DNA of 64,000 nt. Source: Patescibacteria group bacterium. GTDB lineage: Bacteria; Patescibacteriota; Minisyncoccia; Phycocordibacterales; Phycocordibacteraceae. The position numbers were made by a program, and so were the translations under genes. Below are positions 1 to 64,000 of the stretch, piece by piece (positions within the stretch are counted from its first letter, which is position 1; each line of letters opens with the position of its first letter). Under the pieces are notes generated by a model. The model did no database searches. It saw only the letters and a list, made by a program, of their open reading frames with translations, and was not told the DNA's origin. Where the stretch lies: assembly GCA_040384705.1 (NCBI GenBank), contig JAZKIU010000001.1, forward strand, positions 153,907 through 217,906, in the 5' to 3' direction.

Positions 1-493
1 TCTTCAGGCCGGCGTTATCCCGATAATCTTCGCGCTTTCGCTCCTCCTCCTTCCGCAGATGGCCCTTACCGCGCTTCAGGCGCTCGGCGTCACGGGGCTT
101 GCGACCGCGACCGCAGCATATGCCGCGTTCAGCGCGAACCCATGGAGCAATGGCTCGGTGTACTTCGTCCTCGTCGTTATGTTCACGTACTTCTACACCT
201 CGATCACCTTCGAGCCGAAGCGCGTTGCGGATAACCTGCAGAAGTCAGGAGCCTTCGTTCCTGGAGTCCGCCCTGGTCCCGAGACAGAACGCCACATCGG
301 TACCATCGTGAACCGCATCACGCTCCCAGGCGCTCTCTTCCTCGGACTCGTCGCCGTCATCCCGTTCATCGTGCAGGGCCTCACGGGCATCACCGCGGTG
401 CTTGTCGGCGGTACGGCGCTCCTCATCGCGGTTAACGTCGTCCTCGACCTCATCCGCAAAGTCGACGCACAGACGTCGCTCCGGGAATATTAG
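1..493 (+). CDS. secY: Preprotein translocase SecY, C-terminal part (5' truncated by window edge; frame continues from nt 2: LQAGVIPIIFALSLLLLPQ...)
   Basis: Translation matches the conserved SecY C-terminus (GVIPIIFA...FVPGIRPG...); followed by adk/map as in the spc operon tail. Confidence 0.85.
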   Translation, partial: LQAGVIPIIFALSLLLLPQMALTALQALGVTGLATATAAYAAFSANPWSNGSVYFVLVVMFTYFYTSITFEPKRVADNLQKSGAFVPGVRPGPETERHIGTIVNRITLPGALFLGLVAVIPFIVQGLTGITAVLVGGTALLIAVNVVLDLIRKVDAQTSLREY

Positions 494-542
494 AAGCGAA
501 GCGGCCGCAAGGCCGCTTCTTTCGTGATACCGTAATCCTCAA

Positions 543-1112
543 ATGAATTCAGGCACGTTCATAGTCCTTATCGGGGGAATGGGAAGCGGCAAGAGCATGC
601 TCATGAAGCATGCTATCGCTACGTATCCGGAGCTCGTCATCCCGTATTCCTATACGACGCGCCCACGGCGCCCTGACGCGGTCGAGAACGACCATTATCG
701 ATTCGTTACGGTCACTGAATTCGAGAAGATGATAGAGGAAGGAGCATTCCTCGAATGGGCACGTTTCGGCGACAACTTCTACGGCACGCTCAAAGCAGAG
801 GTCGAGGAGGAGCTCGCGGCAGGCAAGGTGCTGCTCAAGGAGATGGAAGTGCAGGGCGTGCGCCAGGTGCGCGATCTGCTGCCTGAGGATAAGTTCGTGA
901 CCGTGTACATCGACGCTGGACCTTGGAAAGGGCTCCGGGAGCGAGCCCTCAAGCGCGCACCCATGTCGGACGAGGAGCTCGCGAAGCGCAAGCAGCGATA
1001 CGATGATGAGCTCACCTTCAAGGTGGAAGCGGACGCGGTGGTGGTGAACGCCGAAGGGAAACAGGAGGAAGCGAAGGCAGCGTTCGCGTCCATCATCGAA
1101 GCTGCGCTCTAG
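543..1112 (+). CDS. gmk: Guanylate kinase
   Basis: P-loop GGMGSGKS, TTRPRRPDAVENDHYRFVT, FLEWARFGDNFYGT motifs typical of Gmk. Confidence 0.8.
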   Translation: MNSGTFIVLIGGMGSGKSMLMKHAIATYPELVIPYSYTTRPRRPDAVENDHYRFVTVTEFEKMIEEGAFLEWARFGDNFYGTLKAEVEEELAAGKVLLKEMEVQGVRQVRDLLPEDKFVTVYIDAGPWKGLRERALKRAPMSDEELAKRKQRYDDELTFKVEADAVVVNAEGKQEEAKAAFASIIEAAL

Positions 1113-1134
1113 ATTTGATACACTCAAGGTCTCT

Positions 1135-1719
1135 ATGCCCCACACCACACCTGATATTGTGCTCATCATCGGCCGCCCCGGCTCCGGAAAGGGGACGCAG
1201 GCCAAGCTTCTCGCGAAGCGCCTCGGCTGGATACGTCTGTCATCCGGCGACCTCATCAAGGAGATACGCGACGGGAGCGAACCGTTCTCCGAGCGCGTAC
1301 GCGAGATGTACGACAAGGGGACGCTCCTCCCTGACTGGTTCGCTGACTATCTCCTCGAGAGCGGGCTTCTCGAGCTCGAGCCACACGTGGGAGTGATAGC
1401 GGAAGGGTTCGGTCGTACTGAAAGCCAAGCCAAGCATTTCAATGAGATAATCTCGTGGCTCGGCCGCAAGCTTCTAGTGCTCAACCTCGATGTGTCGGAG
1501 GACGAAGCGCGCCGCCGTATGCTCGAGCGCGCGAAGACGCAGGACAGGCCCGACAGCGATGGGGAGGAGAAGATAACGGAACGCTTCGCGAAGTTCAGGG
1601 AAGAGACCGAGCCAGGCCTCGCATTCTTCCGCGAGCTCGGGCTCGTTGCCGAAATAAATGGCGAGGAGTCGCCGGAGGAGGTGGCGAGCGCCATCGAGGC
1701 AGTACTTAAAAAGGCATGA
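1135..1719 (+). CDS. adk: Adenylate kinase
   Basis: IVLIIGRPGSGKGTQAKLLAKRLGW..SSGDLIKE; classic Adk N-terminus and length; position after secY. Confidence 0.9.
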   Translation: MPHTTPDIVLIIGRPGSGKGTQAKLLAKRLGWIRLSSGDLIKEIRDGSEPFSERVREMYDKGTLLPDWFADYLLESGLLELEPHVGVIAEGFGRTESQAKHFNEIISWLGRKLLVLNLDVSEDEARRRMLERAKTQDRPDSDGEEKITERFAKFREETEPGLAFFRELGLVAEINGEESPEEVASAIEAVLKKA

Positions 1720-2495
1720 TAGTACGCAACCAGGAAGAGCGGGAATCGCTTATAGAGGCAGGGAAGCGTCTCGGGGAGGTGCTTGAAGCGGTCGCGGCAA
1801 TAGTTGCGCCGGGAATCTCCACACTCGAGCTTGATACGCTCGCGGAGAAGATGATTCGCGAGCGCGGGGACGAACCTGCGTTCAAGGGGTATACGCCAGA
1901 AGGCGCACGAAGGAAGTATCCAGCGACCCTGTGCGTATCGGTGAACGACGAAGTCGTGCATGGTATCCCGAACGAGGGGGATAGGATGCTGAAGGAAGGA
2001 GATATCGTCGCGCTCGATCTCGGCCTCATACATAAAGGCTTCGTCGTGGATTCGGCGCTCACGGTACCGGTAGGGAAGGTATCGAAGGAAGCGTACGACC
2101 TCATGAACGCAACGCAGCAGGCGCTCGAAGAAGCTATCGCGGTCGCGCGTCCCGGCAACCGCATCGGTGACATATCGCACGCCACGGGCGCATCCTTCAT
2201 GGGTAGCGGCTTCTCCGTCGTGAAGATGCTCGGTGGGCATGGGGTGGGTTCCTCGGTGCACGAGGAACCGTTCATCGCGAACGATGGGCATGCGGGGACA
2301 GGTCCCGAGATAGTGAAGGGCATGGTGCTTGCGCTCGAGCCAATCGCAAACGCGGGCAAGGCCGCGGTGCAGCTCGCGAACGATGGCTATACCTATCGCA
2401 CCAAGGACGGATCCATTTCTGCGCACTTCGAGCACACCATTCTGGTGGAGGAAGGAGAGACGTTGGTGGTCACCAGGCGCCCGAGCGAGCGGTAA
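1716..2495 (+). CDS. map: Methionine aminopeptidase type I
   Basis: Pita-bread fold motifs (VHGIPN, D..G..D, GHGVGSSVHEEP); 4-nt overlap with adk stop; secY-adk-map order. Confidence 0.9.
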   Translation: MIVRNQEERESLIEAGKRLGEVLEAVAAIVAPGISTLELDTLAEKMIRERGDEPAFKGYTPEGARRKYPATLCVSVNDEVVHGIPNEGDRMLKEGDIVALDLGLIHKGFVVDSALTVPVGKVSKEAYDLMNATQQALEEAIAVARPGNRIGDISHATGASFMGSGFSVVKMLGGHGVGSSVHEEPFIANDGHAGTGPEIVKGMVLALEPIANAGKAAVQLANDGYTYRTKDGSISAHFEHTILVEEGETLVVTRRPSER

Positions 2496-2500
2496 AGGTA

Positions 2501-2529
2501 AATGGGCCGCCTCGAGAGGCGGCCCATTC
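2501..2529. terminator. Bidirectional intrinsic terminator hairpin AATGGGCCGCCTC-GAGA-GGCGGCCCATT
   Basis: Perfect 12-bp GC-rich inverted repeat between convergent map (+) and 2537..2902 (-). Confidence 0.7.
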
Positions 2530-2536
2530 ATGGTCT

Positions 2537-2902
2537 TCAGACCCACGCGGCTTCGGCGACGATCACGGGCGAGCAGTCGATCTCGGTCTTCCGGATCGAC
2601 CACCCTTTTCGGCTGCGCAGGATATCCCGCATCGAGCTCGGGTAGCGGGCTTCCGATCGAAAACGCACAAGCTCATCGACGATTTGCGATGGCGTCTCGA
2701 GGGTCGGGTCCCGGACCATATCCCTGCCCGTTTCCTCGATGAAGAACACTCGGCACGACTGCGGACCATGTCGAGCAATCGTGTACCCGCAGAACCGTGT
2801 TTCGGATCCTATGGCCGTAGCGATAGCGTCGATGAGATCGGTGGGACGGTCCGAGATGACAATCGGGTCGACGCCGGCGAGATCCAGATCGTGATAGTCC
2901 AT
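2537..2902 (-). CDS. Hypothetical protein (121 aa), no recognised domain
   Basis: Clean ORF ending at the convergent terminator, divergent AT-rich promoter region upstream (2903-3070). Confidence 0.4.
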   Translation of the reverse strand: MDYHDLDLAGVDPIVISDRPTDLIDAIATAIGSETRFCGYTIARHGPQSCRVFFIEETGRDMVRDPTLETPSQIVDELVRFRSEARYPSSMRDILRSRKGWSIRKTEIDCSPVIVAEAAWV

Positions 2903-3070
2903 CGTTGGAGACTCCTTTGGCTCGCTCGAAAGAGCGAATGAATACTTATTTGATTATACATCGTATCTAAAAGGTGGTCAACTCATAGATATAACCGTGC
3001 GTTGAGTGAATGTGTGCGATATACTCCCTCCATACAAGCGCCGTAGGCGATTTTTTCTTAATAAAACCTT

Positions 3071-3679
3071 ATGCCAATCCCGCACCCAAAGCTCGAGCGC
3101 AGCTTCGTCATCATCAAGCCCGATGGCATTCAGCGCTCCCTCATCGGGGAGATAATAAAACGCTTCGAACGCACTGGTCTCAAGCTCATCGGCCTCAAAC
3201 TAGTCGTTCCTGACAGCGGCCGTATCTGGAAGCACTACAACAAGGACGATGCATGGTTCATCAAAAAGGGTGCCAAGATCGCCGAGGATCGCGCTGCGGC
3301 CGGGCTGTCTTCGGAGAAAGAGCACATCGAGTACGGCAAGGACATCATCCGTGCGCTCGAGAAGTACATGACCTCAGGCCCCGTCGTCATGATGGCGTGG
3401 GAAGGCAATCAGGCGGTAGGGGTCATCACGAAGCTTGTTGGGGGCACCGAACCTGCGACTTCCGACGTGGGTACCATCCGCGGCGACTTCACTATCGACT
3501 CCTACGCCATCTCGGCAGTCGACGATCGTGCGGTCCGTAACCTCATACACTGCTCGGATACGCCTGAGAACGCGGAAAGCGAGATCGCTCTGTGGTTCAC
3601 TCCAGAAGAGCTCGTCACGTATCGCCTCGTGGGGGACCAGATTCTCTACGACGTGAACCTCGACGGCATAATGGAGTAG
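3071..3679 (+). CDS. ndk: Nucleoside diphosphate kinase (long form, ~50-aa insertion)
   Basis: ERSFVIIKPDG, MMAWEG, GTIRGDF, NLIHCSD(T)PE motifs; 202 aa vs ~140 aa canonical. Confidence 0.85.
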   Translation: MPIPHPKLERSFVIIKPDGIQRSLIGEIIKRFERTGLKLIGLKLVVPDSGRIWKHYNKDDAWFIKKGAKIAEDRAAAGLSSEKEHIEYGKDIIRALEKYMTSGPVVMMAWEGNQAVGVITKLVGGTEPATSDVGTIRGDFTIDSYAISAVDDRAVRNLIHCSDTPENAESEIALWFTPEELVTYRLVGDQILYDVNLDGIME

Positions 3680-3700
3680 TTTTTCAGCGCAGGAGAGCAA

Positions 3701-3731
3701 CAACGACCCACTTATCAGGGTCGTTGTTTCG
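3701..3731 (+). terminator. Intrinsic terminator after ndk (CAACGACCC-ACTTATCA-GGGTCGTTG + TTTCG)
   Basis: 9-bp perfect stem followed by T-rich tract. Confidence 0.6.
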
Positions 3732-3781
3732 TATAGGTATGCATGCTACGGTAGGCAGGTTGTAAATCTGGAGGAATAACA

Positions 3782-3982
3782 ATGTCCTTTGCGCTCGCGC
3801 TCAACAATGAACCCCGTTTCCTGTGCTGGATAGCGCATACCGGCATCGGATTCAATCTTGCGGGAGAAATGAAGTTCGAATCTCTCGAGGAAATTGAGGT
3901 TTTCAGGAAGAAATGGAAGAATCATTTCTTTGATCTCGGGCGGCTCACGCCTTTTGAGTTAAAGAAAAAAGCCGGCATGTGA
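3782..3982 (+). CDS. Hypothetical small protein (66 aa)
   Basis: Good SD (GGAGGAATAACAATG) and own terminator hairpin GCCGGCATG-TGATC-CATGCCGGC at 3971-3993. Confidence 0.35.
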   Translation: MSFALALNNEPRFLCWIAHTGIGFNLAGEMKFESLEEIEVFRKKWKNHFFDLGRLTPFELKKKAGM

Positions 3983-4032
3983 TCCATGCCGGCTTCACCG
4001 CACCTGTCCCCAAAAGTGTGTATACTATCCCC

Positions 4033-4203
4033 GGAGCCGTTCCCGAAAATGCAACTTGCTTCAAATTCGGGAGTCTTATATCCACGCGTGCTCGATTAGC
4101 ATTTCATGCTTCAGTAGTCGCGATGCGGACACCCACGTGGCATACGAAAGTTGCCACCCGGGAACGGCTCCATCAGAAAAACCGCTTCAGTGCGGTTTTT
4201 CTG
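4033..4203 (+). ncRNA. Candidate structured RNA (sRNA or cis-regulatory leader) upstream of the beta-CASP RNase gene
   Basis: 13-nt perfect long-range pairing GGAGCCGTTCCCG (4033-4045) / CGGGAACGGCTCC (4159-4171); nested TGCAACTT/AAGTTGCA pairing; ends with strong terminator hairpin CAGAAAAACCGC-TTCAGT-GCGGTTTTTCTG (4074-4203) 20 nt before the ATG. Confidence 0.4.
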
Positions 4204-4222
4204 ATGATAGAATGCACTCACG

Positions 4223-5614
4223 ATGCCGCTTCGCTTAACATTTCATGGAGGTGCAGGAACCGTCACAGGTTCTAATTTCTTGGTAGAGAGCCCGAAAGGG
4301 AAAGTACTCGTCGACTGCGGTATAGAGCAGGGGAGGGACTTCAGCGAGAAGCGGATGTACGAGCCGTTCCCGTACGATGTGTCGTCCATCGATGCGCTCG
4401 TCATCACGCATGCGCACCTCGATCACATCGGTAGGGCACCTAAATTGATGCGCGAAGGGTTCCGCGGCGACGTATACATGACGCTTGCGACACGCGATCT
4501 CACCGAGCTCATGCTCCGTGACAGCGTCGGGCTTCTGACTCGAGAGGCCGAGAGTCGCGGCTTGCAGCCGTTGTATAGGGAAGAGGATGTCGCGGCTTTC
4601 ATGGCGTGCGTGGAAGTGCTTCCGTACCGGATGGAGCGCGAGATAGCGCCCGGCATATCGGTCATGCTCCGGGACTCGGGTCATATCCTCGGGTCAGCAA
4701 GCGTACGGCTCATGGCGGACGACGGCACCACGCTCGCTATCACCGGCGACCTCGGGAATTCTCCCTCGCCGTACCTTCCGGACGCCGAGGGAATACCGGA
4801 TGCTAATGCACTTGTTATGGAAAGCGTGTATGGGGACCGGACGCATCCGCATCTGGCGGAGCGCGTACCGCAGCTGCGCGATACGCTCAATCGCGCCATT
4901 AAGCGCCGGGGAGCGATACTCATGCCCGCGTTCTCCATCGAGCGCACACAGCTCATGTTGTACGAGCTCTCGAACCTCATGGAGGCGGGGGAGGTGCCGC
5001 AGATACCGGTATTCCTAGACTCACCTCTCGCGATAGGGGTGACGGAAGTGTACGAGAAGCATGCGAAGGAGTATTTCAATACTGCAGCGAAGGAGGAATT
5101 GAAGCATGAGCAGAGCCTCTTCCGGTTCCCATTCCTCACCATGACCCGCTCGCGCGATGAGTCGAGGAACATCGATGCGGTGCAGGGCCCGAAGCTCATC
5201 ATCGCGGGAGCTGGAATGAGCCATGGGGGCCGTATCGGCAGGCATGAGGGGAAATACCTACCCGACCCATCCACGACGCTTCTCATCGTCGGATACCAGG
5301 CTCCTGGAAGCCCTGGAAGGCTGCTCCAGGATGGTTCAAAGTCGGTGCGCATCGACGGGAGGCCCGTCAGGGTGCGCGCGAAGGTGGAGACGCTCTCAGC
5401 ATGGTCGGCACACGCGGACCGCGATGGGCTGCTTGAGTTCGCGAAGAAGTCGCTGCCTCGTGCACATTCTATTTTCGTGGCAATTGGCGAGCCGTCCTCC
5501 GCACGCTTCCTCGCGCAGCGGGTCCATGATTATCTGGGTGCGAATGCCATCGTTCCCTCTATGGGCGACTCGTGGCTCATTGAGAAGGGAAGGAGTCATA
5601 AAGAGAAGGCCTAG
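4223..5614 (+). CDS. MBL-fold beta-CASP family ribonuclease (RNase J / CPSF-like RNA-metabolising metallo-beta-lactamase)
   Basis: HxHxDH motif (ITHAHLDHIG), beta-CASP and RMMBL-like C-terminus (SAHADRDGLLEF). Confidence 0.8.
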   Translation: MPLRLTFHGGAGTVTGSNFLVESPKGKVLVDCGIEQGRDFSEKRMYEPFPYDVSSIDALVITHAHLDHIGRAPKLMREGFRGDVYMTLATRDLTELMLRDSVGLLTREAESRGLQPLYREEDVAAFMACVEVLPYRMEREIAPGISVMLRDSGHILGSASVRLMADDGTTLAITGDLGNSPSPYLPDAEGIPDANALVMESVYGDRTHPHLAERVPQLRDTLNRAIKRRGAILMPAFSIERTQLMLYELSNLMEAGEVPQIPVFLDSPLAIGVTEVYEKHAKEYFNTAAKEELKHEQSLFRFPFLTMTRSRDESRNIDAVQGPKLIIAGAGMSHGGRIGRHEGKYLPDPSTTLLIVGYQAPGSPGRLLQDGSKSVRIDGRPVRVRAKVETLSAWSAHADRDGLLEFAKKSLPRAHSIFVAIGEPSSARFLAQRVHDYLGANAIVPSMGDSWLIEKGRSHKEKA

Positions 5615-5627
5615 TTCGGAGGATAGA

Positions 5628-5658
5628 GAAACAGCCCCAAGTGCGGGGCTGTTTCTCT
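5628..5658. terminator. Bidirectional terminator GAAACAGCCCC-loop-GGGGCTGTTTC
   Basis: Perfect 11-bp stem between convergent RNase (+) and rplT (-). Confidence 0.7.
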
Positions 5659-5671
5659 TCTTGAGAGGAGG

Positions 5672-6019
5672 TTAAGAAATCTTCTTAACAATCCTTGCGA
5701 ACGTCTCTGGCTGCGTCGCTGCGAGTTCCGAGAGGACCTTGCGGTCGAGCTCGATACCGGCCTTGGCCTTGGCTGCGATGAACGTGCTGTAGCTCTTGAA
5801 GCCCATATCACGGAGCACGGCGTTGAGGCGGACTATCCAAAGCTGGCGGTAGTCGGTCTTCTTGTCGCGGCGGTGGTTGAAGGCGTTCTTACCCGCGTGC
5901 ACGAGTGACTCCTTCGCGAGGCGGACCTTCGTGGAGCGGCCATGGCGATATCCCTTGGCGCGAACCAGTATGTTGCGTCGGCGCTTCGCTGATGTGACTC
6001 CTCCTTTTACTCGTGCCAT
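5672..6019 (-). CDS. rplT: 50S ribosomal protein L20
   Basis: MARVKGGVTSAKRRRNILVRAKGYRHGRS... canonical L20. Confidence 0.9.
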   Translation of the reverse strand: MARVKGGVTSAKRRRNILVRAKGYRHGRSTKVRLAKESLVHAGKNAFNHRRDKKTDYRQLWIVRLNAVLRDMGFKSYSTFIAAKAKAGIELDRKVLSELAATQPETFARIVKKIS

Positions 6020-6042
6020 AGAATGCTATTTAAAATGTAAGA

Positions 6043-6252
6043 CTAGGAAGCTTTCGGCTTCTTTCCCGCGTTACCGCCGAGGAAGCGGCGACGCACATCA
6101 TTGGTGACCGTAAGCTGCTGGACACGGCCCTTCTCGCCCTTGGTGCGTCCGCGCTCCTTGGCGTTGAAATGGTCCTGCCCGGCCTTACGCACAAGCAATT
6201 TCCCGGTGCGGGTCACCCTGATGCGCTTCGTAAATGACTTATTGGTTTTCAT
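6043..6252 (-). CDS. rpmI: 50S ribosomal protein L35
   Basis: Small basic protein MKTNKSFTKRIRVTRTGKLLVRKAGQDHFNAK; between infC and rplT. Confidence 0.85.
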   Translation of the reverse strand: MKTNKSFTKRIRVTRTGKLLVRKAGQDHFNAKERGRTKGEKGRVQQLTVTNDVRRRFLGGNAGKKPKAS

Positions 6253-6820
6253 GCGGGGGTTTGGTTTCTTCGGTTTCCGGCTTCTTCGCAGTCGGCGCGG
6301 GCTTCGTGTTGTCTCTCTCGATTATGGCGGCGAATCCTTTTGGCGCCCTCGTGACCGGTTCAGCTATCTTGTACGAGTGCGGAATGAGGAGCATGAACTT
6401 CTCGAGCCGGGTCTTGAGGAAGGCTTCGTCCATCCCCTTGTACCGGCCCTTGAGGAAGAGTTCCATGCGGACCCGATGGCCCTCTTCGAGCCACTCGGCG
6501 GCCTTTTTGGCCTTCAACCGCATGTCGTTCTCTCCAGTACCCACCTTTATCTGCACTTCCTTGGTCTCCGAGACCTTGGCTTTGGAGCGGGCGGCACTTT
6601 CCCTCTTCTTCAGCTCGTACTGAAACTTACCATAATCCATCACTTTCGCAACCGGCGGGACGGCGTTCGGCGATATCTCGATGAGGTCCAAACCGGCCGT
6701 TTCAGCGGCTTTGAGCGCCTCTTCAAGCGAAATGACGCCGAGGTTTCCCCCGTCGGCGCCTATGACCCGTAGCTCCCGTGCGCGGATCTCGCGATTGATT
6801 CTTACTCGTTCGGTACTCAA
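6239..6820 (-). CDS. infC: Translation initiation factor IF-3
   Basis: INREIRARELRVIGADGGNLGVISLEEAL...; infC-rpmI-rplT operon order. Confidence 0.85.
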   Translation of the reverse strand: MSTERVRINREIRARELRVIGADGGNLGVISLEEALKAAETAGLDLIEISPNAVPPVAKVMDYGKFQYELKKRESAARSKAKVSETKEVQIKVGTGENDMRLKAKKAAEWLEEGHRVRMELFLKGRYKGMDEAFLKTRLEKFMLLIPHSYKIAEPVTRAPKGFAAIIERDNTKPAPTAKKPETEETKPPHENQ

Positions 6821-6859
6821 AGCAGTAGTAATGAGGATAATAGCACGGAAATACGGCTT

Positions 6860-7429
6860 TTACAACGCTTTTGCTGGTCTTTTCCCGCTCGTAAATGGAG
6901 AATCCCGGACATAGAAACGCCACGGAAGCTCGAGCCCAGCCTTGATGCCAATGCGCGGCCCGCTCACGATATCCTCCTTCGGGACTGCCGGAGCATCGTA
7001 TATGACGAAATCGCCCTCTACTGGGAGTCCATTCTCAGCTTTAGTGATGCCGAACGCCTGGGCGAACTTAGCGGGGCCCGAGCACAGGTTATGGATATCC
7101 TTCGTCCTGCGCCTCTTTTCCATGAGTTTCATGCCTTCAAGCGGCTCGACCGCACGAATAAGCACGGCGCCTACCGAATCCTTGTTCGTCGTCACGTTCG
7201 CGCAGTAGTGCATGCCATAGGTGAAGTACACGTACCAGTGGCCATAGGTATCCTGCATGATGCGGCTCCTCGGCGTGATGACCCTGCCATGGGACGCGGG
7301 ATCGGTGGTATACGCCTCCGTCTCGACGATGCGGCCAACGCACTCCCCGTATCGAACTATCTTCCCCAGGAGCCTCGGGGCCAGCGTTACCGCATCGTCC
7401 GCGAACCATTCCAGGGAGAGGGGAGTCAT
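6860..7429 (-). CDS. DNA-3-methyladenine glycosylase (AAG/MPG family)
   Basis: GRIVETEAYTTDPASH ... YVYFTYGMHYCANV ... LIRAVEPLEG motifs of the AAG family. Confidence 0.8.
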   Translation of the reverse strand: MTPLSLEWFADDAVTLAPRLLGKIVRYGECVGRIVETEAYTTDPASHGRVITPRSRIMQDTYGHWYVYFTYGMHYCANVTTNKDSVGAVLIRAVEPLEGMKLMEKRRRTKDIHNLCSGPAKFAQAFGITKAENGLPVEGDFVIYDAPAVPKEDIVSGPRIGIKAGLELPWRFYVRDSPFTSGKRPAKAL

Positions 7430-7506
7430 GGCACCACTATACGAATTCAGGGATATAAACGGAACACCGCGCAGCGTTGGCTGCGCGGTGTTCCTGCATC
7501 CCGTCG

Positions 7507-7803
7507 TTACGGCGTGACTTCTACGGTCGTGGTCGCTTCTGCCTGCTTGTCCTTCTCGAGCTTCTTGTCGAAGCGGCCGAGGAGGCGGGCGAGGTCATCA
7601 AGCGCGTCCTTACAAGCAGGAGACTGCAGATCGTCCGCGCTCTTGCAGGCCTCAGCTACCTTGTTCCTTTGTTCGGCAAGGTCTTCAGCGCCGAGCGTAA
7701 AGGTGCCGCTCGCGCGTCCCCACATGACGGTCATGATGATAAGAAGAACGGCGAGGATACCGGCGACGGTCCACGCGGTTCGGAGTTTTTTGTCCATGTT
7801 CAT
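7507..7803 (-). CDS. Hypothetical membrane-anchored protein (98 aa)
   Basis: N-terminal TM helix, ORF bounded by AT-rich divergent promoter region 7804-7999. Confidence 0.4.
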   Translation of the reverse strand: MNMDKKLRTAWTVAGILAVLLIIMTVMWGRASGTFTLGAEDLAEQRNKVAEACKSADDLQSPACKDALDDLARLLGRFDKKLEKDKQAEATTTVEVTP

Positions 7804-7999
7804 TAGTTACGATTATAGGAAAGCCCTATCTTGGAGTATAGACGTATTTGAGCTATTTCCATGACAGGGTGTGCACTACCAATACAGGAAAGGGGTATTA
7901 AGAAACCATGAAGAACACAACTATCTATGTTTAATGTGTTACTCATCGTCCTTTGCATAGGGTAATGGGATACCAGCTATGTAATTTCATATCTTCTAT

Positions 8000-8209
8000 A
8001 TGGCAACGATAGTAAACAATCCAGGTAACAGCGATAGCGGTGCAGCAGGACTCGTAATCGCGCTCATCGTTATCGTCGCCGTCGCGCTCATCGCCTTCTT
8101 CGTCTGGCCGGGCTTCGGCAATAGCGGCGGAGGCGGCGGGGACACTAACGTCAACGTAGAGGTTCCGGCGCTTGATTCAGGTGGTGCGGGTGCAGGGGCG
8201 GCTCAATAG
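8000..8209 (+). CDS. Small single-pass membrane protein (69 aa), paralog 1
   Basis: N-terminus MATIVNNPGNSD + TM helix + Gly-rich tail; own terminator hairpin at 8221-8249. Confidence 0.45.
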   Translation: MATIVNNPGNSDSGAAGLVIALIVIVAVALIAFFVWPGFGNSGGGGGDTNVNVEVPALDSGGAGAGAAQ

Positions 8210-8319
8210 ACTAGAACATAGAGAATGGCTCCCCTAAGGGGAGCCATTCTCTTAACCTTCCGCTCATCAATAGAGGGATACCATACGACGGTTGATCAAT
8301 AATAATTCCAGATACGGAT

Positions 8320-8583
8320 ATGGCAGACATCATCAATTCACCGAACGATAGGGGTAGTAACTCTACGGGCTGGATACTCGGCATCATCGTAATCGTGCTT
8401 CTCGTGCTCTTCCTCATCTTCCTGTTCCCGAACCTCACGAATAGGACGGTGACGGAGACCACGCCGGAACCGGAGACCACAGGCGACACCACGAACAACA
8501 CCATCCTTCCGCCGCCTGTCGTGAACAACACGACCATCAATGCGACGACGACGGTGAACAACTCGACAAGCACGAGACCATAG
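8320..8583 (+). CDS. Small single-pass membrane protein (87 aa), paralog 2 with Thr/Asn-rich tail
   Basis: N-terminus MADIINSPNDRG + TM helix; duplicated upstream motifs GGGATACCA...ATATGGCA as for paralog 1; terminator 8602-8627. Confidence 0.45.
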   Translation: MADIINSPNDRGSNSTGWILGIIVIVLLVLFLIFLFPNLTNRTVTETTPEPETTGDTTNNTILPPPVVNNTTINATTTVNNSTSTRP

Positions 8584-8627
8584 AAGCCGTTCGAGCTTCA
8601 ACGAAAGCCCCCATTCGGGGGCTTTCG

Positions 8628-9446
8628 TTATGCTTCGTCCCTCTGCATCGCTTCGTACGCGAGCATGACCCGTTTCCTCGGCACACCCCAGCGGTAGCCA
8701 CTTATCTCCCCGGTCGACTTGAGCACACGATGGCAGGGGATGATGTATCCCACCGGGTTGTCGCCTATGGCGGTACCCACTGCACGAGACATGTTGGGAT
8801 GCCCCAGCTGCTTCGCTATCTCTCCATATGTGCTGATGTTTCCTTCGGGGATGGATAGGAGCGCTTCCCACACCTTTACCTGGAAATTAGTTCCCGCAAG
8901 ATGCAGCTTTATCTTCGATTCAGGCGCGATGTTCGCGAAGTAGTTCCTCACTTGCTCGTGCGACGGCTGCGCTTCCTCGATAAGGGTTGCCTTCGGCCAT
9001 CGCGCGCGAAGGTCACGCACTCCATCTTCTTCGAAGAAGAGGATATTGCAGACACCTCTATCAGTTGATGCGACGAGGCACGACCCGAACCTCGTCTCGA
9101 ATGTGGAATACCGAATGGTGAGGTTCTCTCCCTGGTTCTGGTACTCGCCCGGCGTCATCGCTTCTATGTCGACGAAGAGGTCGTGGAGACGGCTACCGCT
9201 CGAGAGACCGGAGTGGATGGTCGCCTGCATGCTGTTCTGATTCTGTCGCAGGAGTTCCTTCGCGTATTCCAGGCTCAAGTACCTGCCGAACTGCTTCGGG
9301 CTGATGCCGACCCATTTCGTGAATAGCTTCTGCAAGTGGCCAGGGCTCATCTGCATGGACTCCGCTATCTCATCGAGGGAGCGGGAAGAAAGCTTGTTAT
9401 CGACGATATGCTCGACGACGTTCTTTATGGAAGTGTAGTGGTCCAT
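8628..9446 (-). CDS. Ada-like bifunctional regulator: AraC-type HTH fused to methylated-DNA-protein-cysteine methyltransferase (MGMT/Ogt)
   Basis: N-terminal AraC HTH; C-terminal MGMT active site IIPCHRVL; adjacent to AAG glycosylase. Confidence 0.8.
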   Translation of the reverse strand: MDHYTSIKNVVEHIVDNKLSSRSLDEIAESMQMSPGHLQKLFTKWVGISPKQFGRYLSLEYAKELLRQNQNSMQATIHSGLSSGSRLHDLFVDIEAMTPGEYQNQGENLTIRYSTFETRFGSCLVASTDRGVCNILFFEEDGVRDLRARWPKATLIEEAQPSHEQVRNYFANIAPESKIKLHLAGTNFQVKVWEALLSIPEGNISTYGEIAKQLGHPNMSRAVGTAIGDNPVGYIIPCHRVLKSTGEISGYRWGVPRKRVMLAYEAMQRDEA

Positions 9447-9518
9447 AGAGACAGGGTATAGGTCGGGGCGTCAGACCTCAACCCGAAAATGGTCGAGGAA
9501 TTCTGCTGCACATATGAC

Positions 9519-9538
9519 ATGCAACCGATATGTTGCAT
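9519..9538. promoter_or_regulatory. Candidate ArsR/SmtB-type operator ATGCAAC-CGATAT-GTTGCAT
   Basis: 7-6-7 perfect inverted repeat ~65 nt upstream of the SRPBCC-ArsR operon start. Confidence 0.4.
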
Positions 9539-9601
9539 ATTACCTCAATAGAGTGTAGAGTGTTCCGGCAAGACATTATTTATCTATATAAGCCATTCCC
9601 C

Positions 9602-10051
9602 ATGGACCCTGCCTCTCAAGACGTTATCCAGAAAGAAATCATTATCAGTGCACCCGCGGAGCGCGTATATAGCGCGATCACTGACCCGGAGAAGATCGTA
9701 GCCTGGTTCCCGAACGAGGTGGAGGGAAGCCTGGCGGTGGGCGAGCGCCCCATCCTCTCTTTCGGGGCAGATGGAAAGACCCAGCTGTATATCGTGGACG
9801 CAAGGCCGCATGAATACTTCGCCTACCGTTGGGTACCCGGTAGCCAGCACTTCATGGGTGATGTCCTTACCGTCCCGAATACGCTCGTCGAATTCTTCAT
9901 CACTGAAGAAGCGGAGGGCACGAAGGTAGTGCTCAAGGAATCAGGCTTCGCTTCGCTTCCGTCCCCTCATAAAGAGGAGAGCCTGAAGGACAACAATGGC
10001 GGATGGGAGTTCATGATGGGCCGTCTCGGAAAGCTCTTCGCTGCTAACTAA
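9602..10051 (+). CDS. SRPBCC superfamily protein (AHSA1/polyketide-cyclase-like)
   Basis: Start at MDPASQ (the 9530 in-frame start is an upstream extension crossing the operator); typical partner of ArsR regulators. Confidence 0.65.
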   Translation: MDPASQDVIQKEIIISAPAERVYSAITDPEKIVAWFPNEVEGSLAVGERPILSFGADGKTQLYIVDARPHEYFAYRWVPGSQHFMGDVLTVPNTLVEFFITEEAEGTKVVLKESGFASLPSPHKEESLKDNNGGWEFMMGRLGKLFAAN

Positions 10052-10359
10052 TGAAGCTAGCGCAAACATACAAAGCGCTCGGAGACCCAGTGCGCCTCAA
10101 AATGGTGCAGCGCCTCTCGGAGAACCCTACATACACGCTCGGCAGTCTATCCAAAGGTCTTGGGGTGACGAGGCAAGGCGCGAGAAAGCACCTAATGATG
10201 CTTGAGGAAGCGAAGCTCGTTAGGCTCGTGCCTGAAGGCAGGGAGACGAAGGTCCTGCTTAATAAGGCGTCACTCACTAAGGCCAAGTCATTCATTGCGG
10301 AACTTGAGCGTCAGTGGGAAACAAGGCTCGAGGCGCTGCGGGACTTCACGGAGCAATAA
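10051..10359 (+). CDS. ArsR/SmtB family transcriptional regulator
   Basis: HTH LGDPVRLKMVQRLSENPTYTLGSLSKGLGVTRQGARKHLMMLEEAKLV; TAATGA overlap with upstream gene. Confidence 0.8.
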   Translation: MKLAQTYKALGDPVRLKMVQRLSENPTYTLGSLSKGLGVTRQGARKHLMMLEEAKLVRLVPEGRETKVLLNKASLTKAKSFIAELERQWETRLEALRDFTEQ

Positions 10360-10380
10360 TTACATAACCATCAGCTATAT

Positions 10381-10734
10381 ATGGAAAAGAGGAATGGAGG
10401 ATGTCATTGTGGCAAAGTGCGGTACGAAGCAGAGGTGGACCTCGCTACACCGGTCGTTGAATGCAACTGCTCGATATGCGCAGGGAAGGGGCTGTTGCTC
10501 ACGTTTACGCCTGAGAGCCAGATGACCATTACTTCCGGCGGAGAGCTGTTAACGGAATACCGTTTCAACACCGAGAAGCTCGTTCACTTCTTTTGCAAGA
10601 TGTGCGGAATGGAAGTATTCGTTAAGGCGCATGATCCGAGTGGTAACGTCGTGTACGCCATTAACGCTCGCACGCTCGATGGGGTGGACGTAAGCGCGCT
10701 TGAAAGGACGCCTCGTGATGGAAAGGCGGGCTAA
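10381..10734 (+). CDS. GFA family protein (glutathione-dependent formaldehyde-activating enzyme / CENP-V-like Zn-binding)
   Basis: CHCGKV ... CNCSIC ... CKMCG cysteine pattern. Confidence 0.7.
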   Translation: MEKRNGGCHCGKVRYEAEVDLATPVVECNCSICAGKGLLLTFTPESQMTITSGGELLTEYRFNTEKLVHFFCKMCGMEVFVKAHDPSGNVVYAINARTLDGVDVSALERTPRDGKAG

Positions 10735-10792
10735 AACCTCAGAGTACAGAACCGATTTTCGCGTAAAGAGAGGGAATTGGTATCATGACGCT

Positions 10793-11638
10793 ATGAAGCG
10801 TTTCATCCCGGCATTCATTCTCGTTGCGTATAGCGCGCTTCTGATCAAGGTAATGGTGTTCAAGGACCTGCCGACTATCAGGATAGGGCAGCTCATGTTG
10901 AATTTCGCAGGAACGGACGCAGGCCACGCGCCTAACTTCGTGCCATTTAAGACCATTCTGCCGTATCTGCTCGGCTTCAAGGGGTGGATCATCGCGGGCG
11001 TTAATCTGGTCGGGAACATCGTCCTGCTCGTGCCCATAGGGTTCCTTCTTCCTTTCCTCTACCCGAACATCACCTGGAAGAAATCCCTCGCTATTGCCAT
11101 TGCCTCCGGTCTTGCCATCGAAACGATGCAAACGCTGCTTCGCGTCGGCATATTCGATATCGATGACGTGATACTGAATGCGCTTGGCGTCATGATCGGC
11201 TACTTCGCGACCCTAGTTCTCACAAAGTGGATGCGCGAGAGGAAATACATGCATATGCTTATCGCAGCATTCATAGGTATCGCTGCCGCCGCGGGTGCTC
11301 TGTATGCTATTTATCCGCATGGCCAGCCGGTAATACGTCCAGAAGGTGGCGGTCAATTTAATAGTGAAGAAGGCAGAGACCTCTGTGGCGGCACGGGCGG
11401 TACCGGGCAGATTGTTAGCGTAGGGAATAACGGATTCACTATCGAGCGACGGGACGGCAGCAACCAAATCGTTAACCTTGCAGATAAGGCAACGATCGAA
11501 ACTCCAGCCGGCCCTGTTTCTACATCTGACTTGAAGATAGGGGACAGGGTGACGCTTGTGGGGGACGTAAATCCCGATGGCAGCTTCACCGCGGATACGG
11601 TTGTGGTCTGCAGTACACCAGTTGAGAGGGAGGAATAG
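10793..11638 (+). CDS. VanZ-like family membrane protein with C-terminal extracellular domain
   Basis: VanZ motifs (NFVPFKT, GNIVLLVPIGFLLP); start taken at MKRF rather than upstream in-frame ATG. Confidence 0.65.
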   Translation: MKRFIPAFILVAYSALLIKVMVFKDLPTIRIGQLMLNFAGTDAGHAPNFVPFKTILPYLLGFKGWIIAGVNLVGNIVLLVPIGFLLPFLYPNITWKKSLAIAIASGLAIETMQTLLRVGIFDIDDVILNALGVMIGYFATLVLTKWMRERKYMHMLIAAFIGIAAAAGALYAIYPHGQPVIRPEGGGQFNSEEGRDLCGGTGGTGQIVSVGNNGFTIERRDGSNQIVNLADKATIETPAGPVSTSDLKIGDRVTLVGDVNPDGSFTADTVVVCSTPVEREE

Positions 11639-11736
11639 AGCGATATTAGAACCTGTTCAAAAGCGAAGGAATTAGATATATTCACGCTGGAAGTCCCGCC
11701 CTAAATAGCTGGGCGATAATCAAAGGAGAGTGTGAA

Positions 11737-12642
11737 ATGACGACCGAAACATCTTCCCGGCACCCGTTGCTGGAAAAGAAAATCATCGGCATCGCTTCTT
11801 GGGAGCAATGGCTCAAGCGATGGCAAGACGTCACTACAGCGGAGGAGCTTATCAGTCTTCTGCACTACGGTTTCGACGCTGGAGGCAGCGACATCTATGC
11901 AAAAGCCACGTTCTATTTCGGCATCGCGGACGGCCACGCCGAGCGGGACGGCAAGTTCATTGGCAGTCGTTCCGATGACGCAGGACGTCAATACCGCACC
12001 GACGGTATGCAAACTTCATTGCGTCGGTCGAATCCGCCTCAAGAGTACGATTACACTTCCGTCGAGTTGCGTCGCTTGATCGCCAAGAAGGCATGGGAGG
12101 TGCTCTGCGTGAAGTTCTTCGGCGGCTGGGTGTCGAATCAAGGATCGAGAGCTAATCCCGGATGGTTCCACTACTGGGGTGGCCGTGAGCAAGACCTTGA
12201 ACTCTTGAAATTGTTGTTCGACTTCCTCGATCCGAAGCACGGCATCAACAACCTTCCAACGGACGAAGATCATCATCGTAAGGTGCTCGAGAATTTCATG
12301 CAGGCCTTCATAAAGACCGCTTGGAACGTCGGTGAACGCTCGATTTATCCTGGAGATGCGCAAAAGCTGGGAGACATCATCCTGCTGTGTCGAGAGTCGC
12401 GTCCTCGACTTCTCAACATGATCAGTAGTCTCGGCTGGGAGAATATGCTCCTCAAGCTTTCATTCGATGATCGAACCCTCCCATATCTGGAGGCGCAGGT
12501 TGCTGCCTGGAATAAGCAGCAGATGTGGAACCGGACGCTCGAAGAATGGGCCGCCCAGGGCTACAAACCCGCTCAAACCGTCCTGCTCCTGCGTAACCAG
12601 GTAAGGGTCGAGCGTATGCGGAAGAAGAAAAAAGCTGCATAA
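11737..12642 (+). CDS. Hypothetical protein (301 aa), no recognised domain
   Basis: Long clean ORF with SD AAAGGAGAG; terminated by hairpin 12655-12683; abuts tmRNA 3' end. Confidence 0.55.
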   Translation: MTTETSSRHPLLEKKIIGIASWEQWLKRWQDVTTAEELISLLHYGFDAGGSDIYAKATFYFGIADGHAERDGKFIGSRSDDAGRQYRTDGMQTSLRRSNPPQEYDYTSVELRRLIAKKAWEVLCVKFFGGWVSNQGSRANPGWFHYWGGREQDLELLKLLFDFLDPKHGINNLPTDEDHHRKVLENFMQAFIKTAWNVGERSIYPGDAQKLGDIILLCRESRPRLLNMISSLGWENMLLKLSFDDRTLPYLEAQVAAWNKQQMWNRTLEEWAAQGYKPAQTVLLLRNQVRVERMRKKKKAA

Positions 12643-12654
12643 ATCAATGACTGT

Positions 12655-12690
12655 GATCCCTCGACCGAGTCGGTCGAGGGATCTTGTTCT
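12655..12690. terminator. Terminator hairpin GATCCCTCGACC-GAGTC-GGTCGAGGGATC + T-run
   Basis: 12-bp perfect stem between the convergent 301-aa gene and ssrA. Confidence 0.65.
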
Positions 12691-12702
12691 TATACCTACT
12701 AT

Positions 12703-13110
12703 TGTGGAGGTGCGGAGAGTTGAACTCCGGTCCGAATCTGGCTTTGAGGACGAATCTACGACGCATAGCTAGTGTTGATGCTTCAGAAGGAGAATAAGAA
12801 CGCTAGCGAAAACGCTCCTTCCTGATCCTGTTGTTTAAGCTCGGTGCCTAGGAGAGCATGAGCCGATTCCGTAGAAGATTCCGCCCTTTCCCCTCGCTAC
12901 GAAAACCGAGAGAAGAAGACGTCGCTTAGGCGAAAGCGCGAAGCTTTTACGCGTAAGCGAACGTGAAGTCCTTTGCAGTGAAGAAAGGTGATTTCACGCT
13001 TGCAACAGTTTTGTTTGCAAGTATTGGTTGATTGCGGGATTTAGATGGTCAGCAATCTTCCATCGCGTCGCACGTCTCTCAAAGTACAGACCGTCAAAGC
13101 CGGTCACCCC
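12703..13110 (-). ncRNA. ssrA: tmRNA (transfer-messenger RNA, SsrA), ~408 nt; predicted tag reading frame ANKTVASVKSPFFTAKDFTFAYA-stop (resume GCA at nt ~94)
   Basis: Minus strand 5' GGGGGTGACCGGCTTTGACGG matches tmRNA 5' consensus; acceptor GGGGGTG/CACCTCC with G3:U70 (AlaRS identity); T-arm CGGAG-TTCAACT-CTCCG + discriminator A at 3' end; immediately upstream of smpB. Confidence 0.7.
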
Positions 13111-13158
13111 CGTTCCGGACACTATCAGGAGATCGTGTCCGGAACGCGACTGGCCCGC

Positions 13159-13605
13159 TTATTTCTTCCCGCGAAGCGCCCGCTCGATGTCGAGCTTGGC
13201 GTCGGCTCGCTTCAAGTCCTCTCGCTTGTCGGCTTTTCCTTTACCGCGCACGATAGCGACCTTCAGCTTCAGGTACCTTCCACTATTATACACTTCCAAA
13301 GGCACTACTGTCAAGCCCTTCTTGGACTCCGCGTCAGAAAGTTCCGCTATTTCCTTCTTAGAAAGGAGCAGGCGGCGCACATGCTCTGGGTCGTACGACT
13401 CCGGAGTGTTCTTCACCTGGTACGGGGGAATAGTCATGCCAGCCACGTACGCCTCGCCGCCCCGGACTATCACCCGGGCGCCCTCAAGGGACCCATGCTT
13501 GGCGCGCAGGCTCTTCACTTCGCCGCCGGTTAGCTCCATGCCAGCGACATACGACTCGAGTATCTCGAACCGTAGGTGCGCTTTCTTGTTCTGGACGAGG
13601 CTCAT
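13159..13605 (-). CDS. smpB: SsrA-binding protein SmpB
   Basis: Canonical SmpB sequence (NKKA..RFEILE..AG..LTGGEVKSLR ... basic C-tail). Confidence 0.9.
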   Translation of the reverse strand: MSLVQNKKAHLRFEILESYVAGMELTGGEVKSLRAKHGSLEGARVIVRGGEAYVAGMTIPPYQVKNTPESYDPEHVRRLLLSKKEIAELSDAESKKGLTVVPLEVYNSGRYLKLKVAIVRGKGKADKREDLKRADAKLDIERALRGKK

Positions 13606-14471
13606 ACCGATACTGTATCGCGAGTCGGCTTGCTACCGAACAGCTCCTCTATCTCCTCGCGCTTGGCGAGCAGGTCCTCGTATCCCATCGTGAACGCCTC
13701 AACGACCTTCCTCCGTTCCCGGCTATACAGCACGGTCGGAAGCGGGGAGGTGGGGGAGATGAGCGAGAACTTGATGCCGCCGGGCCACTCGATATCCTGC
13801 GTCATCGCCATATCGCGCAGGAGAGCGCGGCGGAGCCCTGGCGATAGGAGCGCTCCATATACCCGGAGAATTGCCTTGCCGACTTTCGTCGGCGCGTCGG
13901 TGTTCGTGATGCAGACGATGCGCTTAGCGCCTGCTTGTATGGCAGCCGTGATGAGGTCGGCGATACCGGTGGTGAAATCGCCATCGAGATAGCTGTGACT
14001 GCCCAGGTTCACATGCCCGTTATACAGAAGGGGTATCGCGGTCGCAGCGCGCATCACTTCGTACGGATTAAGCCAGAGGTCATTGCTGATGAATCGCGTA
14101 TCGCCTGACCGTATATCAGTGACCGGCACAAGGAACTTCGTCTGGCTCGCTTCCGCTTTCTCGACATCGAGCGGAAGGTACTGCTTGAGGATGGTATCGA
14201 CCATGTAATTGATGCGCAGCGCAGGGAACGGTGCGTACCGGATGAACTGCGGGGAGGGAAGATATCGCGTCCACGCCTTCTCTATGTCGTCGTATTGTCC
14301 GGCGAGGTAGTAGAACATCGCGCCGACCGAGCCCGATGCCGAGACGAAGATGTCGGGCGAGGTGAGCTTCAGCTCCTTTGCGAGCGCGACAAGGGCGCCC
14401 GCTGAATACGCGCATTTCATGCCGCCACCTGATGTGATGATGGCGATAGGCTCTCTCTTCATCGTTTCCAT
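13602..14471 (-). CDS. Patatin-like phospholipase family protein
   Basis: GGGxK (ITSGGGMKCAY), GxSxG (ASGSVG), DGD motifs; 4-nt overlap with smpB; start at METMK (alt. 14462). Confidence 0.7.
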   Translation of the reverse strand: METMKREPIAIITSGGGMKCAYSAGALVALAKELKLTSPDIFVSASGSVGAMFYYLAGQYDDIEKAWTRYLPSPQFIRYAPFPALRINYMVDTILKQYLPLDVEKAEASQTKFLVPVTDIRSGDTRFISNDLWLNPYEVMRAATAIPLLYNGHVNLGSHSYLDGDFTTGIADLITAAIQAGAKRIVCITNTDAPTKVGKAILRVYGALLSPGLRRALLRDMAMTQDIEWPGGIKFSLISPTSPLPTVLYSRERRKVVEAFTMGYEDLLAKREEIEELFGSKPTRDTVSV

Positions 14472-14515
14472 AGCAATTCGCCTTATTGTATAGTGTCGGG
14501 AAGTAAGCTCAAAAA

Positions 14516-16489
14516 ATGGCATCCATCACCCCAAACAAGAAAGCCTCGCCGAATACTCAGCAGACGAACGGGCCAGCGAAGAAAGGGAACGGCAAGAAAC
14601 CAGCTAAGGGCAAGGGTCCGCGCAATTTCCTCACGCCCGGTACCCCAGGCTTCATGGGCAACCTCCTCTCGACGGTGCTCGTGTTCCTTCTCTTGATGAG
14701 CATCTTCTCCCTCTTGTTCGGAGGAGATAAGGCGAAAGAGGAGATAGCGCTCTCGCAGGTGGCGGCTGACGTGAAAACCGGAGCGCTCACCGTCGTGAAG
14801 ATAGAAGGGAACGAGCTCCTGCTCACGTACACGGACGGCACGGAGAAGAAGTCGATGAAGGATCCTGATCAGGGACTCCCCGAGACGCTCGCGGTATACG
14901 GCGTCACACCCGAAGAGCTCGCCCGTACGCAGATAACCATCGCGACTGAGTCGGGTTTCAAGTACTGGTTCTTCAACCTCGCTCCGATACTCCTCCCTAT
15001 CCTCTTCCTCGCCATCCTCTTCTGGTTCCTCACGCGCCAGGTGCGGGGAGCGGGCATGCAGGCATTCAGCTTCGGCCAGTCCAAGGCGAAGATGATAGAC
15101 CCGGCCGATACGACGCAGCGCATATTGTTCGCTGACGTTGCAGGCGCGAAGGAAGCGAAGGAAGAGCTCATGGAAGTTGTGGACTTTCTCAAGAACCCGA
15201 AGAAGTTCCTCGATATTGGTGCACGCATCCCGAAGGGCATCCTTCTCATGGGCGCCCCAGGAACGGGAAAGACGATGCTTGCGCGTGCTGTTGCGGGCGA
15301 AGCGGGCGTACCGTTCTTCTCGATATCGGGTTCGGAGTTCGTGGAGATGTTCGTCGGTGTCGGTGCGTCACGCGTGCGTGACCTCTTCAATATGGCGAAG
15401 AAGGTCGCTCCGGCCATCATCTTTGTGGATGAGATAGACGCCGTAGGACGCGTGCGCGGCACGGGTGTTGGCGGCGGCAATGACGAGCGCGAGCAGACGC
15501 TCAACCAGATACTCGTCGAGATGGATGGGTTCGATCCGAATGAGAAGGTCATCATCCTTGCCGCAACGAACCGCCCTGATGTGCTCGACCCAGCGCTGCT
15601 GCGTCCTGGACGCTTCGATAGGCGCGTCATGCTCGATCTTCCGGATCGCAAGGACCGCCTCGCGATACTTTCCGTGCATTCCCGCAAGAAGCCGTTCGGC
15701 CCTGACGTGAACCTTGAAGTCATTGCGGAACGTACCCCTGGCTTCTCGGGTGCCGAGCTCTACTCGCTCATGAACGAGGGCGCCATTCTCGCTGCACGTG
15801 AGAACCGGAAGGAGATAACGCAGTACGACCTCATCCGCTCCATCGAGAAGGTGATGCTCGGGCCTGAGCGAAAGAGCCATCTCCTCTCGAAGAAGGAGAA
15901 GCTCGTCACCGCATACCACGAGGGCGGTCACGCGCTCGTCTCGTCGGTGCTTCCATACGCTGACCCCGTGCACAAGATCTCCATCATCAGCCGCGGACGT
16001 GCTGGAGGGTACACGCTCAAGCTTCCGTTCGAGGATAGGAGGATGCAGTCGAAGAAGGAATTCCTCGATGACATCGCCGCAACGCTCGGTGGCTATGTCG
16101 CAGAAGAGATGGTGTTCGATGACCTCACGACGGGACCATCCAACGACCTCGCGGTCGTTGTCGGACTAGCGCGCGACATGGTCGCACGCTATGGCATGTC
16201 GGACAAGATAGGGCCGGTCGCGTTCGCCGCTGACCGCGCCCATAGCGACGCTATCTACTCGCAGAACGTGTCCGCGACGATAGATGCCGAGGTCACCCGC
16301 ATCATCGAAGAAGCGAAGGAAAGCGCGCGGCGCGTCCTCACCGAGCATCGCAAGGCGCTCGACGCCATCGCGGAGAAGCTCGTTGAAGTGGAGACGCTCG
16401 AACGCGAGGAATTCGAGAAGCTCCTCATTGCGAACGGCATAACACCGAAGACGAAGGAGGACGAGGAGTCGCCGAAGATAGATATATAA
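14516..16489 (+). CDS. ftsH: ATP-dependent zinc metalloprotease FtsH
   Basis: N-terminal TM region, AAA Walker [18 protein letters not shown] zinc motif. Confidence 0.9.
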
Positions 16490-16502
16490 AGAGGAGATAT
16501 AG

Positions 16503-16534
16503 AACAGCGCCGGAGAAATCCGGCGCTGTTTTGG
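16503..16534 (+). terminator. Intrinsic terminator after ftsH (AACAGCGCCGG-AGAAA-TCCGGCGCTGTT + TT)
   Basis: 11-bp perfect stem with U-tract. Confidence 0.7.
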
Positions 16535-16565
16535 CGTACGTCGCAGTTCGGTGTAGATTATCAGG

Positions 16566-16639
16566 GCGCCCTTAGCTCAGTTGGTTAGAGCACGGAGCTT
16601 ATACCTCCGCGGTCCTTGGTTCGAGTCCAAGAGGGCGCA
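16566..16639 (+). tRNA. tRNA-Ile (anticodon TAT / UAU)
   Basis: Manual fold: acceptor GCGCCCT/AGGGCGC, D-arm GCTCAGTTGGTTAGAGC, anticodon loop CTTATAC, T-arm CTTGG-TTCGAGT-CCAAG, discriminator A. Confidence 0.75.
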
Positions 16640-16717
16640 CTGATTGTCTTCCTCCTAGCGCTGTGGTTAAGTGCTTCCGGAGTTTGTTAAGACCTCTCAA
16701 ATGGGAAGGAGTTCGTC

Positions 16718-17503
16718 ATGTCTAATCGAAAATTGTTCCGGATGAAGCCGGACGAGATCGCAGCCCTTATCGACAGACGGGCTTCGAAGATCAATGAAGC
16801 GGTCAACGCCAAACAAATTCTTGCTGAACGGAGGGAATTCGCCGCGCGTGTTGACCAAGATTTCGGCTACTCGCGCCTCAAGCAAGCAACGGAAGCCGAA
16901 ACGGTCGAGATGCCTGCCGACCTCGTCCTGCTGAAATCGCTCATCGGCATCGGCGTCATTCCACTTTCTCGTGCATCCGTCGAGCGTTACAAAATGATGA
17001 TGGCCCGGAATATCGTGAACATCATCACGAAAATGTTCGGCATTCCGCTCATGGTGTCGGGCGCGGTCACGATTATCGCGATCTTCATCGCGGCGCTCGT
17101 GAGCCCGTTGAGTGTGCGGGAGACGGTCGCATTTCCGTGGGGGATGATCTTCGGCATTGGCTGCTTCCTCACGTGGGTCGAGCACGCCCTCATTCCTCGC
17201 CGCGAGTGGCGCGTCTCGGACATCAAAGGAGCGGGCTGGTTCACGAGGGACTCGAACTTGATTCCTCGTGAAGTGTTCGAGCTCGCAACGCGTGTGAAAG
17301 AAGTGCTTCCAAAGACCTCTTTCCTTGTGCATGAGCTCACGAAAGATTATGGGCCCTGGTTCAAGTGGATTCCTGAGGACTTGGCAGGTCGTATTTTAGG
17401 CGATCCTGACCCCTTCCTCGAGGTCCGATTCGGGGGAGAATCTTTCTATATCGCCGTCTGGAATGAACCCGGGTTCGATGGAAAGCTCATGGAGGTGGAA
17501 TAA
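16718..17503 (+). CDS. Hypothetical membrane protein (261 aa, 2-3 central TM helices)
   Basis: SD GGGAAGGAG upstream; terminator hairpin 17518-17544 downstream. Confidence 0.5.
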   Translation: MSNRKLFRMKPDEIAALIDRRASKINEAVNAKQILAERREFAARVDQDFGYSRLKQATEAETVEMPADLVLLKSLIGIGVIPLSRASVERYKMMMARNIVNIITKMFGIPLMVSGAVTIIAIFIAALVSPLSVRETVAFPWGMIFGIGCFLTWVEHALIPRREWRVSDIKGAGWFTRDSNLIPREVFELATRVKEVLPKTSFLVHELTKDYGPWFKWIPEDLAGRILGDPDPFLEVRFGGESFYIAVWNEPGFDGKLMEVE

Positions 17504-17565
17504 TCGATAGGAAGTTCGAAACCCCGGCGCACGCGCCGGGGTTCTTCTATGTTCATATCGCTCTC

Positions 17566-17772
17566 CTAAAGCCGTTGGCCGAAGCGATCGCGAACAAGGC
17601 AGCCATCTTCGTCGACGTACGCTTTCTTGCGGGAATCGAAACGAAGTCCGTGATCCCTTGCAGCTTGTTTATTTACGGGATTGGACGGGCCGAAGTCCGA
17701 ATCGAATTCCTGCTTCTGTTTTTGGTCGCTCATGGCGAGCTCCTCTGTGGCTTCTACCTGGGACTCTAGCAC
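17566..17772 (-). CDS. Hypothetical small acidic protein (68 aa) immediately downstream of recG
   Basis: Start 3 nt after recG stop, ends before bidirectional terminator; could be spurious. Confidence 0.25.
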   Translation of the reverse strand: MLESQVEATEELAMSDQKQKQEFDSDFGPSNPVNKQAARDHGLRFDSRKKAYVDEDGCLVRDRFGQRL

Positions 17773-17775
17773 TTC

Positions 17776-19941
17776 CTACTCCGGATGCACGTGCGCCATG
17801 GCCTCAAGCGCGAGCTCCTTGAGCGCAGGATAGTCCGTAAGTTCTGGGTCTTCCCGAATGAGTCTTCCGGCTTCCGTTCGGGCAGCCTCCACCATCTTTA
17901 TATTCTTGAGCGCTTCCATCGCGATGTCCGACACGCCCCACTGGCGCGCTCCATACAGCTCCCCGGAACCACGCAGCGCGAGATCGTACTCAGCGAGCTC
18001 GAAACCGTTCTTCGCGGTAACGAGCGCTTTCAATCGCTCCTTCGTCTGGCCGCTGAACTTCTCCGGCAGCGCGAAGCAATACGCCTGATGCGTCGAGCGT
18101 ATGACGCGGCCGCGCAGCTGATGGAGCTGGGCGAGACCGAAGCGCTCCGCACCCTCTATAAGAATGACGGTCGCATTCGGCACGTTCACGCCGACTTCGA
18201 CGACGGAGGTCGCGACGAGTATCTGCATCTCGTTCTTCTCGAAGCGCTCCATCGCTTTCTCCTTCTCTATGGGCGTCATCTTGCTGTGGAGGATGTCTAT
18301 GGAAACACCAGGAAAGACTTCGTTCTTCAGGCGTTCCGCTTCCGCCTTAACGGACTTCGCCTGCATGGCGAGTTCTTTCGTCGGGTCCGGTTCATCGATG
18401 CGGGGGCAGATGACATATGCCTGGCGACCCGCTGCCAATTCGCTTCGCACGCGCTCATACGCCTTCTCCCGCGTCTTTATATCGAGTATCTCCGTTATGA
18501 CCGGCTTCCTTCCTGCAGGCATCTCATCGAGAAGCGAGATATCCAGGTCGCCATATATGGTGAGCGCGAGCGTGCGGGGGATAGGGGTCGCAGTCATGGA
18601 AAGGAGGTGCGGGGAGATGCCGTCTTTCTTCACGAGCTTCTGCCGATGCGCCTTACCGAAGCGATGCTGCTCATCGATGATGGCGTATGCGAGGTTCTGG
18701 AACTCGAGTGACTTGTACACGAGCGCATGCGTGCCGATGACGATGGGTATCTCGCCGTTCTTGACCCATTTGCTGAACTGCGCGCGCGATATCTTCGTGG
18801 ACTCTTCTTTACGCACCTTGCTCGGGAACTTGCGGCACTCGCTCCCGGTGATGAGGCCGATGGGGATAGGGTGGTCCTTGAAGTACGAAACGAAGGTGGA
18901 GAAGTGCTGCTTAGCGAGTATTTCGGTCGGGCACATATAGGCGACCTGGAGCGTGCCGCTCTTGCGTCCGGGCGGTCGCGACGTTGCGACCATGTACGCG
19001 GTGGCTGCTGCGACCGCGGTCTTACCGCTACCCACGTCACCCTCGAGCAAGCGACGCATCGGATGCGATTGCTCGAAGTCGAGCGCGACGCTCTCTATGG
19101 AGCGCGTCTGCGCTGCAGTCGGCGGGAATGGGAACGAGGCAATGAAATCGTTCAGTACGGTGCGGTCGGTCTCGACCGAAAGAGCTTTCTCTTTTACCGC
19201 TGAACTGCGCTCGCGCTGCATGCCGAGCTGTATCGCGAACACTTCCTCGAATGCGAAGCGCTTCCTTGCAGCCTGTGCGTCAGGAAGCTTGCGGGGAGCG
19301 TGCATCCATACGAGCGCGGTGGCGAGCGATGGAAGATTGTATCGCTCGAGTATGTCGGAAGGGATAGGGTCGGGTATCGTCTCGTGGAGCCTGCCCTCGA
19401 ACAATCGCTTCTGTGCGTGCAGGAACCATAGGGAGGAGACCCCTTTCGATTCAGGGTATATGGCATAGAGGGTGTTCTCCCCCTCGACGCTCGCTTCGGT
19501 GAAGAGCGTATCGTGCACGTCCTCGCTCGTAATGGGTGTCCTGTCTATCTCCGGGTTCGCGAGGTATCGCTTCGCGCCTTCGCCCGCTATCTTTCCGGTC
19601 GCTCGGATGACCATGCCGTCCTGAAGCGTCTTCGCGATATACGGCTGGTTGAACCACATCATCTTGATGCGGCCCGACGCGTCCTCGAGCCACGCCTCCG
19701 CTATCGGCCTGCGGCTCTTCCATGCCTTACGGGTCTCCGGTTTCCTGACCGTTCCATAGAGCGTGACATCGGCGCCTGGAGTGGCTCCCGCTATGGTGCC
19801 GGTGGGTCCTGCCGCTTCGTAGCGGGCGGGGAAGTGGTAGAGGAGATCGCGCACGGTCGCAAGACCTAGCTTCGCAAGCGCCTTCTTCTGGTCGGGCTTC
19901 AGGCGAGTGAAATGCTTCTCGATAAGGTCCTCCGGTTGCAT
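17776..19941 (-). CDS. recG: ATP-dependent DNA helicase RecG (start at MQPED; an in-frame ATG at 20001 would leave only 27 nt to the divergent gene)
   Basis: Wedge domain, Walker A GDVGSGKT, DEQH box, helicase C motifs. Confidence 0.85.
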   Translation of the reverse strand: MQPEDLIEKHFTRLKPDQKKALAKLGLATVRDLLYHFPARYEAAGPTGTIAGATPGADVTLYGTVRKPETRKAWKSRRPIAEAWLEDASGRIKMMWFNQPYIAKTLQDGMVIRATGKIAGEGAKRYLANPEIDRTPITSEDVHDTLFTEASVEGENTLYAIYPESKGVSSLWFLHAQKRLFEGRLHETIPDPIPSDILERYNLPSLATALVWMHAPRKLPDAQAARKRFAFEEVFAIQLGMQRERSSAVKEKALSVETDRTVLNDFIASFPFPPTAAQTRSIESVALDFEQSHPMRRLLEGDVGSGKTAVAAATAYMVATSRPPGRKSGTLQVAYMCPTEILAKQHFSTFVSYFKDHPIPIGLITGSECRKFPSKVRKEESTKISRAQFSKWVKNGEIPIVIGTHALVYKSLEFQNLAYAIIDEQHRFGKAHRQKLVKKDGISPHLLSMTATPIPRTLALTIYGDLDISLLDEMPAGRKPVITEILDIKTREKAYERVRSELAAGRQAYVICPRIDEPDPTKELAMQAKSVKAEAERLKNEVFPGVSIDILHSKMTPIEKEKAMERFEKNEMQILVATSVVEVGVNVPNATVILIEGAERFGLAQLHQLRGRVIRSTHQAYCFALPEKFSGQTKERLKALVTAKNGFELAEYDLALRGSGELYGARQWGVSDIAMEALKNIKMVEAARTEAGRLIREDPELTDYPALKELALEAMAHVHPE

Positions 19942-20028
19942 AGGGGAAGTATACGATTTTCGATGTCCGCGCGCCTTCATGAAAGAACATGCATTCTTCA
20001 TCGTCTATTGAGGTATAGTCTCTTATAT

Positions 20029-21642
20029 ATGTTCCGCTACTCACGTCACTGGTCCATCGTCATCGCGGTCGCGCTCATCGTTTCGTTCCTGTTCGCGTTC
20101 CCAACCGCGTTCATACAAGCAGCGACCAAGACGAAGCTTGCGTCGAGCGAGGCGCCTATGTCAGCTGAACTGAAAGCCGCGTACCAGGAAGCTGCGGCGG
20201 GAGGCGACAAAGTCCGCATCCTCATCGTGCCGGGGCACGAGCCGACCTATGGCGGCGCGCAGTACGCTGGATACTATGAGCGCGAGCTTGCCGTCGCGCT
20301 CTCGGAGAAGCTCGCCACCGAGTTACGCGCGGACCCTAACCTCGAAGTCCTCGTCGCACGCGACATGACCGGTTGGAACGATGACCTCGCATCGTACTTC
20401 AAACGGAACATGAAGACGATAAAGAAATTCGTCGAGACGCATAAGAAGGAGATGAAGAAGCTGCTCAAGCGCGGGAAAGTGGAAGAGAACGAAGAGCAGG
20501 CAGGGCACAACGTTGCGCCGGGCGACGTTGCATACCGCCTCTATGGAATCACGAAGTGGTCGAACGAGAACGATGTCGACCTTATGATCCATGTGCACCT
20601 CAACGATGCAGGCGACCGAACTGCTGATGGCGCAGGGAAGTACACTGGCCTCGCTATATACGTGCCGGACAGTCAGTTCGGGAATGGAGATGTATCGAAG
20701 GACGTCGCGGAGGACGTGTTCGACAAGGTAACGAAGCTCACCGCGAAGTCCACGCTCCCTATCGAGGACAAGGGTGTCGTCGAGGACCAGGAACTCATCG
20801 CGCTCGGCGCGAACAGCACCTCAGCCGTCGCGAGCATCCTCATCGAGTACGGTTATATATACGAACCGAAGTTCATCGATGAGAACATCCGCAACACCGT
20901 CTTCACCGATTACGCGCTCCAGACCGCGCGCGGCGTACGCGACTTCTTCGGGGGAGATGCGTCCGGCAAATACGAGACGAAGGCGCTCCCGTATACCTGG
21001 ACGACTGATCTCGTGGCAATGCTCGACCCGCAGCCCTATGCGCTTGCAACCACCGGACAGACGGCGACAAGCACCGCCTTGAAACCCGCACCCGTTTCAA
21101 ATATCGCTATCTACGCGCTCCAGCACGCTCTCAAGGCCGAAGGGTACTATCCAGCTGCTCCATCGACGCTCATAAACTGCCCGCTCGACGGACGGATGGG
21201 TGAATGCGTAACGGATGCGCTTAAGGCGTTCCAGAAGGCGCGAAGCATCAAGGAGAGTGGCACGCTCGACGCGGCGACGCGCAACCTGCTCAATGCGCGG
21301 TATAGTCTGGTGCCGGTCATAGCAACGGACCCGGTCACGCTCGTACCCGCGCCAGTAGTAGCATCTACTCCGGTCTCAGGCTCCTGTGCAGCATTCACGG
21401 GTTCCCTTGAGCTCGATAGCACGGACGCGAAGACCAACGGGCAAGTGACGCGTCTCCAGAAGATGCTCGCGCAGGACAAGAGCGTCTATCCCGAAGGGAA
21501 GGTGACCGGGTTCTTCGGGCCAGCTACGGATAAGGCGGTGAAGGCATTCCAGGTGAAGAACAAGATAGCTGCAGCCGGTAGCGCAGGCTATGGCATCGTG
21601 GGCCCCGCGACCGGGAAAGCGCTTCTCGCAGTGTGTAAATAA
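20029..21642 (+). CDS. N-acetylmuramoyl-L-alanine amidase (Amidase_3) with two C-terminal peptidoglycan-binding (PG_binding_1) domains
   Basis: N-terminal TM/signal, Amidase_3-like ILIVPGHE...DLMIHVHLN core; two ~60-aa PGBD repeats (ALQHALKAEGYY..., LQKMLAQDKSVYPEGKVTGFFGPAT...). Confidence 0.7.
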   Translation: MFRYSRHWSIVIAVALIVSFLFAFPTAFIQAATKTKLASSEAPMSAELKAAYQEAAAGGDKVRILIVPGHEPTYGGAQYAGYYERELAVALSEKLATELRADPNLEVLVARDMTGWNDDLASYFKRNMKTIKKFVETHKKEMKKLLKRGKVEENEEQAGHNVAPGDVAYRLYGITKWSNENDVDLMIHVHLNDAGDRTADGAGKYTGLAIYVPDSQFGNGDVSKDVAEDVFDKVTKLTAKSTLPIEDKGVVEDQELIALGANSTSAVASILIEYGYIYEPKFIDENIRNTVFTDYALQTARGVRDFFGGDASGKYETKALPYTWTTDLVAMLDPQPYALATTGQTATSTALKPAPVSNIAIYALQHALKAEGYYPAAPSTLINCPLDGRMGECVTDALKAFQKARSIKESGTLDAATRNLLNARYSLVPVIATDPVTLVPAPVVASTPVSGSCAAFTGSLELDSTDAKTNGQVTRLQKMLAQDKSVYPEGKVTGFFGPATDKAVKAFQVKNKIAAAGSAGYGIVGPATGKALLAVCK

Positions 21643-21719
21643 GCTTTAGGGAGTACGGCCTCGCATCCACAGTGGTGCGAGGCCGCTTTCTTTATATACT
21701 TACGCTCTAACTCCTTCTC

Positions 21720-22865
21720 ATGGCTAAGACACCGAAACAGGTAGTGGACGCGTTCAAGAAGACCGGAGCTCGTGTTGAGACGAAGGGCCGTGTGAAGATG
21801 AAAACAAAGGACGACTTCGCTCTCTACTACACCCCGGGCGTGGGCGCCGCATCGCTTCATCTTGCGAAGCATCCGAAGGACACACGACTCATGTCGGTGA
21901 AGAAGAACTCCGTCGCGGTCATCTCCGACGGGTCAGCGGTGCTCGGTCTCGGTAACATCGGTCCGTACGGCGCGCTCCCGGTCATGGAAGGGAAAGCGCT
22001 CATCTTCCGCGAGCTCGCCGGCATCGACGCCTGGCCCATCGTGCTCGATACGCAGGACCCCGATGAGATAGTGCGGGTAATCAAAGCGATAGCGCCGGGG
22101 TGGGGCGGCATCAATCTCGAGGACTTCAAAGCTCCCGAATGCTTCGATATCGAGAAGCGGCTCATCGAAGCGCTCGACATACCCGTCATGCATGACGACC
22201 AGCACGGAACTGCTATCGTGGTGCTCGCCGGTCTCATCAATGCGATGCAAGTGGTGGGAAAGAAGTGGAACGGCGCGCGGATAACAATAAGCGGAGTAGG
22301 GGCGGCAGGTGTCGCTATCATACGGCTCCTCAAGCTGTATCAGCCTAAGGTGAATATCCTTGCAGTCGATAGCCGCGGCATCATAGGGAAAAGACGGAAG
22401 GATTTGAATGCGACCAAGCAAGCGCTTATCGACGAAGGCCTTATCTTTGCGGACGAAGAGGGGGATCTCCGCAAGGCGCTCATCGAGTCCGATGTATTCA
22501 TCGGCGTATCGGGCCCTAGCCTTCTCAAGGCCGAAGACGTGAAGTTTATGAACGAGAAGGCTATCGTGTTCGCGCTCTCGAACCCGATGCCTGAAATTCT
22601 TCCCGAAGAAGCGAAGAAGGGTGGGGCTATGGTCATCGCGACCGGACGCTCGGACTTCCCGAACCAGATAAACAACGCACTCGTGTTCCCAGGAGTATTC
22701 CGGGGAGCGCTTGATAAAGGAGTGACGCGGATTACGGACGCATCGAAGCTCCGCGCGGCGAAGGCACTTGCGGCACTCGTCGCGAAGCCTACTCCGGCTA
22801 AGATAATCCCCGACATCCTCGACAAGCGGGTAGTTAAGGCAGTTGCAGGAGCCGTTCGGAAGTAG
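21720..22865 (+). CDS. NAD(P)-dependent malic enzyme (short form)
   Basis: YTPGVG, VAVISDGSAVLGLGNIG, PVMEGKA, GGINLEDFKAPECF motifs. Confidence 0.85.
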   Translation: MAKTPKQVVDAFKKTGARVETKGRVKMKTKDDFALYYTPGVGAASLHLAKHPKDTRLMSVKKNSVAVISDGSAVLGLGNIGPYGALPVMEGKALIFRELAGIDAWPIVLDTQDPDEIVRVIKAIAPGWGGINLEDFKAPECFDIEKRLIEALDIPVMHDDQHGTAIVVLAGLINAMQVVGKKWNGARITISGVGAAGVAIIRLLKLYQPKVNILAVDSRGIIGKRRKDLNATKQALIDEGLIFADEEGDLRKALIESDVFIGVSGPSLLKAEDVKFMNEKAIVFALSNPMPEILPEEAKKGGAMVIATGRSDFPNQINNALVFPGVFRGALDKGVTRITDASKLRAAKALAALVAKPTPAKIIPDILDKRVVKAVAGAVRK

Positions 22866-22880
22866 CGCTATACTGAGTGC

Positions 22881-23321
22881 GTGAAAAAACACCGAACCAA
22901 GAAAAGTCAGCGAGGGGGTGTCTACCCATTCCTTATCACGCTCCCGGACAGGTTCTACCCGTTCCGGAACGAGATAAAGGGAGAATGGGTACGAGGCAAG
23001 CGCTCGTACGACTTAGCGCTCGCTCGGGCGCGTCGCAGGCTCGGTCCCGGCCATTTCGGGTACCAGGTGCTCGCGTATAGGCAGGCATGCCATTTGCTTG
23101 GGGCAGTGGTCCTCATAATCTTCGCGACCCTCGTTGCGAAAGACCTGTTCGGAAGCGATATGGCTCTCTACTTGCTGCTCGCGCTCGCGGTGCTCTTCAT
23201 CTCGTTCCAGGAGTTCTATCTCCATCCTAAGTACTATGGCCAGCTCTGGCGCAAAAGTGTCGCTGACTGGGCAGTGTGGGTCGCGCCTATCGCGCTCTTC
23301 CTCTTCTTGAGCCTCTCTTAG
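22881..23321 (+). CDS. Hypothetical membrane protein (146 aa)
   Basis: Basic N-terminus then 3 TM helices; convergent stop overlap with NUDIX gene. Confidence 0.4.
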   Translation: MKKHRTKKSQRGGVYPFLITLPDRFYPFRNEIKGEWVRGKRSYDLALARARRRLGPGHFGYQVLAYRQACHLLGAVVLIIFATLVAKDLFGSDMALYLLLALAVLFISFQEFYLHPKYYGQLWRKSVADWAVWVAPIALFLFLSLS

Positions 23322-23758
23322 TCGCGCTGTATCGCCTCGCGTACGCGTGGCGCGACCGTTGCGAGCCATGCTCTATCCTTGAGGTAGGTGATGTGATCTG
23401 CTAGTTCGCGGAACGGTACCCATTTAGCATCTTTCATCTCCATGGTGGGGGCGAGCGGTGCGTGTGGCACCGCAGCGAACAGGAACATTTTGATGACCTT
23501 TGTCTCCCCAGGATCATCAGAACCGTCAGGGAGTATGTGCGGACGTTCAAATTCGCCCAGGTCGTCTATGTACTCGAGGTCAGTTAGTCCCGCCTCTTCC
23601 AATATCTCGCGCCGTGCCGCTTGCTCATCGGTCTCCCCCTCGTCCACGTGACCTTTGGGGAAGGTCCAGAATCCGCTACTACGGCTTTGCACGAGTGCCA
23701 CCGTCCCACCATCCCCAAGGACGATACCGCCGGCTGACCGCGTACGAGTAATTTCCAT
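23318..23758 (-). CDS. NUDIX hydrolase
   Basis: Nudix box GHVDEGETDEQAARREILEEAGL. Confidence 0.8.
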   Translation of the reverse strand: MEITRTRSAGGIVLGDGGTVALVQSRSSGFWTFPKGHVDEGETDEQAARREILEEAGLTDLEYIDDLGEFERPHILPDGSDDPGETKVIKMFLFAAVPHAPLAPTMEMKDAKWVPFRELADHITYLKDRAWLATVAPRVREAIQRD

Positions 23759-23761
23759 ACC

Positions 23762-24124
23762 TTACTTGTACGTCACCTCCCGTGAACGTTTCCGGTAATG
23801 GAGTGCCGAGAGGGCTGCTGCTGCGAACGCGATGGAGATATCGCGGAAGAGAATGTCGAACTGGTTCACGTTGAACGCGACGATGGCGAGTAGCACGACC
23901 GCAGCGATGCCGCTCGGTATCCAGATACGCCTTCCGAACAGTATCCAGAGCGCGATGAGGATCTCGAACGCACCGAAGATGTGGAGCAGTACGATGGACG
24001 ACGGCATGAACGCAGGGAAATAGCCGAGCCACGAGTCGGGGTCGATAAGGGCTGCTACCGGGGGATAGGCGAAGGAGAATGCTACCGCCACGCGGAGCAG
24101 GAGTTCAGGAAGGGGTACGCGCAT
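23762..24124 (-). CDS. DoxX-like family membrane protein
   Basis: ~120 aa, 4 TM helices typical of DoxX. Confidence 0.5.
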   Translation of the reverse strand: MRVPLPELLLRVAVAFSFAYPPVAALIDPDSWLGYFPAFMPSSIVLLHIFGAFEILIALWILFGRRIWIPSGIAAVVLLAIVAFNVNQFDILFRDISIAFAAAALSALHYRKRSREVTYK

Positions 24125-24134
24125 ACCGTAGATA

Positions 24135-24602
24135 CTACTCTACGACGACGGTACCGCCATCGTCCGAACGGGCATGATTGTGGTAGTCGAACGAGCCTGC
24201 CTTGGTGAACGTAAAGCTCCAGGAGGTGCCGTTCCCGCTCCGTGCGCACTGGTCGAACGAGGTGTTCACCGCTGCCGCGCAGTGCTCGCTCCTTGAGGTG
24301 CCGTCATAGTTCGTGTGCGTCGGATGCTCGTCCGCACCGACCCACATATCGCTCGAGGATTGGTTCATGAACCGGACCGTGTCCCCGACATTGATGCTCG
24401 CGGTCGCTGGGCTGAACCCTTGGTCCGTGTACGTCACAACTACCGTTTTAGCGGGGCTTGGCACATTAGTGTCGGTGGTCGTAGCGGTAGTCACTACGTC
24501 TGTTGTGTCAGCTACGTCAGATGTCGTACGACCGAACGCGAACCATGCACCGACAAGGACGATGACGATTATAAGAAGCACCCAAAGGATTCTCGTATTC
24601 AT
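24135..24602 (-). CDS. Secreted/membrane-anchored protein with possible cupredoxin-like fold
   Basis: N-terminal TM, Thr-rich linker, beta-rich domain with NVGDTVRF and YHNH motifs; assignment tentative. Confidence 0.4.
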   Translation of the reverse strand: MNTRILWVLLIIVIVLVGAWFAFGRTTSDVADTTDVVTTATTTDTNVPSPAKTVVVTYTDQGFSPATASINVGDTVRFMNQSSSDMWVGADEHPTHTNYDGTSRSEHCAAAVNTSFDQCARSGNGTSWSFTFTKAGSFDYHNHARSDDGGTVVVE

Positions 24603-24865
24603 AAACTGGGACTACGTGAAGGATAATCGTGTGTTGGATTCCATACCCGCCCCATCGTCGTTAGGTAACGAGAGGAGGGAAGTGTATCCACGTAGGGCGG
24701 GGTGCGGGGGTGCTGAGGCGCGGAAGCTGTATGCCGAGCAATCGCTCGAAACGGGCGATTGGATCGGTACGCGACGGCGTGCGGGATAGGCGTCCTTCGA
24801 TGCTTATACGGCTGGTTTTCTTCATGCCCGCATCCTATGCGGTTGCGCATGAGCGCTTCGTGAAG

Positions 24866-25726
24866 CTATCGAGGAAATATATGCGTGAGTTCCTCCGAAC
24901 GATAGAACTCGCCGCCGAGCACGCCGAACGGATACGCTCGTCCACCTACTTGTATGGAAGCTCCTGCGGCCACGGGTGCCGGGTTAGGGTTCGAGCGCTC
25001 GAACCCGATGTTGAAGAGGGTGATGGCGATAGCGGGCGTGAGCTCATTCCTGAAGCCGGCACGTTCCCATTGCGATTCGATCTCCTTTATATAGAGCGCG
25101 GTGTAGAGATAGGAGTAGTAATGGTCCTTCGCATCAGTGAGTCGCTTGTAGAGTTCGGCATCGGTGTTCGTGCCTTTCGGATACTCGATGAGCGATGCGT
25201 ACTTAGCGCCCGGATAGAACGGGGAAGCGGCATCGAGCGCGTGGTGCTCTATCTCCCTCGCCGTCTCCTGCTTTATGCCGGAAACGCCGAGCGAGAACTG
25301 GGAGAGAGAGCCGAGTATCTTGAGCGGCTCGAAGTACCGCTTGAATACCTCACGTTCGGAGGTGAAGAAGCGGAGCTGCTCGGGGATGACCGCGGCTGCG
25401 ATGAGGCGGGCGTCCACATCGGTTTCCTTCGCCACTCGCTCGATGATGAGGGCATCCTTCTCGAGTCCGCCGGCCACGACCACCCACTCCGGCGTCTCGC
25501 TCCAGTCGCACTCATTCTTCGTGGCATCGACGCAGGGCTGGGCTAGGGCCGCAGGACTAACCGGTGCGCTCGCTGCGTTCGCGAAGAACTGGTTCCGTTC
25601 GAGTATGGAGCCGCGCACATTCAATAGGCCGAACTGCATGGCGATGAACACCGCGGTGAACGCGAGTCCGACGAGGGCGAACAGCCCTATGAGTATGAAT
25701 ATGGTTCTCCTAACCCAGCTTTTCAT
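24866..25726 (-). CDS. Hypothetical membrane-anchored protein (286 aa)
   Basis: N-terminal TM helix, long ORF; no recognised domain. Confidence 0.45.
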   Translation of the reverse strand: MKSWVRRTIFILIGLFALVGLAFTAVFIAMQFGLLNVRGSILERNQFFANAASAPVSPAALAQPCVDATKNECDWSETPEWVVVAGGLEKDALIIERVAKETDVDARLIAAAVIPEQLRFFTSEREVFKRYFEPLKILGSLSQFSLGVSGIKQETAREIEHHALDAASPFYPGAKYASLIEYPKGTNTDAELYKRLTDAKDHYYSYLYTALYIKEIESQWERAGFRNELTPAIAITLFNIGFERSNPNPAPVAAGASIQVGGRAYPFGVLGGEFYRSEELTHIFPR

Positions 25727-25763
25727 GGTGTTTGTGATAACGCTCTACGGAAGTAAAAACGTT

Positions 25764-25850
25764 GCGGAGACGGAGGGATTCGAACCCTCGAGGGACGTTA
25801 ATCCCTGCCTCGTTAGCAGTGAGGTACTTTCGACCACTCAGCCACGTCTC
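25764..25850 (-). tRNA. tRNA-Ser (anticodon GCT), type II with long variable arm
   Basis: Acceptor GGAGACG/CGTCTCC, anticodon loop CTGCTAA, long variable stem GGGAT..GTCCC, T-arm GAGGG-TTCGAAT-CCCTC, discriminator G. Confidence 0.75.
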
Positions 25851-25903
25851 CAATGCGGTGCTGTATCAAATTATCATTTCGCGTACGATTGCGCCAAGCG
25901 AGC

Positions 25904-26560
25904 TCATCCTGCGAGCGCGAGCGGGTAGACGTGCTGGGCACCTGCTTCATGCAGAGCCCGCACCGCATCACGGAATGTGGCGCCGGTGGTCGTAACGTCG
26001 TCCACCACTATATAGGTGCAGGACGAATCGACCGTATCTGCCGAGAACGCCTGTTCCAGGTTCTTCGCTCGTTCCTGCTTACTGAGCGTCGTCTGCGGCT
26101 CAGTATCGCGCCTCCGTTTGAGAATCGTCTCGAAGGGAGGGGGGTTCCCCATGGATGCGATGGCAGCTGTACACATTGCCTCGACCTGGTTGTGTCCACG
26201 CTCTCGCAGGCGTGCCGCTCCAAGCGGTATAGGTACGAGCACGATACGCTGCTCGGAGAATGCCTGTATCTCCCGCAGGAAGTCGGAGAGATAATCCCCG
26301 AGGGCAGCGCCGAGCAGCGACTGCGCATTTTGGTCTCCATGGTACTTCGCCTCGATGATGAGCGCCTGGACGAGAGGGTGCCGGTAAGGCAGTAGGGCCG
26401 CACCCTCATATCCCGCTATGGAACGTGCTTCGGGCGACACGAGCGGAGCGATAGAAGCGAATGAGGCATCGCGCACAACCTTCGCCGTCGGGCGCGGAGG
26501 GAAGAGGAGGTCGAGCAATCGCGACAGGATGCGCATACCTGCATGATACAATCGCCCCAT
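25904..26560 (-). CDS. comF: ComF family protein (phosphoribosyltransferase-like, competence-associated)
   Basis: PRTase motif YIVVDDVTTTGAT at C-terminus; start at MGRLY overlapping pilM start by 2 nt (CCCCATGAGC); upstream in-frame extension to 26965 rejected. Confidence 0.65.
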   Translation of the reverse strand: MGRLYHAGMRILSRLLDLLFPPRPTAKVVRDASFASIAPLVSPEARSIAGYEGAALLPYRHPLVQALIIEAKYHGDQNAQSLLGAALGDYLSDFLREIQAFSEQRIVLVPIPLGAARLRERGHNQVEAMCTAAIASMGNPPPFETILKRRRDTEPQTTLSKQERAKNLEQAFSADTVDSSCTYIVVDDVTTTGATFRDAVRALHEAGAQHVYPLALAG

Positions 26561-27665
26561 GAGCTTTCTTTCGAAGCTGTTCGCAAGCACGAAGAAGAGC
26601 AAGAGCGTTATCGGCATCGACGTCGGCTCTTCATCGCTGAAAGTGGTCCAGCTCCGCCGCGAGGGTGGCACTGCCGTGCTTGAAACATATGGCGAGCTCG
26701 CGCTCGGCCCGTATTCGGGCGGCGAGGTAGGAACCGCGACGAACCTTCCTGCGGCGAAGATAACGGAATCGCTCAAGGACCTCCTTCGCGAGGCGAATGT
26801 CACGACGAACGAGGCCGGTGTTTCCATACCGTTCTCCCGCTCCCTGCTTACGCTCGTGACGCTCCCGTATAGGGAGAATGCGGACGAACAGAAGACCATC
26901 ATCGAGCTCGAGGCGAGGAAGTATATCCCTGTGCCTGTTTCAGAAGTGCAGCTCGATTGGTTCATCCTCCCGCAGCCGATACCCGAGGGAGGTACCGAAG
27001 CGCAGAAGGAGGCACCGCAGAAAGTCGATGTGCTCCTCGTTGCGGTGCATAACGATGAGCTGAAGCTGCTCGAGCAGGTGGTGACCGGCGCCGAGCTCCA
27101 AGCGACGTTCTATGAGATAGAGATATTCAGCACTATCCGCTCCGTCGTGGATGAGCCGGTGAAGCCGGTGCTCGTGCTCGATATCGGCGCGTCCGCGACC
27201 AAGGTCTATGTCGTCGAGCATGGCGTCGTGGCGCTTTCGCACAATATACCGAAAGGCGGCCAGGACGTAACGCGCACCATCGCGACGGCGCACAGCATGA
27301 CCATACAGAAGGCGGAGATCCTCAAGAAGGAGCATGGGTTCAAGGCTGCGGGCGCATCGTCCTACGATCGCAGTACCATAGAGCTCGTGTTCTCCCGCAT
27401 CTTCGAGGAAGCGAAGCGCGCCATGATGCAGTACGAGGCGGGGGAGAGCAAGGCCATCTCGACGCTCATACTCACGGGTGGGGGCGGCGTGACCAAGGAG
27501 CTCGGTGCGTACGCGAAATCGTTCTTCTCACTCGATGTGCAGGTCGCCGACCCGTTCAGCAAGACGCAGACACCCGCGTTCATGCAGCCGGTGCTCAAAG
27601 AAATAGGGCCGGAGTTCGCGGTGGCCGTCGGGCTCGCGCTCCGCAAGCTCGAGGAGCTTGAGTAG
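26559..27665 (+). CDS. pilM: Type IV pilus assembly protein PilM (actin-like ATPase)
   Basis: VIGIDVGSSSLKVVQL N-terminus, actin/FtsA-like fold. Confidence 0.85.
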   Translation: MSFLSKLFASTKKSKSVIGIDVGSSSLKVVQLRREGGTAVLETYGELALGPYSGGEVGTATNLPAAKITESLKDLLREANVTTNEAGVSIPFSRSLLTLVTLPYRENADEQKTIIELEARKYIPVPVSEVQLDWFILPQPIPEGGTEAQKEAPQKVDVLLVAVHNDELKLLEQVVTGAELQATFYEIEIFSTIRSVVDEPVKPVLVLDIGASATKVYVVEHGVVALSHNIPKGGQDVTRTIATAHSMTIQKAEILKKEHGFKAAGASSYDRSTIELVFSRIFEEAKRAMMQYEAGESKAISTLILTGGGGVTKELGAYAKSFFSLDVQVADPFSKTQTPAFMQPVLKEIGPEFAVAVGLALRKLEELE

Positions 27666-27717
27666 CGGTGTGTATAAAGGCACTCATTCCATTATTTGAC
27701 CGCGTATACTGAACATC

Positions 27718-28332
27718 GTGGCACTACCTCCTACCGTACCTACCTCGTTCGTGCCGAAACAGCCCGTCGCGACCACGCGCCGCGCTCGCTCCGGCGTGAA
27801 CGTATTCATGCTCGTCGCGATGATAGTCGCAGGGCTCGCGCTCCTGGCTTCCGCCGGCATATTCGGTTATCTCAAGTTCCTCGAGTCCGCGCGCGATGCT
27901 AAGGCGGAACAGCTGCGTGAGGCGGAAGCGAGCATCAGCCGGGCCACCGTCGAGGAATTCCTCAGGCTCCGTAACCGCTTCTCCTCGACCGGCATGCTCC
28001 TCGATCAGCATGTCGCGCTCTCGCAGTACTTCGATGTGCTCGAGACGCTCACGCTGCAGAGCGTTACCTTCGACTCGCTCAAGATAGCGACGAAGGAAGA
28101 CAGGACCGCGACCCTGGAGATGACGGGTAGCGCACGCAATTTCAACGCGCTCGCTGCGCAGTCCTCCGCGTTCGCGGCCGAGAAGCGCATAAAGCGGGCC
28201 ATCTTCTCCGGCATCTCTACGCAGGAGAAGGGATTGATCGATTTCACGCTATCGGCTGAGCTCGACCCGTCCGTACTTATATGGAGAGGTCCGGTCGCGC
28301 CACCGGTCGAAACCGTGCCTACGCAACCATAA
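27718..28332 (+). CDS. pilN: PilN-like pilus assembly protein
   Basis: Single N-terminal TM, coiled-coil, position after pilM. Confidence 0.6.
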   Translation: MALPPTVPTSFVPKQPVATTRRARSGVNVFMLVAMIVAGLALLASAGIFGYLKFLESARDAKAEQLREAEASISRATVEEFLRLRNRFSSTGMLLDQHVALSQYFDVLETLTLQSVTFDSLKIATKEDRTATLEMTGSARNFNALAAQSSAFAAEKRIKRAIFSGISTQEKGLIDFTLSAELDPSVLIWRGPVAPPVETVPTQP

Positions 28333-28336
28333 TCTT

Positions 28337-28891
28337 ATGTCACGCCTCATCCCCGTCATCGGTATCCTCCTCGCAATCGGCCTCTTCTTCGGGTATATCA
28401 ACCCGACGCTTACGGGACCTATCGCGGTGGCGAAGCAGCAGATACATGACTACGACAGCGCGCTCAAGGCCGCCGAGCGTTTCAGGCAGAAGGAGGCGCA
28501 GCTCTCGCAGGAGCGCAGTAACATCCCGCCCGAGTCGCTCGCGCGCCTCGAAGCGTTCCTTCCGGACGGCGTCGATAACGTGCAGCTCATCCTCGACCTC
28601 GATGCGCTCGCTACGCGCTCGGGCATCCAGCTCGGGAACTTCGATACGACGGAGGTCGCCGTGGACGCTAGCAACGATGCGGCGGATGGCGTCATAACGC
28701 CGAGTGACCATCCGGTCGATTCCATCGAGCTCACGATGAGCGGAAAGGGGACCTATGCGGCATTCCGCACCTTCCTCGACAATGTCGAGGTGAGCCTCCG
28801 TCCGCTCGACCTCATCGCGCTCGATGTGCAGACCACCGAGACGGGGGTCTATACCTACAACATGACGTTCCGCCTCTACTGGCTCCGCTAA
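28337..28891 (+). CDS. pilO: PilO-like pilus assembly protein
   Basis: Single N-terminal TM + coiled coil; position. Confidence 0.55.
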   Translation: MSRLIPVIGILLAIGLFFGYINPTLTGPIAVAKQQIHDYDSALKAAERFRQKEAQLSQERSNIPPESLARLEAFLPDGVDNVQLILDLDALATRSGIQLGNFDTTEVAVDASNDAADGVITPSDHPVDSIELTMSGKGTYAAFRTFLDNVEVSLRPLDLIALDVQTTETGVYTYNMTFRLYWLR

Positions 28892-28897
28892 TATCAT

Positions 28898-29206
28898 ATG
28901 AACCCGAACTCTTTCCATATCTCGCGAACCGTAGCCGTCCTGGTCGCGCTCGCCGTCATCATCGCGCTCGCCGTGGGGTACACACTCATGAAGAACGATG
29001 AGTCCGATAGCACGGTATCGGTGACCGGAGGCGCTGCTACCGCAAGCGAAGCCAACTTCGTGACGCTCGCCGGCGAGCTCGACTCCATCGTCTTCGATAC
29101 GAGCATCTTCAGCGATCCGCGCTTCCTCGCGCTCGTCGATATCCATACCGCTATCACGCCTGAGGTGCCAGGACGCAACGATCCGTTCGCTCCGCTCGGT
29201 CGCTAA
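28898..29206 (+). CDS. Small membrane-anchored protein, possible PilP-like component
   Basis: N-terminal TM, position between pilO and pilB. Confidence 0.35.
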   Translation: MNPNSFHISRTVAVLVALAVIIALAVGYTLMKNDESDSTVSVTGGAATASEANFVTLAGELDSIVFDTSIFSDPRFLALVDIHTAITPEVPGRNDPFAPLGR

Positions 29207-29293
29207 CCACAGCCGCTGCGATCTTATGCACGAATGCATCGCGTTCGTGCGCTATCATGGACGCATGCTCCGTTCTTGCGCCGCACTCCATAT

Positions 29294-31060
29294 ATGAATA
29301 CGCTCTCGCTGCTCGTCGAGACCGGACTCCTCAAGCAGGAGGACGCTGCCGCTATAACCGCGGAAGCGAAAGGTTCCGCGACGTCCATCGAGACGCTTCT
29401 CGAGAAGCGCGGCATCACGGTCGAGCAGATGCTGAAAGCGAAGAGCGAGCGGTACGACATGCCGTACAGGATACTTCCGGCGCAGGAGATAGCGCACGAA
29501 GCGCTCGAGTTCATCCCGGAGGAATCCGCACGCCACTATCGCTTCGTCCCGCTCGCTATCGCCGACGCTGCGCTCGAGGTCGGTATCGTCGACCCGGATA
29601 ATCTCGAAGCGCTCGATGCGCTGCAGTTCATATCATCCCGGGTCGGCATGCCATACAAGCTCTCGCTCATCAGCGAGACCGATTTCGCGCGCGTCATAAA
29701 GGAGTACGAGAACCTCACCGGGGAAGTGGGCGAGGCGCTCACCGAATACGAAGGCACGCTCGAGATAGATATGCAGCAGGACAAGGAGGAGGATACGGGC
29801 ATCGTCGAGGAGCAAGCCATAAAGGCGGATGCTCCGGTCACGAAGATAGTGGCGACCATACTCCGATACGCAGTGGAAGGAGGTGCGTCCGACATCCACA
29901 TAGAGCCTACCGACGAGAAGACCCGCGTGCGTTTCCGCATGGATGGCGAGCTGCATACCTCGCTCGAGCTCCCGACCAAGGTGCATCCGGCGGTCGTCGC
30001 GCGCATCAAGATCCTTTCGCAGATGCGCCTCGACGAGAAGCGTAAGCCGCAGGACGGCCGTTTCTCGGCGACGGTGGAAGGCAGGCGTATCGACTTCCGT
30101 GTCTCGACGTTCCCGACGCCTGATGGGGAGAAGGTCGTGATGCGTATCCTCGATCGTGCGAAGTCCATCGCCTCCCTTGATGATCTCGGCCTTTCCCCTT
30201 CGGACCTCGCCCGCGTGAAGGACATCATCCGCAAGCCGTACGGCATCATCCTCGTCGCAGGGCCGACGGGTTCGGGTAAATCGACGACCTTGTTCGCTAT
30301 GCTCTCGGCGCTCGATAGGGAAGCCTCCAACGTGGTGTCGGTGGAGGACCCGGTCGAGTACGAGATACCGGGCGTCGCGCAATCGCAGGTCCGTCCTGAG
30401 ATCGGCTACACGTTCGCCTCGGGACTCCGCTCCATCCTGCGTCAGGACCCGGACGTCATCATGGTGGGAGAGATACGTGATAAGGAGACGGCGCAGCTTG
30501 CTATACAGGCTGCGCTCACCGGTCACCTCGTCTTCTCGACCATCCACACGAACACCGCCGCAGGCGTCATCCCGCGCCTCATCGACATGGGTGTCGATCC
30601 GTACCTCATCGCGCCGACGCTCATCGCCGCCGTCGGTCAGCGTCTCGTGCGCAAGCTGTGCCCGGGAGCCGGGCAGGCCACGCCGGTGTCGGACTCCATC
30701 CGAGTGCTCCTTGAGAAAGAATTCGAGGATTTGCCTGCCTCGGCCAAGGTGAATCTGCCCGCGTTCGACAATATCTACCACGCCCAGGCGACGCCGGACT
30801 GCCCGAACGGTACCCGTGGCCGCCTCGCTGTCTTCGAGTTCCTCGAGATGGATAAGGAGCTCGAGCAGGTGGTGCTCGCCCAGCCGCAGGAGGAGAAAGT
30901 GTTCGCCGCAGCGCGTGCAAAAGGCATGTATACCATGCGCGAGGATGCTATCATGAAGGCACTCGCTGGCGAGATACCGTTCGAGGAAGTCAATACCTTG
31001 GGCGGCACTTACTTCGCAATCGACGAACCTGAAGAGACCCTCCCTGAACCAGTCGTATGA
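29294..31060 (+). CDS. pilB: Type IV pilus assembly (extension) ATPase PilB/GspE
   Basis: N-terminal GSPII_E_N domain, Walker A GPTGSGKSTT, Asp/His boxes; start at MNTLSLL. Confidence 0.9.
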   Translation: MNTLSLLVETGLLKQEDAAAITAEAKGSATSIETLLEKRGITVEQMLKAKSERYDMPYRILPAQEIAHEALEFIPEESARHYRFVPLAIADAALEVGIVDPDNLEALDALQFISSRVGMPYKLSLISETDFARVIKEYENLTGEVGEALTEYEGTLEIDMQQDKEEDTGIVEEQAIKADAPVTKIVATILRYAVEGGASDIHIEPTDEKTRVRFRMDGELHTSLELPTKVHPAVVARIKILSQMRLDEKRKPQDGRFSATVEGRRIDFRVSTFPTPDGEKVVMRILDRAKSIASLDDLGLSPSDLARVKDIIRKPYGIILVAGPTGSGKSTTLFAMLSALDREASNVVSVEDPVEYEIPGVAQSQVRPEIGYTFASGLRSILRQDPDVIMVGEIRDKETAQLAIQAALTGHLVFSTIHTNTAAGVIPRLIDMGVDPYLIAPTLIAAVGQRLVRKLCPGAGQATPVSDSIRVLLEKEFEDLPASAKVNLPAFDNIYHAQATPDCPNGTRGRLAVFEFLEMDKELEQVVLAQPQEEKVFAAARAKGMYTMREDAIMKALAGEIPFEEVNTLGGTYFAIDEPEETLPEPVV

Positions 31061-31443
31061 ACACCTATCGCCTCTATCTCGTAGATGATGACCGTTTCCT
31101 ACTCGATATGTACGCCGTCAAATTCAAGGCGGCGGGCCACGAAGTGACCGCGTTCTCAAAAGGCGAGGAGCTTCTCGCTGCGCTCCGCGAGCAGCCGGCG
31201 CCGAACGCGCTCCTGCTCGACGTCGTGATGCCGGGAATGAGCGGATTCGACATACTCGATGTCATCCGCAAGGAGAATCTCGCACCGGGCATGAAGGTCA
31301 TTATCCTCTCGAACCAGGGACAGGACGCCGACCTCAACCGTGCGAAGGAGCTCAAGGCCGATGGGTACATCATCAAGGCCTCCGCCATCCCGTCCGAAGT
31401 ATTCACGGAGACTATAAAGATAATAGAGACTAATCCTGCATGA
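31057..31443 (+). CDS. CheY-like single-domain response regulator (PilH/PilG-like)
   Basis: Receiver domain LVDDD ... LLLDVVMPGMSG ... IIKA; embedded between pilB and pilT with overlapping stops/starts. Confidence 0.8.
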   Translation: MNTYRLYLVDDDRFLLDMYAVKFKAAGHEVTAFSKGEELLAALREQPAPNALLLDVVMPGMSGFDILDVIRKENLAPGMKVIILSNQGQDADLNRAKELKADGYIIKASAIPSEVFTETIKIIETNPA

Positions 31444-32501
31444 CCTCGATGAATCGTATACAATCGCTCCTCGATACGGTCGTACGCGAAGGTGGTTCCG
31501 ACCTCCATATATCGGTCGGTTCTCCTCCCATTATCCGTGTAGCAGGCGCGCTCGTGCCGCTCGTGCAGGAGGCCGTGCTCACGCCGGACGAGACGAAGGA
31601 GATGCTCAAATCGGTAGCTCCGCAGAACATGTGGCCGAAGTTCGAGGCCGAGCAGGCTGTCGACTTCTCGCTCGCGCATACCGACGGCAACCGCTTCCGC
31701 GTGAACGGGTACGTGGTGCAGGGCGCGGTCGTCATCGCGATGCGTCTCATCCCGAAGGAGATACGCACGTTCACGGACCTCAACCTTCCTTCGGTGCTTG
31801 AGGTGTTCAGCCAGAAGCAGCAGGGATTCTTCCTCGTGGTGGGTCCGGTGGGGCAGGGCAAGTCGACGACGCTCGCCGCTATCATCGACCGAATCAACGA
31901 GACACGCGCCGAGCACATCGTCACTATCGAGGATCCGGTGGAGTACCTCTTCGAGCAGAAGAAGTCCCTCATCCATCAGCGCGAAGTGCATATCGATACG
32001 CCGGACTTCGCCGCAGCGCTCAACTCGGCGTTCCGCGAGGACGTGAACGTCATCATGGTGGGAGAGATGCGCAACTACGAGACTATCTCGGCAGCAGTCA
32101 CCGCAGCCGAGACGGGACACCTCGTGCTTTCGACGCTCCACACGAATAACGCGGCGCAGACCATCGACCGCATCATCGACATGTTCCCGCCGAACCAGCA
32201 GTCGCAGGTGCGCGTGCAGCTCGCAGGCTCCCTTGCCGGCATCTTCTCTCAGCGCCTCGTGCCGCGCATATCAGGCGGCCAGGTCCCGGCCTATGAGCTC
32301 CTCATAAACAACAGCGCGGTCGCGAACCTTATCCGCGAAGGACGCACGCACGAGATATCGACGGTGGTGCAGACCTCGAGCCAGGAGGGAATGATAGATA
32401 TGGACCGCTCGCTCGCCGAGCTCGTGCGGAAGGGGGAAGTCACCATTGAGCACGCGTACGAGCGCGCGATGGACCCGAAGACCTTCGAACGATACCTCTA
32501 A
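31440..32501 (+). CDS. pilT: Twitching motility (retraction) ATPase PilT
   Basis: Walker A GPVGQGKSTT, PilT-type motifs. Confidence 0.9.
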   Translation: MTSMNRIQSLLDTVVREGGSDLHISVGSPPIIRVAGALVPLVQEAVLTPDETKEMLKSVAPQNMWPKFEAEQAVDFSLAHTDGNRFRVNGYVVQGAVVIAMRLIPKEIRTFTDLNLPSVLEVFSQKQQGFFLVVGPVGQGKSTTLAAIIDRINETRAEHIVTIEDPVEYLFEQKKSLIHQREVHIDTPDFAAALNSAFREDVNVIMVGEMRNYETISAAVTAAETGHLVLSTLHTNNAAQTIDRIIDMFPPNQQSQVRVQLAGSLAGIFSQRLVPRISGGQVPAYELLINNSAVANLIREGRTHEISTVVQTSSQEGMIDMDRSLAELVRKGEVTIEHAYERAMDPKTFERYL

Positions 32502-32504
32502 CCT

Positions 32505-33710
32505 ATGCTTTTTTCATACCGAGCACTCGATACCGATGGGCATGAGCGTCAGGGGACTATCGAGGCCCTGTCGATGGACGTCGCGGTGTCGACGCTCCAG
32601 CGGCGCAACCTCATCGTCTCTTCGATCGAGCCTATGGGGAAGAAGGATCCGCTCAAGGTGGAGTTCAGCTTCCTCAAGAGCGTTTCGAACAAGGATATCG
32701 TCATATTGTCGCGGCAGATAGCGACGCTGTTCGAGGCGCAGGTCTCCGCGCTCCGCGTGTTCCGCTTGCTTGCGGCTGAGGTCGATAACCGGCACCTTTC
32801 CGAGATACTTACGCAGGTCGCTGACGACCTCCAAGGAGGAAGCCCTATCAGCAAGGCGATGGCGCGCCACCCCAAGGTGTTCACTACCTTCTATGTGAAC
32901 ATGGTGCGCTCGGGCGAGGAGTCCGGAAAGCTCTCCGAGACCTTCGGGTATCTCGCCGATTATCTCGACCGAACGTACGAGGTCGCGAGCAAGGCGCAGA
33001 ACGCCCTCATCTATCCAGCCTTCGTCATAACTGTGTTCTTCGTGGTGATGGCGCTCATGCTCACCATGGTCATCCCGAAGGTGAGCCAGATACTCATAGA
33101 CTCGGGCCAGGAGGTCCCGCTCTATACGCAGATAGTCATCGGCCTCTCCATGTTCCTCGTGAATTACGGCTTCTTCTTCCTCATCGCGCTCGTGGTCGGC
33201 GGCTTCTTCGCGTACCGCTGGGCGCAGACCCCGCCGGGTCGCCTCTTCTTCGATGACCTGAAGCTCGAAGTGCCGTACATCGGCGACCTCTACGAGAAGC
33301 TCTATCTCTCCCGCATCGCCGATAACTTCGCGACGATGCTCATGTCCGGCGTGCCGGTGGTGGAGTCGGTGGAGATAACCGCGTCGGTGGTGGGGAACGC
33401 ACGCTACGAAGCGGTGCTTAAGGACGTGGGAGACCAGGTGAAGGGCGGCGCACCTATCTCGGACGCGCTCTCGCGCCACCCGGAGATACCGGGAATCATG
33501 AGTGCCATGGTGAAGGTGGGCGAGGAAACGGGCGAGCTCGGCAATATCCTCACTACGCTCGCGAAGTTCTATCGTCGCGAGGTGAGCAATGCCGTCGACA
33601 CGCTCGTCGACCTCATCGAGCCGATGATGATCGTGCTTCTCGGCCTTGGCGTCGGTGTCCTGCTCGCCTCGGTGCTCGTGCCTATCTACAATCTCGCTGG
33701 TTCGATATAG
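32505..33710 (+). CDS. pilC: Type IV pilus platform protein PilC/GspF
   Basis: Two GspF repeats, 3 TM. Confidence 0.9.
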   Translation: MLFSYRALDTDGHERQGTIEALSMDVAVSTLQRRNLIVSSIEPMGKKDPLKVEFSFLKSVSNKDIVILSRQIATLFEAQVSALRVFRLLAAEVDNRHLSEILTQVADDLQGGSPISKAMARHPKVFTTFYVNMVRSGEESGKLSETFGYLADYLDRTYEVASKAQNALIYPAFVITVFFVVMALMLTMVIPKVSQILIDSGQEVPLYTQIVIGLSMFLVNYGFFFLIALVVGGFFAYRWAQTPPGRLFFDDLKLEVPYIGDLYEKLYLSRIADNFATMLMSGVPVVESVEITASVVGNARYEAVLKDVGDQVKGGAPISDALSRHPEIPGIMSAMVKVGEETGELGNILTTLAKFYRREVSNAVDTLVDLIEPMMIVLLGLGVGVLLASVLVPIYNLAGSI

Positions 33711-33834
33711 TCGGTTCCGTTTCCTCTACGGATGACCTTTATCCACACGCAGCGAAATACGCGATGCATCATCTCGTACAATAGGAGCAAGCGGATATTT
33801 TTACTCGTAACCGCGTAACCATCACTTCATAATT

Positions 33835-34347
33835 ATGAATCTTGCACCTTCAGGCATCCGTCAGGGACATCTTCGAGGTTTCACCCTCATCGAGCTCCTC
33901 GTCGTGATAGCTATCATCGGCATCCTCTCGTCGGTGGTGCTCGCATCGCTCAACACCGCGCGCAATAAGGGTGCGGACGCGGCGGTCAAATCGAACCTCT
34001 CTTCAGCTCGTGCTGAGGCGGAAATCTTCTACGACAGCAACAACAACCGTTATTCCACGACCGTCACGGCACCTACCATGACCGGTACGGGCGGTACGGG
34101 CGTCTGCGCCGCAACCGGCGCGAATGTCATCGGCGATAGCGTTAACGCTGCGCTCGGTGCTTCCGGTAGCTCCGCAACGCTTGCAACGTCCTGCTATGCC
34201 AACTCCGAGCGTTGGGCAGCCATGGTAGCGCTCAAGACGACCACGGCTGAAATCTACTGCGTCGACTCCACGGGTTACGCAAGCAGTACCAACCCTGGTC
34301 CGGCTATCAGTGCGGACGCGAACTGCGACTCCGACTCCACCTACTAG
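33835..34347 (+). CDS. Type IV pilin (prepilin N-terminal cleavage/methylation domain), candidate major pilin
   Basis: Class III signal RG-FTLIELLVVIAIIGILS; Cys pair near C-terminus; strong terminator 34364-34397. Confidence 0.8.
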   Translation: MNLAPSGIRQGHLRGFTLIELLVVIAIIGILSSVVLASLNTARNKGADAAVKSNLSSARAEAEIFYDSNNNRYSTTVTAPTMTGTGGTGVCAATGANVIGDSVNAALGASGSSATLATSCYANSERWAAMVALKTTTAEIYCVDSTGYASSTNPGPAISADANCDSDSTY

Positions 34348-34448
34348 CCTTACGCACGTAGGAAAAGCAAAAAAGCCCCATTCGGGGCTTTTGCTTTTAC
34401 TTCCCATGCGCACGCTATACTTATGCCCATATCAATGACTTTAGTCGC

Positions 34449-34919
34449 ATGCAGCACCTGACCTCATCCGCCCGGAAGGGCTTCACCCTCATCGAGCTCC
34501 TCGTCGTGATAGCTATCATCGGCATCCTCTCGTCGGTGGTGCTCACCTCGATACGGGTCGCACGCGATAAGGGTCAGGACGCCGCAGTCAGGTCGAACCT
34601 GAGCGGTGTTCGTGCTCAAGCGGAACTCTATCACGACGCGAACAATAAGAGTTTCGTGAACGTGTGCCTCGACAACGCGGGCGCCGACGTGAAGAGCATC
34701 TACACGCTCGTGTGGGGTGCGACACTTGCGGGCGGCGGCAATACTATAGGGACGGGCCCGACGACCCAGCTGCAGGCTTCATGCAATTCGGACGATGCGC
34801 TGTGGGCAGCGGAGGCTGCGCTCAAGACCGGGGGGTTCTACTGCGTGGATAGCGTTGGAGGAGTTGCGACCTCTTCGATAGCGCTCCTGCAGGCAAGCAC
34901 GGATCTTGATTGCCAATAA
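34449..34919 (+). CDS. Type IV pilin paralog
   Basis: KG-FTLIELLVVIAIIGILSSVVL identical N-terminal helix to upstream pilin. Confidence 0.8.
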   Translation: MQHLTSSARKGFTLIELLVVIAIIGILSSVVLTSIRVARDKGQDAAVRSNLSGVRAQAELYHDANNKSFVNVCLDNAGADVKSIYTLVWGATLAGGGNTIGTGPTTQLQASCNSDDALWAAEAALKTGGFYCVDSVGGVATSSIALLQASTDLDCQ

Positions 34920-34969
34920 TCCTGTGCGCAGCCGCGCGCGCATGTGCTCACGTCCGTTATACTGAACGC

Positions 34970-35719
34970 ATGACGCTTCTAGCTTTCGCGTTCGGGATTC
35001 TCGGCGCCATACTCGCGAGCTTCATCGGCGTGCTCTCTGAGCGCCTCTATACAGGAGAGCGATGGGCGAGCGACCGCTCCCGCTGCAATTCATGCAGCAC
35101 CCAGCTCGGGCTCCTCGACCTCGTTCCGGTCGCTTCCTGGCTCTCCACCTATGGGAGGTGCGGGTATTGCGGGATCAGGCTTCCGCTAAGCTATGTGGTT
35201 ACGGAAGCCGCGCTCGGCATCCTCTTCGCGCTCTCGTACCTTACGTTCGGGCTCGCTCCTGTGCTCATGCCGTTCCTCGGAGCGCTCTGCGTCCTCGCGT
35301 TCATAGTGCTCTACGATATGCGGCATACCATCGTGCCGCCGGCAGCGTCCACGCTCTTCGTCGCCCTCTCCGTTACCGCAAGCTACCTCAGCTCGTTCGA
35401 CATACGGGACTTCGGGCTCACGCTTCTCTTCGCCGGCATCATCGGCACTGCATTCTTCCTGTTCCATGCGCTCTCGCGCGGGCGTTTGATGGGGCTGGGG
35501 GATAGTCCGGTCGCGCTCGGTCTCGCGCTCCTGGTGGGGTTCGCCGCTGCGTTCCCGGGCCTCATCTTCTCCTTCTGGATAGGTGCGTTGTGCGGCATCG
35601 CTATATTGGTAGCTACGCCTAAGGGGCATAGAATAGGTATTGAGGTGCCGTTCGTGCCGTTCCTGGCCGCCGGCTTCCTGCTCGCATTCTTCACCCAATG
35701 GAACCCATTCCTTTTCTAA
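34970..35719 (+). CDS. pilD: Prepilin peptidase PilD (A24 family)
   Basis: CNSC...CGYC zinc motif, multiple TM helices. Confidence 0.8.
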   Translation: MTLLAFAFGILGAILASFIGVLSERLYTGERWASDRSRCNSCSTQLGLLDLVPVASWLSTYGRCGYCGIRLPLSYVVTEAALGILFALSYLTFGLAPVLMPFLGALCVLAFIVLYDMRHTIVPPAASTLFVALSVTASYLSSFDIRDFGLTLLFAGIIGTAFFLFHALSRGRLMGLGDSPVALGLALLVGFAAAFPGLIFSFWIGALCGIAILVATPKGHRIGIEVPFVPFLAAGFLLAFFTQWNPFLF

Positions 35720-36408
35720 GAGACGCAAAACAGGGAGCGGCCTCAGTTAGGGGCTTCTCCCTCGTGGAGATGCTCGTCGTCCTTTCCATAATCGTCATCG
35801 TGACCCTCATCGCCGTGATGGGGCAGAGCACGTTCAACCGCTCGCTCCTCCTTACTGATACGACGTACACGATTGCATTCTCCGTACGCGAGGCGCAGAC
35901 GCTCGGCCTTTCAAGCCGTGTCTCGGGAAGCGTGTATGGGGCAGGGTACGGTGTCCGCTTCTCGACCCTCACTCCTACCTCCTATATCCTCTTCGCCGAT
36001 ACCTCGCCGTCCGCACCTGGCAGCACTCAATCGGGCCTCTGTCCCGGTCATACGCAGCCATCGACGTCGCCGGAGACGCATCCGGGCAACTGCATCTATG
36101 ACCCGTCTGCCACGCCTGCCGAGCTCGTCCGCACCTACTCGCTCAGCAGGGGATTCAATATATATAAGTTCTGCGGGAGCGCGCTCGTCGGCGGGGCGTT
36201 GCGTTGCTCCACCACCGGGGACTTCGAGACCATGCACATCACGTTCATGCGTCCCTCTACCGATACCATCATCTTCGGGAGGACGACGAGCGGAACGCTG
36301 CTCGCGCTCCGCGACGCGAAGATATACCTGCGCTCGCCGGACGGCCTCGCCGAGCGCTGCGTCGTCGTCTCGAAGGTGGGCCAGGTAGCCGTCACAGATT
36401 GCCTATGA
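35698..36408 (+). CDS. Minor pilin / pseudopilin 1
   Basis: Prepilin motif RG-FSLVEMLVVLSIIVIV. Confidence 0.6.
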   Translation: MEPIPFLRDAKQGAASVRGFSLVEMLVVLSIIVIVTLIAVMGQSTFNRSLLLTDTTYTIAFSVREAQTLGLSSRVSGSVYGAGYGVRFSTLTPTSYILFADTSPSAPGSTQSGLCPGHTQPSTSPETHPGNCIYDPSATPAELVRTYSLSRGFNIYKFCGSALVGGALRCSTTGDFETMHITFMRPSTDTIIFGRTTSGTLLALRDAKIYLRSPDGLAERCVVVSKVGQVAVTDCL

Positions 36409-36986
36409 TGCGTACACCTGTCCGCGGATACACCCTCCTCGAGCTCATTGTCTCCATCGGCCTCTTCAGCATGGTCATGCTCGTCGTGATGGGACTCTAT
36501 CTCGCGCTCATCAGCCATGATAGGCAAGCGCGCGCGACCAACCAGCTCGTGGCGAACCTCTCGTTCGGCATCGAGAGCATGATACGTAACGTGCGCACCG
36601 GCACCCACTACACGGGCGGTACGACCACGGTTAATTGCGCCACTGCACCAAGCGGTACGAACGGTACGTTCACGCGCCTTACGTTCTGCGATAGCCAGGA
36701 TCAGCCGATGCATTATCGGTTGAATACCTCGGGGACCATCGGCCAGTGCAGCGGATCGGCAGTGACTACCTGCTCGGACGCGACCGCCATACCGCTTACG
36801 GATCCCCGAATAACCATCACGAGCCTCTCGTTCAATGTGCGTGGCGTCGGAACCACGGGCGCGAACGCGCTCGTGCAGCCCCAGGTAACGGTGTCGGTAC
36901 GCGGTACGATGGAGACCGATGCCGGAAAGACTGCCTCGTTCGTCATCCAGACGAGCGGTACGCAGCGCCTGCTCGATATCCCCTAA
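36405..36986 (+). CDS. Minor pilin / pseudopilin 2
   Basis: RG-YTLLELIVSIGLFSMV; ATGATG start overlapping upstream TGA. Confidence 0.6.
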   Translation: MMRTPVRGYTLLELIVSIGLFSMVMLVVMGLYLALISHDRQARATNQLVANLSFGIESMIRNVRTGTHYTGGTTTVNCATAPSGTNGTFTRLTFCDSQDQPMHYRLNTSGTIGQCSGSAVTTCSDATAIPLTDPRITITSLSFNVRGVGTTGANALVQPQVTVSVRGTMETDAGKTASFVIQTSGTQRLLDIP

Positions 36987-36987
36987 T

Positions 36988-37514
36988 ATGAAAGGCTTCA
37001 CCCTCGTCGAGACCCTCGTCGCTATCACCATCATAGTGATAGCGGTGCTAGGGCCCTTCCAGATGGTCCAGCAGGGACTGCTCGCTTCGTACGCGGCGCG
37101 CGACCAATTAATAGCGACGGCGCTTGCCGAAGAGGGTATCGAGTACGTACGTGCCGTACGCGATGGGAACTATCTGTACAATCTCGCGAACCCGAGTACG
37201 CCCCGCTCATGGCTCTTCGGCATCGATGGCACGGGCGGCAGCCCTAACTGCACCACGACCAATGGCTGCGTCGTGGACCCTACGGGCACGACCAACGTGC
37301 TGGTGTGTGGGTCTACCTGCCCGGTTCTGACGGTAAGCTCAGGTTCCCTCTACACCCAGCAGACGGGCAGTGGGTTCACTGCTACGCGCTTCACGAGGAA
37401 GGTGAAGCTTACGAGCATAAGCGCGAACGAGACCCAGCTCACCGTCACCGTTACGTTCAATACGGCACACACCCCATTCACGGTTACGGTGACCGATAAC
37501 CTCTACAACTGGCT

Positions 37515-37518
<4 letters not shown>
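36988..37518 (+). CDS. Minor pilin / pseudopilin 3
   Basis: KG-FTLVETLVAITIIVIAV. Confidence 0.6.
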
Positions 37519-40006
<2,488 letters not shown>

Positions 40007-40019
40007 TAAAGTGGCGGCA

Positions 40020-40310
40020 ATGGCTACTCCCGAAGACGTACAGAAGCTCGCCGCGCTCGCGCGCATAGAGGTCCCCGAGGAGGAGCTCGCTTCCTTCACC
40101 AAGGAATTCGACGCAGTGCTTGCGTACGTGGGGAAGCTCGATGAGCTCACGCTCGCGCATGAGACTCCGACGGCAGGCCTCGTCCGGAACGTGTTCCGCG
40201 AGGACGGCGAGCCGCATGAGAGGGGGAAATACACCAAGGCGCTCGTCGACCAATTCCCCGACAAGGACGGGAACCATCTCCTTGTGAAGAAGATACTTAC
40301 CCATGAGTAA
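40020..40310 (+). CDS. gatC: Asp-tRNA(Asn)/Glu-tRNA(Gln) amidotransferase subunit C
   Basis: ~96 aa, IEVPEEELASFTKEFDAVLAYV typical GatC. Confidence 0.8.
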   Translation: MATPEDVQKLAALARIEVPEEELASFTKEFDAVLAYVGKLDELTLAHETPTAGLVRNVFREDGEPHERGKYTKALVDQFPDKDGNHLLVKKILTHE

Positions 40311-41739
40311 GCTACTGAACGAGCTTTCCATAATCGAAGCGGGGAAGAAGCTCCGCGCCAAGGAGATAACAGTACGCGAGCTGTGGGATGCGGTGGCGGC
40401 TGAAGCGGCTGCACGCAATCCGGAATTGAATGCATACCTCGAGCTCTTCGAGGCGGACGAGGAAGCGATAGCGTATGCGCAGAAGCGTATCGATGAAGAA
40501 GGGGATGCGGCACCGCTCCTGTGCGGCATCCCGCTCGCGATGAAGGACAACATCCTCATCGAGGGGCATATCGCGAGCGCGGCCTCGAAGATGCTTGCGA
40601 ATCATACGGCGACGTACGATGCGACCGTAACCCGGAAGCTCAAAGAAGCCGGTGCTCTCTTCGTAGGACGCACGAATATGGACGAGTTCGCCATGGGAAG
40701 CTCCACCGAGCATTCCGCCTTCGGGAAGGTACTGAATCCGCACGATACCGCTCGCGTGCCGGGTGGCTCTTCGGGCGGTTCGTCCGCTGCAGCTGCAGCC
40801 AATATGGCCCTTGCCGCGCTCGGTACCGATACCGGTGGCTCCATCCGCCAGCCAGCAGCGCACTGCGGGCTCGTCGGCATGAAGCCGACCTATGGCGCGG
40901 TCTCCCGAAGCGGCCTCATCGCGCTTGGAAGTTCGCTCGACCAGGCGGGGCCGCTCGCGCGCACCGTCGCTGATGCGAAAGCACTGTACGAGACCATTCG
41001 TGGGAAGGACCCGCTCGACGCGACGAGCATCGGGGACGATACCTATCCAAAGAAGGAAGTAGGGGAGAAGCTCCGTATCGGCGTGCCGATGCATCTCCTT
41101 TCAGAAGGAGTCGATGCTGACGTCCGTGCGCATTTCGATGCGACGCTCGATGCGCTCAGGGCTGCAGGCCACGAAGTGACTGAGGTCTCGCTCCCGACGA
41201 GCTCGTCCGCGCTCCCGGTCTACTACGTCATCATGCCGGCCGAAGCATCGACCAATCTCGCGCGCTTCGATGGTATACGGTACGGGCACGCCGCGCGCGG
41301 GAAGGACCTACTCCAGGATTACATACAGGCGCGTACCGAAGGGTTCGGTGCCGAGACCAAGCGCCGCATCCTGCTCGGGACGTTCGTGCTCTCCTCGGGC
41401 TACATCGATGCCTACTACCGCAAGGCAGATGCCGCTCGCCTCGTGCTTACGAACGAATACAATGCGGCGTTCGCGGACGTGGATGTCATTGCGTTCCCGA
41501 CGACGCCCTCGCCCGCGTTCAAGTTCGGCGAGAAGAGCGATCCGGTCTCCATGTATGTCGAGGATATCTTCACCGTGACCGCGAACCTGACCGGCATGCC
41601 CGCTATCTCTGTACCGATGGGAACGGTCGTGCGCGATGGGAGTACGCTCCCGACCGGCATCCATTTCACCGCGCCTCACGGAGCGGATGACCTTCTGTTC
41701 AGGATAGGTGCCGCGGTCACCGGCGAGACGCTATACTAA
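40303..41739 (+). CDS. gatA: Glu-tRNA(Gln) amidotransferase subunit A
   Basis: Amidase signature GGSSGGSSAAAA, Ser-cisSer-Lys triad context. Confidence 0.9.
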   Translation: MSKLLNELSIIEAGKKLRAKEITVRELWDAVAAEAAARNPELNAYLELFEADEEAIAYAQKRIDEEGDAAPLLCGIPLAMKDNILIEGHIASAASKMLANHTATYDATVTRKLKEAGALFVGRTNMDEFAMGSSTEHSAFGKVLNPHDTARVPGGSSGGSSAAAAANMALAALGTDTGGSIRQPAAHCGLVGMKPTYGAVSRSGLIALGSSLDQAGPLARTVADAKALYETIRGKDPLDATSIGDDTYPKKEVGEKLRIGVPMHLLSEGVDADVRAHFDATLDALRAAGHEVTEVSLPTSSSALPVYYVIMPAEASTNLARFDGIRYGHAARGKDLLQDYIQARTEGFGAETKRRILLGTFVLSSGYIDAYYRKADAARLVLTNEYNAAFADVDVIAFPTTPSPAFKFGEKSDPVSMYVEDIFTVTANLTGMPAISVPMGTVVRDGSTLPTGIHFTAPHGADDLLFRIGAAVTGETLY

Positions 41740-41745
41740 GGACTA

Positions 41746-42342
41746 ATGGGAAGCGATTCCGATATCCATTTTCTCAACGTTTCTTACTTCTTCCGTCTTC
41801 TCTACGACCTTTTCACGGGGGGTCGTATCGGCGGAACTGGAGATGCCTGGGGCGACTTCGTCGCGTTCGCAGGCGCGCTGTGGGTGGTCGTGACCATCCT
41901 CTGCTTCTTTATATCGCTTGCAGCGCTCGCGGTGCTCATCCACTCCACTATCCGCATGCTCGAGACCAAGCGTCAGGAGGCACCGAAGTACGCGACGCAG
42001 CATCCTGCGGTCGTCGAGACCAGGCGTGACCATAATCGCTGGGCGCACGTCATGGAGCTTATCGAGAGCCCGCACGAGAACGATTGGCGGCAGGCCATAC
42101 TCGAGGCCGATATCATGCTCGATGACCTGCTTACGCAGCTGGGGTACCTCGGCACCTCGGTGGGGGAGAAGCTCAAGGCGGTTGATCCTGCGCACTTCAA
42201 GACCATTCGCGATGCCTGGGACGCGCATATGGTGCGTAACTCCATCGCGCACGAGGGGTCGGCGTACCAGCTGAACGACCATCTTGCATACCGGACGATA
42301 CACAAATACGAGGCGGTGATGCGCGAGCACGGCGAGATATAG
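41746..42342 (+). CDS. Hypothetical membrane protein with C-terminal HEPN-like Rx4H motif (VRNSIAHEG)
   Basis: N-terminal TM helix, soluble C-terminal helical domain containing R-x4-H. Confidence 0.45.
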   Translation: MGSDSDIHFLNVSYFFRLLYDLFTGGRIGGTGDAWGDFVAFAGALWVVVTILCFFISLAALAVLIHSTIRMLETKRQEAPKYATQHPAVVETRRDHNRWAHVMELIESPHENDWRQAILEADIMLDDLLTQLGYLGTSVGEKLKAVDPAHFKTIRDAWDAHMVRNSIAHEGSAYQLNDHLAYRTIHKYEAVMREHGEI

Positions 42343-42379
42343 TTGCGGCGAGGGTTTTTGTGGCGTATAACATAGATAT

Positions 42380-42450
42380 AGCGGGGTAGAGGAGAGGTAC
42401 CTCGGGAGGCTCATAACCTCCAGACGCCGGTTCGATTCCGGCCCCCGCAA
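42380..42450 (+). tRNA. tRNA-Met (anticodon CAT), initiator-like features
   Basis: Anticodon loop CTCATAA; A11:U24 in D-stem and unpaired A1/A72; T-arm GCCGG-TTCGATT-CCGGC. Confidence 0.6.
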
Positions 42451-42458
42451 CAAGCAAG

Positions 42459-42488
42459 GCAGAAAACCGCCCGAGGGCGGTTTTCTGC
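42459..42488. terminator. Bidirectional terminator GCAGAAAACCGCCC-GAG-GGCGGTTTTCTGC
   Basis: Perfect 14-bp stem between tRNA and convergent hemerythrin gene. Confidence 0.7.
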
Positions 42489-42949
42489 TATACCATCATC
42501 TCGCTTCCTGATTCCTTAAACTCCATCATCGCATCGCCCATGGCGGCAAGCTCCTCTTCAGGCAGCTCTTTCTCCGCCTTCGGAAGTAGTTCGCTTTCCT
42601 CCTCTTCGACGTGGTGCCGTATCTGCTCCATGAGCACCTTCACGTTGGCATCGAACTCCGGTTGCTCGGGGTCGAGCGTCTTCAGTTCCTCGAGGATGTT
42701 CTTCGCGCCCTGATGCTCGACGTATGCTTCCTCGACCATCTTGTCGTCCTCCTTATTGAACGCTTCCTGGAAGGCAGGGTAGCAGAGGGTCTCTTCCATC
42801 TCTGCGTGGAGGGTGAGCTCCTCGATTATCTGATCGACGAGCGTGCGCTTCGTGGCGACTGCGCCATCACCGAGGCCTTCGTACTCCTGGAAGAGCTCCT
42901 CTACGGTCGCATGGTCCGCTTTTATTATCTCTATGGGATTATTCGTCAT
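42488..42949 (-). CDS. Hemerythrin HHE cation-binding domain protein
   Basis: H..E / HH..EE spacing (ADHATVEELF, LHAEMEE, YVEHQGAK, RHHVEEEE). Confidence 0.7.
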   Translation of the reverse strand: MTNNPIEIIKADHATVEELFQEYEGLGDGAVATKRTLVDQIIEELTLHAEMEETLCYPAFQEAFNKEDDKMVEEAYVEHQGAKNILEELKTLDPEQPEFDANVKVLMEQIRHHVEEEESELLPKAEKELPEEELAAMGDAMMEFKESGSEMMV

Positions 42950-43010
42950 GGCATCGGTTCTTATGGATGCGGGTAAGACCCCACCGTATAGGCGGCGGGG
43001 TGAATGGAGC

Positions 43011-44036
43011 ATGAACTACAGCGATGCGGACACACTCTTTCCCGTTGCGGTACAATATTTCGGTCATATGTCCCTCGTATCCCACCTCCTCGTATTCGTG
43101 CTCTCGATAGGCGTCGTCTGGTTCTTCGCCGGCATACTTATCGACTCGGTGAGCAATATAGCCAAACGGCTCAATCGCAGCGGCTTCGGCACCGCGTTCT
43201 TCGTACTGGGCTTCCTCACCTCCATCAGCGAGATATCGGTCGCGACCAACGCCGGTCTTGCGGGCGTGCCAGGCGTGTCCGCTGGCAATCTCGTTGGCGC
43301 CTCGTTCGTCATACTCCTCTTCATCGTCCCGTTCCTCGCGGTCGCAGGGAAAGGTATCTCGCTCAAAGGGCTCGTATCGAAGGAGACGCTTGCGTTCGCG
43401 CTCATGGTCATTCTCCTGCCTGCGCTCCTGCTCGCGGACGGAAGGGTAACGATGCTTGAGGGCGGGTTCGCGGTCCTTGCATACCTCGCGCTTGCGTATG
43501 CGATTCGGTTCCGTCCGGAAGCGTCCCAGTCCGAGATGCTCGTACCGGCGAGCGTGGGAGGGAAGCGCGCGCTATTCATCGATATCGGAAAGATACTCGT
43601 AGGAGCTATCGCGATATTCGGGGCCGCGCACTTCCTCGTCGAGCAGTCAGTGCTCTTCGCGAGCTACCTGAACGTGCCCGCTTCGCTCATCGGGCTCATC
43701 CTGCTCTCGGTGGGTACGAATATCCCCGAGATAGTCATCGCGGTGCGCGCCGTGCTCGAGAAGCGGAAAGACATCGCCTTCGGGGATTACCTTGGGTCGG
43801 CCGCAGCCAACGTACCTATCTTCGGCATGCTCGCGCTCCTATCGGGCGGGTTCGTCGTCGAGGCGAGCGAGTTCGTCGCGTCCGCGCTCCTCATGTTCGT
43901 CGGGTTCGTCTTCTTCTACTTCTTCGCTCGCTCCCATTCCGTCCTCTCGCGCAAGGAAGGGATTATCCTCCTCCTCTTCTATGCCGGCTTCCTCGCTATC
44001 CAGTTCGTGAACCTTGCCCGCTTCGTCGCCGATTAG
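43011..44036 (+). CDS. CaCA family sodium/calcium exchanger (YrbG-like)
   Basis: Two alpha-repeat motifs (GNLVGASF; GTNIPEIVIAV), ~10 TM. Confidence 0.75.
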   Translation: MNYSDADTLFPVAVQYFGHMSLVSHLLVFVLSIGVVWFFAGILIDSVSNIAKRLNRSGFGTAFFVLGFLTSISEISVATNAGLAGVPGVSAGNLVGASFVILLFIVPFLAVAGKGISLKGLVSKETLAFALMVILLPALLLADGRVTMLEGGFAVLAYLALAYAIRFRPEASQSEMLVPASVGGKRALFIDIGKILVGAIAIFGAAHFLVEQSVLFASYLNVPASLIGLILLSVGTNIPEIVIAVRAVLEKRKDIAFGDYLGSAAANVPIFGMLALLSGGFVVEASEFVASALLMFVGFVFFYFFARSHSVLSRKEGIILLLFYAGFLAIQFVNLARFVAD

Positions 44037-45194
44037 GGCGGGTAGGTATACGTGGACCGTGGTCCCGGCACCGAGCTCGCTCTCGATATCCATATGCCCA
44101 TGGTGCTTCTCTACGATGCGTTTGGTTATGGATAGGCCGAGCCCGCTCCCAAGTACCGTGAGCGGCACGTTCTTCCCACGATAGAAGCGGTCGAACACCC
44201 GGGAGAGCTCCGTAGGCGCTATACCTATCCCTGAATCACGAACAATGAGGTGTATTCCATCCGTGCTTTGGGTAAGGGTAATCTCGACACGTCTGTCCGC
44301 GCCCTCTCGCATGTACTTGAGCGAGTTATTCGCGATGTTAAGGACGGCTTGCCGTAGGTGTTTCTCATCACCGTATACCTCGACTCCTGGTGGTATGTCG
44401 CTCTCGATGTGTACGCCTTCCGATGCGCTGATGATACGAAGTTCCTCGATTATGTCGCTCAGGAGCACCGATATATCGAACAGGGCATGCGCTCTTGGTT
44501 TCTCGCCGTCGAGCCGCGCGAGAGCGAGAAGATCATGGATGAAGCCCGATAGCTCGTTAAGGGCGAGCTCGAGCGCTTCCGCTTCCTGGTGCTGTGACTT
44601 CAGCTGCTCGAGCTTCGCGCGGAAGACGGTGAGCGGGGTCTGGAGGTTATGCGAGAGGTCGATTATCATCCTTCGCTCATGCGCCTGCGCCCGGCGCAGC
44701 TCCTGCGTACGCTTGGCGACGATATGCTCGAGCTCATTCGCATGCTCCTTCGTCTTCGTATAGAGGTGGGCGCGATGGAAGGCGGTGGCAGCCTGGTACG
44801 CGAATGTCTTCAGGAGCTTGAGGTCGTTCTCGCTGTACGGCTTCCCGGACAGCCGCTTCTCGAACGATATGGTGCCGATGGTGTGCGTACCGATGGCGAT
44901 AGGTATCGCCACGATGTGCTCGGTGGCGAGCGCATCGAAGTCAGGGGTATCGATGCCACGCTCTTCCGAGAAGCGGATAGTGACCGATTCGGCCTTGAGT
45001 ATCTTGGCGAGGCTCTTCTCCGACTCGCGCACGAGGTCGGTGAGCTCTAGGTTCGTATAGAGTATCTCGCTGAGCGAATGCAAGGCCTCGGCGTGGTCAT
45101 AGCCATCGTTCTGGACGATGGAATGCAGGCTCGTCCACCAGGAACGAACGAGAGCATGGATACCGAGTGCGATCGGCCTTTCAGGTGACTCCAT
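43839..45194 (-). CDS. Sensor histidine kinase (GAF-like N-terminus, HisKA + HATPase_c); true 3' end uncertain
   Basis: H-box HERRMIIDLSHNLQTPLT, N/G1/G2 boxes; ORF runs 198 nt antisense into the antiporter gene giving an acidic tail. Confidence 0.7.
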   Translation of the reverse strand: MESPERPIALGIHALVRSWWTSLHSIVQNDGYDHAEALHSLSEILYTNLELTDLVRESEKSLAKILKAESVTIRFSEERGIDTPDFDALATEHIVAIPIAIGTHTIGTISFEKRLSGKPYSENDLKLLKTFAYQAATAFHRAHLYTKTKEHANELEHIVAKRTQELRRAQAHERRMIIDLSHNLQTPLTVFRAKLEQLKSQHQEAEALELALNELSGFIHDLLALARLDGEKPRAHALFDISVLLSDIIEELRIISASEGVHIESDIPPGVEVYGDEKHLRQAVLNIANNSLKYMREGADRRVEITLTQSTDGIHLIVRDSGIGIAPTELSRVFDRFYRGKNVPLTVLGSGLGLSITKRIVEKHHGHMDIESELGAGTTVHVYLPALIGDEAGKVHELDSEEAGIEEEEDNPFLAREDGMGASEEVEEDEPDEHEERGRDELARLDDEPAR

Positions 45195-45288
45195 CAGCTG
45201 ATTCCTTAACTAATCACGCAGTAGTTCATTGGTTACTATGATACGAAAGCGAAGATAAAATTTTCCTGGAGAAAAGATAAAGGAATCT

Positions 45289-45957
45289 TTAGGTGCCCAT
45301 GCGATATCCTCGTCCCGAGACCGTCTGGATAAGGCTATCCCTACCTCGGTCGCCCATCTTCCTTCGAAGCGAGAGGATATGGGATTCGATGGTATTGGAG
45401 AAGATATCGACCTCCATGTCCCATACATGCTCGAGTATCATGCCGCGGGACAGCACGATGCCGGCGTTCTTCATGAGATAGCGCAGGAGCATATACTCTT
45501 TGCGGGTTAGATGGACGGCGTTCTCGCCTTTGTGCACAAGACCGGACCGGGTATCAAGCACGATGTCCTCTATCTGGAGCACATCGCCCTCGAGCGCTTG
45601 CGGACGGCGAAGCAGCGCTCGGACGCGGGCCATAAGCTCCTCGAGCGCGAAGGGCTTTGCGAGATAGTCGTCAGCGCCCGCATCGAGCAGGTCCACCTTG
45701 TCGAGCGTATGGCTCCGGACCGATACGATGAGTATGGGCATGGTTCGGCCTGCGGCACGGACCTCCCGGCACACCTGCGCGCCCTCTTTCTTAGGAAGCA
45801 TATTGTCGAGGACTATGAGGTCGTAGTCGTTCGTGCGGGCGTAGTAGGAACCGCGCTCGCCATCGCTCGCTACATCAACGGCGAAATATTGCGCCTCGAA
45901 GGATTCCTTGAGGAGTTCCGCTATCTGCTGCTCATCTTCGACGACAAGAACTCTCAT
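45289..45957 (-). CDS. OmpR/PhoB-family response regulator
   Basis: Receiver (VLVVEDE...LDNMLP...K) + winged-helix output (RGYRM); upstream of the HK on the same strand. Confidence 0.85.
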   Translation of the reverse strand: MRVLVVEDEQQIAELLKESFEAQYFAVDVASDGERGSYYARTNDYDLIVLDNMLPKKEGAQVCREVRAAGRTMPILIVSVRSHTLDKVDLLDAGADDYLAKPFALEELMARVRALLRRPQALEGDVLQIEDIVLDTRSGLVHKGENAVHLTRKEYMLLRYLMKNAGIVLSRGMILEHVWDMEVDIFSNTIESHILSLRRKMGDRGRDSLIQTVSGRGYRMGT

Positions 45958-46086
45958 GAGGCTAGTTGAGTGGATTGTAGCGCGCTCGTTTACGCGAAAG
46001 GGAAGTACGGGCCTGGAAGTGGGCATAACGGAACAATCCTCGGTAGATTGAAGGGAAGGGCGTAAGAGTGTAATGTGCTTCATATT

Positions 46087-46160
46087 GCTGGTGTAGCTCA
46101 GGTAGTTAGAGCATAGGACTCATAAACCTAAGGTCGGAGGTGCAAGTCCTCCCACCAGCA
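46087..46160 (+). tRNA. tRNA-Met (anticodon CAT), elongator-type (could alternatively be Ile2-CAU)
   Basis: Acceptor GCTGGTG/CACCAGC, anticodon loop CTCATAA, unusual T-loop TGCAAGT. Confidence 0.6.
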
Positions 46161-46351
46161 CAATTCTTCAGGAAATTCTTATTCTCTCTCGAGGAATATT
46201 TGGAGTCATTTCTGGCATCCTTGGGCCCATAAGATAGCCTTGCGCTGTATGGGTTTATGTATAATACTGCTCAAGTCCCCGATTTATGCCTGCCGCGTAA
46301 GCGGCAGAAATTGGAACAAGCGATCCAGGTCCTCGGACTTGAGAAGCAAAT

Positions 46352-46425
46352 GCGGCTGTAGCTCAGCTGGTTAGAGCGATCGCCTGTCACGCGATAGGTC
46401 GCCGGTTCGAGTCCGGTCAGCCGCG
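46352..46425 (+). tRNA. tRNA-Asp (anticodon GTC)
   Basis: Acceptor GCGGCTG/CAGCCGC, anticodon loop CTGTCAC, discriminator G; terminator hairpin 46434-46460 follows. Confidence 0.8.
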
Positions 46426-46485
46426 CATTCCATAAAACCACCCATCCGGGTGGTTTTATGTTTTGTAGAAGATATACTTGGGATA

Positions 46486-49400
46486 ATGAAATTGCACCTT
46501 TCGATTCTATTCGCGCTCACGCTTTTCTGCACGCCTATGGTGCATGCAGAGTTTTCCTCAACATCTATTACAGATGACATTCTTATACCTGATGCGGTGT
46601 TCTCGATAATCGGTACGGATACGCGACTATTCTTGGGTGGAGATTTCGAACGAATATTCACGCCGGAGTATCCAGCAACCATCACTGAAGGTCTTCTGCT
46701 ATCGGCCACGACGAGTCTACCGGTACCGGATAACGCATCTGTCGGCGGAGAACCGGGATCTTACATTCGTGCGGCAGTGTATGACGGGGAAGGCGGGTAT
46801 TACATCGGAGGTGACCTAGATGAGGTCGGCGGCCTCGCCCGCACCGGAGTGGCCCATATCCTACCGGACGGTTCCGTGGATCCTGATTTCGCACCCACGA
46901 GTGACGGGGATATTTACAGCCTTGCGTTATCGCCGGACGGCTCTGTGCTCTATGTAGGAGGTTCTTTTACGACCATGGCAGGAACCTCGCAAGTGGCGCT
47001 CGCTGCTGTAGACGTAGACGATGGTACGATCGTGGCTGCGTTCGACCCGTTGATAGAGGGAGGATCACCTCCATCTGTCACATCGATTGCGATTTCTCCG
47101 GACGGTACGGTGCTCTATGCAGGCGGCCCATTCAATTCGGTGAACGCCACATCATATCCGAACGGATTCGCGGCTGTCTCGACGAGCAACGGCTCGCTTG
47201 CCGCTCCACTCGATACCAGTGATTTGTTGAGCAGTCCCGGTTCAATACTCGCTTCCCCAGATGACGAGTTTCTCTATCTTACGGGCATCTTTACGTTCGG
47301 AGGGCGCCTAGGAAAGATGGATACGACGACCGGCTCCTCAACGGAATATAGCGTGCCAGCAGGATTCTTCGACGATGGCATAGGAGCCGCAGGCTTATCC
47401 CAAGACGGGTCCATCCTCTATGTCAGTAATTACATCAACACGGGTCCGCGAATTCAGGTACTTGCGTTAGCTACATCCGATGGCACATCGCATATCCTCG
47501 CAGCTGAGGCGAATCACATCATAAGGAGCATCACGACTTCTGCAGACGGAGATACGGTCTACATAGGAGGAATATTCTCATCAGTAGATGGTGAGGTCCG
47601 TCGTGGTATCGCGGCACTCGACGCGTCCACAGGAGAATTGGAGCAATTCGATGCGGGTCTGTATAGGGGGAGCGATGTATACGCCATCGCAGCCTCGGCG
47701 GACAGCGATCACTTGTATGTAGGTGGCAGCCTCCCGACACTCGGCGGGATTGCTCGCGGCAAGATGGCCGCGTTCGATATCGGCGATCTTGATATCGACG
47801 CCTCGTTCACTCCTGAGGTAGACGACACGATAAGTGCCGGGGTGCTTTCGTCCGACGGCACGACGCTCTACATCGGAGGGTATTTCACTTCGGTCGACGG
47901 TACGCCGCGCGCCGGGCTCGCTGCCATCGATACGAGCGACGGTTCGCTTATATCCGCGTTCGATTCGAGCATCGATGATGGGGAGGAAGTGCTCAATCTC
48001 GCGCTCTCGCCCGACGATTCCGTTCTGTATGTCGCAGGAAAGTTCACGTCGGTAGGCGGTAGCGACCGCAACCGTATCGCGGCGCTCGATACGAGCGACG
48101 GCAGTCTCATCAGCGCCTTCGATCCCGATGCGAACGGAACGGTCGCTACGCTCGCACTCTCCAGTGATGGGAATACGTTGTATCTCGGAGGTGATTTCAC
48201 CACCATAGGTGCAACGACACGCAATCGCCTCGCTGCAGTGAATACGAGCAACGGGGCACTTGTCTCAGGCTTCAACCCGAACGTTACCCACCCGAGTGGC
48301 GGGGGAGGAGGAGGGAACGCTGGCGTGCGCGCTCTGGCGCTTTCGTCCGATGGTTCCAAACTGTATGTGGGCGGAGGATTCACTAAGATAGGAGGGGTAA
48401 CGCGCAATCGTCTCGGTCTCGTGAGCACGAGCGACGGGGCGCTCGATGCGACATTCAATCCGAATGCCGACAGTCTCGTGCGCGAGATGGTCCTTTCGCC
48501 CGATGGAAGCAGTCTTTATGCGACCGGACAGTTCACGGAGATAGGAGGGGAATCCATCATGGGGCTCGCTTCGCTCGATGCGGTGACGGGAGTGGCAGAC
48601 GGCGACTTCTCGCAGGACCTTATCAATGCAGGTGTGGCCATAGCGATAACCCCGGACGCAACGAAGCTTTTCGTAAGCAACGGGTACAATGCGGCGACCT
48701 TCGATAACTACTTCATCGGGTTCGCCGATGGCGATGTAACCCCTGACCCGGATACCGCACCGACCGTAGCGAGCGCCGCCGCTTCCGGGCTCACGACTAC
48801 CGGCGCGACTCTGAACGGCTCCATAAGCGCGACGGGAGGCGACAATGCGACGACTCGCGGATTCGTGCATGGGACTACGATCAGCTATGGCGCCACTACG
48901 ACCGAATCTGGCTCGTTCTCGACCGGTTCCTACTCAAGCGCGCTCTCATCCCTTACGTGCGCCACCGAGTACCATTTCAAAGCCTATGCAACGAATGGGG
49001 TGGGTACGGGCTACGGAAGCGACCTGACCTTCAACACGAGCGCGTGCGACGTTCCGGAAGATGATGAGGACGAGGATAGCGGAGGTGGGGGAGGAGGCGG
49101 TTCTTCACATCGTCCATCTCCTTCCGCTTCTGCTCCTCCTTCTGGGACGTCTGCGGCAGTCACTGAGTCGGTTAGGAAACTTATCGAGGATAACCGATCG
49201 CTCCTCTTGGAAGCGCTCAAGGCAGGTATCCAGCTCCCTCCAGCTCTCCTGGCGCTACTCGGGGGTAGTGTGCCCCAAGCGCCATCTCCCGTTCGTGATC
49301 TCGAGCTCGGCTCACAGGGTGAGGACGTACGAGCACTCCAAAAGTATCTCAACACGCACGGTTTCCCTGTCGCCGGGACTGGCGCAGGCTCATCAGGCAA

Positions 49401-49521
49401 TGAGACAACATACTTCGGGAACGCGACCCGCGCAGCGCTCATCCTTTTCCAGAAAGCGAAGGGCATTACTCCTGCCGTGGGCTACTTCGGGCCGAAGACC
49501 AGGAGCGTTATCGCATTCTAA
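46486..49521 (+). CDS. Large secreted cell-surface protein: signal peptide, ~12 tandem ~55-aa beta-propeller-like repeats (SPDGSxLYVGGxFTxxGGxxRNRLAAxDTSDGSLxSAFDP), Ig/Fn3-like domain, Gly/Ser/acidic linker, C-terminal peptidoglycan-binding domain
   Basis: N-terminal MKLHLSILFALTLFCTPMVHA signal; periodic repeats visible in translation; C-terminal PG_binding_1-like DVRALQKYLNTHGF...GNATRAALILFQKAKGITP. Confidence 0.8.
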   Translation: MKLHLSILFALTLFCTPMVHAEFSSTSITDDILIPDAVFSIIGTDTRLFLGGDFERIFTPEYPATITEGLLLSATTSLPVPDNASVGGEPGSYIRAAVYDGEGGYYIGGDLDEVGGLARTGVAHILPDGSVDPDFAPTSDGDIYSLALSPDGSVLYVGGSFTTMAGTSQVALAAVDVDDGTIVAAFDPLIEGGSPPSVTSIAISPDGTVLYAGGPFNSVNATSYPNGFAAVSTSNGSLAAPLDTSDLLSSPGSILASPDDEFLYLTGIFTFGGRLGKMDTTTGSSTEYSVPAGFFDDGIGAAGLSQDGSILYVSNYINTGPRIQVLALATSDGTSHILAAEANHIIRSITTSADGDTVYIGGIFSSVDGEVRRGIAALDASTGELEQFDAGLYRGSDVYAIAASADSDHLYVGGSLPTLGGIARGKMAAFDIGDLDIDASFTPEVDDTISAGVLSSDGTTLYIGGYFTSVDGTPRAGLAAIDTSDGSLISAFDSSIDDGEEVLNLALSPDDSVLYVAGKFTSVGGSDRNRIAALDTSDGSLISAFDPDANGTVATLALSSDGNTLYLGGDFTTIGATTRNRLAAVNTSNGALVSGFNPNVTHPSGGGGGGNAGVRALALSSDGSKLYVGGGFTKIGGVTRNRLGLVSTSDGALDATFNPNADSLVREMVLSPDGSSLYATGQFTEIGGESIMGLASLDAVTGVADGDFSQDLINAGVAIAITPDATKLFVSNGYNAATFDNYFIGFADGDVTPDPDTAPTVASAAASGLTTTGATLNGSISATGGDNATTRGFVHGTTISYGATTTESGSFSTGSYSSALSSLTCATEYHFKAYATNGVGTGYGSDLTFNTSACDVPEDDEDEDSGGGGGGGSSHRPSPSASAPPSGTSAAVTESVRKLIEDNRSLLLEALKAGIQLPPALLALLGGSVPQAPSPVRDLELGSQGEDVRALQKYLNTHGFPVAGTGAGSSGNETTYFGNATRAALILFQKAKGITPAVGYFGPKTRSVIAF

Positions 49522-49524
49522 GTG

Positions 49525-50253
49525 TCACTTAATCTCTGTCTCCGCTACGAGCGGCAAATGGTCCGAGAAAGGTGGTGCGTTAGGTATCGAAGCTGCCGGA
49601 GCTTGGAAATGATCTGATAGGAAAAGCACGGAGAGCGAATGGACCGGTTTCCATGAGGGGAAGGTGGGGAGCGCCACGATATGCGCGAACCCCGCAGTCT
49701 TTAATATCTCAAAGGCCTCGTGGTCACGTTCGTTGAAGTCCCCGCCGAGTATGACGGGCTCATTGCGCTCCGTAATGATGCGATGGATATCCTGTATCTG
49801 CTTCGCTCGCGCGATGTTTCGTATACCGAGGTGCGCCACGAATACGTGGACCCGTTGTCCCTCCATCTGGACGATAACCTCTCCCATAACGCGGGGGATG
49901 GTGCCGATGGAAAGAGGATGCGTCTCCGTATGGGCTATGGGATACCGAGAGAGGATGGTGTTGCCTTCGACCACGAGCGGAGCGATGGTGCGGGTCGGGA
50001 AGAACCGGGTATGCGGAAGGCCGGAGTACTCACTCAGTGCCTCGCTTTGGGGAAGGAAGCCAGAACGGAGCCCGCGCTCATCTACCTCGGTGATAAGTGC
50101 GATGTCGATGTTCTCGCTTGCGATAAGCGCTCCCGCCTCGCGGACGTACTTAGCCCCATGCGGGAGGACGTATTTCCATCCTGAGGTGATGTACTGGCCA
50201 TATCCCTTGGTGATACCGATGCCGGACTGGAGGTTTATCACGGCTATACGCAT
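49525..50253 (-). CDS. Endonuclease/exonuclease/phosphatase (EEP) family protein
   Basis: EEP motifs incl. C-terminal SDHLPLVAE; start at MRIAVINLQ. Confidence 0.7.
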   Translation of the reverse strand: MRIAVINLQSGIGITKGYGQYITSGWKYVLPHGAKYVREAGALIASENIDIALITEVDERGLRSGFLPQSEALSEYSGLPHTRFFPTRTIAPLVVEGNTILSRYPIAHTETHPLSIGTIPRVMGEVIVQMEGQRVHVFVAHLGIRNIARAKQIQDIHRIITERNEPVILGGDFNERDHEAFEILKTAGFAHIVALPTFPSWKPVHSLSVLFLSDHFQAPAASIPNAPPFSDHLPLVAETEIK

Positions 50254-50349
50254 GCTGGTTGAGTATACGGGGGCGTGGTGGGGGAACGGTGAAGTTTGAA
50301 AAAGTAGCGGAAATGCCGTAGTCTGCGAAGGTCGCCTTCGGGCGACATC

Positions 50350-50421
50350 GCCGATGTAGCTCAGGGGTAGAGCAACTCCATGGTAAGGAGTAGGTCGGCA
50401 GTTCAATTCTGCCCATCGGCT
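50350..50421 (+). tRNA. tRNA-Thr (anticodon GGT)
   Basis: Acceptor GCCGATG/CATCGGC, anticodon loop ATGGTAA, T-arm GGCAG-TTCAATT-CTGCC. Confidence 0.75.
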
Positions 50422-50484
50422 CAGTCGTGTTCAACCATTCTTCATGGTCAGTAGTGTTAGCTGCGGAGACTCAACAGTAAGCGC

Positions 50485-51081
50485 ATGAATGTCATCACAC
50501 CCTCTCGGATAGCGCTCGGCCTGTTCACGCTCGCATACATCGTCATTGCGGCGTTCTATTTCGTATCGATAGGGAATACGGAGTTCCTCAGCTATATCGC
50601 CGCTGTCGCGCTCATACTCGCCCTCATCGCCTGCACCCTTAAATGGACGTGCCTGCCGACATGGCTCCTCTGGATGCTTTCGCTCCAGATGCTGCTCCAC
50701 ATACTTGGGGGTGGCATACAGGTAGCGAACGATGTCCTCTACAACTATGTGGTCATGCCGCTCGATAACCCGACGGGGCTCACGTTCATAAAGTTCGACC
50801 AGGTGGTGCACACCTATGGCTCCATCATCGCTGCGCTCGCGGTCTATTTCTTCCTCGCACGCGATGGGAAGTTCCATCCCATCGGTCTCGCACTCCTGAC
50901 GATATTCGGTGCGATGGGTATCGGCGCGATGAACGAGATAATCGAGTTCATCGCCAAGCTGACGATTCCGGACACGGACGTGGGTGGCTACTACAATACG
51001 GCAATCGATCTCGTCGTGAATCTGGTTGGAAGTATTATTGGTACACTTATCGGCCTGTTCTGCTGGAAGAAGCATGCTTGA
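50485..51081 (+). CDS. Hypothetical polytopic membrane protein (198 aa)
   Basis: 5-6 TM helices; clean ORF between two tRNAs. Confidence 0.5.
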   Translation: MNVITPSRIALGLFTLAYIVIAAFYFVSIGNTEFLSYIAAVALILALIACTLKWTCLPTWLLWMLSLQMLLHILGGGIQVANDVLYNYVVMPLDNPTGLTFIKFDQVVHTYGSIIAALAVYFFLARDGKFHPIGLALLTIFGAMGIGAMNEIIEFIAKLTIPDTDVGGYYNTAIDLVVNLVGSIIGTLIGLFCWKKHA

Positions 51082-51116
51082 AAGCATTGCTATTTCTAGG
51101 TATTGTACGCAAACAA

Positions 51117-51192
51117 GCCACCTTAGCTCAGTTGGTAGAGCGTGTCACTCGTAACGACAAGGTCCCCGGTTCAATCCCGGGAGGTGGCTCCA
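51117..51192 (+). tRNA. tRNA-Thr (anticodon CGT), CCA encoded
   Basis: Acceptor GCCACCT/AGGTGGC, anticodon loop CTCGTAA, T-arm CCCGG-TTCAATC-CCGGG, genomic CCA. Confidence 0.75.
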
Positions 51193-51265
51193 ACCCGGGT
51201 GTATAGTTTAGCTAGACAGAGATGTCGTCCGTCGGCCGCGATAATCGTAACCGTTGGTCCTTTGA

Positions 51266-51508
51266 ATGGGTGCAGCTATGGGAGTCATGGTAGAAGTCTT
51301 CGATTCAAACGGAAACTTGATCGAGAAGAATTATACGAGAGCAACGAGCTTCGTTGACCTGGTTCGTCAGGGTTGCGATCCGGAAGACAGGTACTGGATT
51401 CCCTTCGATGACATGGCTTACAAAATAATCTCCGTCGAACAATTTCCGACTCCACAAAACGGAGCAAACGGCTTAGTCCGTATCAAACGTTCTGCGGGAC
51501 TGAACTAG
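51266..51508 (+). CDS. Hypothetical small protein (80 aa)
   Basis: ORF with terminator hairpin 51514-51537 directly downstream. Confidence 0.3.
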   Translation: MGAAMGVMVEVFDSNGNLIEKNYTRATSFVDLVRQGCDPEDRYWIPFDDMAYKIISVEQFPTPQNGANGLVRIKRSAGLN

Positions 51509-51550
51509 CGACTGCGGCGCCCTCGGGCGCCGTTTTGCTATACTCCACCC

Positions 51551-52420
51551 ATGAGTCCCGAGGAGCGGATGAAGGAGATAGAAGCGCTGATGGCGAGCCC
51601 TGATTTCTGGGCGGACAAGGATGAGGCGCAGCGGCGTGTCGCTGAATACCAATCGCTTAAGGAGGGAGGGGATGGAGACTCGCTCGATGGAGGAAGCGCG
51701 ACGCTCGCCGTGCTCGCGGGCGCAGGAGGCGACGATGCGGAGGACTTCGCCGCGATGCTCCGTCGCATGTACGAGGGGTACGCGAAGTCGAAAGGGTGGA
51801 GCGTGCTCGAGCTCCATGCGAACGAGAACAACCATGGAGGGTTCCGTAACCTCCTCCTTGAGATAACAGGGAAGGGCGCGTACGGGAGACTTAAGAACGA
51901 AGCGGGTGTGCATCGCTTGGTACGCATCTCTCCCTTCAATGCGAACGATAAGCGCCAGACCTCGTTCGCGCTCGTCGAGGTGCTCCCGAAGCTCGATGCG
52001 CAGCACAAGGTGGAGCTGCGTCCTGATGACCTCGATATCCAGTTCGCGAAATCAGGTGGTGCCGGCGGTCAGAACGTGAACAAGCGGGAGACCGCGGTGC
52101 GGATTACCCACACCCCGAGCGGCGTATCGGTTCATGTATCGAGCGAGCGGAGCCAGCTCGCGAATCGCGAGAAAGCGCTCGAATTCATCCAGGCGAAGCT
52201 GTTCCGTATGGAGGAGGAGCGCCGCGATGCCGAGGCGAAAGGGCGCTCCATAGCGACGTCTACGGCCAACGAATGGGGCTCCCAGATGCGTTCCTATGTC
52301 CTGCATCCGTACAAAATGGTGAAGGACCACGAGACGGGGCACGAATCAGGCAACCCGGACGCTGTTCTTGCAGGTGATCTGGATGATTTTATAGACGCTT
52401 CCCGCGAGCCTGGGGTATAA
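51551..52420 (+). CDS. prfB: Peptide chain release factor 2 (short N-terminus, no programmed frameshift)
   Basis: SPF tripeptide (RISPFNANDK) and GGQ motif (SGGAGGQNVNK); single continuous ORF. Confidence 0.85.
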   Translation: MSPEERMKEIEALMASPDFWADKDEAQRRVAEYQSLKEGGDGDSLDGGSATLAVLAGAGGDDAEDFAAMLRRMYEGYAKSKGWSVLELHANENNHGGFRNLLLEITGKGAYGRLKNEAGVHRLVRISPFNANDKRQTSFALVEVLPKLDAQHKVELRPDDLDIQFAKSGGAGGQNVNKRETAVRITHTPSGVSVHVSSERSQLANREKALEFIQAKLFRMEEERRDAEAKGRSIATSTANEWGSQMRSYVLHPYKMVKDHETGHESGNPDAVLAGDLDDFIDASREPGV

Positions 52421-52440
52421 TGCTTTCCGTTGTTTAACCT

Positions 52441-53124
52441 ATGATCTATTTCGACCGGGTCACCAAGATACATCGCGACGGTACTTCCGGGCTCGATGGA
52501 GTGACCCTCAAGATAGCGCCTAAGGAATTCGTCTCCATCGTCGGTCACTCGGGAGCGGGGAAGACCACCCTCCTGCGTATGTTGCTTGCTGAGGACCGGC
52601 CTACCGAAGGTTCGGTCTTCTTCGAGGACATCGATGTGCATGCGGTGCCGCGCAGCGCCCTCCATCACTACCGCCGGAAGATAGGTATGGTGTTCCAGGA
52701 CTTCCGCCTCATCCCGCACAAGACGGCGTACGAGAACATCGCGTTCGCTATGGAAGCTGCGGGGCGCCCTCAGGAGGAGATAGACTCCGACGTGCCGCAC
52801 ATCCTCGGCCTCGTCGATCTGACCGACAAGGCATGGCACTTCCCGCACCAGCTCTCAGGCGGGGAGCAGCAGCGCGTCGCCATTGGCCGCGCCATCATCA
52901 ACCAGCCGGACGTCATCGTTGCGGACGAACCGACGGGGAACCTGGATCCGATGAACACCTTCGAGATCATGGATATTCTCAAGAAGATAAATGAGCTCGT
53001 GGGCACCACCGTGCTCATTACGACGCATAACAAGGGCGTCGTGGACTCGCTCGGCAAGCGCGTCGTGACGATGGACAAGGGAAGGATTATCCGCGATGAC
53101 CTGCAGGGTCAGTACGTACTATAG
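52441..53124 (+). CDS. ftsE: Cell division ATP-binding protein FtsE
   Basis: ABC ATPase Walker [10 protein letters not shown], signature LSGGEQQR. Confidence 0.9.
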
Positions 53125-53129
53125 ATTTT

Positions 53130-54044
53130 ATGCTTTGGACCTCACTTAAACGGATAGCATCGAGCGGCGCGAAGAACTTCGCACGGAGTGGGGCTGTCTC
53201 ATTCGCGACCGTGCTCATCATGACGGTAACGCTCGTCATCGTCGGATTCCTCATCTTCCTTTCCGCGCTCCTCACCCATACGCTCGCTCTCGTGCAGGAC
53301 AAGGTGGACGTGAACGTGTACTTCGTCGTCGAGGCCGCTGAAAGCGACATCCTTGCCATCAAGGACGATCTTGAAGCGCTTCCTGAAGTAGCGACCGTTA
53401 CCTATACGTCCCGCGATGCAGCGCTCGAGGAGTTCAAGAGCCGCCACGCGAACGACCAGCTTACGCTCCAGGCGCTCGAGGAGCTCGGCGAGAACCCGCT
53501 CGGGGCATCGCTCGCCATAAAGGCGAAGGATCCGAGCCAGTACGAGGCCATCGTGAACCACCTCGCGGACGACCCAAGCGGCACCGACATCGTCGACCGC
53601 ATCAACTACTACCAGAACAAGTCGGTCATAGACCGCCTCACGGGCGCTATACAGACCATGGAGAAGGCAGGGCTCTTCGTCGTGATTCTCTTTGCGGGCG
53701 CATCCGTCATCATCGCGCTTGCGACCATCCGCCTCGCTATATACAGCGCGCGGGACGAGATAGCGGTCATGCGGCTCGTAGGAGCTTCCAACATGTATAT
53801 CCGCGGCCCATTCATCGTGGCCGGTATCCTCTCGGGAATCATGGCTGCGGTCATAGCGCTCCTCCTGTTCTATCCCGCGACGTGGTACGCCGGGAGCGCG
53901 CTCTCGGGCTGGCTCGGCGGGTTCAACCTCTTCGACTATTACGTCTCGAACTTCGCGATGGTGTTCGGCATCCTCGTGGGCTCAGGCATTTTGATAGGGG
54001 CGCTCGCTTCGTGGCTCGCGGTGCGTAGGTATCTGAAGGTGTAA
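53130..54044 (+). CDS. ftsX: Cell division permease FtsX
   Basis: 4 TM with large first extracellular loop; follows ftsE. Confidence 0.85.
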   Translation: MLWTSLKRIASSGAKNFARSGAVSFATVLIMTVTLVIVGFLIFLSALLTHTLALVQDKVDVNVYFVVEAAESDILAIKDDLEALPEVATVTYTSRDAALEEFKSRHANDQLTLQALEELGENPLGASLAIKAKDPSQYEAIVNHLADDPSGTDIVDRINYYQNKSVIDRLTGAIQTMEKAGLFVVILFAGASVIIALATIRLAIYSARDEIAVMRLVGASNMYIRGPFIVAGILSGIMAAVIALLLFYPATWYAGSALSGWLGGFNLFDYYVSNFAMVFGILVGSGILIGALASWLAVRRYLKV

Positions 54045-54046
54045 GT

Positions 54047-55699
54047 ATGGCGAAGGAAGGTCATAAGTACATATTCGTCCTCGGCGGCGTGATGAGCGGC
54101 GTGGGTAAGGGCATCGCCACTTCCTCGATGGGCCTCATCCTCAAGGAGCGCGGATACGAAGTGAATCTCGTGAAGGTGGACCCGTACCTCAATGTGGACG
54201 CGGGTACGATGAACCCTACCGAGCACGGCGAAGTATTCGTGCTCAAGAGCGGGCTCGAGACCGACCAGGACATGGGCAACTACGAGCGCTTCCTCGGGCG
54301 CGATCTCGGCACCCAGGACTATATGACCTCCGGCATGGTGTACCAGTCGGTGATAGCGCGCGAACGCGCGCTTGAGTACGGCGGAAAGTGCATCGAAGCC
54401 ATTCCGCACGTGCGCGATGAGATACTCCGTCGCATCGAGGCCGCGGCCGACCATAACGGAAGCCGCATCTCCGTCATCGAGATAGGGGGAACGGTGGGGG
54501 ACTTCCAGAACGCGCTCTTCATCGAGGCGGCGCGCGTCATGCGCCTCAAGCATCCGAACGATGTCCGCTTCGTGATGGTGTCGTACCTGCCGGTGCCGAG
54601 CACGCTCGGCGAGATGAAGACGAAACCTACCCAGAGCGCGGTACGCGAGCTCAACTCGTACGGCGTGCAGCCTGATTTCATACTCGCGCGCTCCAAGGGC
54701 CCGATGGACGAGAAGCGTAAGGAGAAGCTCGCTATCTGGTGCAATGTGCCGCCTGACCACATCATCTCGGCACCCGACGTCGACAGCATCTATGACGTGC
54801 CGCTCAATTTCGAGAAGGATAATCTTGGGGACCTTTTGCTCGATGCGCTCTCGCTTCCGAAGGACAAGGCGGCCGACTTCTCTGACTGGAAGGAGTTCGT
54901 GGACAGGACGAAAGTGGAGAAGCCTACGGTGAAGATAGGTATTGTCGGGAAGTATTTCGATACAGGGGATTTCGTGCTCTCGGATGCCTACCTCTCCGTC
55001 ATCGAAGCTCTGAAGTTCTCAGCTGCAGCGGTTGGCGTCAAAGCAATCATCGAATGGGTGAATGCGAAGGATATCGGGACGAAGGAGGATGCCGAGAAGC
55101 TTGAGCAGTACGATGGCGTCATCGTGCCAGGCGGGTTCGGCGAGACCGGCATCGAAGGGAAGATAAAGGCGGCGGAGTATACGCGCACGCACCGCATCCC
55201 GTACTTTGGCCTCTGCTATGGCATGCACATGCTCGTCATCGAATACGCGCGCAATGTGCTCGGGCTTGAGGGGGCGCATACGGTCGAGATAGACCCGAAC
55301 GCGGCGCATCCGGTCGTGGACGTCATGCCCGACCAGAAGGCGCTCATCGCCGAAGGGAAGTATGGCGGCACCATGCGCCTCGGTTCGTACCCAGCGCATC
55401 TAGCGGAAGGCACCATCGCTCGTGAAGCCTACGGAACCGATGTCGTAGAAGAGCGCCATCGCCATCGGTACGAGATAAACCCGGAATACATCGAGCGGCT
55501 TACCCAGAAAGGTCTCGTGTTCTCAGGGAAGTCTCCTGACGGGGTGCTCATGGAGATAGCGGAGCTTCCGAAGACCGAGCATCCGTTCTATCTTGGCTGC
55601 CAGTTCCATCCGGAGCTCCAGGCGCGTCCGCTCACCCCGCACCCGCTTTTCACGAAGTTCCTCGAGGCGGCGCAGAAGCGCGCGGATTTCAGGGGGTAG
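54047..55699 (+). CDS. pyrG: CTP synthase
   Basis: N-terminal synthetase domain (KYIFVLGGVMSGVGKG) + class I glutamine amidotransferase (GLCYGMH). Confidence 0.9.
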   Translation: MAKEGHKYIFVLGGVMSGVGKGIATSSMGLILKERGYEVNLVKVDPYLNVDAGTMNPTEHGEVFVLKSGLETDQDMGNYERFLGRDLGTQDYMTSGMVYQSVIARERALEYGGKCIEAIPHVRDEILRRIEAAADHNGSRISVIEIGGTVGDFQNALFIEAARVMRLKHPNDVRFVMVSYLPVPSTLGEMKTKPTQSAVRELNSYGVQPDFILARSKGPMDEKRKEKLAIWCNVPPDHIISAPDVDSIYDVPLNFEKDNLGDLLLDALSLPKDKAADFSDWKEFVDRTKVEKPTVKIGIVGKYFDTGDFVLSDAYLSVIEALKFSAAAVGVKAIIEWVNAKDIGTKEDAEKLEQYDGVIVPGGFGETGIEGKIKAAEYTRTHRIPYFGLCYGMHMLVIEYARNVLGLEGAHTVEIDPNAAHPVVDVMPDQKALIAEGKYGGTMRLGSYPAHLAEGTIAREAYGTDVVEERHRHRYEINPEYIERLTQKGLVFSGKSPDGVLMEIAELPKTEHPFYLGCQFHPELQARPLTPHPLFTKFLEAAQKRADFRG

Positions 55700-55726
55700 C
55701 GGGACTGTAAGAGCATTGTGAGTATA

Positions 55727-55756
55727 AAAGACGGCCTCCCAAAAGGGAGGCCGTTA
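55727..55756. terminator. Bidirectional terminator AAAAGACGGCCTCCC-AAAA-GGGAGGCCGTT
   Basis: Perfect GC-rich stem between pyrG (+) and convergent 55788..56216 (-). Confidence 0.7.
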
Positions 55757-55787
55757 AGTCATGGCGCGCATGCGCCGAAAGATCTAG

Positions 55788-56216
55788 TTATGCCGCTTGT
55801 TGTTCCGGAGAAAAGAACTCTTCGAGCCTCCTATTCTCCTTGGGTGTCCGCGGCCAGAATGCCACGTCCCTCACACGGACAGGCTTTCCCCCGGGAGGCG
55901 CGACACTTTCCTCCCGAATGACGCACTTGTTGTCCTCGACATGGAGCCGTAGGTGCGGCACCGGTCTCTCGTACAGGTGATTGAGCGGTTCGTGGAACGT
56001 CGTATCGACATCAAGCGCGATGTACGGCTCGTCAGGGCTTTCGAGATTGCTCTCCACCAGGAAGCGCGGCACACGTCTGGAAAGTTCCCAGAGACGATCC
56101 TCGCCGAGCGATACCTCGTGAGCCGCATTAAGCGGCTGTAGATGGATACCCGCTCCCCGAAGGAAGTTATAGATAGTCTGGCTGTACGCGCCCTTCAGAA
56201 CCAACTTAAAACTCAT
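55788..56216 (-). CDS. Hypothetical protein (142 aa)
   Basis: Clean ORF; no recognised motif. Confidence 0.4.
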   Translation of the reverse strand: MSFKLVLKGAYSQTIYNFLRGAGIHLQPLNAAHEVSLGEDRLWELSRRVPRFLVESNLESPDEPYIALDVDTTFHEPLNHLYERPVPHLRLHVEDNKCVIREESVAPPGGKPVRVRDVAFWPRTPKENRRLEEFFSPEQQAA

Positions 56217-56339
56217 GCATCTCTCCTCTTGGTGGCGTGATTGCCCGAACGAGATAATAGCATTCTAACCTGTATGTAAGGTGAAGTCAATGACCTCGCT
56301 CGGCGCTATACTTTTCAGGTACCCATTAATTATTTCCGC

Positions 56340-56783
56340 ATGGAAGTAGCAATAAACTATCTAGCCATCCTGGGAGCGGTCGTAGCTGCAGTGGTGCTCG
56401 GCTCGCTCTGGTATGGCCCGTTGTTCGGTAAGGCGTGGATGAGAGAAGTAGGTCTCACCGCAGACGATGTGACGAAGGCCAAGACCGACCCATCTGCAAA
56501 GAATGCGATGCTCAGGAGCTATGCGCTCATGACGCTCAGCAGCGTCGTCATGGCGTATGTCCTCGTGCATACGCTCGCGTTCGCTTCGGCATATACGCAG
56601 ACGTCCGGCATCGCAGCGGGCCTCATGGCCGGCTTCTGGAGCTGGCTCGGCTTCGTCGTGCCGGTATCGCTCGGTCCAGTGCTCTGGGAGAACAAGAGCT
56701 GGAGATACTGGTTCATCACCTCCGGCTACTATCTCGTGAACCTGCTCATCATGGGCGTCATCCTCGCCTCGTTCCCGGTATAG
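56340..56783 (+). CDS. DUF1761-like membrane protein
   Basis: 4 TM helices, N-terminal INYLAILGAVVAAVVLGSLWYGPLFG; terminator hairpin ~56850-56885. Confidence 0.55.
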   Translation: MEVAINYLAILGAVVAAVVLGSLWYGPLFGKAWMREVGLTADDVTKAKTDPSAKNAMLRSYALMTLSSVVMAYVLVHTLAFASAYTQTSGIAAGLMAGFWSWLGFVVPVSLGPVLWENKSWRYWFITSGYYLVNLLIMGVILASFPV

Positions 56784-56954
56784 ATCGTTATCCCCACATC
56801 GTCTTCGTGCCCGTAGCGCGCATGACGCATTCGGTATAAAGTACTTGAACTAAGTCCTGGCTCCGCCAGGGCTTAGTACTTTTTATACGGTTGAATTCAC
56901 CTGCTATTTCGAGTATTGTGACCGGACTGGAGCGGCCTCGGCCGCTCGGGTCAT

Positions 56955-57025
56955 TGCGGGATCGTCTAATGGTAGGACAGCGCTCTCTGGAGGCGTTTAT
57001 CTAGGTTCGAGTCCTAGTCCCGCAG
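56955..57025 (+). tRNA. tRNA-Gln (anticodon CTG); integration target of the downstream island
   Basis: Acceptor TGCGGGA/TCCCGCA with U1-A72 and G73 (Gln identity), D-arm GTC-TAATGGTAG-GAC, anticodon loop CTCTGGA, T-arm CTAGG-TTCGAGT-CCTAG. Confidence 0.65.
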
Positions 57026-58594
57026 CAAAGTAGGACTGAATGCGTATGTTTCTGCATTCTGTCCCGTATCCGTTGAGTTTTCTCGAGTTCGAACCATATC
57101 AAATTCTGCCTCAATCTGAATTGCATTGTCTGCAATCGCTTTGAACACAGGATGTAGATTTAGCACCACTTTTTGATTAGTGAGCACAAGGTTCGAACCG
57201 AGAGCAGAGAAGATAGCGCGGCGAGTGTTTCTGTCGCCGTTCTTGAACCACAGGTGCGCGTATCGAGCGAAGTTGAACGTTCGCTCTGAGAGCTCCACTT
57301 CCTCCTCAATCTTTTGACCAGTGCTTATCAAAGCCCTTTCAAAGCTCTGTTTTTGCTCCAAGAGAGGACTTTTGAGTTCCTGGTACTCCTCAGTTGAGAG
57401 CACCGAGCCATCTATGTTCTCTGGGGATGTGTAGCGAAGGTTGAGACTATTCAGCTGCGCAACGGTACGACTCAAGAGCTTCTGCTTGTTGTCGAGAGAT
57501 GTTTCCCGCGTTGCTGTCTGATTTTTGCGTACCTCGTGGAGATGCTTGATTGCCCACGTTTTGAATCGGTCATTTATCGTAAGCGTAGAGATAATGCCAT
57601 CAATTTGACGGCTTAGCTCATTGAGTTCAATTGAACGTTCTGTACATGATGGGTCTTTGCGCCATGTGCAGTGGTAATACACATAGTGTTTTGAAGTGCC
57701 GTTCTTGAAGCGCTTGGTCTTATTCTCAGCAGTAATCATTGCATCGCAGTTCCCGCAACGCATCAATCCGGTGAAATCAAATTGAGGCGTTTGTTTGGGA
57801 CGCTCTCTACCTTTACGTCCCAATAGTTCCTGAACGCGCCAGTACTCTTCCTCAGTAATCATTGGTTCATGTGTACCTGCCCACACACGACCAGCGTACT
57901 CATATGAGCCGTAATAGAAGGAGCTTCCGAATAGGGTATATATCGCACTACGTGCAATTGGCTTACCGCTAAGTGTTCGTAGACCCCATTCGTCGGTTGC
58001 TATACGTAATATTTCAGGCGGTGTGAAGTTGCCTGTAAGCATAAGATGCCAAGCACGCTTTACGAGCTCAAACCGCTCTGGGTCCGAGATAATCTTCTTT
58101 TCACTATTCTTATACCCGAGAGGCGCACGTCCTGGTCTAATGCCCATATCATTCTTTGTGCCAAGTCCGCGCTTCACATTTTTGCTAAGGTCTAGAACGT
58201 ACTGATTCGCTGCTCCAAACTGAAAGGCGGTCATAAGTACGTTATCGCCGGAGAAATGGTCTCCCTCGATAGTTTTTATGTGCGTCAGCGTGCCTGTTTG
58301 TAGAAGCCACTGAATGCTTCCGGCATCAATTGGGTTGCGAGCAAGTCGGTCCATCTTCCAGGACAAAATGCCTTGTGCTTCTCCAGCTCTAAGGCGCGTA
58401 ACCATATCATTGAAGACAGGACGTCCGGGGTCTTTTGCAGACTTGGATTCGCGGAAGGTCTCAACTATTTTGATACCCTCACGTTCAGCAAGCTCACGCA
58501 TTGCTTCTTCTTGAGAATCTAGACTCAAGACCTGACGTTTGACGTCTTCGGAGGATTTACGCACATATAGGAAATAGGAGTTAGAGGACGCCAT
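57014..58594 (-). CDS. Large serine recombinase (resolvase catalytic domain + recombinase domain + zinc ribbon)
   Basis: N-terminal YVRKSSEDVKRQVLSLDSQ (catalytic Ser), central recombinase domain, Cys cluster CGNCDAM...YYHCTWRKDPSC, coiled-coil tail. Confidence 0.85.
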   Translation of the reverse strand: MASSNSYFLYVRKSSEDVKRQVLSLDSQEEAMRELAEREGIKIVETFRESKSAKDPGRPVFNDMVTRLRAGEAQGILSWKMDRLARNPIDAGSIQWLLQTGTLTHIKTIEGDHFSGDNVLMTAFQFGAANQYVLDLSKNVKRGLGTKNDMGIRPGRAPLGYKNSEKKIISDPERFELVKRAWHLMLTGNFTPPEILRIATDEWGLRTLSGKPIARSAIYTLFGSSFYYGSYEYAGRVWAGTHEPMITEEEYWRVQELLGRKGRERPKQTPQFDFTGLMRCGNCDAMITAENKTKRFKNGTSKHYVYYHCTWRKDPSCTERSIELNELSRQIDGIISTLTINDRFKTWAIKHLHEVRKNQTATRETSLDNKQKLLSRTVAQLNSLNLRYTSPENIDGSVLSTEEYQELKSPLLEQKQSFERALISTGQKIEEEVELSERTFNFARYAHLWFKNGDRNTRRAIFSALGSNLVLTNQKVVLNLHPVFKAIADNAIQIEAEFDMVRTRENSTDTGQNAETYAFSPTLLRD

Positions 58595-58760
58595 TTTGTT
58601 TCATTCGACTGATAATTGGTTCGAATGTGAACAAGCCACTCATTAGGATGAGGGCAGCGATTCCAATCCATGCCTCAATACTTTCTGGAGGCTCTACAGA
58701 GACGAAGTGAATCGTCCAGGCGAACACGATAACAGCGATAATGTTTGGTATGTATTTCAT
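58581..58760 (-). CDS. Small membrane protein (59 aa; start at MKYIPNII)
   Basis: Two TM helices; overlaps recombinase start by 14 nt; weak. Confidence 0.3.
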   Translation of the reverse strand: MKYIPNIIAVIVFAWTIHFVSVEPPESIEAWIGIAALILMSGLFTFEPIISRMKQNGVL

Positions 58761-58939
58761 TTTTGGGTACAGAAAAAAGGGACGGCAGAGGAGCCTGCAC
58801 CCCACAAGAATGAAATTGCACGAGGCAACCATTTGTGGAGGACTCTGCCGCCCCTTTTGACCCGCAAATGGGTAAAAAAGACGAGAGCCTCGCGCAAACT
58901 TCGAACTTGTGGGGTGCCTATAAACCATAGCATTTTTGG

Positions 58940-59731
58940 TCATTTTTTCGAGGTTTTCTTCTTGATAATCCCCATGAGGTAGCCGCCCGGATTATCCAGG
59001 GGAGCGCCAGAGTTTTTGCGGCGCTGCAGCTCCTCATAGGCCTGCTCAATGACCCGTAGACCGTGGACGTTTAGTACAGCCAATAAAGGATTGATGTGGG
59101 GGTCTCCTACAGCGAGCGCTATTCGTCTCACAGCAGCCTCTTCGAGCGACTTCGGTTGGAAGGCCCCGGTAAACGTTCTTCCATTTGAAGAAACCGATAA
59201 CGTTTTTGTATCTCTTTCCGTATCCTTATCGTTATACGGACTTAGGAATGAGGTACTCGGCTCGGAAATCGAATAACCTTTTGCTATCTGGCTTTTCATC
59301 TCATCAAAGTTAGGAATCGCGGCACTCAACTTAGGACGAACTTCCTCTTCTTCGCTGAGCATTTTTTCCTCTACGGTCTCTAGCAGGGCAGGGGTCTTAG
59401 GATTGCAGTCAGGCACCTCACGGTAATTCTGCTTAGGTAAGAGCCAATATCCCATCCAAATTGGGAATGAACCTCGACGACCTTGGCGGTTTTCGAAATC
59501 AATCTGGCTCTTATCACGAAGCGAACGTAGGATTTTGTTTATGGTGTTCTCAGAGATAGTGAGGTCAAGGTCATCTCGAATATCTCCGAGGCTCGTGGTA
59601 GTGATACCCATTATGTCGGCATTACTACGCAACCAGATAAGTACGAGGTACTCAGTAGGGGTGAGCTTTCCATCCCTTCGCATCTGTGCGAGGAATCGCG
59701 GATTAGTCGTGTATGGATGAAGGCTATTCAT
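58940..59731 (-). CDS. Replication-initiator/organizer-like protein: N-terminal winged HTH, C-terminal DnaD-like region
   Basis: wHTH LTPTEYLVLIWLRSNADIMGITTTSLGDIRDDLDLTISENTINKILRSLRDK; C-terminal NPGGYLMGIIKKK reminiscent of DnaD YxxxIxxxW motif; start at MNSLHPY. Confidence 0.5.
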   Translation of the reverse strand: MNSLHPYTTNPRFLAQMRRDGKLTPTEYLVLIWLRSNADIMGITTTSLGDIRDDLDLTISENTINKILRSLRDKSQIDFENRQGRRGSFPIWMGYWLLPKQNYREVPDCNPKTPALLETVEEKMLSEEEEVRPKLSAAIPNFDEMKSQIAKGYSISEPSTSFLSPYNDKDTERDTKTLSVSSNGRTFTGAFQPKSLEEAAVRRIALAVGDPHINPLLAVLNVHGLRVIEQAYEELQRRKNSGAPLDNPGGYLMGIIKKKTSKK

Positions 59732-59888
59732 ATTCGTTGACCCATTCCTTCTTGAGCGGCTTATAAACCACATCGAAAAGCCCCAGCAGGGCAACTGCTA
59801 GTTCAAGCGCGAAGTCGTCAGGGAGTTCAATCCCTTCTTCCTCTGCATATATTCTTTTGAATTCCAGTAGGGCTTCTTGGGAGAGCAT
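59724..59888 (-). CDS. Small hypothetical protein (54 aa, MLSQEALLEFKRIYAEEEGIELPDDFALELAVALLGLFDVVYKPLKKEWVNEYE), translationally coupled to the Rep-like gene (TATGAATAG overlap)
   Basis: Found by manual translation (below 60-aa cutoff of ORF track); starts right at the palindromic control region; candidate regulator/RDF. Confidence 0.35.
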   Translation of the reverse strand: MLSQEALLEFKRIYAEEEGIELPDDFALELAVALLGLFDVVYKPLKKEWVNEYE

Positions 59889-59889
59889 G

Positions 59890-59960
59890 TAGACCCGCTC
59901 TCAGCTCTATAGGTACCTTTGCCGGGGACCTACAGAGCCCAAAGCGGGTCTCGGTATGTG
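59890..59960. promoter_or_regulatory. ~70-nt imperfect palindrome (AGACCCGCTCT...CTCTATAGGTACC-TTTGCCGGGG-ACCTACAGAG...AAGCGGGTCT) in the island divergent control region
   Basis: Nested inverted repeats immediately upstream of the minus-strand operon; candidate operator / ori / recombination site. Confidence 0.4.
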
Positions 59961-60334
59961 TGGCAAAGGTTTATCCCATAAGCAAAACCGCAGAAGAAAT
60001 TCTGCGGTTTGAGGCACAGAGCGGCCGCCTCAAAACCACAGCTAAGCTGAAAGATTTGGTGCGGCGGCTGGCGGGTACTCTGAGGGCGCTAATGGCTCCT
60101 GCTATGACTCCTATAGCCTATGCTCTCCGTGCGGGGTCTGCTGAGGACACCCAACGAATTAGATTCATTATAGAACTTCCCATAAGTCATGCAAGCAATC
60201 TGTTGATAAATTCCTCGCGAAGAGAAAGGGATACGCTATTTAGACTAGTCAGATGTATACAGGAGTAGACACTTGTATACTGACGGCTATAAGAAAGCGT
60301 TAGGAAGCCAGTCCGGGACTTAGAGAATAGACGG

Positions 60335-62302
60335 GTGTACAGTCTTTTTATAACCGAACGAATGGCCACATTTCGACACATCGCACCGAATATTGATAGC
60401 AGGACCATCTGCATTGTTGACTACGAAAACAGGGTGTTAGCGGCTGTAGTGTCTTCCTATTTCAATGCGCGAGGAGGATATCTTCCCTTATTTACATTTC
60501 CTAACGTTGCAGTGGGACATGATGAGGATAATGACTTCCAGGAGGACGGTTTCCTTTCGCGAATGGTTGGGGCTGAGTTCTCCGTACTAGTGAATAACGC
60601 ACTGGCACGCACGGGAAGAATCGAGCATGTCGTTTGCGTTGGTTTATCGGTGGAACAGAAAAGTTATCTTAGATTTCCCGCGCGCATACGCATTATTGAT
60701 ATTGATTCAATGGAGGAGGTTGAGAGTAATCTCTCGAAGATATCGCGCGTACCTTCGAAGGAGCTTAGGTGCAAGAGTGCCGACGCACTGTCGGGCTTAT
60801 ACCTTGCAAGAAGGACTGGGTGCAGGTTGGTGATAGACGAGTCAGTAGAGCCCATTGTTCTCCCCGTGGACCCAAATGCAGGGGTCATTGTCGTAGAGAA
60901 CTATGATAAAGCTTCGACCATTGTGGGAGTGAACTATGCTCTCGCGATTGGGGCGGACCTGGTCGTTGTAGACAGTCTGCCCGAGAGCGAGTTTAGGAGA
61001 ATCCCGAGATACTTTCTGAAATGGAAGCAACAGGGAGATGGCGCTAGCGAATCGGATTTGCGAGCGCTGGCAGATGGACGTATTGCCGGTATGCGGTTCA
61101 GTGGTCGTGAATATGCGACCTTCTTTACAGAAGGGTTGCCCTACGGCTATTTCATTGGAAATGAGATACCGTGCAGCCACGTGAGTCTCCGTCTCCGGCC
61201 GGACCTTTTCGTATTCAACGCAATAGTTTTTGAAAAGATGGCCCAGTTCCACTCAGGCGTGGTCTTCTCGCCAAAGTTCTTTCAGAAGGAAGAGACCGAA
61301 GCAATTGAATCGCTCCTCAAGGAGAGTAACTATCTCGTAAAGTCCCTGGTCGGCGAGGAAGCCACCGTCCACAACCTAGACTTCTATGCGCAGCATTATG
61401 CCTACGATATTTTCCATATCTGTACGCACGGCGGAGAGGTGCCGGGCATGAGAACAACTGAGGACTTTACAGACCGAATGGGTGTAAAACATACGGTGGT
61501 CAGCGATGTGGTCGCTGCCTTTGAGATTATTCCCGGCTCAGAGCTAATTGGTGTTCAAGAAAAGACCTTCACCCGTTTCTTTGATGGTATGGAATGGATG
61601 AGTAAGGACATGCAGGGTAAGCGGCTGCCAAGCTACATATTCGAGGACATGCGTAAGGCCTTCCACTACAGAGACGAGCCGAATCCGGAGGCAAAGCATA
61701 CTCCTATTGGCAACGTCGTTGATTCTTGCTGCATTGCGTGCGCGGGAAATCTATTTCATCAAGGCACGTTCAGGATACTTTCTTCCCATAACTCGCCGTA
61801 TATCTTCAATAACAGCTGCTGGTCTGCAGGCGAAGCCTCCCACTTCTTCTTATCCAGTGGTGCGAGGGGATATATTGGAACGCTTTGGGCAATCGGCGTT
61901 GCGGAAGCTGTAGATGGAGCAGAAGCCTTCTACTCAAATATCTTCAAGAAGCCTGTCCTGAACGCATTTGCTGACGCACTACTCGCCATAAGCAATACGT
62001 CAGATGCGAATATTTACATCTTCTGGGGCTTGCATTTCAGTACACTTACGACGGCATCCTCAGTAGCCGACAGCAGACACCGCGTCTTCAGAGAACTCAT
62101 TCGTGGTTACAGGGCTTGGAGCAGGAAGGCCGCGACCAGCCCTAATGCGGAGGTAAAGAAGAACTCTCTCGAAATAGCGAGGCTCATACGCCTACACACC
62201 ACAAAGGACTTCCGTCCCGAAGATGTAAGAAGGCTCACGAAGCCAACAATAAAGGAACAAGTATTAGAGATATTCAGCAAGCGGAGTTCGGAAACCCAGT
62301 AG
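60335..62302 (+). CDS. CHAT (caspase-like) domain protein with ~390-aa N-terminal domain of unknown function (island cargo)
   Basis: C-terminal half matches CHAT signature: YDIFHICTHGGEV (HxxTHG His), IFNNSCWSAGEA (Cys, cf. LVVLSACETG), FFLSSGARGYIGTLWAIGVAEA...AFYSNIF (cf. F..AGA..VVASLW.V.D...FY); GTG start. Confidence 0.55.
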   Translation: MYSLFITERMATFRHIAPNIDSRTICIVDYENRVLAAVVSSYFNARGGYLPLFTFPNVAVGHDEDNDFQEDGFLSRMVGAEFSVLVNNALARTGRIEHVVCVGLSVEQKSYLRFPARIRIIDIDSMEEVESNLSKISRVPSKELRCKSADALSGLYLARRTGCRLVIDESVEPIVLPVDPNAGVIVVENYDKASTIVGVNYALAIGADLVVVDSLPESEFRRIPRYFLKWKQQGDGASESDLRALADGRIAGMRFSGREYATFFTEGLPYGYFIGNEIPCSHVSLRLRPDLFVFNAIVFEKMAQFHSGVVFSPKFFQKEETEAIESLLKESNYLVKSLVGEEATVHNLDFYAQHYAYDIFHICTHGGEVPGMRTTEDFTDRMGVKHTVVSDVVAAFEIIPGSELIGVQEKTFTRFFDGMEWMSKDMQGKRLPSYIFEDMRKAFHYRDEPNPEAKHTPIGNVVDSCCIACAGNLFHQGTFRILSSHNSPYIFNNSCWSAGEASHFFLSSGARGYIGTLWAIGVAEAVDGAEAFYSNIFKKPVLNAFADALLAISNTSDANIYIFWGLHFSTLTTASSVADSRHRVFRELIRGYRAWSRKAATSPNAEVKKNSLEIARLIRLHTTKDFRPEDVRRLTKPTIKEQVLEIFSKRSSETQ

Positions 62303-62408
62303 AAACGCTCTAATAGAGGACATCCTCGAACGTCGTTTATTACTCCCAGTAGTTATACAAGCCCTTAGGTAAAGGCGTTTAGACAGAGGAGTATTAGGAC
62401 GTTAGAAC

Positions 62409-62864
62409 TTATCCGCCGATAGTATCGAGCTTCGTTTCCATCCATTCGATTTCTGCTTGCTGACCTTTCAAGATATTTCCGCAGAGCTCCTTTATCTGAG
62501 TATCTTCTAGATTAGCTTTCTCGCACATAAGAATAGCCCCAGCATGGTGAGGAATCATCGAGCGCAGGAACTGTTCATCGCCTATGGCTACTTGTTCACG
62601 AATAAGAAAGAAGGAGAGCGCAAGTACAAGGACGCCAATTGCGATAATACCGACATTGAACTTTTTGTTGGGATACATTGAGCCCATGATGAGGAGCTCC
62701 AGTACTACCATCGGCGCAGCCATAAGAGCTGCCATGTAGAACTGGTTATGGTTGGGAAGGGCATGCGCAAAGGTGTCCACCATTGCGTACATGAGTACGT
62801 ACATGGCTCCTAAATGCAGGATAAACATGAGCGCTAGTTTCCCGTAGTTTTTAGTGTGGTCCAT
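62409..62864 (-). CDS. DUF305 family protein (metal-homeostasis associated); start set at MDHTK to avoid overlapping the operator
   Basis: Conserved MIPHHAGAILMCE DUF305 motif, N-terminal TM helices; in-frame upstream ATGs at 62942/62909 would overlap the palindrome. Confidence 0.55.
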   Translation of the reverse strand: MDHTKNYGKLALMFILHLGAMYVLMYAMVDTFAHALPNHNQFYMAALMAAPMVVLELLIMGSMYPNKKFNVGIIAIGVLVLALSFFLIREQVAIGDEQFLRSMIPHHAGAILMCEKANLEDTQIKELCGNILKGQQAEIEWMETKLDTIGG

Positions 62865-62898
62865 AGCATTAGAGTAGTCCTTTATTGCCTCGTTGACA

Positions 62899-62919
62899 AT
62901 ATACCCCATGGGGGTATAT
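62899..62919. promoter_or_regulatory. CsoR-type operator candidate ATATACCCC-ATG-GGGGTATAT plus extra GGTATAT half-site
   Basis: GC-core inverted repeat resembling CsoR/RcnR-family operators, in the divergent promoter between DUF305 and csoR-like genes. Confidence 0.55.
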
Positions 62920-62926
62920 TGGGTAT

Positions 62927-63193
62927 ATGAAAGTCGAAACAACCAAACAGGTGCTCAACCGTTTGCGCCGCATTGAAGGTCAGGTGCGCGGGCTTCAAAA
63001 GATGGTCGAAGAAGGAACGTACTGTGTAGATGTCATCACGCAGACTTCCGCAGTGAAGAAGGCCCTTTCAGCCGTGGAAGACCAGCTCATGGAAGGTCAT
63101 CTTGGGTCCTGCGTTATCGGTCAGATGAAAAGGGGTCAACACGATAAAGCAACGAAGGAAATCCTGAAAGTTTATTCACTAAAGCGCACCTAG
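62927..63193 (+). CDS. csoR: CsoR/RcnR/FrmR family metal-sensing transcriptional repressor
   Basis: RLRRIEGQVRGLQKMVEEGTYCVDVITQTSAVKKAL...H..C pattern diagnostic of the CsoR fold. Confidence 0.75.
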   Translation: MKVETTKQVLNRLRRIEGQVRGLQKMVEEGTYCVDVITQTSAVKKALSAVEDQLMEGHLGSCVIGQMKRGQHDKATKEILKVYSLKRT

Positions 63194-63194
63194 T

Positions 63195-63656
63195 ATGAGC
63201 CACGGACACTCTCAAAGTCTCAATAAAGTAGCATTCAGTGCCACGCTCCATTGTCTTACCGGCTGTGCCACCGGTGAGGTGCTTGGCCTCGTTATAGGTA
63301 CAGCTCTCGGTTGGGGAGCAGGACAAACTATCGTGCTTGCGGTGGTACTCGCATTCTTCTTTGGATATCTCTTTACCATGGTCCCCTTGCTGCGTCATGG
63401 CATGACACTCGGCGCTGCCGTGGGTCTTGCATTCGCCTCTGATACCGCTTCAATCGCAATCATGGAAGTCGTAGACAACGCTGTAATGCTTCTTATCCCG
63501 GGGGCCATGACGGCAGGCCTCACTGCCCCCTTATTTTGGGTGAGCATGGTTATCGCTCTTGTAATTGCGGGAGCGTTCGCATTCCCGGTAAATCGCTGGC
63601 TTATTGCCAGAGGAAAGGGGCATGCGGTCGTGCACGCTCATCACGGGCATCATTAG
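63195..63656 (+). CDS. DUF4396-like membrane protein with HCLTGC metal-binding motif and His-rich C-terminus (HAVVHAHHGHH)
   Basis: 4 TM; CxxGC motif; poly-His tail; 2 nt after csoR stop. Confidence 0.55.
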   Translation: MSHGHSQSLNKVAFSATLHCLTGCATGEVLGLVIGTALGWGAGQTIVLAVVLAFFFGYLFTMVPLLRHGMTLGAAVGLAFASDTASIAIMEVVDNAVMLLIPGAMTAGLTAPLFWVSMVIALVIAGAFAFPVNRWLIARGKGHAVVHAHHGHH

Positions 63657-63674
63657 AAATCATATTCATTTACT

Positions 63675-63947
63675 ATGAACACACGTCTCTCACCAACAGC
63701 AACAGGGCTCGCGCTTTCAGGAACGCTAGTAATCGTTTTCGTGCTCTGTGCATTCGTGCAGGCAGTAGCTCCCGGCCTCCAGGCAAGTCACATGTGGGTG
63801 AATCTGTTTACGGCAGCGCCTATCGGCTCTGCTGAAGCTTGGTTCGAAGGGATTCTTTCAAGTCTCGTAGCAGGTTTCATCGCAGGATGGCTCTTCGGTG
63901 CTATTTACAACAAGAAAGCCGCGTGGCTCGAACGTCGCGGTAAGTAA
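63675..63947 (+). CDS. Small membrane protein (90 aa)
   Basis: Two TM helices; downstream of metal cassette. Confidence 0.35.
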   Translation: MNTRLSPTATGLALSGTLVIVFVLCAFVQAVAPGLQASHMWVNLFTAAPIGSAEAWFEGILSSLVAGFIAGWLFGAIYNKKAAWLERRGK

Positions 63948-64000
63948 TATCTCTACCCATGAATACCAATACACTAGTTATCGCACTCATCACCCTCGTC

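Follow-up and report, generated by a model that had tools for sequence, protein, structure and literature searches.

Does the small mobile island in this Patescibacteria genome carry a complete immune response in one gene? The window analysed here, 64,000 nucleotides of a Patescibacteria metagenome-assembled genome according to its source record, contains a gene that a first-pass annotation had described as a CHAT-type caspase-like protease and a candidate single-gene defence system. Caspase-like proteases are increasingly recognised as executioners in bacterial immunity, as in Craspase, the SAVED-CHAT/PCaspase cascade, type IV Thoeris and the gasdermin systems, and CHAT proteases also have roles outside defence. 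To our knowledge, every caspase-like immune protease characterised so far needs a partner, which either detects the infection or is the protein to be cleaved.

Executioner functions have been described for caspase-like proteases of type IV Thoeris (bioRxiv 10.1101/2024.10.24.620036) and of type III CRISPR cascades (bioRxiv 10.1101/2023.06.23.546230). In Patescibacteria, the list of known defence functions is very short (bioRxiv 10.1101/2025.02.28.640651). The explanation that best accounts for our data overall is a self-contained sensor and executioner carried on a mobile cassette, a reading to which we assign a probability of roughly 0.45.

An intact gene for a CHAT protein

The open reading frame reported by the first-pass annotation (60335–62302, forward strand) is present in the window and encodes 655 aa from a GTG codon, but the protein is most likely shorter. 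The true start is most likely ATG 60362, which gives 646 aa: it is where the NCBI record (MES2994662.1, 646 aa) begins, as do a relative with 88% identity and the alignment of the family. Residue numbers in this paper refer to the 646-aa protein, and adding 9 converts them to the 655-aa numbering used previously. The three CHAT motifs recognised earlier by eye, YDIFHICTHGGEV, IFNNSCWSAGEA and FFLSSGARGYIGTLWAIGVAEA, all occur letter for letter in the translated frame. No signal peptide was seen when the protein sequence was read directly. Features of the gene and of the surrounding island are collected in Table 1.

Comparison of the window gene with its closest relative (locus L094, 88% identical) gave a dN/dS of 0.067, evidence of strong purifying selection on the gene. 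Several relatives carry frameshifts or truncations or have an IS66 insertion that splits them, as would be expected if the gene were a dead or decaying remnant, either a pseudo-protease or a mis-called frame. The window copy, however, is full length and selected as described, its catalytic and motif residues are all intact and invariant, and its fold is predicted with confidence. For the window gene, the remnant explanation is untenable.

Table 1. Features of the CHAT gene and the island that carries it (window coordinates)
Feature	Position	Strand	Description
tRNA-Gln(CTG)	56955..57026	+	integration site and left border of the island; ARAGORN
Large serine recombinase	57014..58594	-	526 aa; Pfam Resolvase, Recombinase, Zn_ribbon_recom
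Island backbone operon	58581..59888	-	gene calls on L095, translated
Backbone gene, 115 aa	58581-58928	-	gene call on L095
Backbone gene, 263 aa	58940-59731	-	weak HTH match
Backbone gene, 54 aa	59724-59888	-	gene call on L095
Conserved non-coding backbone element	59889..60300	.	between backbone operon and CHAT gene
CHAT-family protease gene	60362..62302	+	646 aa + stop; ORF list, Pfam PF12770
N-terminal module	60362..61249	+	residues 1-296, family-specific
TFFTxGxPY motif	61118-61144	+	residues 253-261, invariant
Protease core, first half	61250..61429	+	residues 297-356; predicted beta1-alpha-beta2-alpha-beta3, ends at putative catalytic His356
Glu311 codon	61292-61294	+	near-invariant, 120/121 members
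Predicted catalytic His356 codon	61427-61429	+	Gly357 next
Beta-rich insert	61430..61759	+	residues 357-466, family-specific, between catalytic His and Cys
Protease core, second half	61760..62041	+	residues 467-560; beta4, FNN[ST]C with Cys486, GARGYIGTLW
Predicted catalytic Cys486 codon	61817-61819	+	in FNN[ST]C motif
C-terminal helical region	62042..62299	+	three long helices, residues 568-640 (AF2)

Evidence for a clan-CD protease domain

PF12770 (CHAT) was the sole Pfam family to match the protein at E ≤ 1, with 32.5 bits where the gathering threshold is 24 (E 8e-8), and the same family is precomputed for most homologues. The match comes in two stretches that flank the insert, profile positions 95–152 covering residues 296–357 and positions 215–281 covering residues 493–555. 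Failure to find any CHAT or caspase profile, together with a predicted structure lacking a caspase-like fold with His and Cys juxtaposed, had been named beforehand as grounds for giving up the assignment; the profile search returned PF12770. When the insert was removed in silico the CHAT score barely rose, to 36.1 bits, so that sequence divergence, and not the insert alone, must account for the weak Pfam score.

Across 121 distinct full-length homologues, H352, H356, G357 and C486 are 100% invariant, and N483, N484 and S488 are each found in 121/121 members of the family alignment. H356 and C486 also coincide with the proven dyad of SAVED-CHAT (H375/C422) in a profile alignment, which places the catalytic His and Cys where the first-pass annotation had them. 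Judged by the Pfam score, the dyad shared by all 121 homologues and the selection on the window gene, the CHAT match is far above chance.

Structure prediction agrees with this assignment. In the AF2 model of the protein (pLDDT 88.7, pTM 0.90), strands at residues 298–303, 325–330 and 350–353 precede the His and a strand at 480–483 precedes the Cys, so that His follows β3 and Cys follows β4, as in the caspase-haemoglobinase α/β fold. All significant Foldseek matches in the PDB belong to clan CD (E 1.7e-5 to 1e-2), the top ones being separase, gingipain R, SAVED-CHAT, DdvA and the Craspase protease TPR-CHAT/Csx29. Sequence searches of the PDB with the single protein, a full-family profile or an N-terminal profile gave no significant match; all they yielded of use was an alignment to 8tl0 that fell below threshold (E 0.27). 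By sequence profile the protein does not belong to Peptidase_C50 or Peptidase_C25; its resemblance to these families is structural only. Taken together, sequence and model support well the assignment of the protein to the CHAT family as an intact clan-CD cysteine protease of the cytoplasm, whose predicted catalytic residues are His356-Gly357 and Cys486, and it is very probably active.

Family-specific regions outside the protease core

The uncharacterised N-terminal domain had been estimated at 390 aa. This was too long: both the Pfam CHAT match and the predicted β1 begin at about residue 296–298, leaving an unrecognised part of ~296 aa (residues 1–296). This module is predicted by AF2 to form two Rossmann-like α/β lobes, at residues ~10–160 and 175–296 (models with pLDDT 88.7 and 89.3). 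No Pfam family matched it at E ≤ 10 in the 17 members tested, and Foldseek against the PDB returned only weak, generic two-lobe matches, to glutamate racemase and Cwp6 (TM 0.25–0.32). When 1.84 billion representatives were searched with a profile, 458 matched, and the best 150 of these 458 are all ≤680 aa; among those 150 the domain was found in no other architecture and with no other effector attached. A word-indexed search with the domain returned short fragments only.

The module had been called sensor-like. Neither its exclusive association with this protease among the best 150 matches nor its mean column identity of 46–50%, which marks it as well conserved and not fast-evolving, speaks for that label. 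A module that is conserved rather than diversifying may be a sensor, but could equally well be a built-in domain with a regulatory or enzymatic task.

The unusually long His–Cys insert reported previously was confirmed. H356 and C486 are separated by 130 residues, compared with 47 in SAVED-CHAT and ~58 profile positions in Pfam CHAT, because of a conserved β-rich insert with predicted strands at 357–370, 376–389, 396–407 and 445–460 (AF2). The insert, which we describe as about 83–110 aa in the family, has no Pfam match, a mean column identity of 0.51 and an invariant His377 (121/121 members). Conservation is lowest in the C-terminal region, where the mean column identity is 0.30.

The gene is carried by an island at tRNA-Gln

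GC content falls from ~0.59 to 0.49 at about 56–57 kb of the window. The tRNA-Gln gene is abutted by the recombinase gene, the 3' end of which overlaps this tRNA by 13 nt. Equivalents of the recombinase are present in L094 and in three other loci of the family (L003, L007 and L008). These observations give good support to an island, at least 8 kb long, that a large serine recombinase inserted at tRNA-Gln, in keeping with the earlier description of the gene as mobile-element cargo in a reduced genome. No att direct repeats that would mark the right end were found within the window or in L095, a Logan contig that begins inside tRNA-Gln. The island of L094 is of the same type and is arranged as in the window, at tRNA-Gln(TTG); its counterpart of the 263-aa backbone gene carries HTH_36, and MutH/Dcm/Vsr genes adjoin its CHAT gene. 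In the window, the neighbours of the CHAT gene are the recombinase, the HTH protein and metal-homeostasis genes.

The non-coding backbone element contains a 25-bp imperfect inverted repeat (59893–59949) and a perfect hairpin (~59990–60012), and its RNA fold has a z of -3.78. It is ~93–95% identical to L094 over ~290 nt, with frame-breaking indels. It matched no real Rfam family, is absent from the other 93 loci, and was not found in two exact-word metagenome scans. A promoter and terminator scan gave uninformative output.

Two candidate partners in this region were rejected. A 102-aa open reading frame (59960–60268) is probably spurious, since the frame is split in the island of the 88% relative despite ~95% conservation of the DNA. 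An RNA of the type III toxin-antitoxin kind was rejected because a 3.1-kb restriction-modification module intervenes between the element and the CHAT gene in L094 and because the element has no tandem repeats.

Comparison of the window with L094 also reveals that the CHAT gene moves relative to the island backbone. The gene is a compact cassette (60310–62325) whose vehicles are integrative islands and conjugative elements, and which also travels among variable hot spots.

A rare family without a conserved partner

The family is rare, uncharacterised and always without a partner gene. It was found in ~95 of 185,579 species (~0.05%) from at least six phyla, Bacteroidota, Acidobacteriota and Patescibacteria among them, and we found no paper describing it. 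Cultured carriers include Flavobacterium reichenbachii DSM 21791 (the species of family member WP_035684550.1), Hymenobacter artigasi and Mucilaginibacter sp. E4BP6. Over 80 species-level loci there was no conserved neighbour gene (the commonest neighbour cluster occurs in 6/80) and no conserved small ORF near the CHAT gene, which agrees with the standalone gene originally proposed. Searches by tblastn of 72,556 plasmids and 50,697 phage genomes came back empty, and there was no relative among the BFVD viral structures. No NCBIfam model matched the CHAT protein, and for this protein and the two ORFs upstream PADLOC-DB v2.0.0 yielded 0 families at E ≤ 1.

Recombinases, conjugation genes and restriction-modification genes are often among the neighbours. 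Further copies in Patescibacteria are found on islands with a serine recombinase, at tRNA-Asn and tRNA-Ala, and in five Flavobacteriaceae loci the CHAT gene directly adjoins the T4SS coupling proteins TraG/TraD. Adjacent genes, listed here without a background rate, include those for Mrr, OLD/GajA-like ATPases, nSTAND NTPases and Vsr/Dcm/MutH, as well as Schlafen AlbA_2, AbiEi, TPR-HEPN and ResIII. Such neighbours, the copies that have decayed or been interrupted by IS66, and the precedent of caspase-like executioners favour a role in conflict. Many loci sit amid ordinary metabolic genes (GcpE, glycoside hydrolases, M14/M13 peptidases, oxidoreductases). We are highly confident that this is a mobile, solitary accessory gene. 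The first-pass proposal of a defence system drew no support from the PADLOC-DB search or from neighbourhoods this heterogeneous and rich in housekeeping genes, and we put a role in conflict or defence at slightly below an even chance.

Much of this distribution would also suit a protease that serves the mobile element itself, through addiction or post-segregational killing, as a weapon against competing elements, or by processing island or conjugation proteins. The Patescibacteria copies on recombinase islands at tRNA genes, the five copies beside coupling proteins, the movement of the cassette relative to its backbone, and the solitary state of a gene with no recognisable antitoxin or immunity partner all point this way. 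However, there is no conserved partner that could be the substrate, the antitoxin or the processed protein, many copies are outside any recognisable mobile element, and the plasmid and phage searches found none. We regard service to the element as an unlikely explanation.

A regulatory protease of normal physiology, comparable to separase, HetF or DdvA and acting on one cellular substrate encoded elsewhere, would be consistent with other observations. Separase and DdvA are among the best structural matches, the N-terminal module and insert are strongly conserved and contain invariant motifs, as expected for a fixed substrate or regulator, and several loci are ringed by housekeeping genes. Against this, the few species that have the family are scattered over phyla, copies have repeatedly decayed or been disrupted by IS elements, and the gene is carried by mobile islands with differing cargo. 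Rarity, decay and mobile carriage are together atypical of a core regulatory function, making this reading quite unlikely.

Some loci do offer a potential partner. In two Saccharibacteria island lineages an AAA_15/AAA_21 ATPase gene lies 7–16 bp upstream on the same strand (with an OLD TOPRIM domain also present in one of the two), in L001 a Mrr_cat/NA-iREase gene lies 46 bp upstream, and in four loci nSTAND NTPases adjoin the CHAT gene. The CHAT protein could thus be the effector half of a two-gene system with a variable sensor (an OLD-like ATPase, Mrr-like nuclease or STAND NTPase), which the window would have lost or exchanged for something else. However, each pairing is limited to a few related loci, neighbours of this kind are absent from most loci (the window and its 88% relative among them), and the 470 nt upstream of the window gene are non-coding backbone. 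It should also be noted that proteins of the OLD, Mrr and STAND types act in defence independently, as systems or as effectors. We consider a lost second gene improbable.

Comparison with characterised proteases

The best structural matches were to separase (C50; PDB 9hm7, 5fc2) and gingipain R (C25; 1cvr, 4ief), with E values of 1.7e-5 to 3e-5 over 435–467 aligned columns but low TM-scores (0.23–0.31 on the query). As in the window protein, α/β or pseudo-protease subdomains precede the active caspase-like domain in the same chain. Separase is eukaryotic and regulated by securin, and gingipain is secreted with a pro-domain, whereas the window protein has no signal peptide.

DdvA (PDB 8rw5) shares the CHAT fold (Foldseek E 2e-3). 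It is a bacterial CHAT-containing transmembrane anti-sigma factor, with a protease-domain switch and a defence-island setting (PMC11506125). While DdvA is membrane-bound and paired with an ECF sigma factor, the window family is soluble and has no sigma-factor partner.

SAVED-CHAT of type III-B CRISPR and CBASS loci (PDB 8tl0; bioRxiv 10.1101/2023.06.23.546230) is likewise a single chain in which an N-terminal regulatory domain is followed by a CHAT protease, and it serves as our working model for restraining a protease until it is triggered. It was a Foldseek match (E 5e-5), and the profile alignment sets the His-Gly and Cys dyad against its H375/C422. The window family differs in having no SAVED domain, and no match to the SAVED fold in its N-terminus, as well as in its dyad spacing; the sequence match is insignificant alone. 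Cas10, a CD-NTase/cyclase or a PCaspase substrate was found neither in the window nor among the most frequent neighbours of the 80 loci.

TPR-CHAT/Csx29 of type III-E Craspase (PDB 8d9f, 7y84, 8eey) shares the CHAT fold (Foldseek E 5e-3 to 1e-2) and is also a defence-associated protease under the control of an N-terminal domain. In contrast to Csx29, the window protein has no TPR match, and neither the window nor any related locus examined contained Cas7-11/gRAMP, Csx30/31 or a CRISPR array.

The closest model of how the protein might work, likened by mechanism and not by sequence, is the caspase-like protease of type IV Thoeris, which once active cuts many proteins, including EF-Tu, after Arg and aborts infection, and which requires a TIR partner producing N7-cADPR (bioRxiv 10.1101/2024.10.24.620036). 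There is no TIR gene on the window island and no conserved partner in the 80 loci. Similarly, no gasdermin gene is among the window neighbours of the CHAT gene, and no neighbour cluster recurs in the 80 loci.

Proposed mode of action and implications

A self-contained sensor and executioner would combine in one polypeptide the protease core, the N-terminal double α/β module, the insert and the variable C-terminal helices. The N-terminal module, the insert or both would hold the protease inactive until an invading phage or other mobile element gave rise to a trigger, newly made or set free, that lifted the inhibition, perhaps through oligomerisation as in SAVED-CHAT. Either a ligand bound at the surface formed by the invariant TFFTxGxPY motif, Asn79, Glu179 and Asn191, or a protein, could be this trigger. 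Once active, the protease would cleave host proteins, invader proteins or both and stop growth, as abortive infection or as island addiction. Substrates might be cut after a basic residue should the near-invariant Glu311, located behind β1, line the S1 pocket. This specific activation scheme is unlikely to be right as it stands.

A stricter proposal is a one-protein immune caspase, in which the double-Rossmann domain, with its invariant TFFTxGxPY pocket, would itself detect a ligand or protein derived from infection and thereby activate the CHAT protease fused to it, possibly via the unique His–Cys insert, with no separate signalling enzyme or substrate gene. We consider this version doubtful, though worth entertaining. 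More broadly, an anti-phage or addiction function exerted by this one gene is a reasonable but unproven candidate. Since cultured carriers exist, the idea can be tested directly.

If the gene does not act in defence, it is an ordinary uncharacterised CHAT protein, of which there are many in the databases. If it does, it would be the simplest caspase-like immune system, would define a new regulatory domain for clan-CD proteases, and would add to the short list of defence functions in Patescibacteria. Were the one-protein immune caspase to prove true, small tRNA-targeting serine-recombinase islands would give even minimal Patescibacteria genomes the capacity for abortive infection.

A predicted CHAT-type protease core

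The 655-aa reading frame described in the first-pass annotation (60335-62302, plus strand) is present in the window with its three quoted motifs, and a GTG does open it at 60335. However, an ATG at 60362, which gives 646 aa, is favoured by the identical 646-aa NCBI protein (MES2994662.1, a 'hypothetical protein' of a Patescibacteria group bacterium), by the 88%-identical relative P0002 and by the N-termini of 52 aligned homologues. Residues are numbered 1-646 here; adding 9 converts to the earlier numbering. Judged directly from sequence, the protein has no signal peptide or membrane segment.

A Pfam-A search with the protein returned a single family, CHAT (PF12770; E 8e-8, 32.5 bits), above the gathering score of 24, which upholds the C-terminal CHAT signature proposed earlier. 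NCBIfam and PADLOC-DB searches gave no match. In a Pfam search on the split protein, CHAT profile positions 95-152 aligned with residues 296-357, ending in HICTHGG, and positions 215-281 with residues 493-555 (GARGYIGTLW through IFWGL); residues 1-296 and segment 357-470 had no match at E <= 10.

AlphaFold2, run on a 52-sequence alignment, gave a confident model (pLDDT 88.7, pTM 0.90) with strands at 298-303, 325-330 and 350-353 before His356-Gly357, and a strand at 480-483 before Cys486, followed by a helix, a strand and a helix. This predicted order is that expected of the caspase-haemoglobinase fold. The top Foldseek matches of the model in PDB were all clan-CD proteases: human separase (E 1.7e-5), gingipain R (E 2e-5) and the SAVED-CHAT filament 8tl0 (E 5e-5), with the anti-sigma factor DdvA and the Craspase TPR-CHAT/Csx29 also among them. 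A family-profile search of PDB sequences reached 8tl0 at E 0.27, not significant alone, in an alignment that sets H356 and C486 against chain positions 355 and 402; with a 20-residue offset these are the published SAVED-CHAT dyad, H375/C422. Both residues had been named as catalytic, and both belong to a set (H352, H356, G357, N483, N484, C486, S488) that is invariant in 121 of 121 distinct full-length members. Profile, fold and dyad all place the protein in Pfam CHAT and clan CD, and comparison with the 88% relative gives a dN/dS of 0.067. On sequence and model, the protein is a putative CHAT-type cysteine protease, intact and under selection.

Clan-CD enzymes (caspases, metacaspases, gingipain) carry a P1-binding residue just after beta1. 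Since the near-invariant Glu311, just after beta1, occupies what we take to be this place, a basic P1 preference would be a reasonable guess.

Family-specific additions to the core

The catalytic dyad is spaced by 130 residues, compared to 47 in SAVED-CHAT, an expansion of 83 residues in keeping with the unusually long His-Cys insert reported before. The extra segment (357-466) is predicted by AlphaFold2 to form long beta-hairpins and two short helices. Across the 121 members its conservation equals that of the protein at large (mean column identity 0.51), and His377 within it is invariant; the most variable part is the C-terminal three-helix region (568-640; 0.30).

The novel N-terminal domain, previously put at 390 aa, shrinks to about 296 aa, as the Pfam CHAT match starts at residue 296. 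The full AlphaFold2 model shows two Rossmann-like alpha/beta lobes (about 10-160 and 175-296), and the module modelled alone takes the same two-lobe fold (pLDDT 89.3). No Pfam match to it was found in any of 17 diverse members, and a structure search of PDB gave weak, generic two-lobe matches only (glutamate racemase and Cwp6; TM 0.25-0.32, rmsd 8-14 Å). The full-model alignments to separase and gingipain are long (435-467 columns), suggesting that the second lobe, if not both, may pack against the catalytic domain like the accessory subdomains of those proteases. Within the module, the motif T253-F-F-T-x-G-x-P-Y261 is invariant in 121 members, and Asn79 (117/121), Glu179 (118/121), Asn191 (110/121) and Tyr192 (115/121) are conserved; this pattern points to a defined site, not a mere scaffold. 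A module profile matched 458 proteins among 1.84 billion cluster representatives. The best 150 are all <= 680 aa and have the same architecture or are fragments of it, and a word-indexed search returned short fragments only. Because of this, the module appears to be known from this protease family only, among the matches listed (best 150 of 458).

The gene is carried on a tRNA-associated island

The description of the gene as cargo of a mobile element agrees with a drop in GC from about 0.59 to 0.49 at 56-57 kb, with a tRNA-Gln overlapped by a serine recombinase gene, and with a compact cassette shared with the island of the 88% relative (L094). An independent 8.1-kb assembly of the island (L095) starts within the tRNA and ends with the DUF305/DUF4142 and glyoxalase-like genes, and the island therefore spans at least 8 kb. 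Its right end was not found within the window or L095.

Features of the island and of related loci (L003, L007 and L014 carry relatives of the CHAT gene)
Sequence	Feature	Position	Strand	Remark
Window	tRNA-Gln(CTG)	56955-57026		overlapped by end of recombinase gene
Window	large serine recombinase gene, 526 aa	57014-58594	minus	
Window	three small backbone genes, 115, 263 and 54 aa		minus	rightward of recombinase
Window	non-coding stretch, 470 nt			between backbone genes and CHAT gene
Window	conserved non-coding element	59889-60300		
Window	25-bp imperfect inverted repeat	59893-59949		directly upstream of 54-aa gene
Window	perfect hairpin, CCGCAGAAgaaaTTCTGCGG	~59990-60012		
Window	CHAT gene, 646 aa	60362-62302	plus	
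Window	metal-homeostasis genes: DUF305, CsoR-type repressor, DUF4396, DUF5676	62409-64000 and beyond		rightward of CHAT gene
L095	further cargo: DUF305/DUF4142 gene, glyoxalase/bleomycin-resistance-like gene	5411-8039		range runs from metal set onward
L094	tRNA-Gln(TTG) / recombinase gene	3253-3324 / 3312-4892		
L003	tRNA / recombinase gene	2435-2507 / 2468-4045		
L007	tRNA / recombinase gene	624-697 / 635-2245		
L003	AAA_15/AAA_21 ATPase gene	6209-7984		
L007	AAA_15/AAA_21 ATPase gene	4407-5993		
L014	AAA_15/AAA_21 ATPase gene	5380-6966		

L094 is an island of the same kind, in which a MutH-like endonuclease, a Dcm methylase and Vsr separate the backbone from the CHAT gene. At the DNA level the two islands are homologous in three blocks: the recombinase (67%), the non-coding element of the backbone (81% overall) and a closely delimited CHAT cassette (window 60310-62325, 83%). 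In this the protease gene behaves like a compact piece of cargo. That the protease serves the mobile element carrying it is possible, if rather doubtful.

Patescibacteria copies lie repeatedly on serine-recombinase islands, and in several of these the 3' end of the recombinase gene overlaps that of a tRNA gene, for Gln(CTG), Gln(TTG), Asn or Ala. They seem to form a family of small islands that target tRNA genes and exchange their cargo, which includes genes for restriction-modification, an OLD-like ATPase, CHAT and metal resistance.

The non-coding element is about 93-95% identical to L094:6430-6831 across about 290 nt, above any coding block (67-83%), and carries frame-breaking indels. Its RNA fold beats shuffled controls (z = -3.78). 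It matches no Rfam family and was not found in the other loci or by two metagenome word scans. The element belongs to the island backbone, not the CHAT cassette, and is most likely an operator, 5' leader or small RNA. A 102-aa ORF that immediately precedes the CHAT gene (59960-60268, plus strand) is probably spurious, because the conserved stretch carries those indels; in L094 the corresponding DNA has two shorter frames instead, of 72 and 57 aa, and the ORF matches no family in Pfam, PADLOC or NCBIfam.

Distribution, decay and neighbours

The protein collection holds 88 full-length homologues at 31-88% identity, named 'hypothetical protein' or 'CHAT domain-containing protein', and relatives occur in 95 of 185,579 species (one genome scanned per species). 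Counted by record title, roughly 52 of the 80 retained loci are from Bacteroidota, 15 from Acidobacteriota and 7 from Patescibacteria (Saccharibacteria, Parcubacteria and Peregrinibacteria); a few others come from Eremiobacterota, Verrucomicrobia and Proteobacteria. Searches of the plasmid and phage collections found no copy of the gene, and a search of viral structure models found no relative of the protein. Some copies have decayed: three are frameshifted (L087, L090, L057), three are C-terminal-half remnants (L080, L086, L092), and that of L085 is split by an IS66 transposase (4514-6175) into pieces at 3442-4422 and 6992-7921. For the window copy, under selection as described, we give almost no credence to a dead gene.

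ORFs were called and clustered in all 80 loci. The CHAT cluster aside, the most widespread neighbour cluster reached 6 of the 80, all related Flavobacteriaceae, and no conserved small ORF was found near the CHAT gene. The gene is genuinely solitary, as first described. Neighbours on the same strand and no more than 130 bp away included T4SS coupling proteins in five loci, resolvases in three, and Mrr endonucleases and nSTAND NTPases in two each; in another two loci an nSTAND NTPase lies on the opposite strand. Vsr, an IS200 transposase, a UvrD-like helicase and OLD-type AAA_21/TOPRIM ATPases were also among them. For the 137 non-redundant genes lying up to three positions from the CHAT gene (first 36 of the 80 loci), raw counts of defence-type genes were three OLD/GajA/AriA-like ATPases, two Schlafen AlbA_2, AbiEi and a Dcm methylase; many plainly metabolic genes were also present.

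Two island lineages of Saccharibacteria encode an AAA_15/AAA_21 ATPase 7-16 bp upstream of the CHAT gene and on its strand, in one of them with an OLD-like TOPRIM domain. The pair could be a two-gene variant or merely two adjacent defence genes; that the CHAT protein acts as effector in a two-gene system whose other member varies seems quite improbable. In acidobacterial loci (L010 5138-6000, L011 4968-6000), no gene was called and no convincing ORF seen over some 0.9-1 kb upstream of the CHAT gene, a stretch that may be a leader, a repeat or a degraded gene. In a Peregrinibacteria genome (L091 1812-3428, minus strand), the CHAT gene adjoins a TPR + HEPN_LA2681 protein, a predicted toxin/defence-type RNase.

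Relation to known systems and possible function

The protein lies outside every CHAT-based system characterised so far. Missing are the SAVED domain and cyclase context of SAVED-CHAT, the TPR domain and Cas7-11 context of Craspase, the TIR partner of type IV Thoeris and the gasdermin neighbour of gasdermin systems. Its modelled multi-lobed build is most like separase and gingipain, and in outline its mode of action may come closest to that of SAVED-CHAT or the Thoeris IV caspase. Three features appear to be new: the N-terminal module, the 83 residues added between the catalytic His and Cys, and the organisation without a partner gene.

The gene is rare, patchily distributed, carried on mobile DNA and, by raw neighbour counts, often beside defence-type genes. 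Because bacterial caspase-like proteases act as executioners once switched on, we infer that this would be a conflict protein that is complete in itself. In type IV Thoeris, a nucleotide produced by the TIR partner switches on the protease, which cuts many proteins, including EF-Tu, after Arg (bioRxiv 10.1101/2024.10.24.620036), and SAVED-CHAT is activated by cA3-driven filament formation (bioRxiv 10.1101/2023.06.23.546230). As there is no partner here to make a signal or be cut, sensing would take place within the polypeptide, in the N-terminal module, insert or C-terminal helices, and the substrates would be host or invader proteins encoded elsewhere.

We hold a defence or abortive role tentatively, at a probability of roughly 45%. 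Against it, there is no PADLOC match, no publication on the family was found, many neighbourhoods are ordinary, and the defence-type neighbours are raw counts. The N-terminal module is, moreover, conserved and not diversifying; a specific regulatory protease would be a further reading, one we consider unlikely. The protein is one among many uncharacterised CHAT proteins. With defence as a hypothesis for its function, the family is a credible, testable candidate, and cultured carriers exist.
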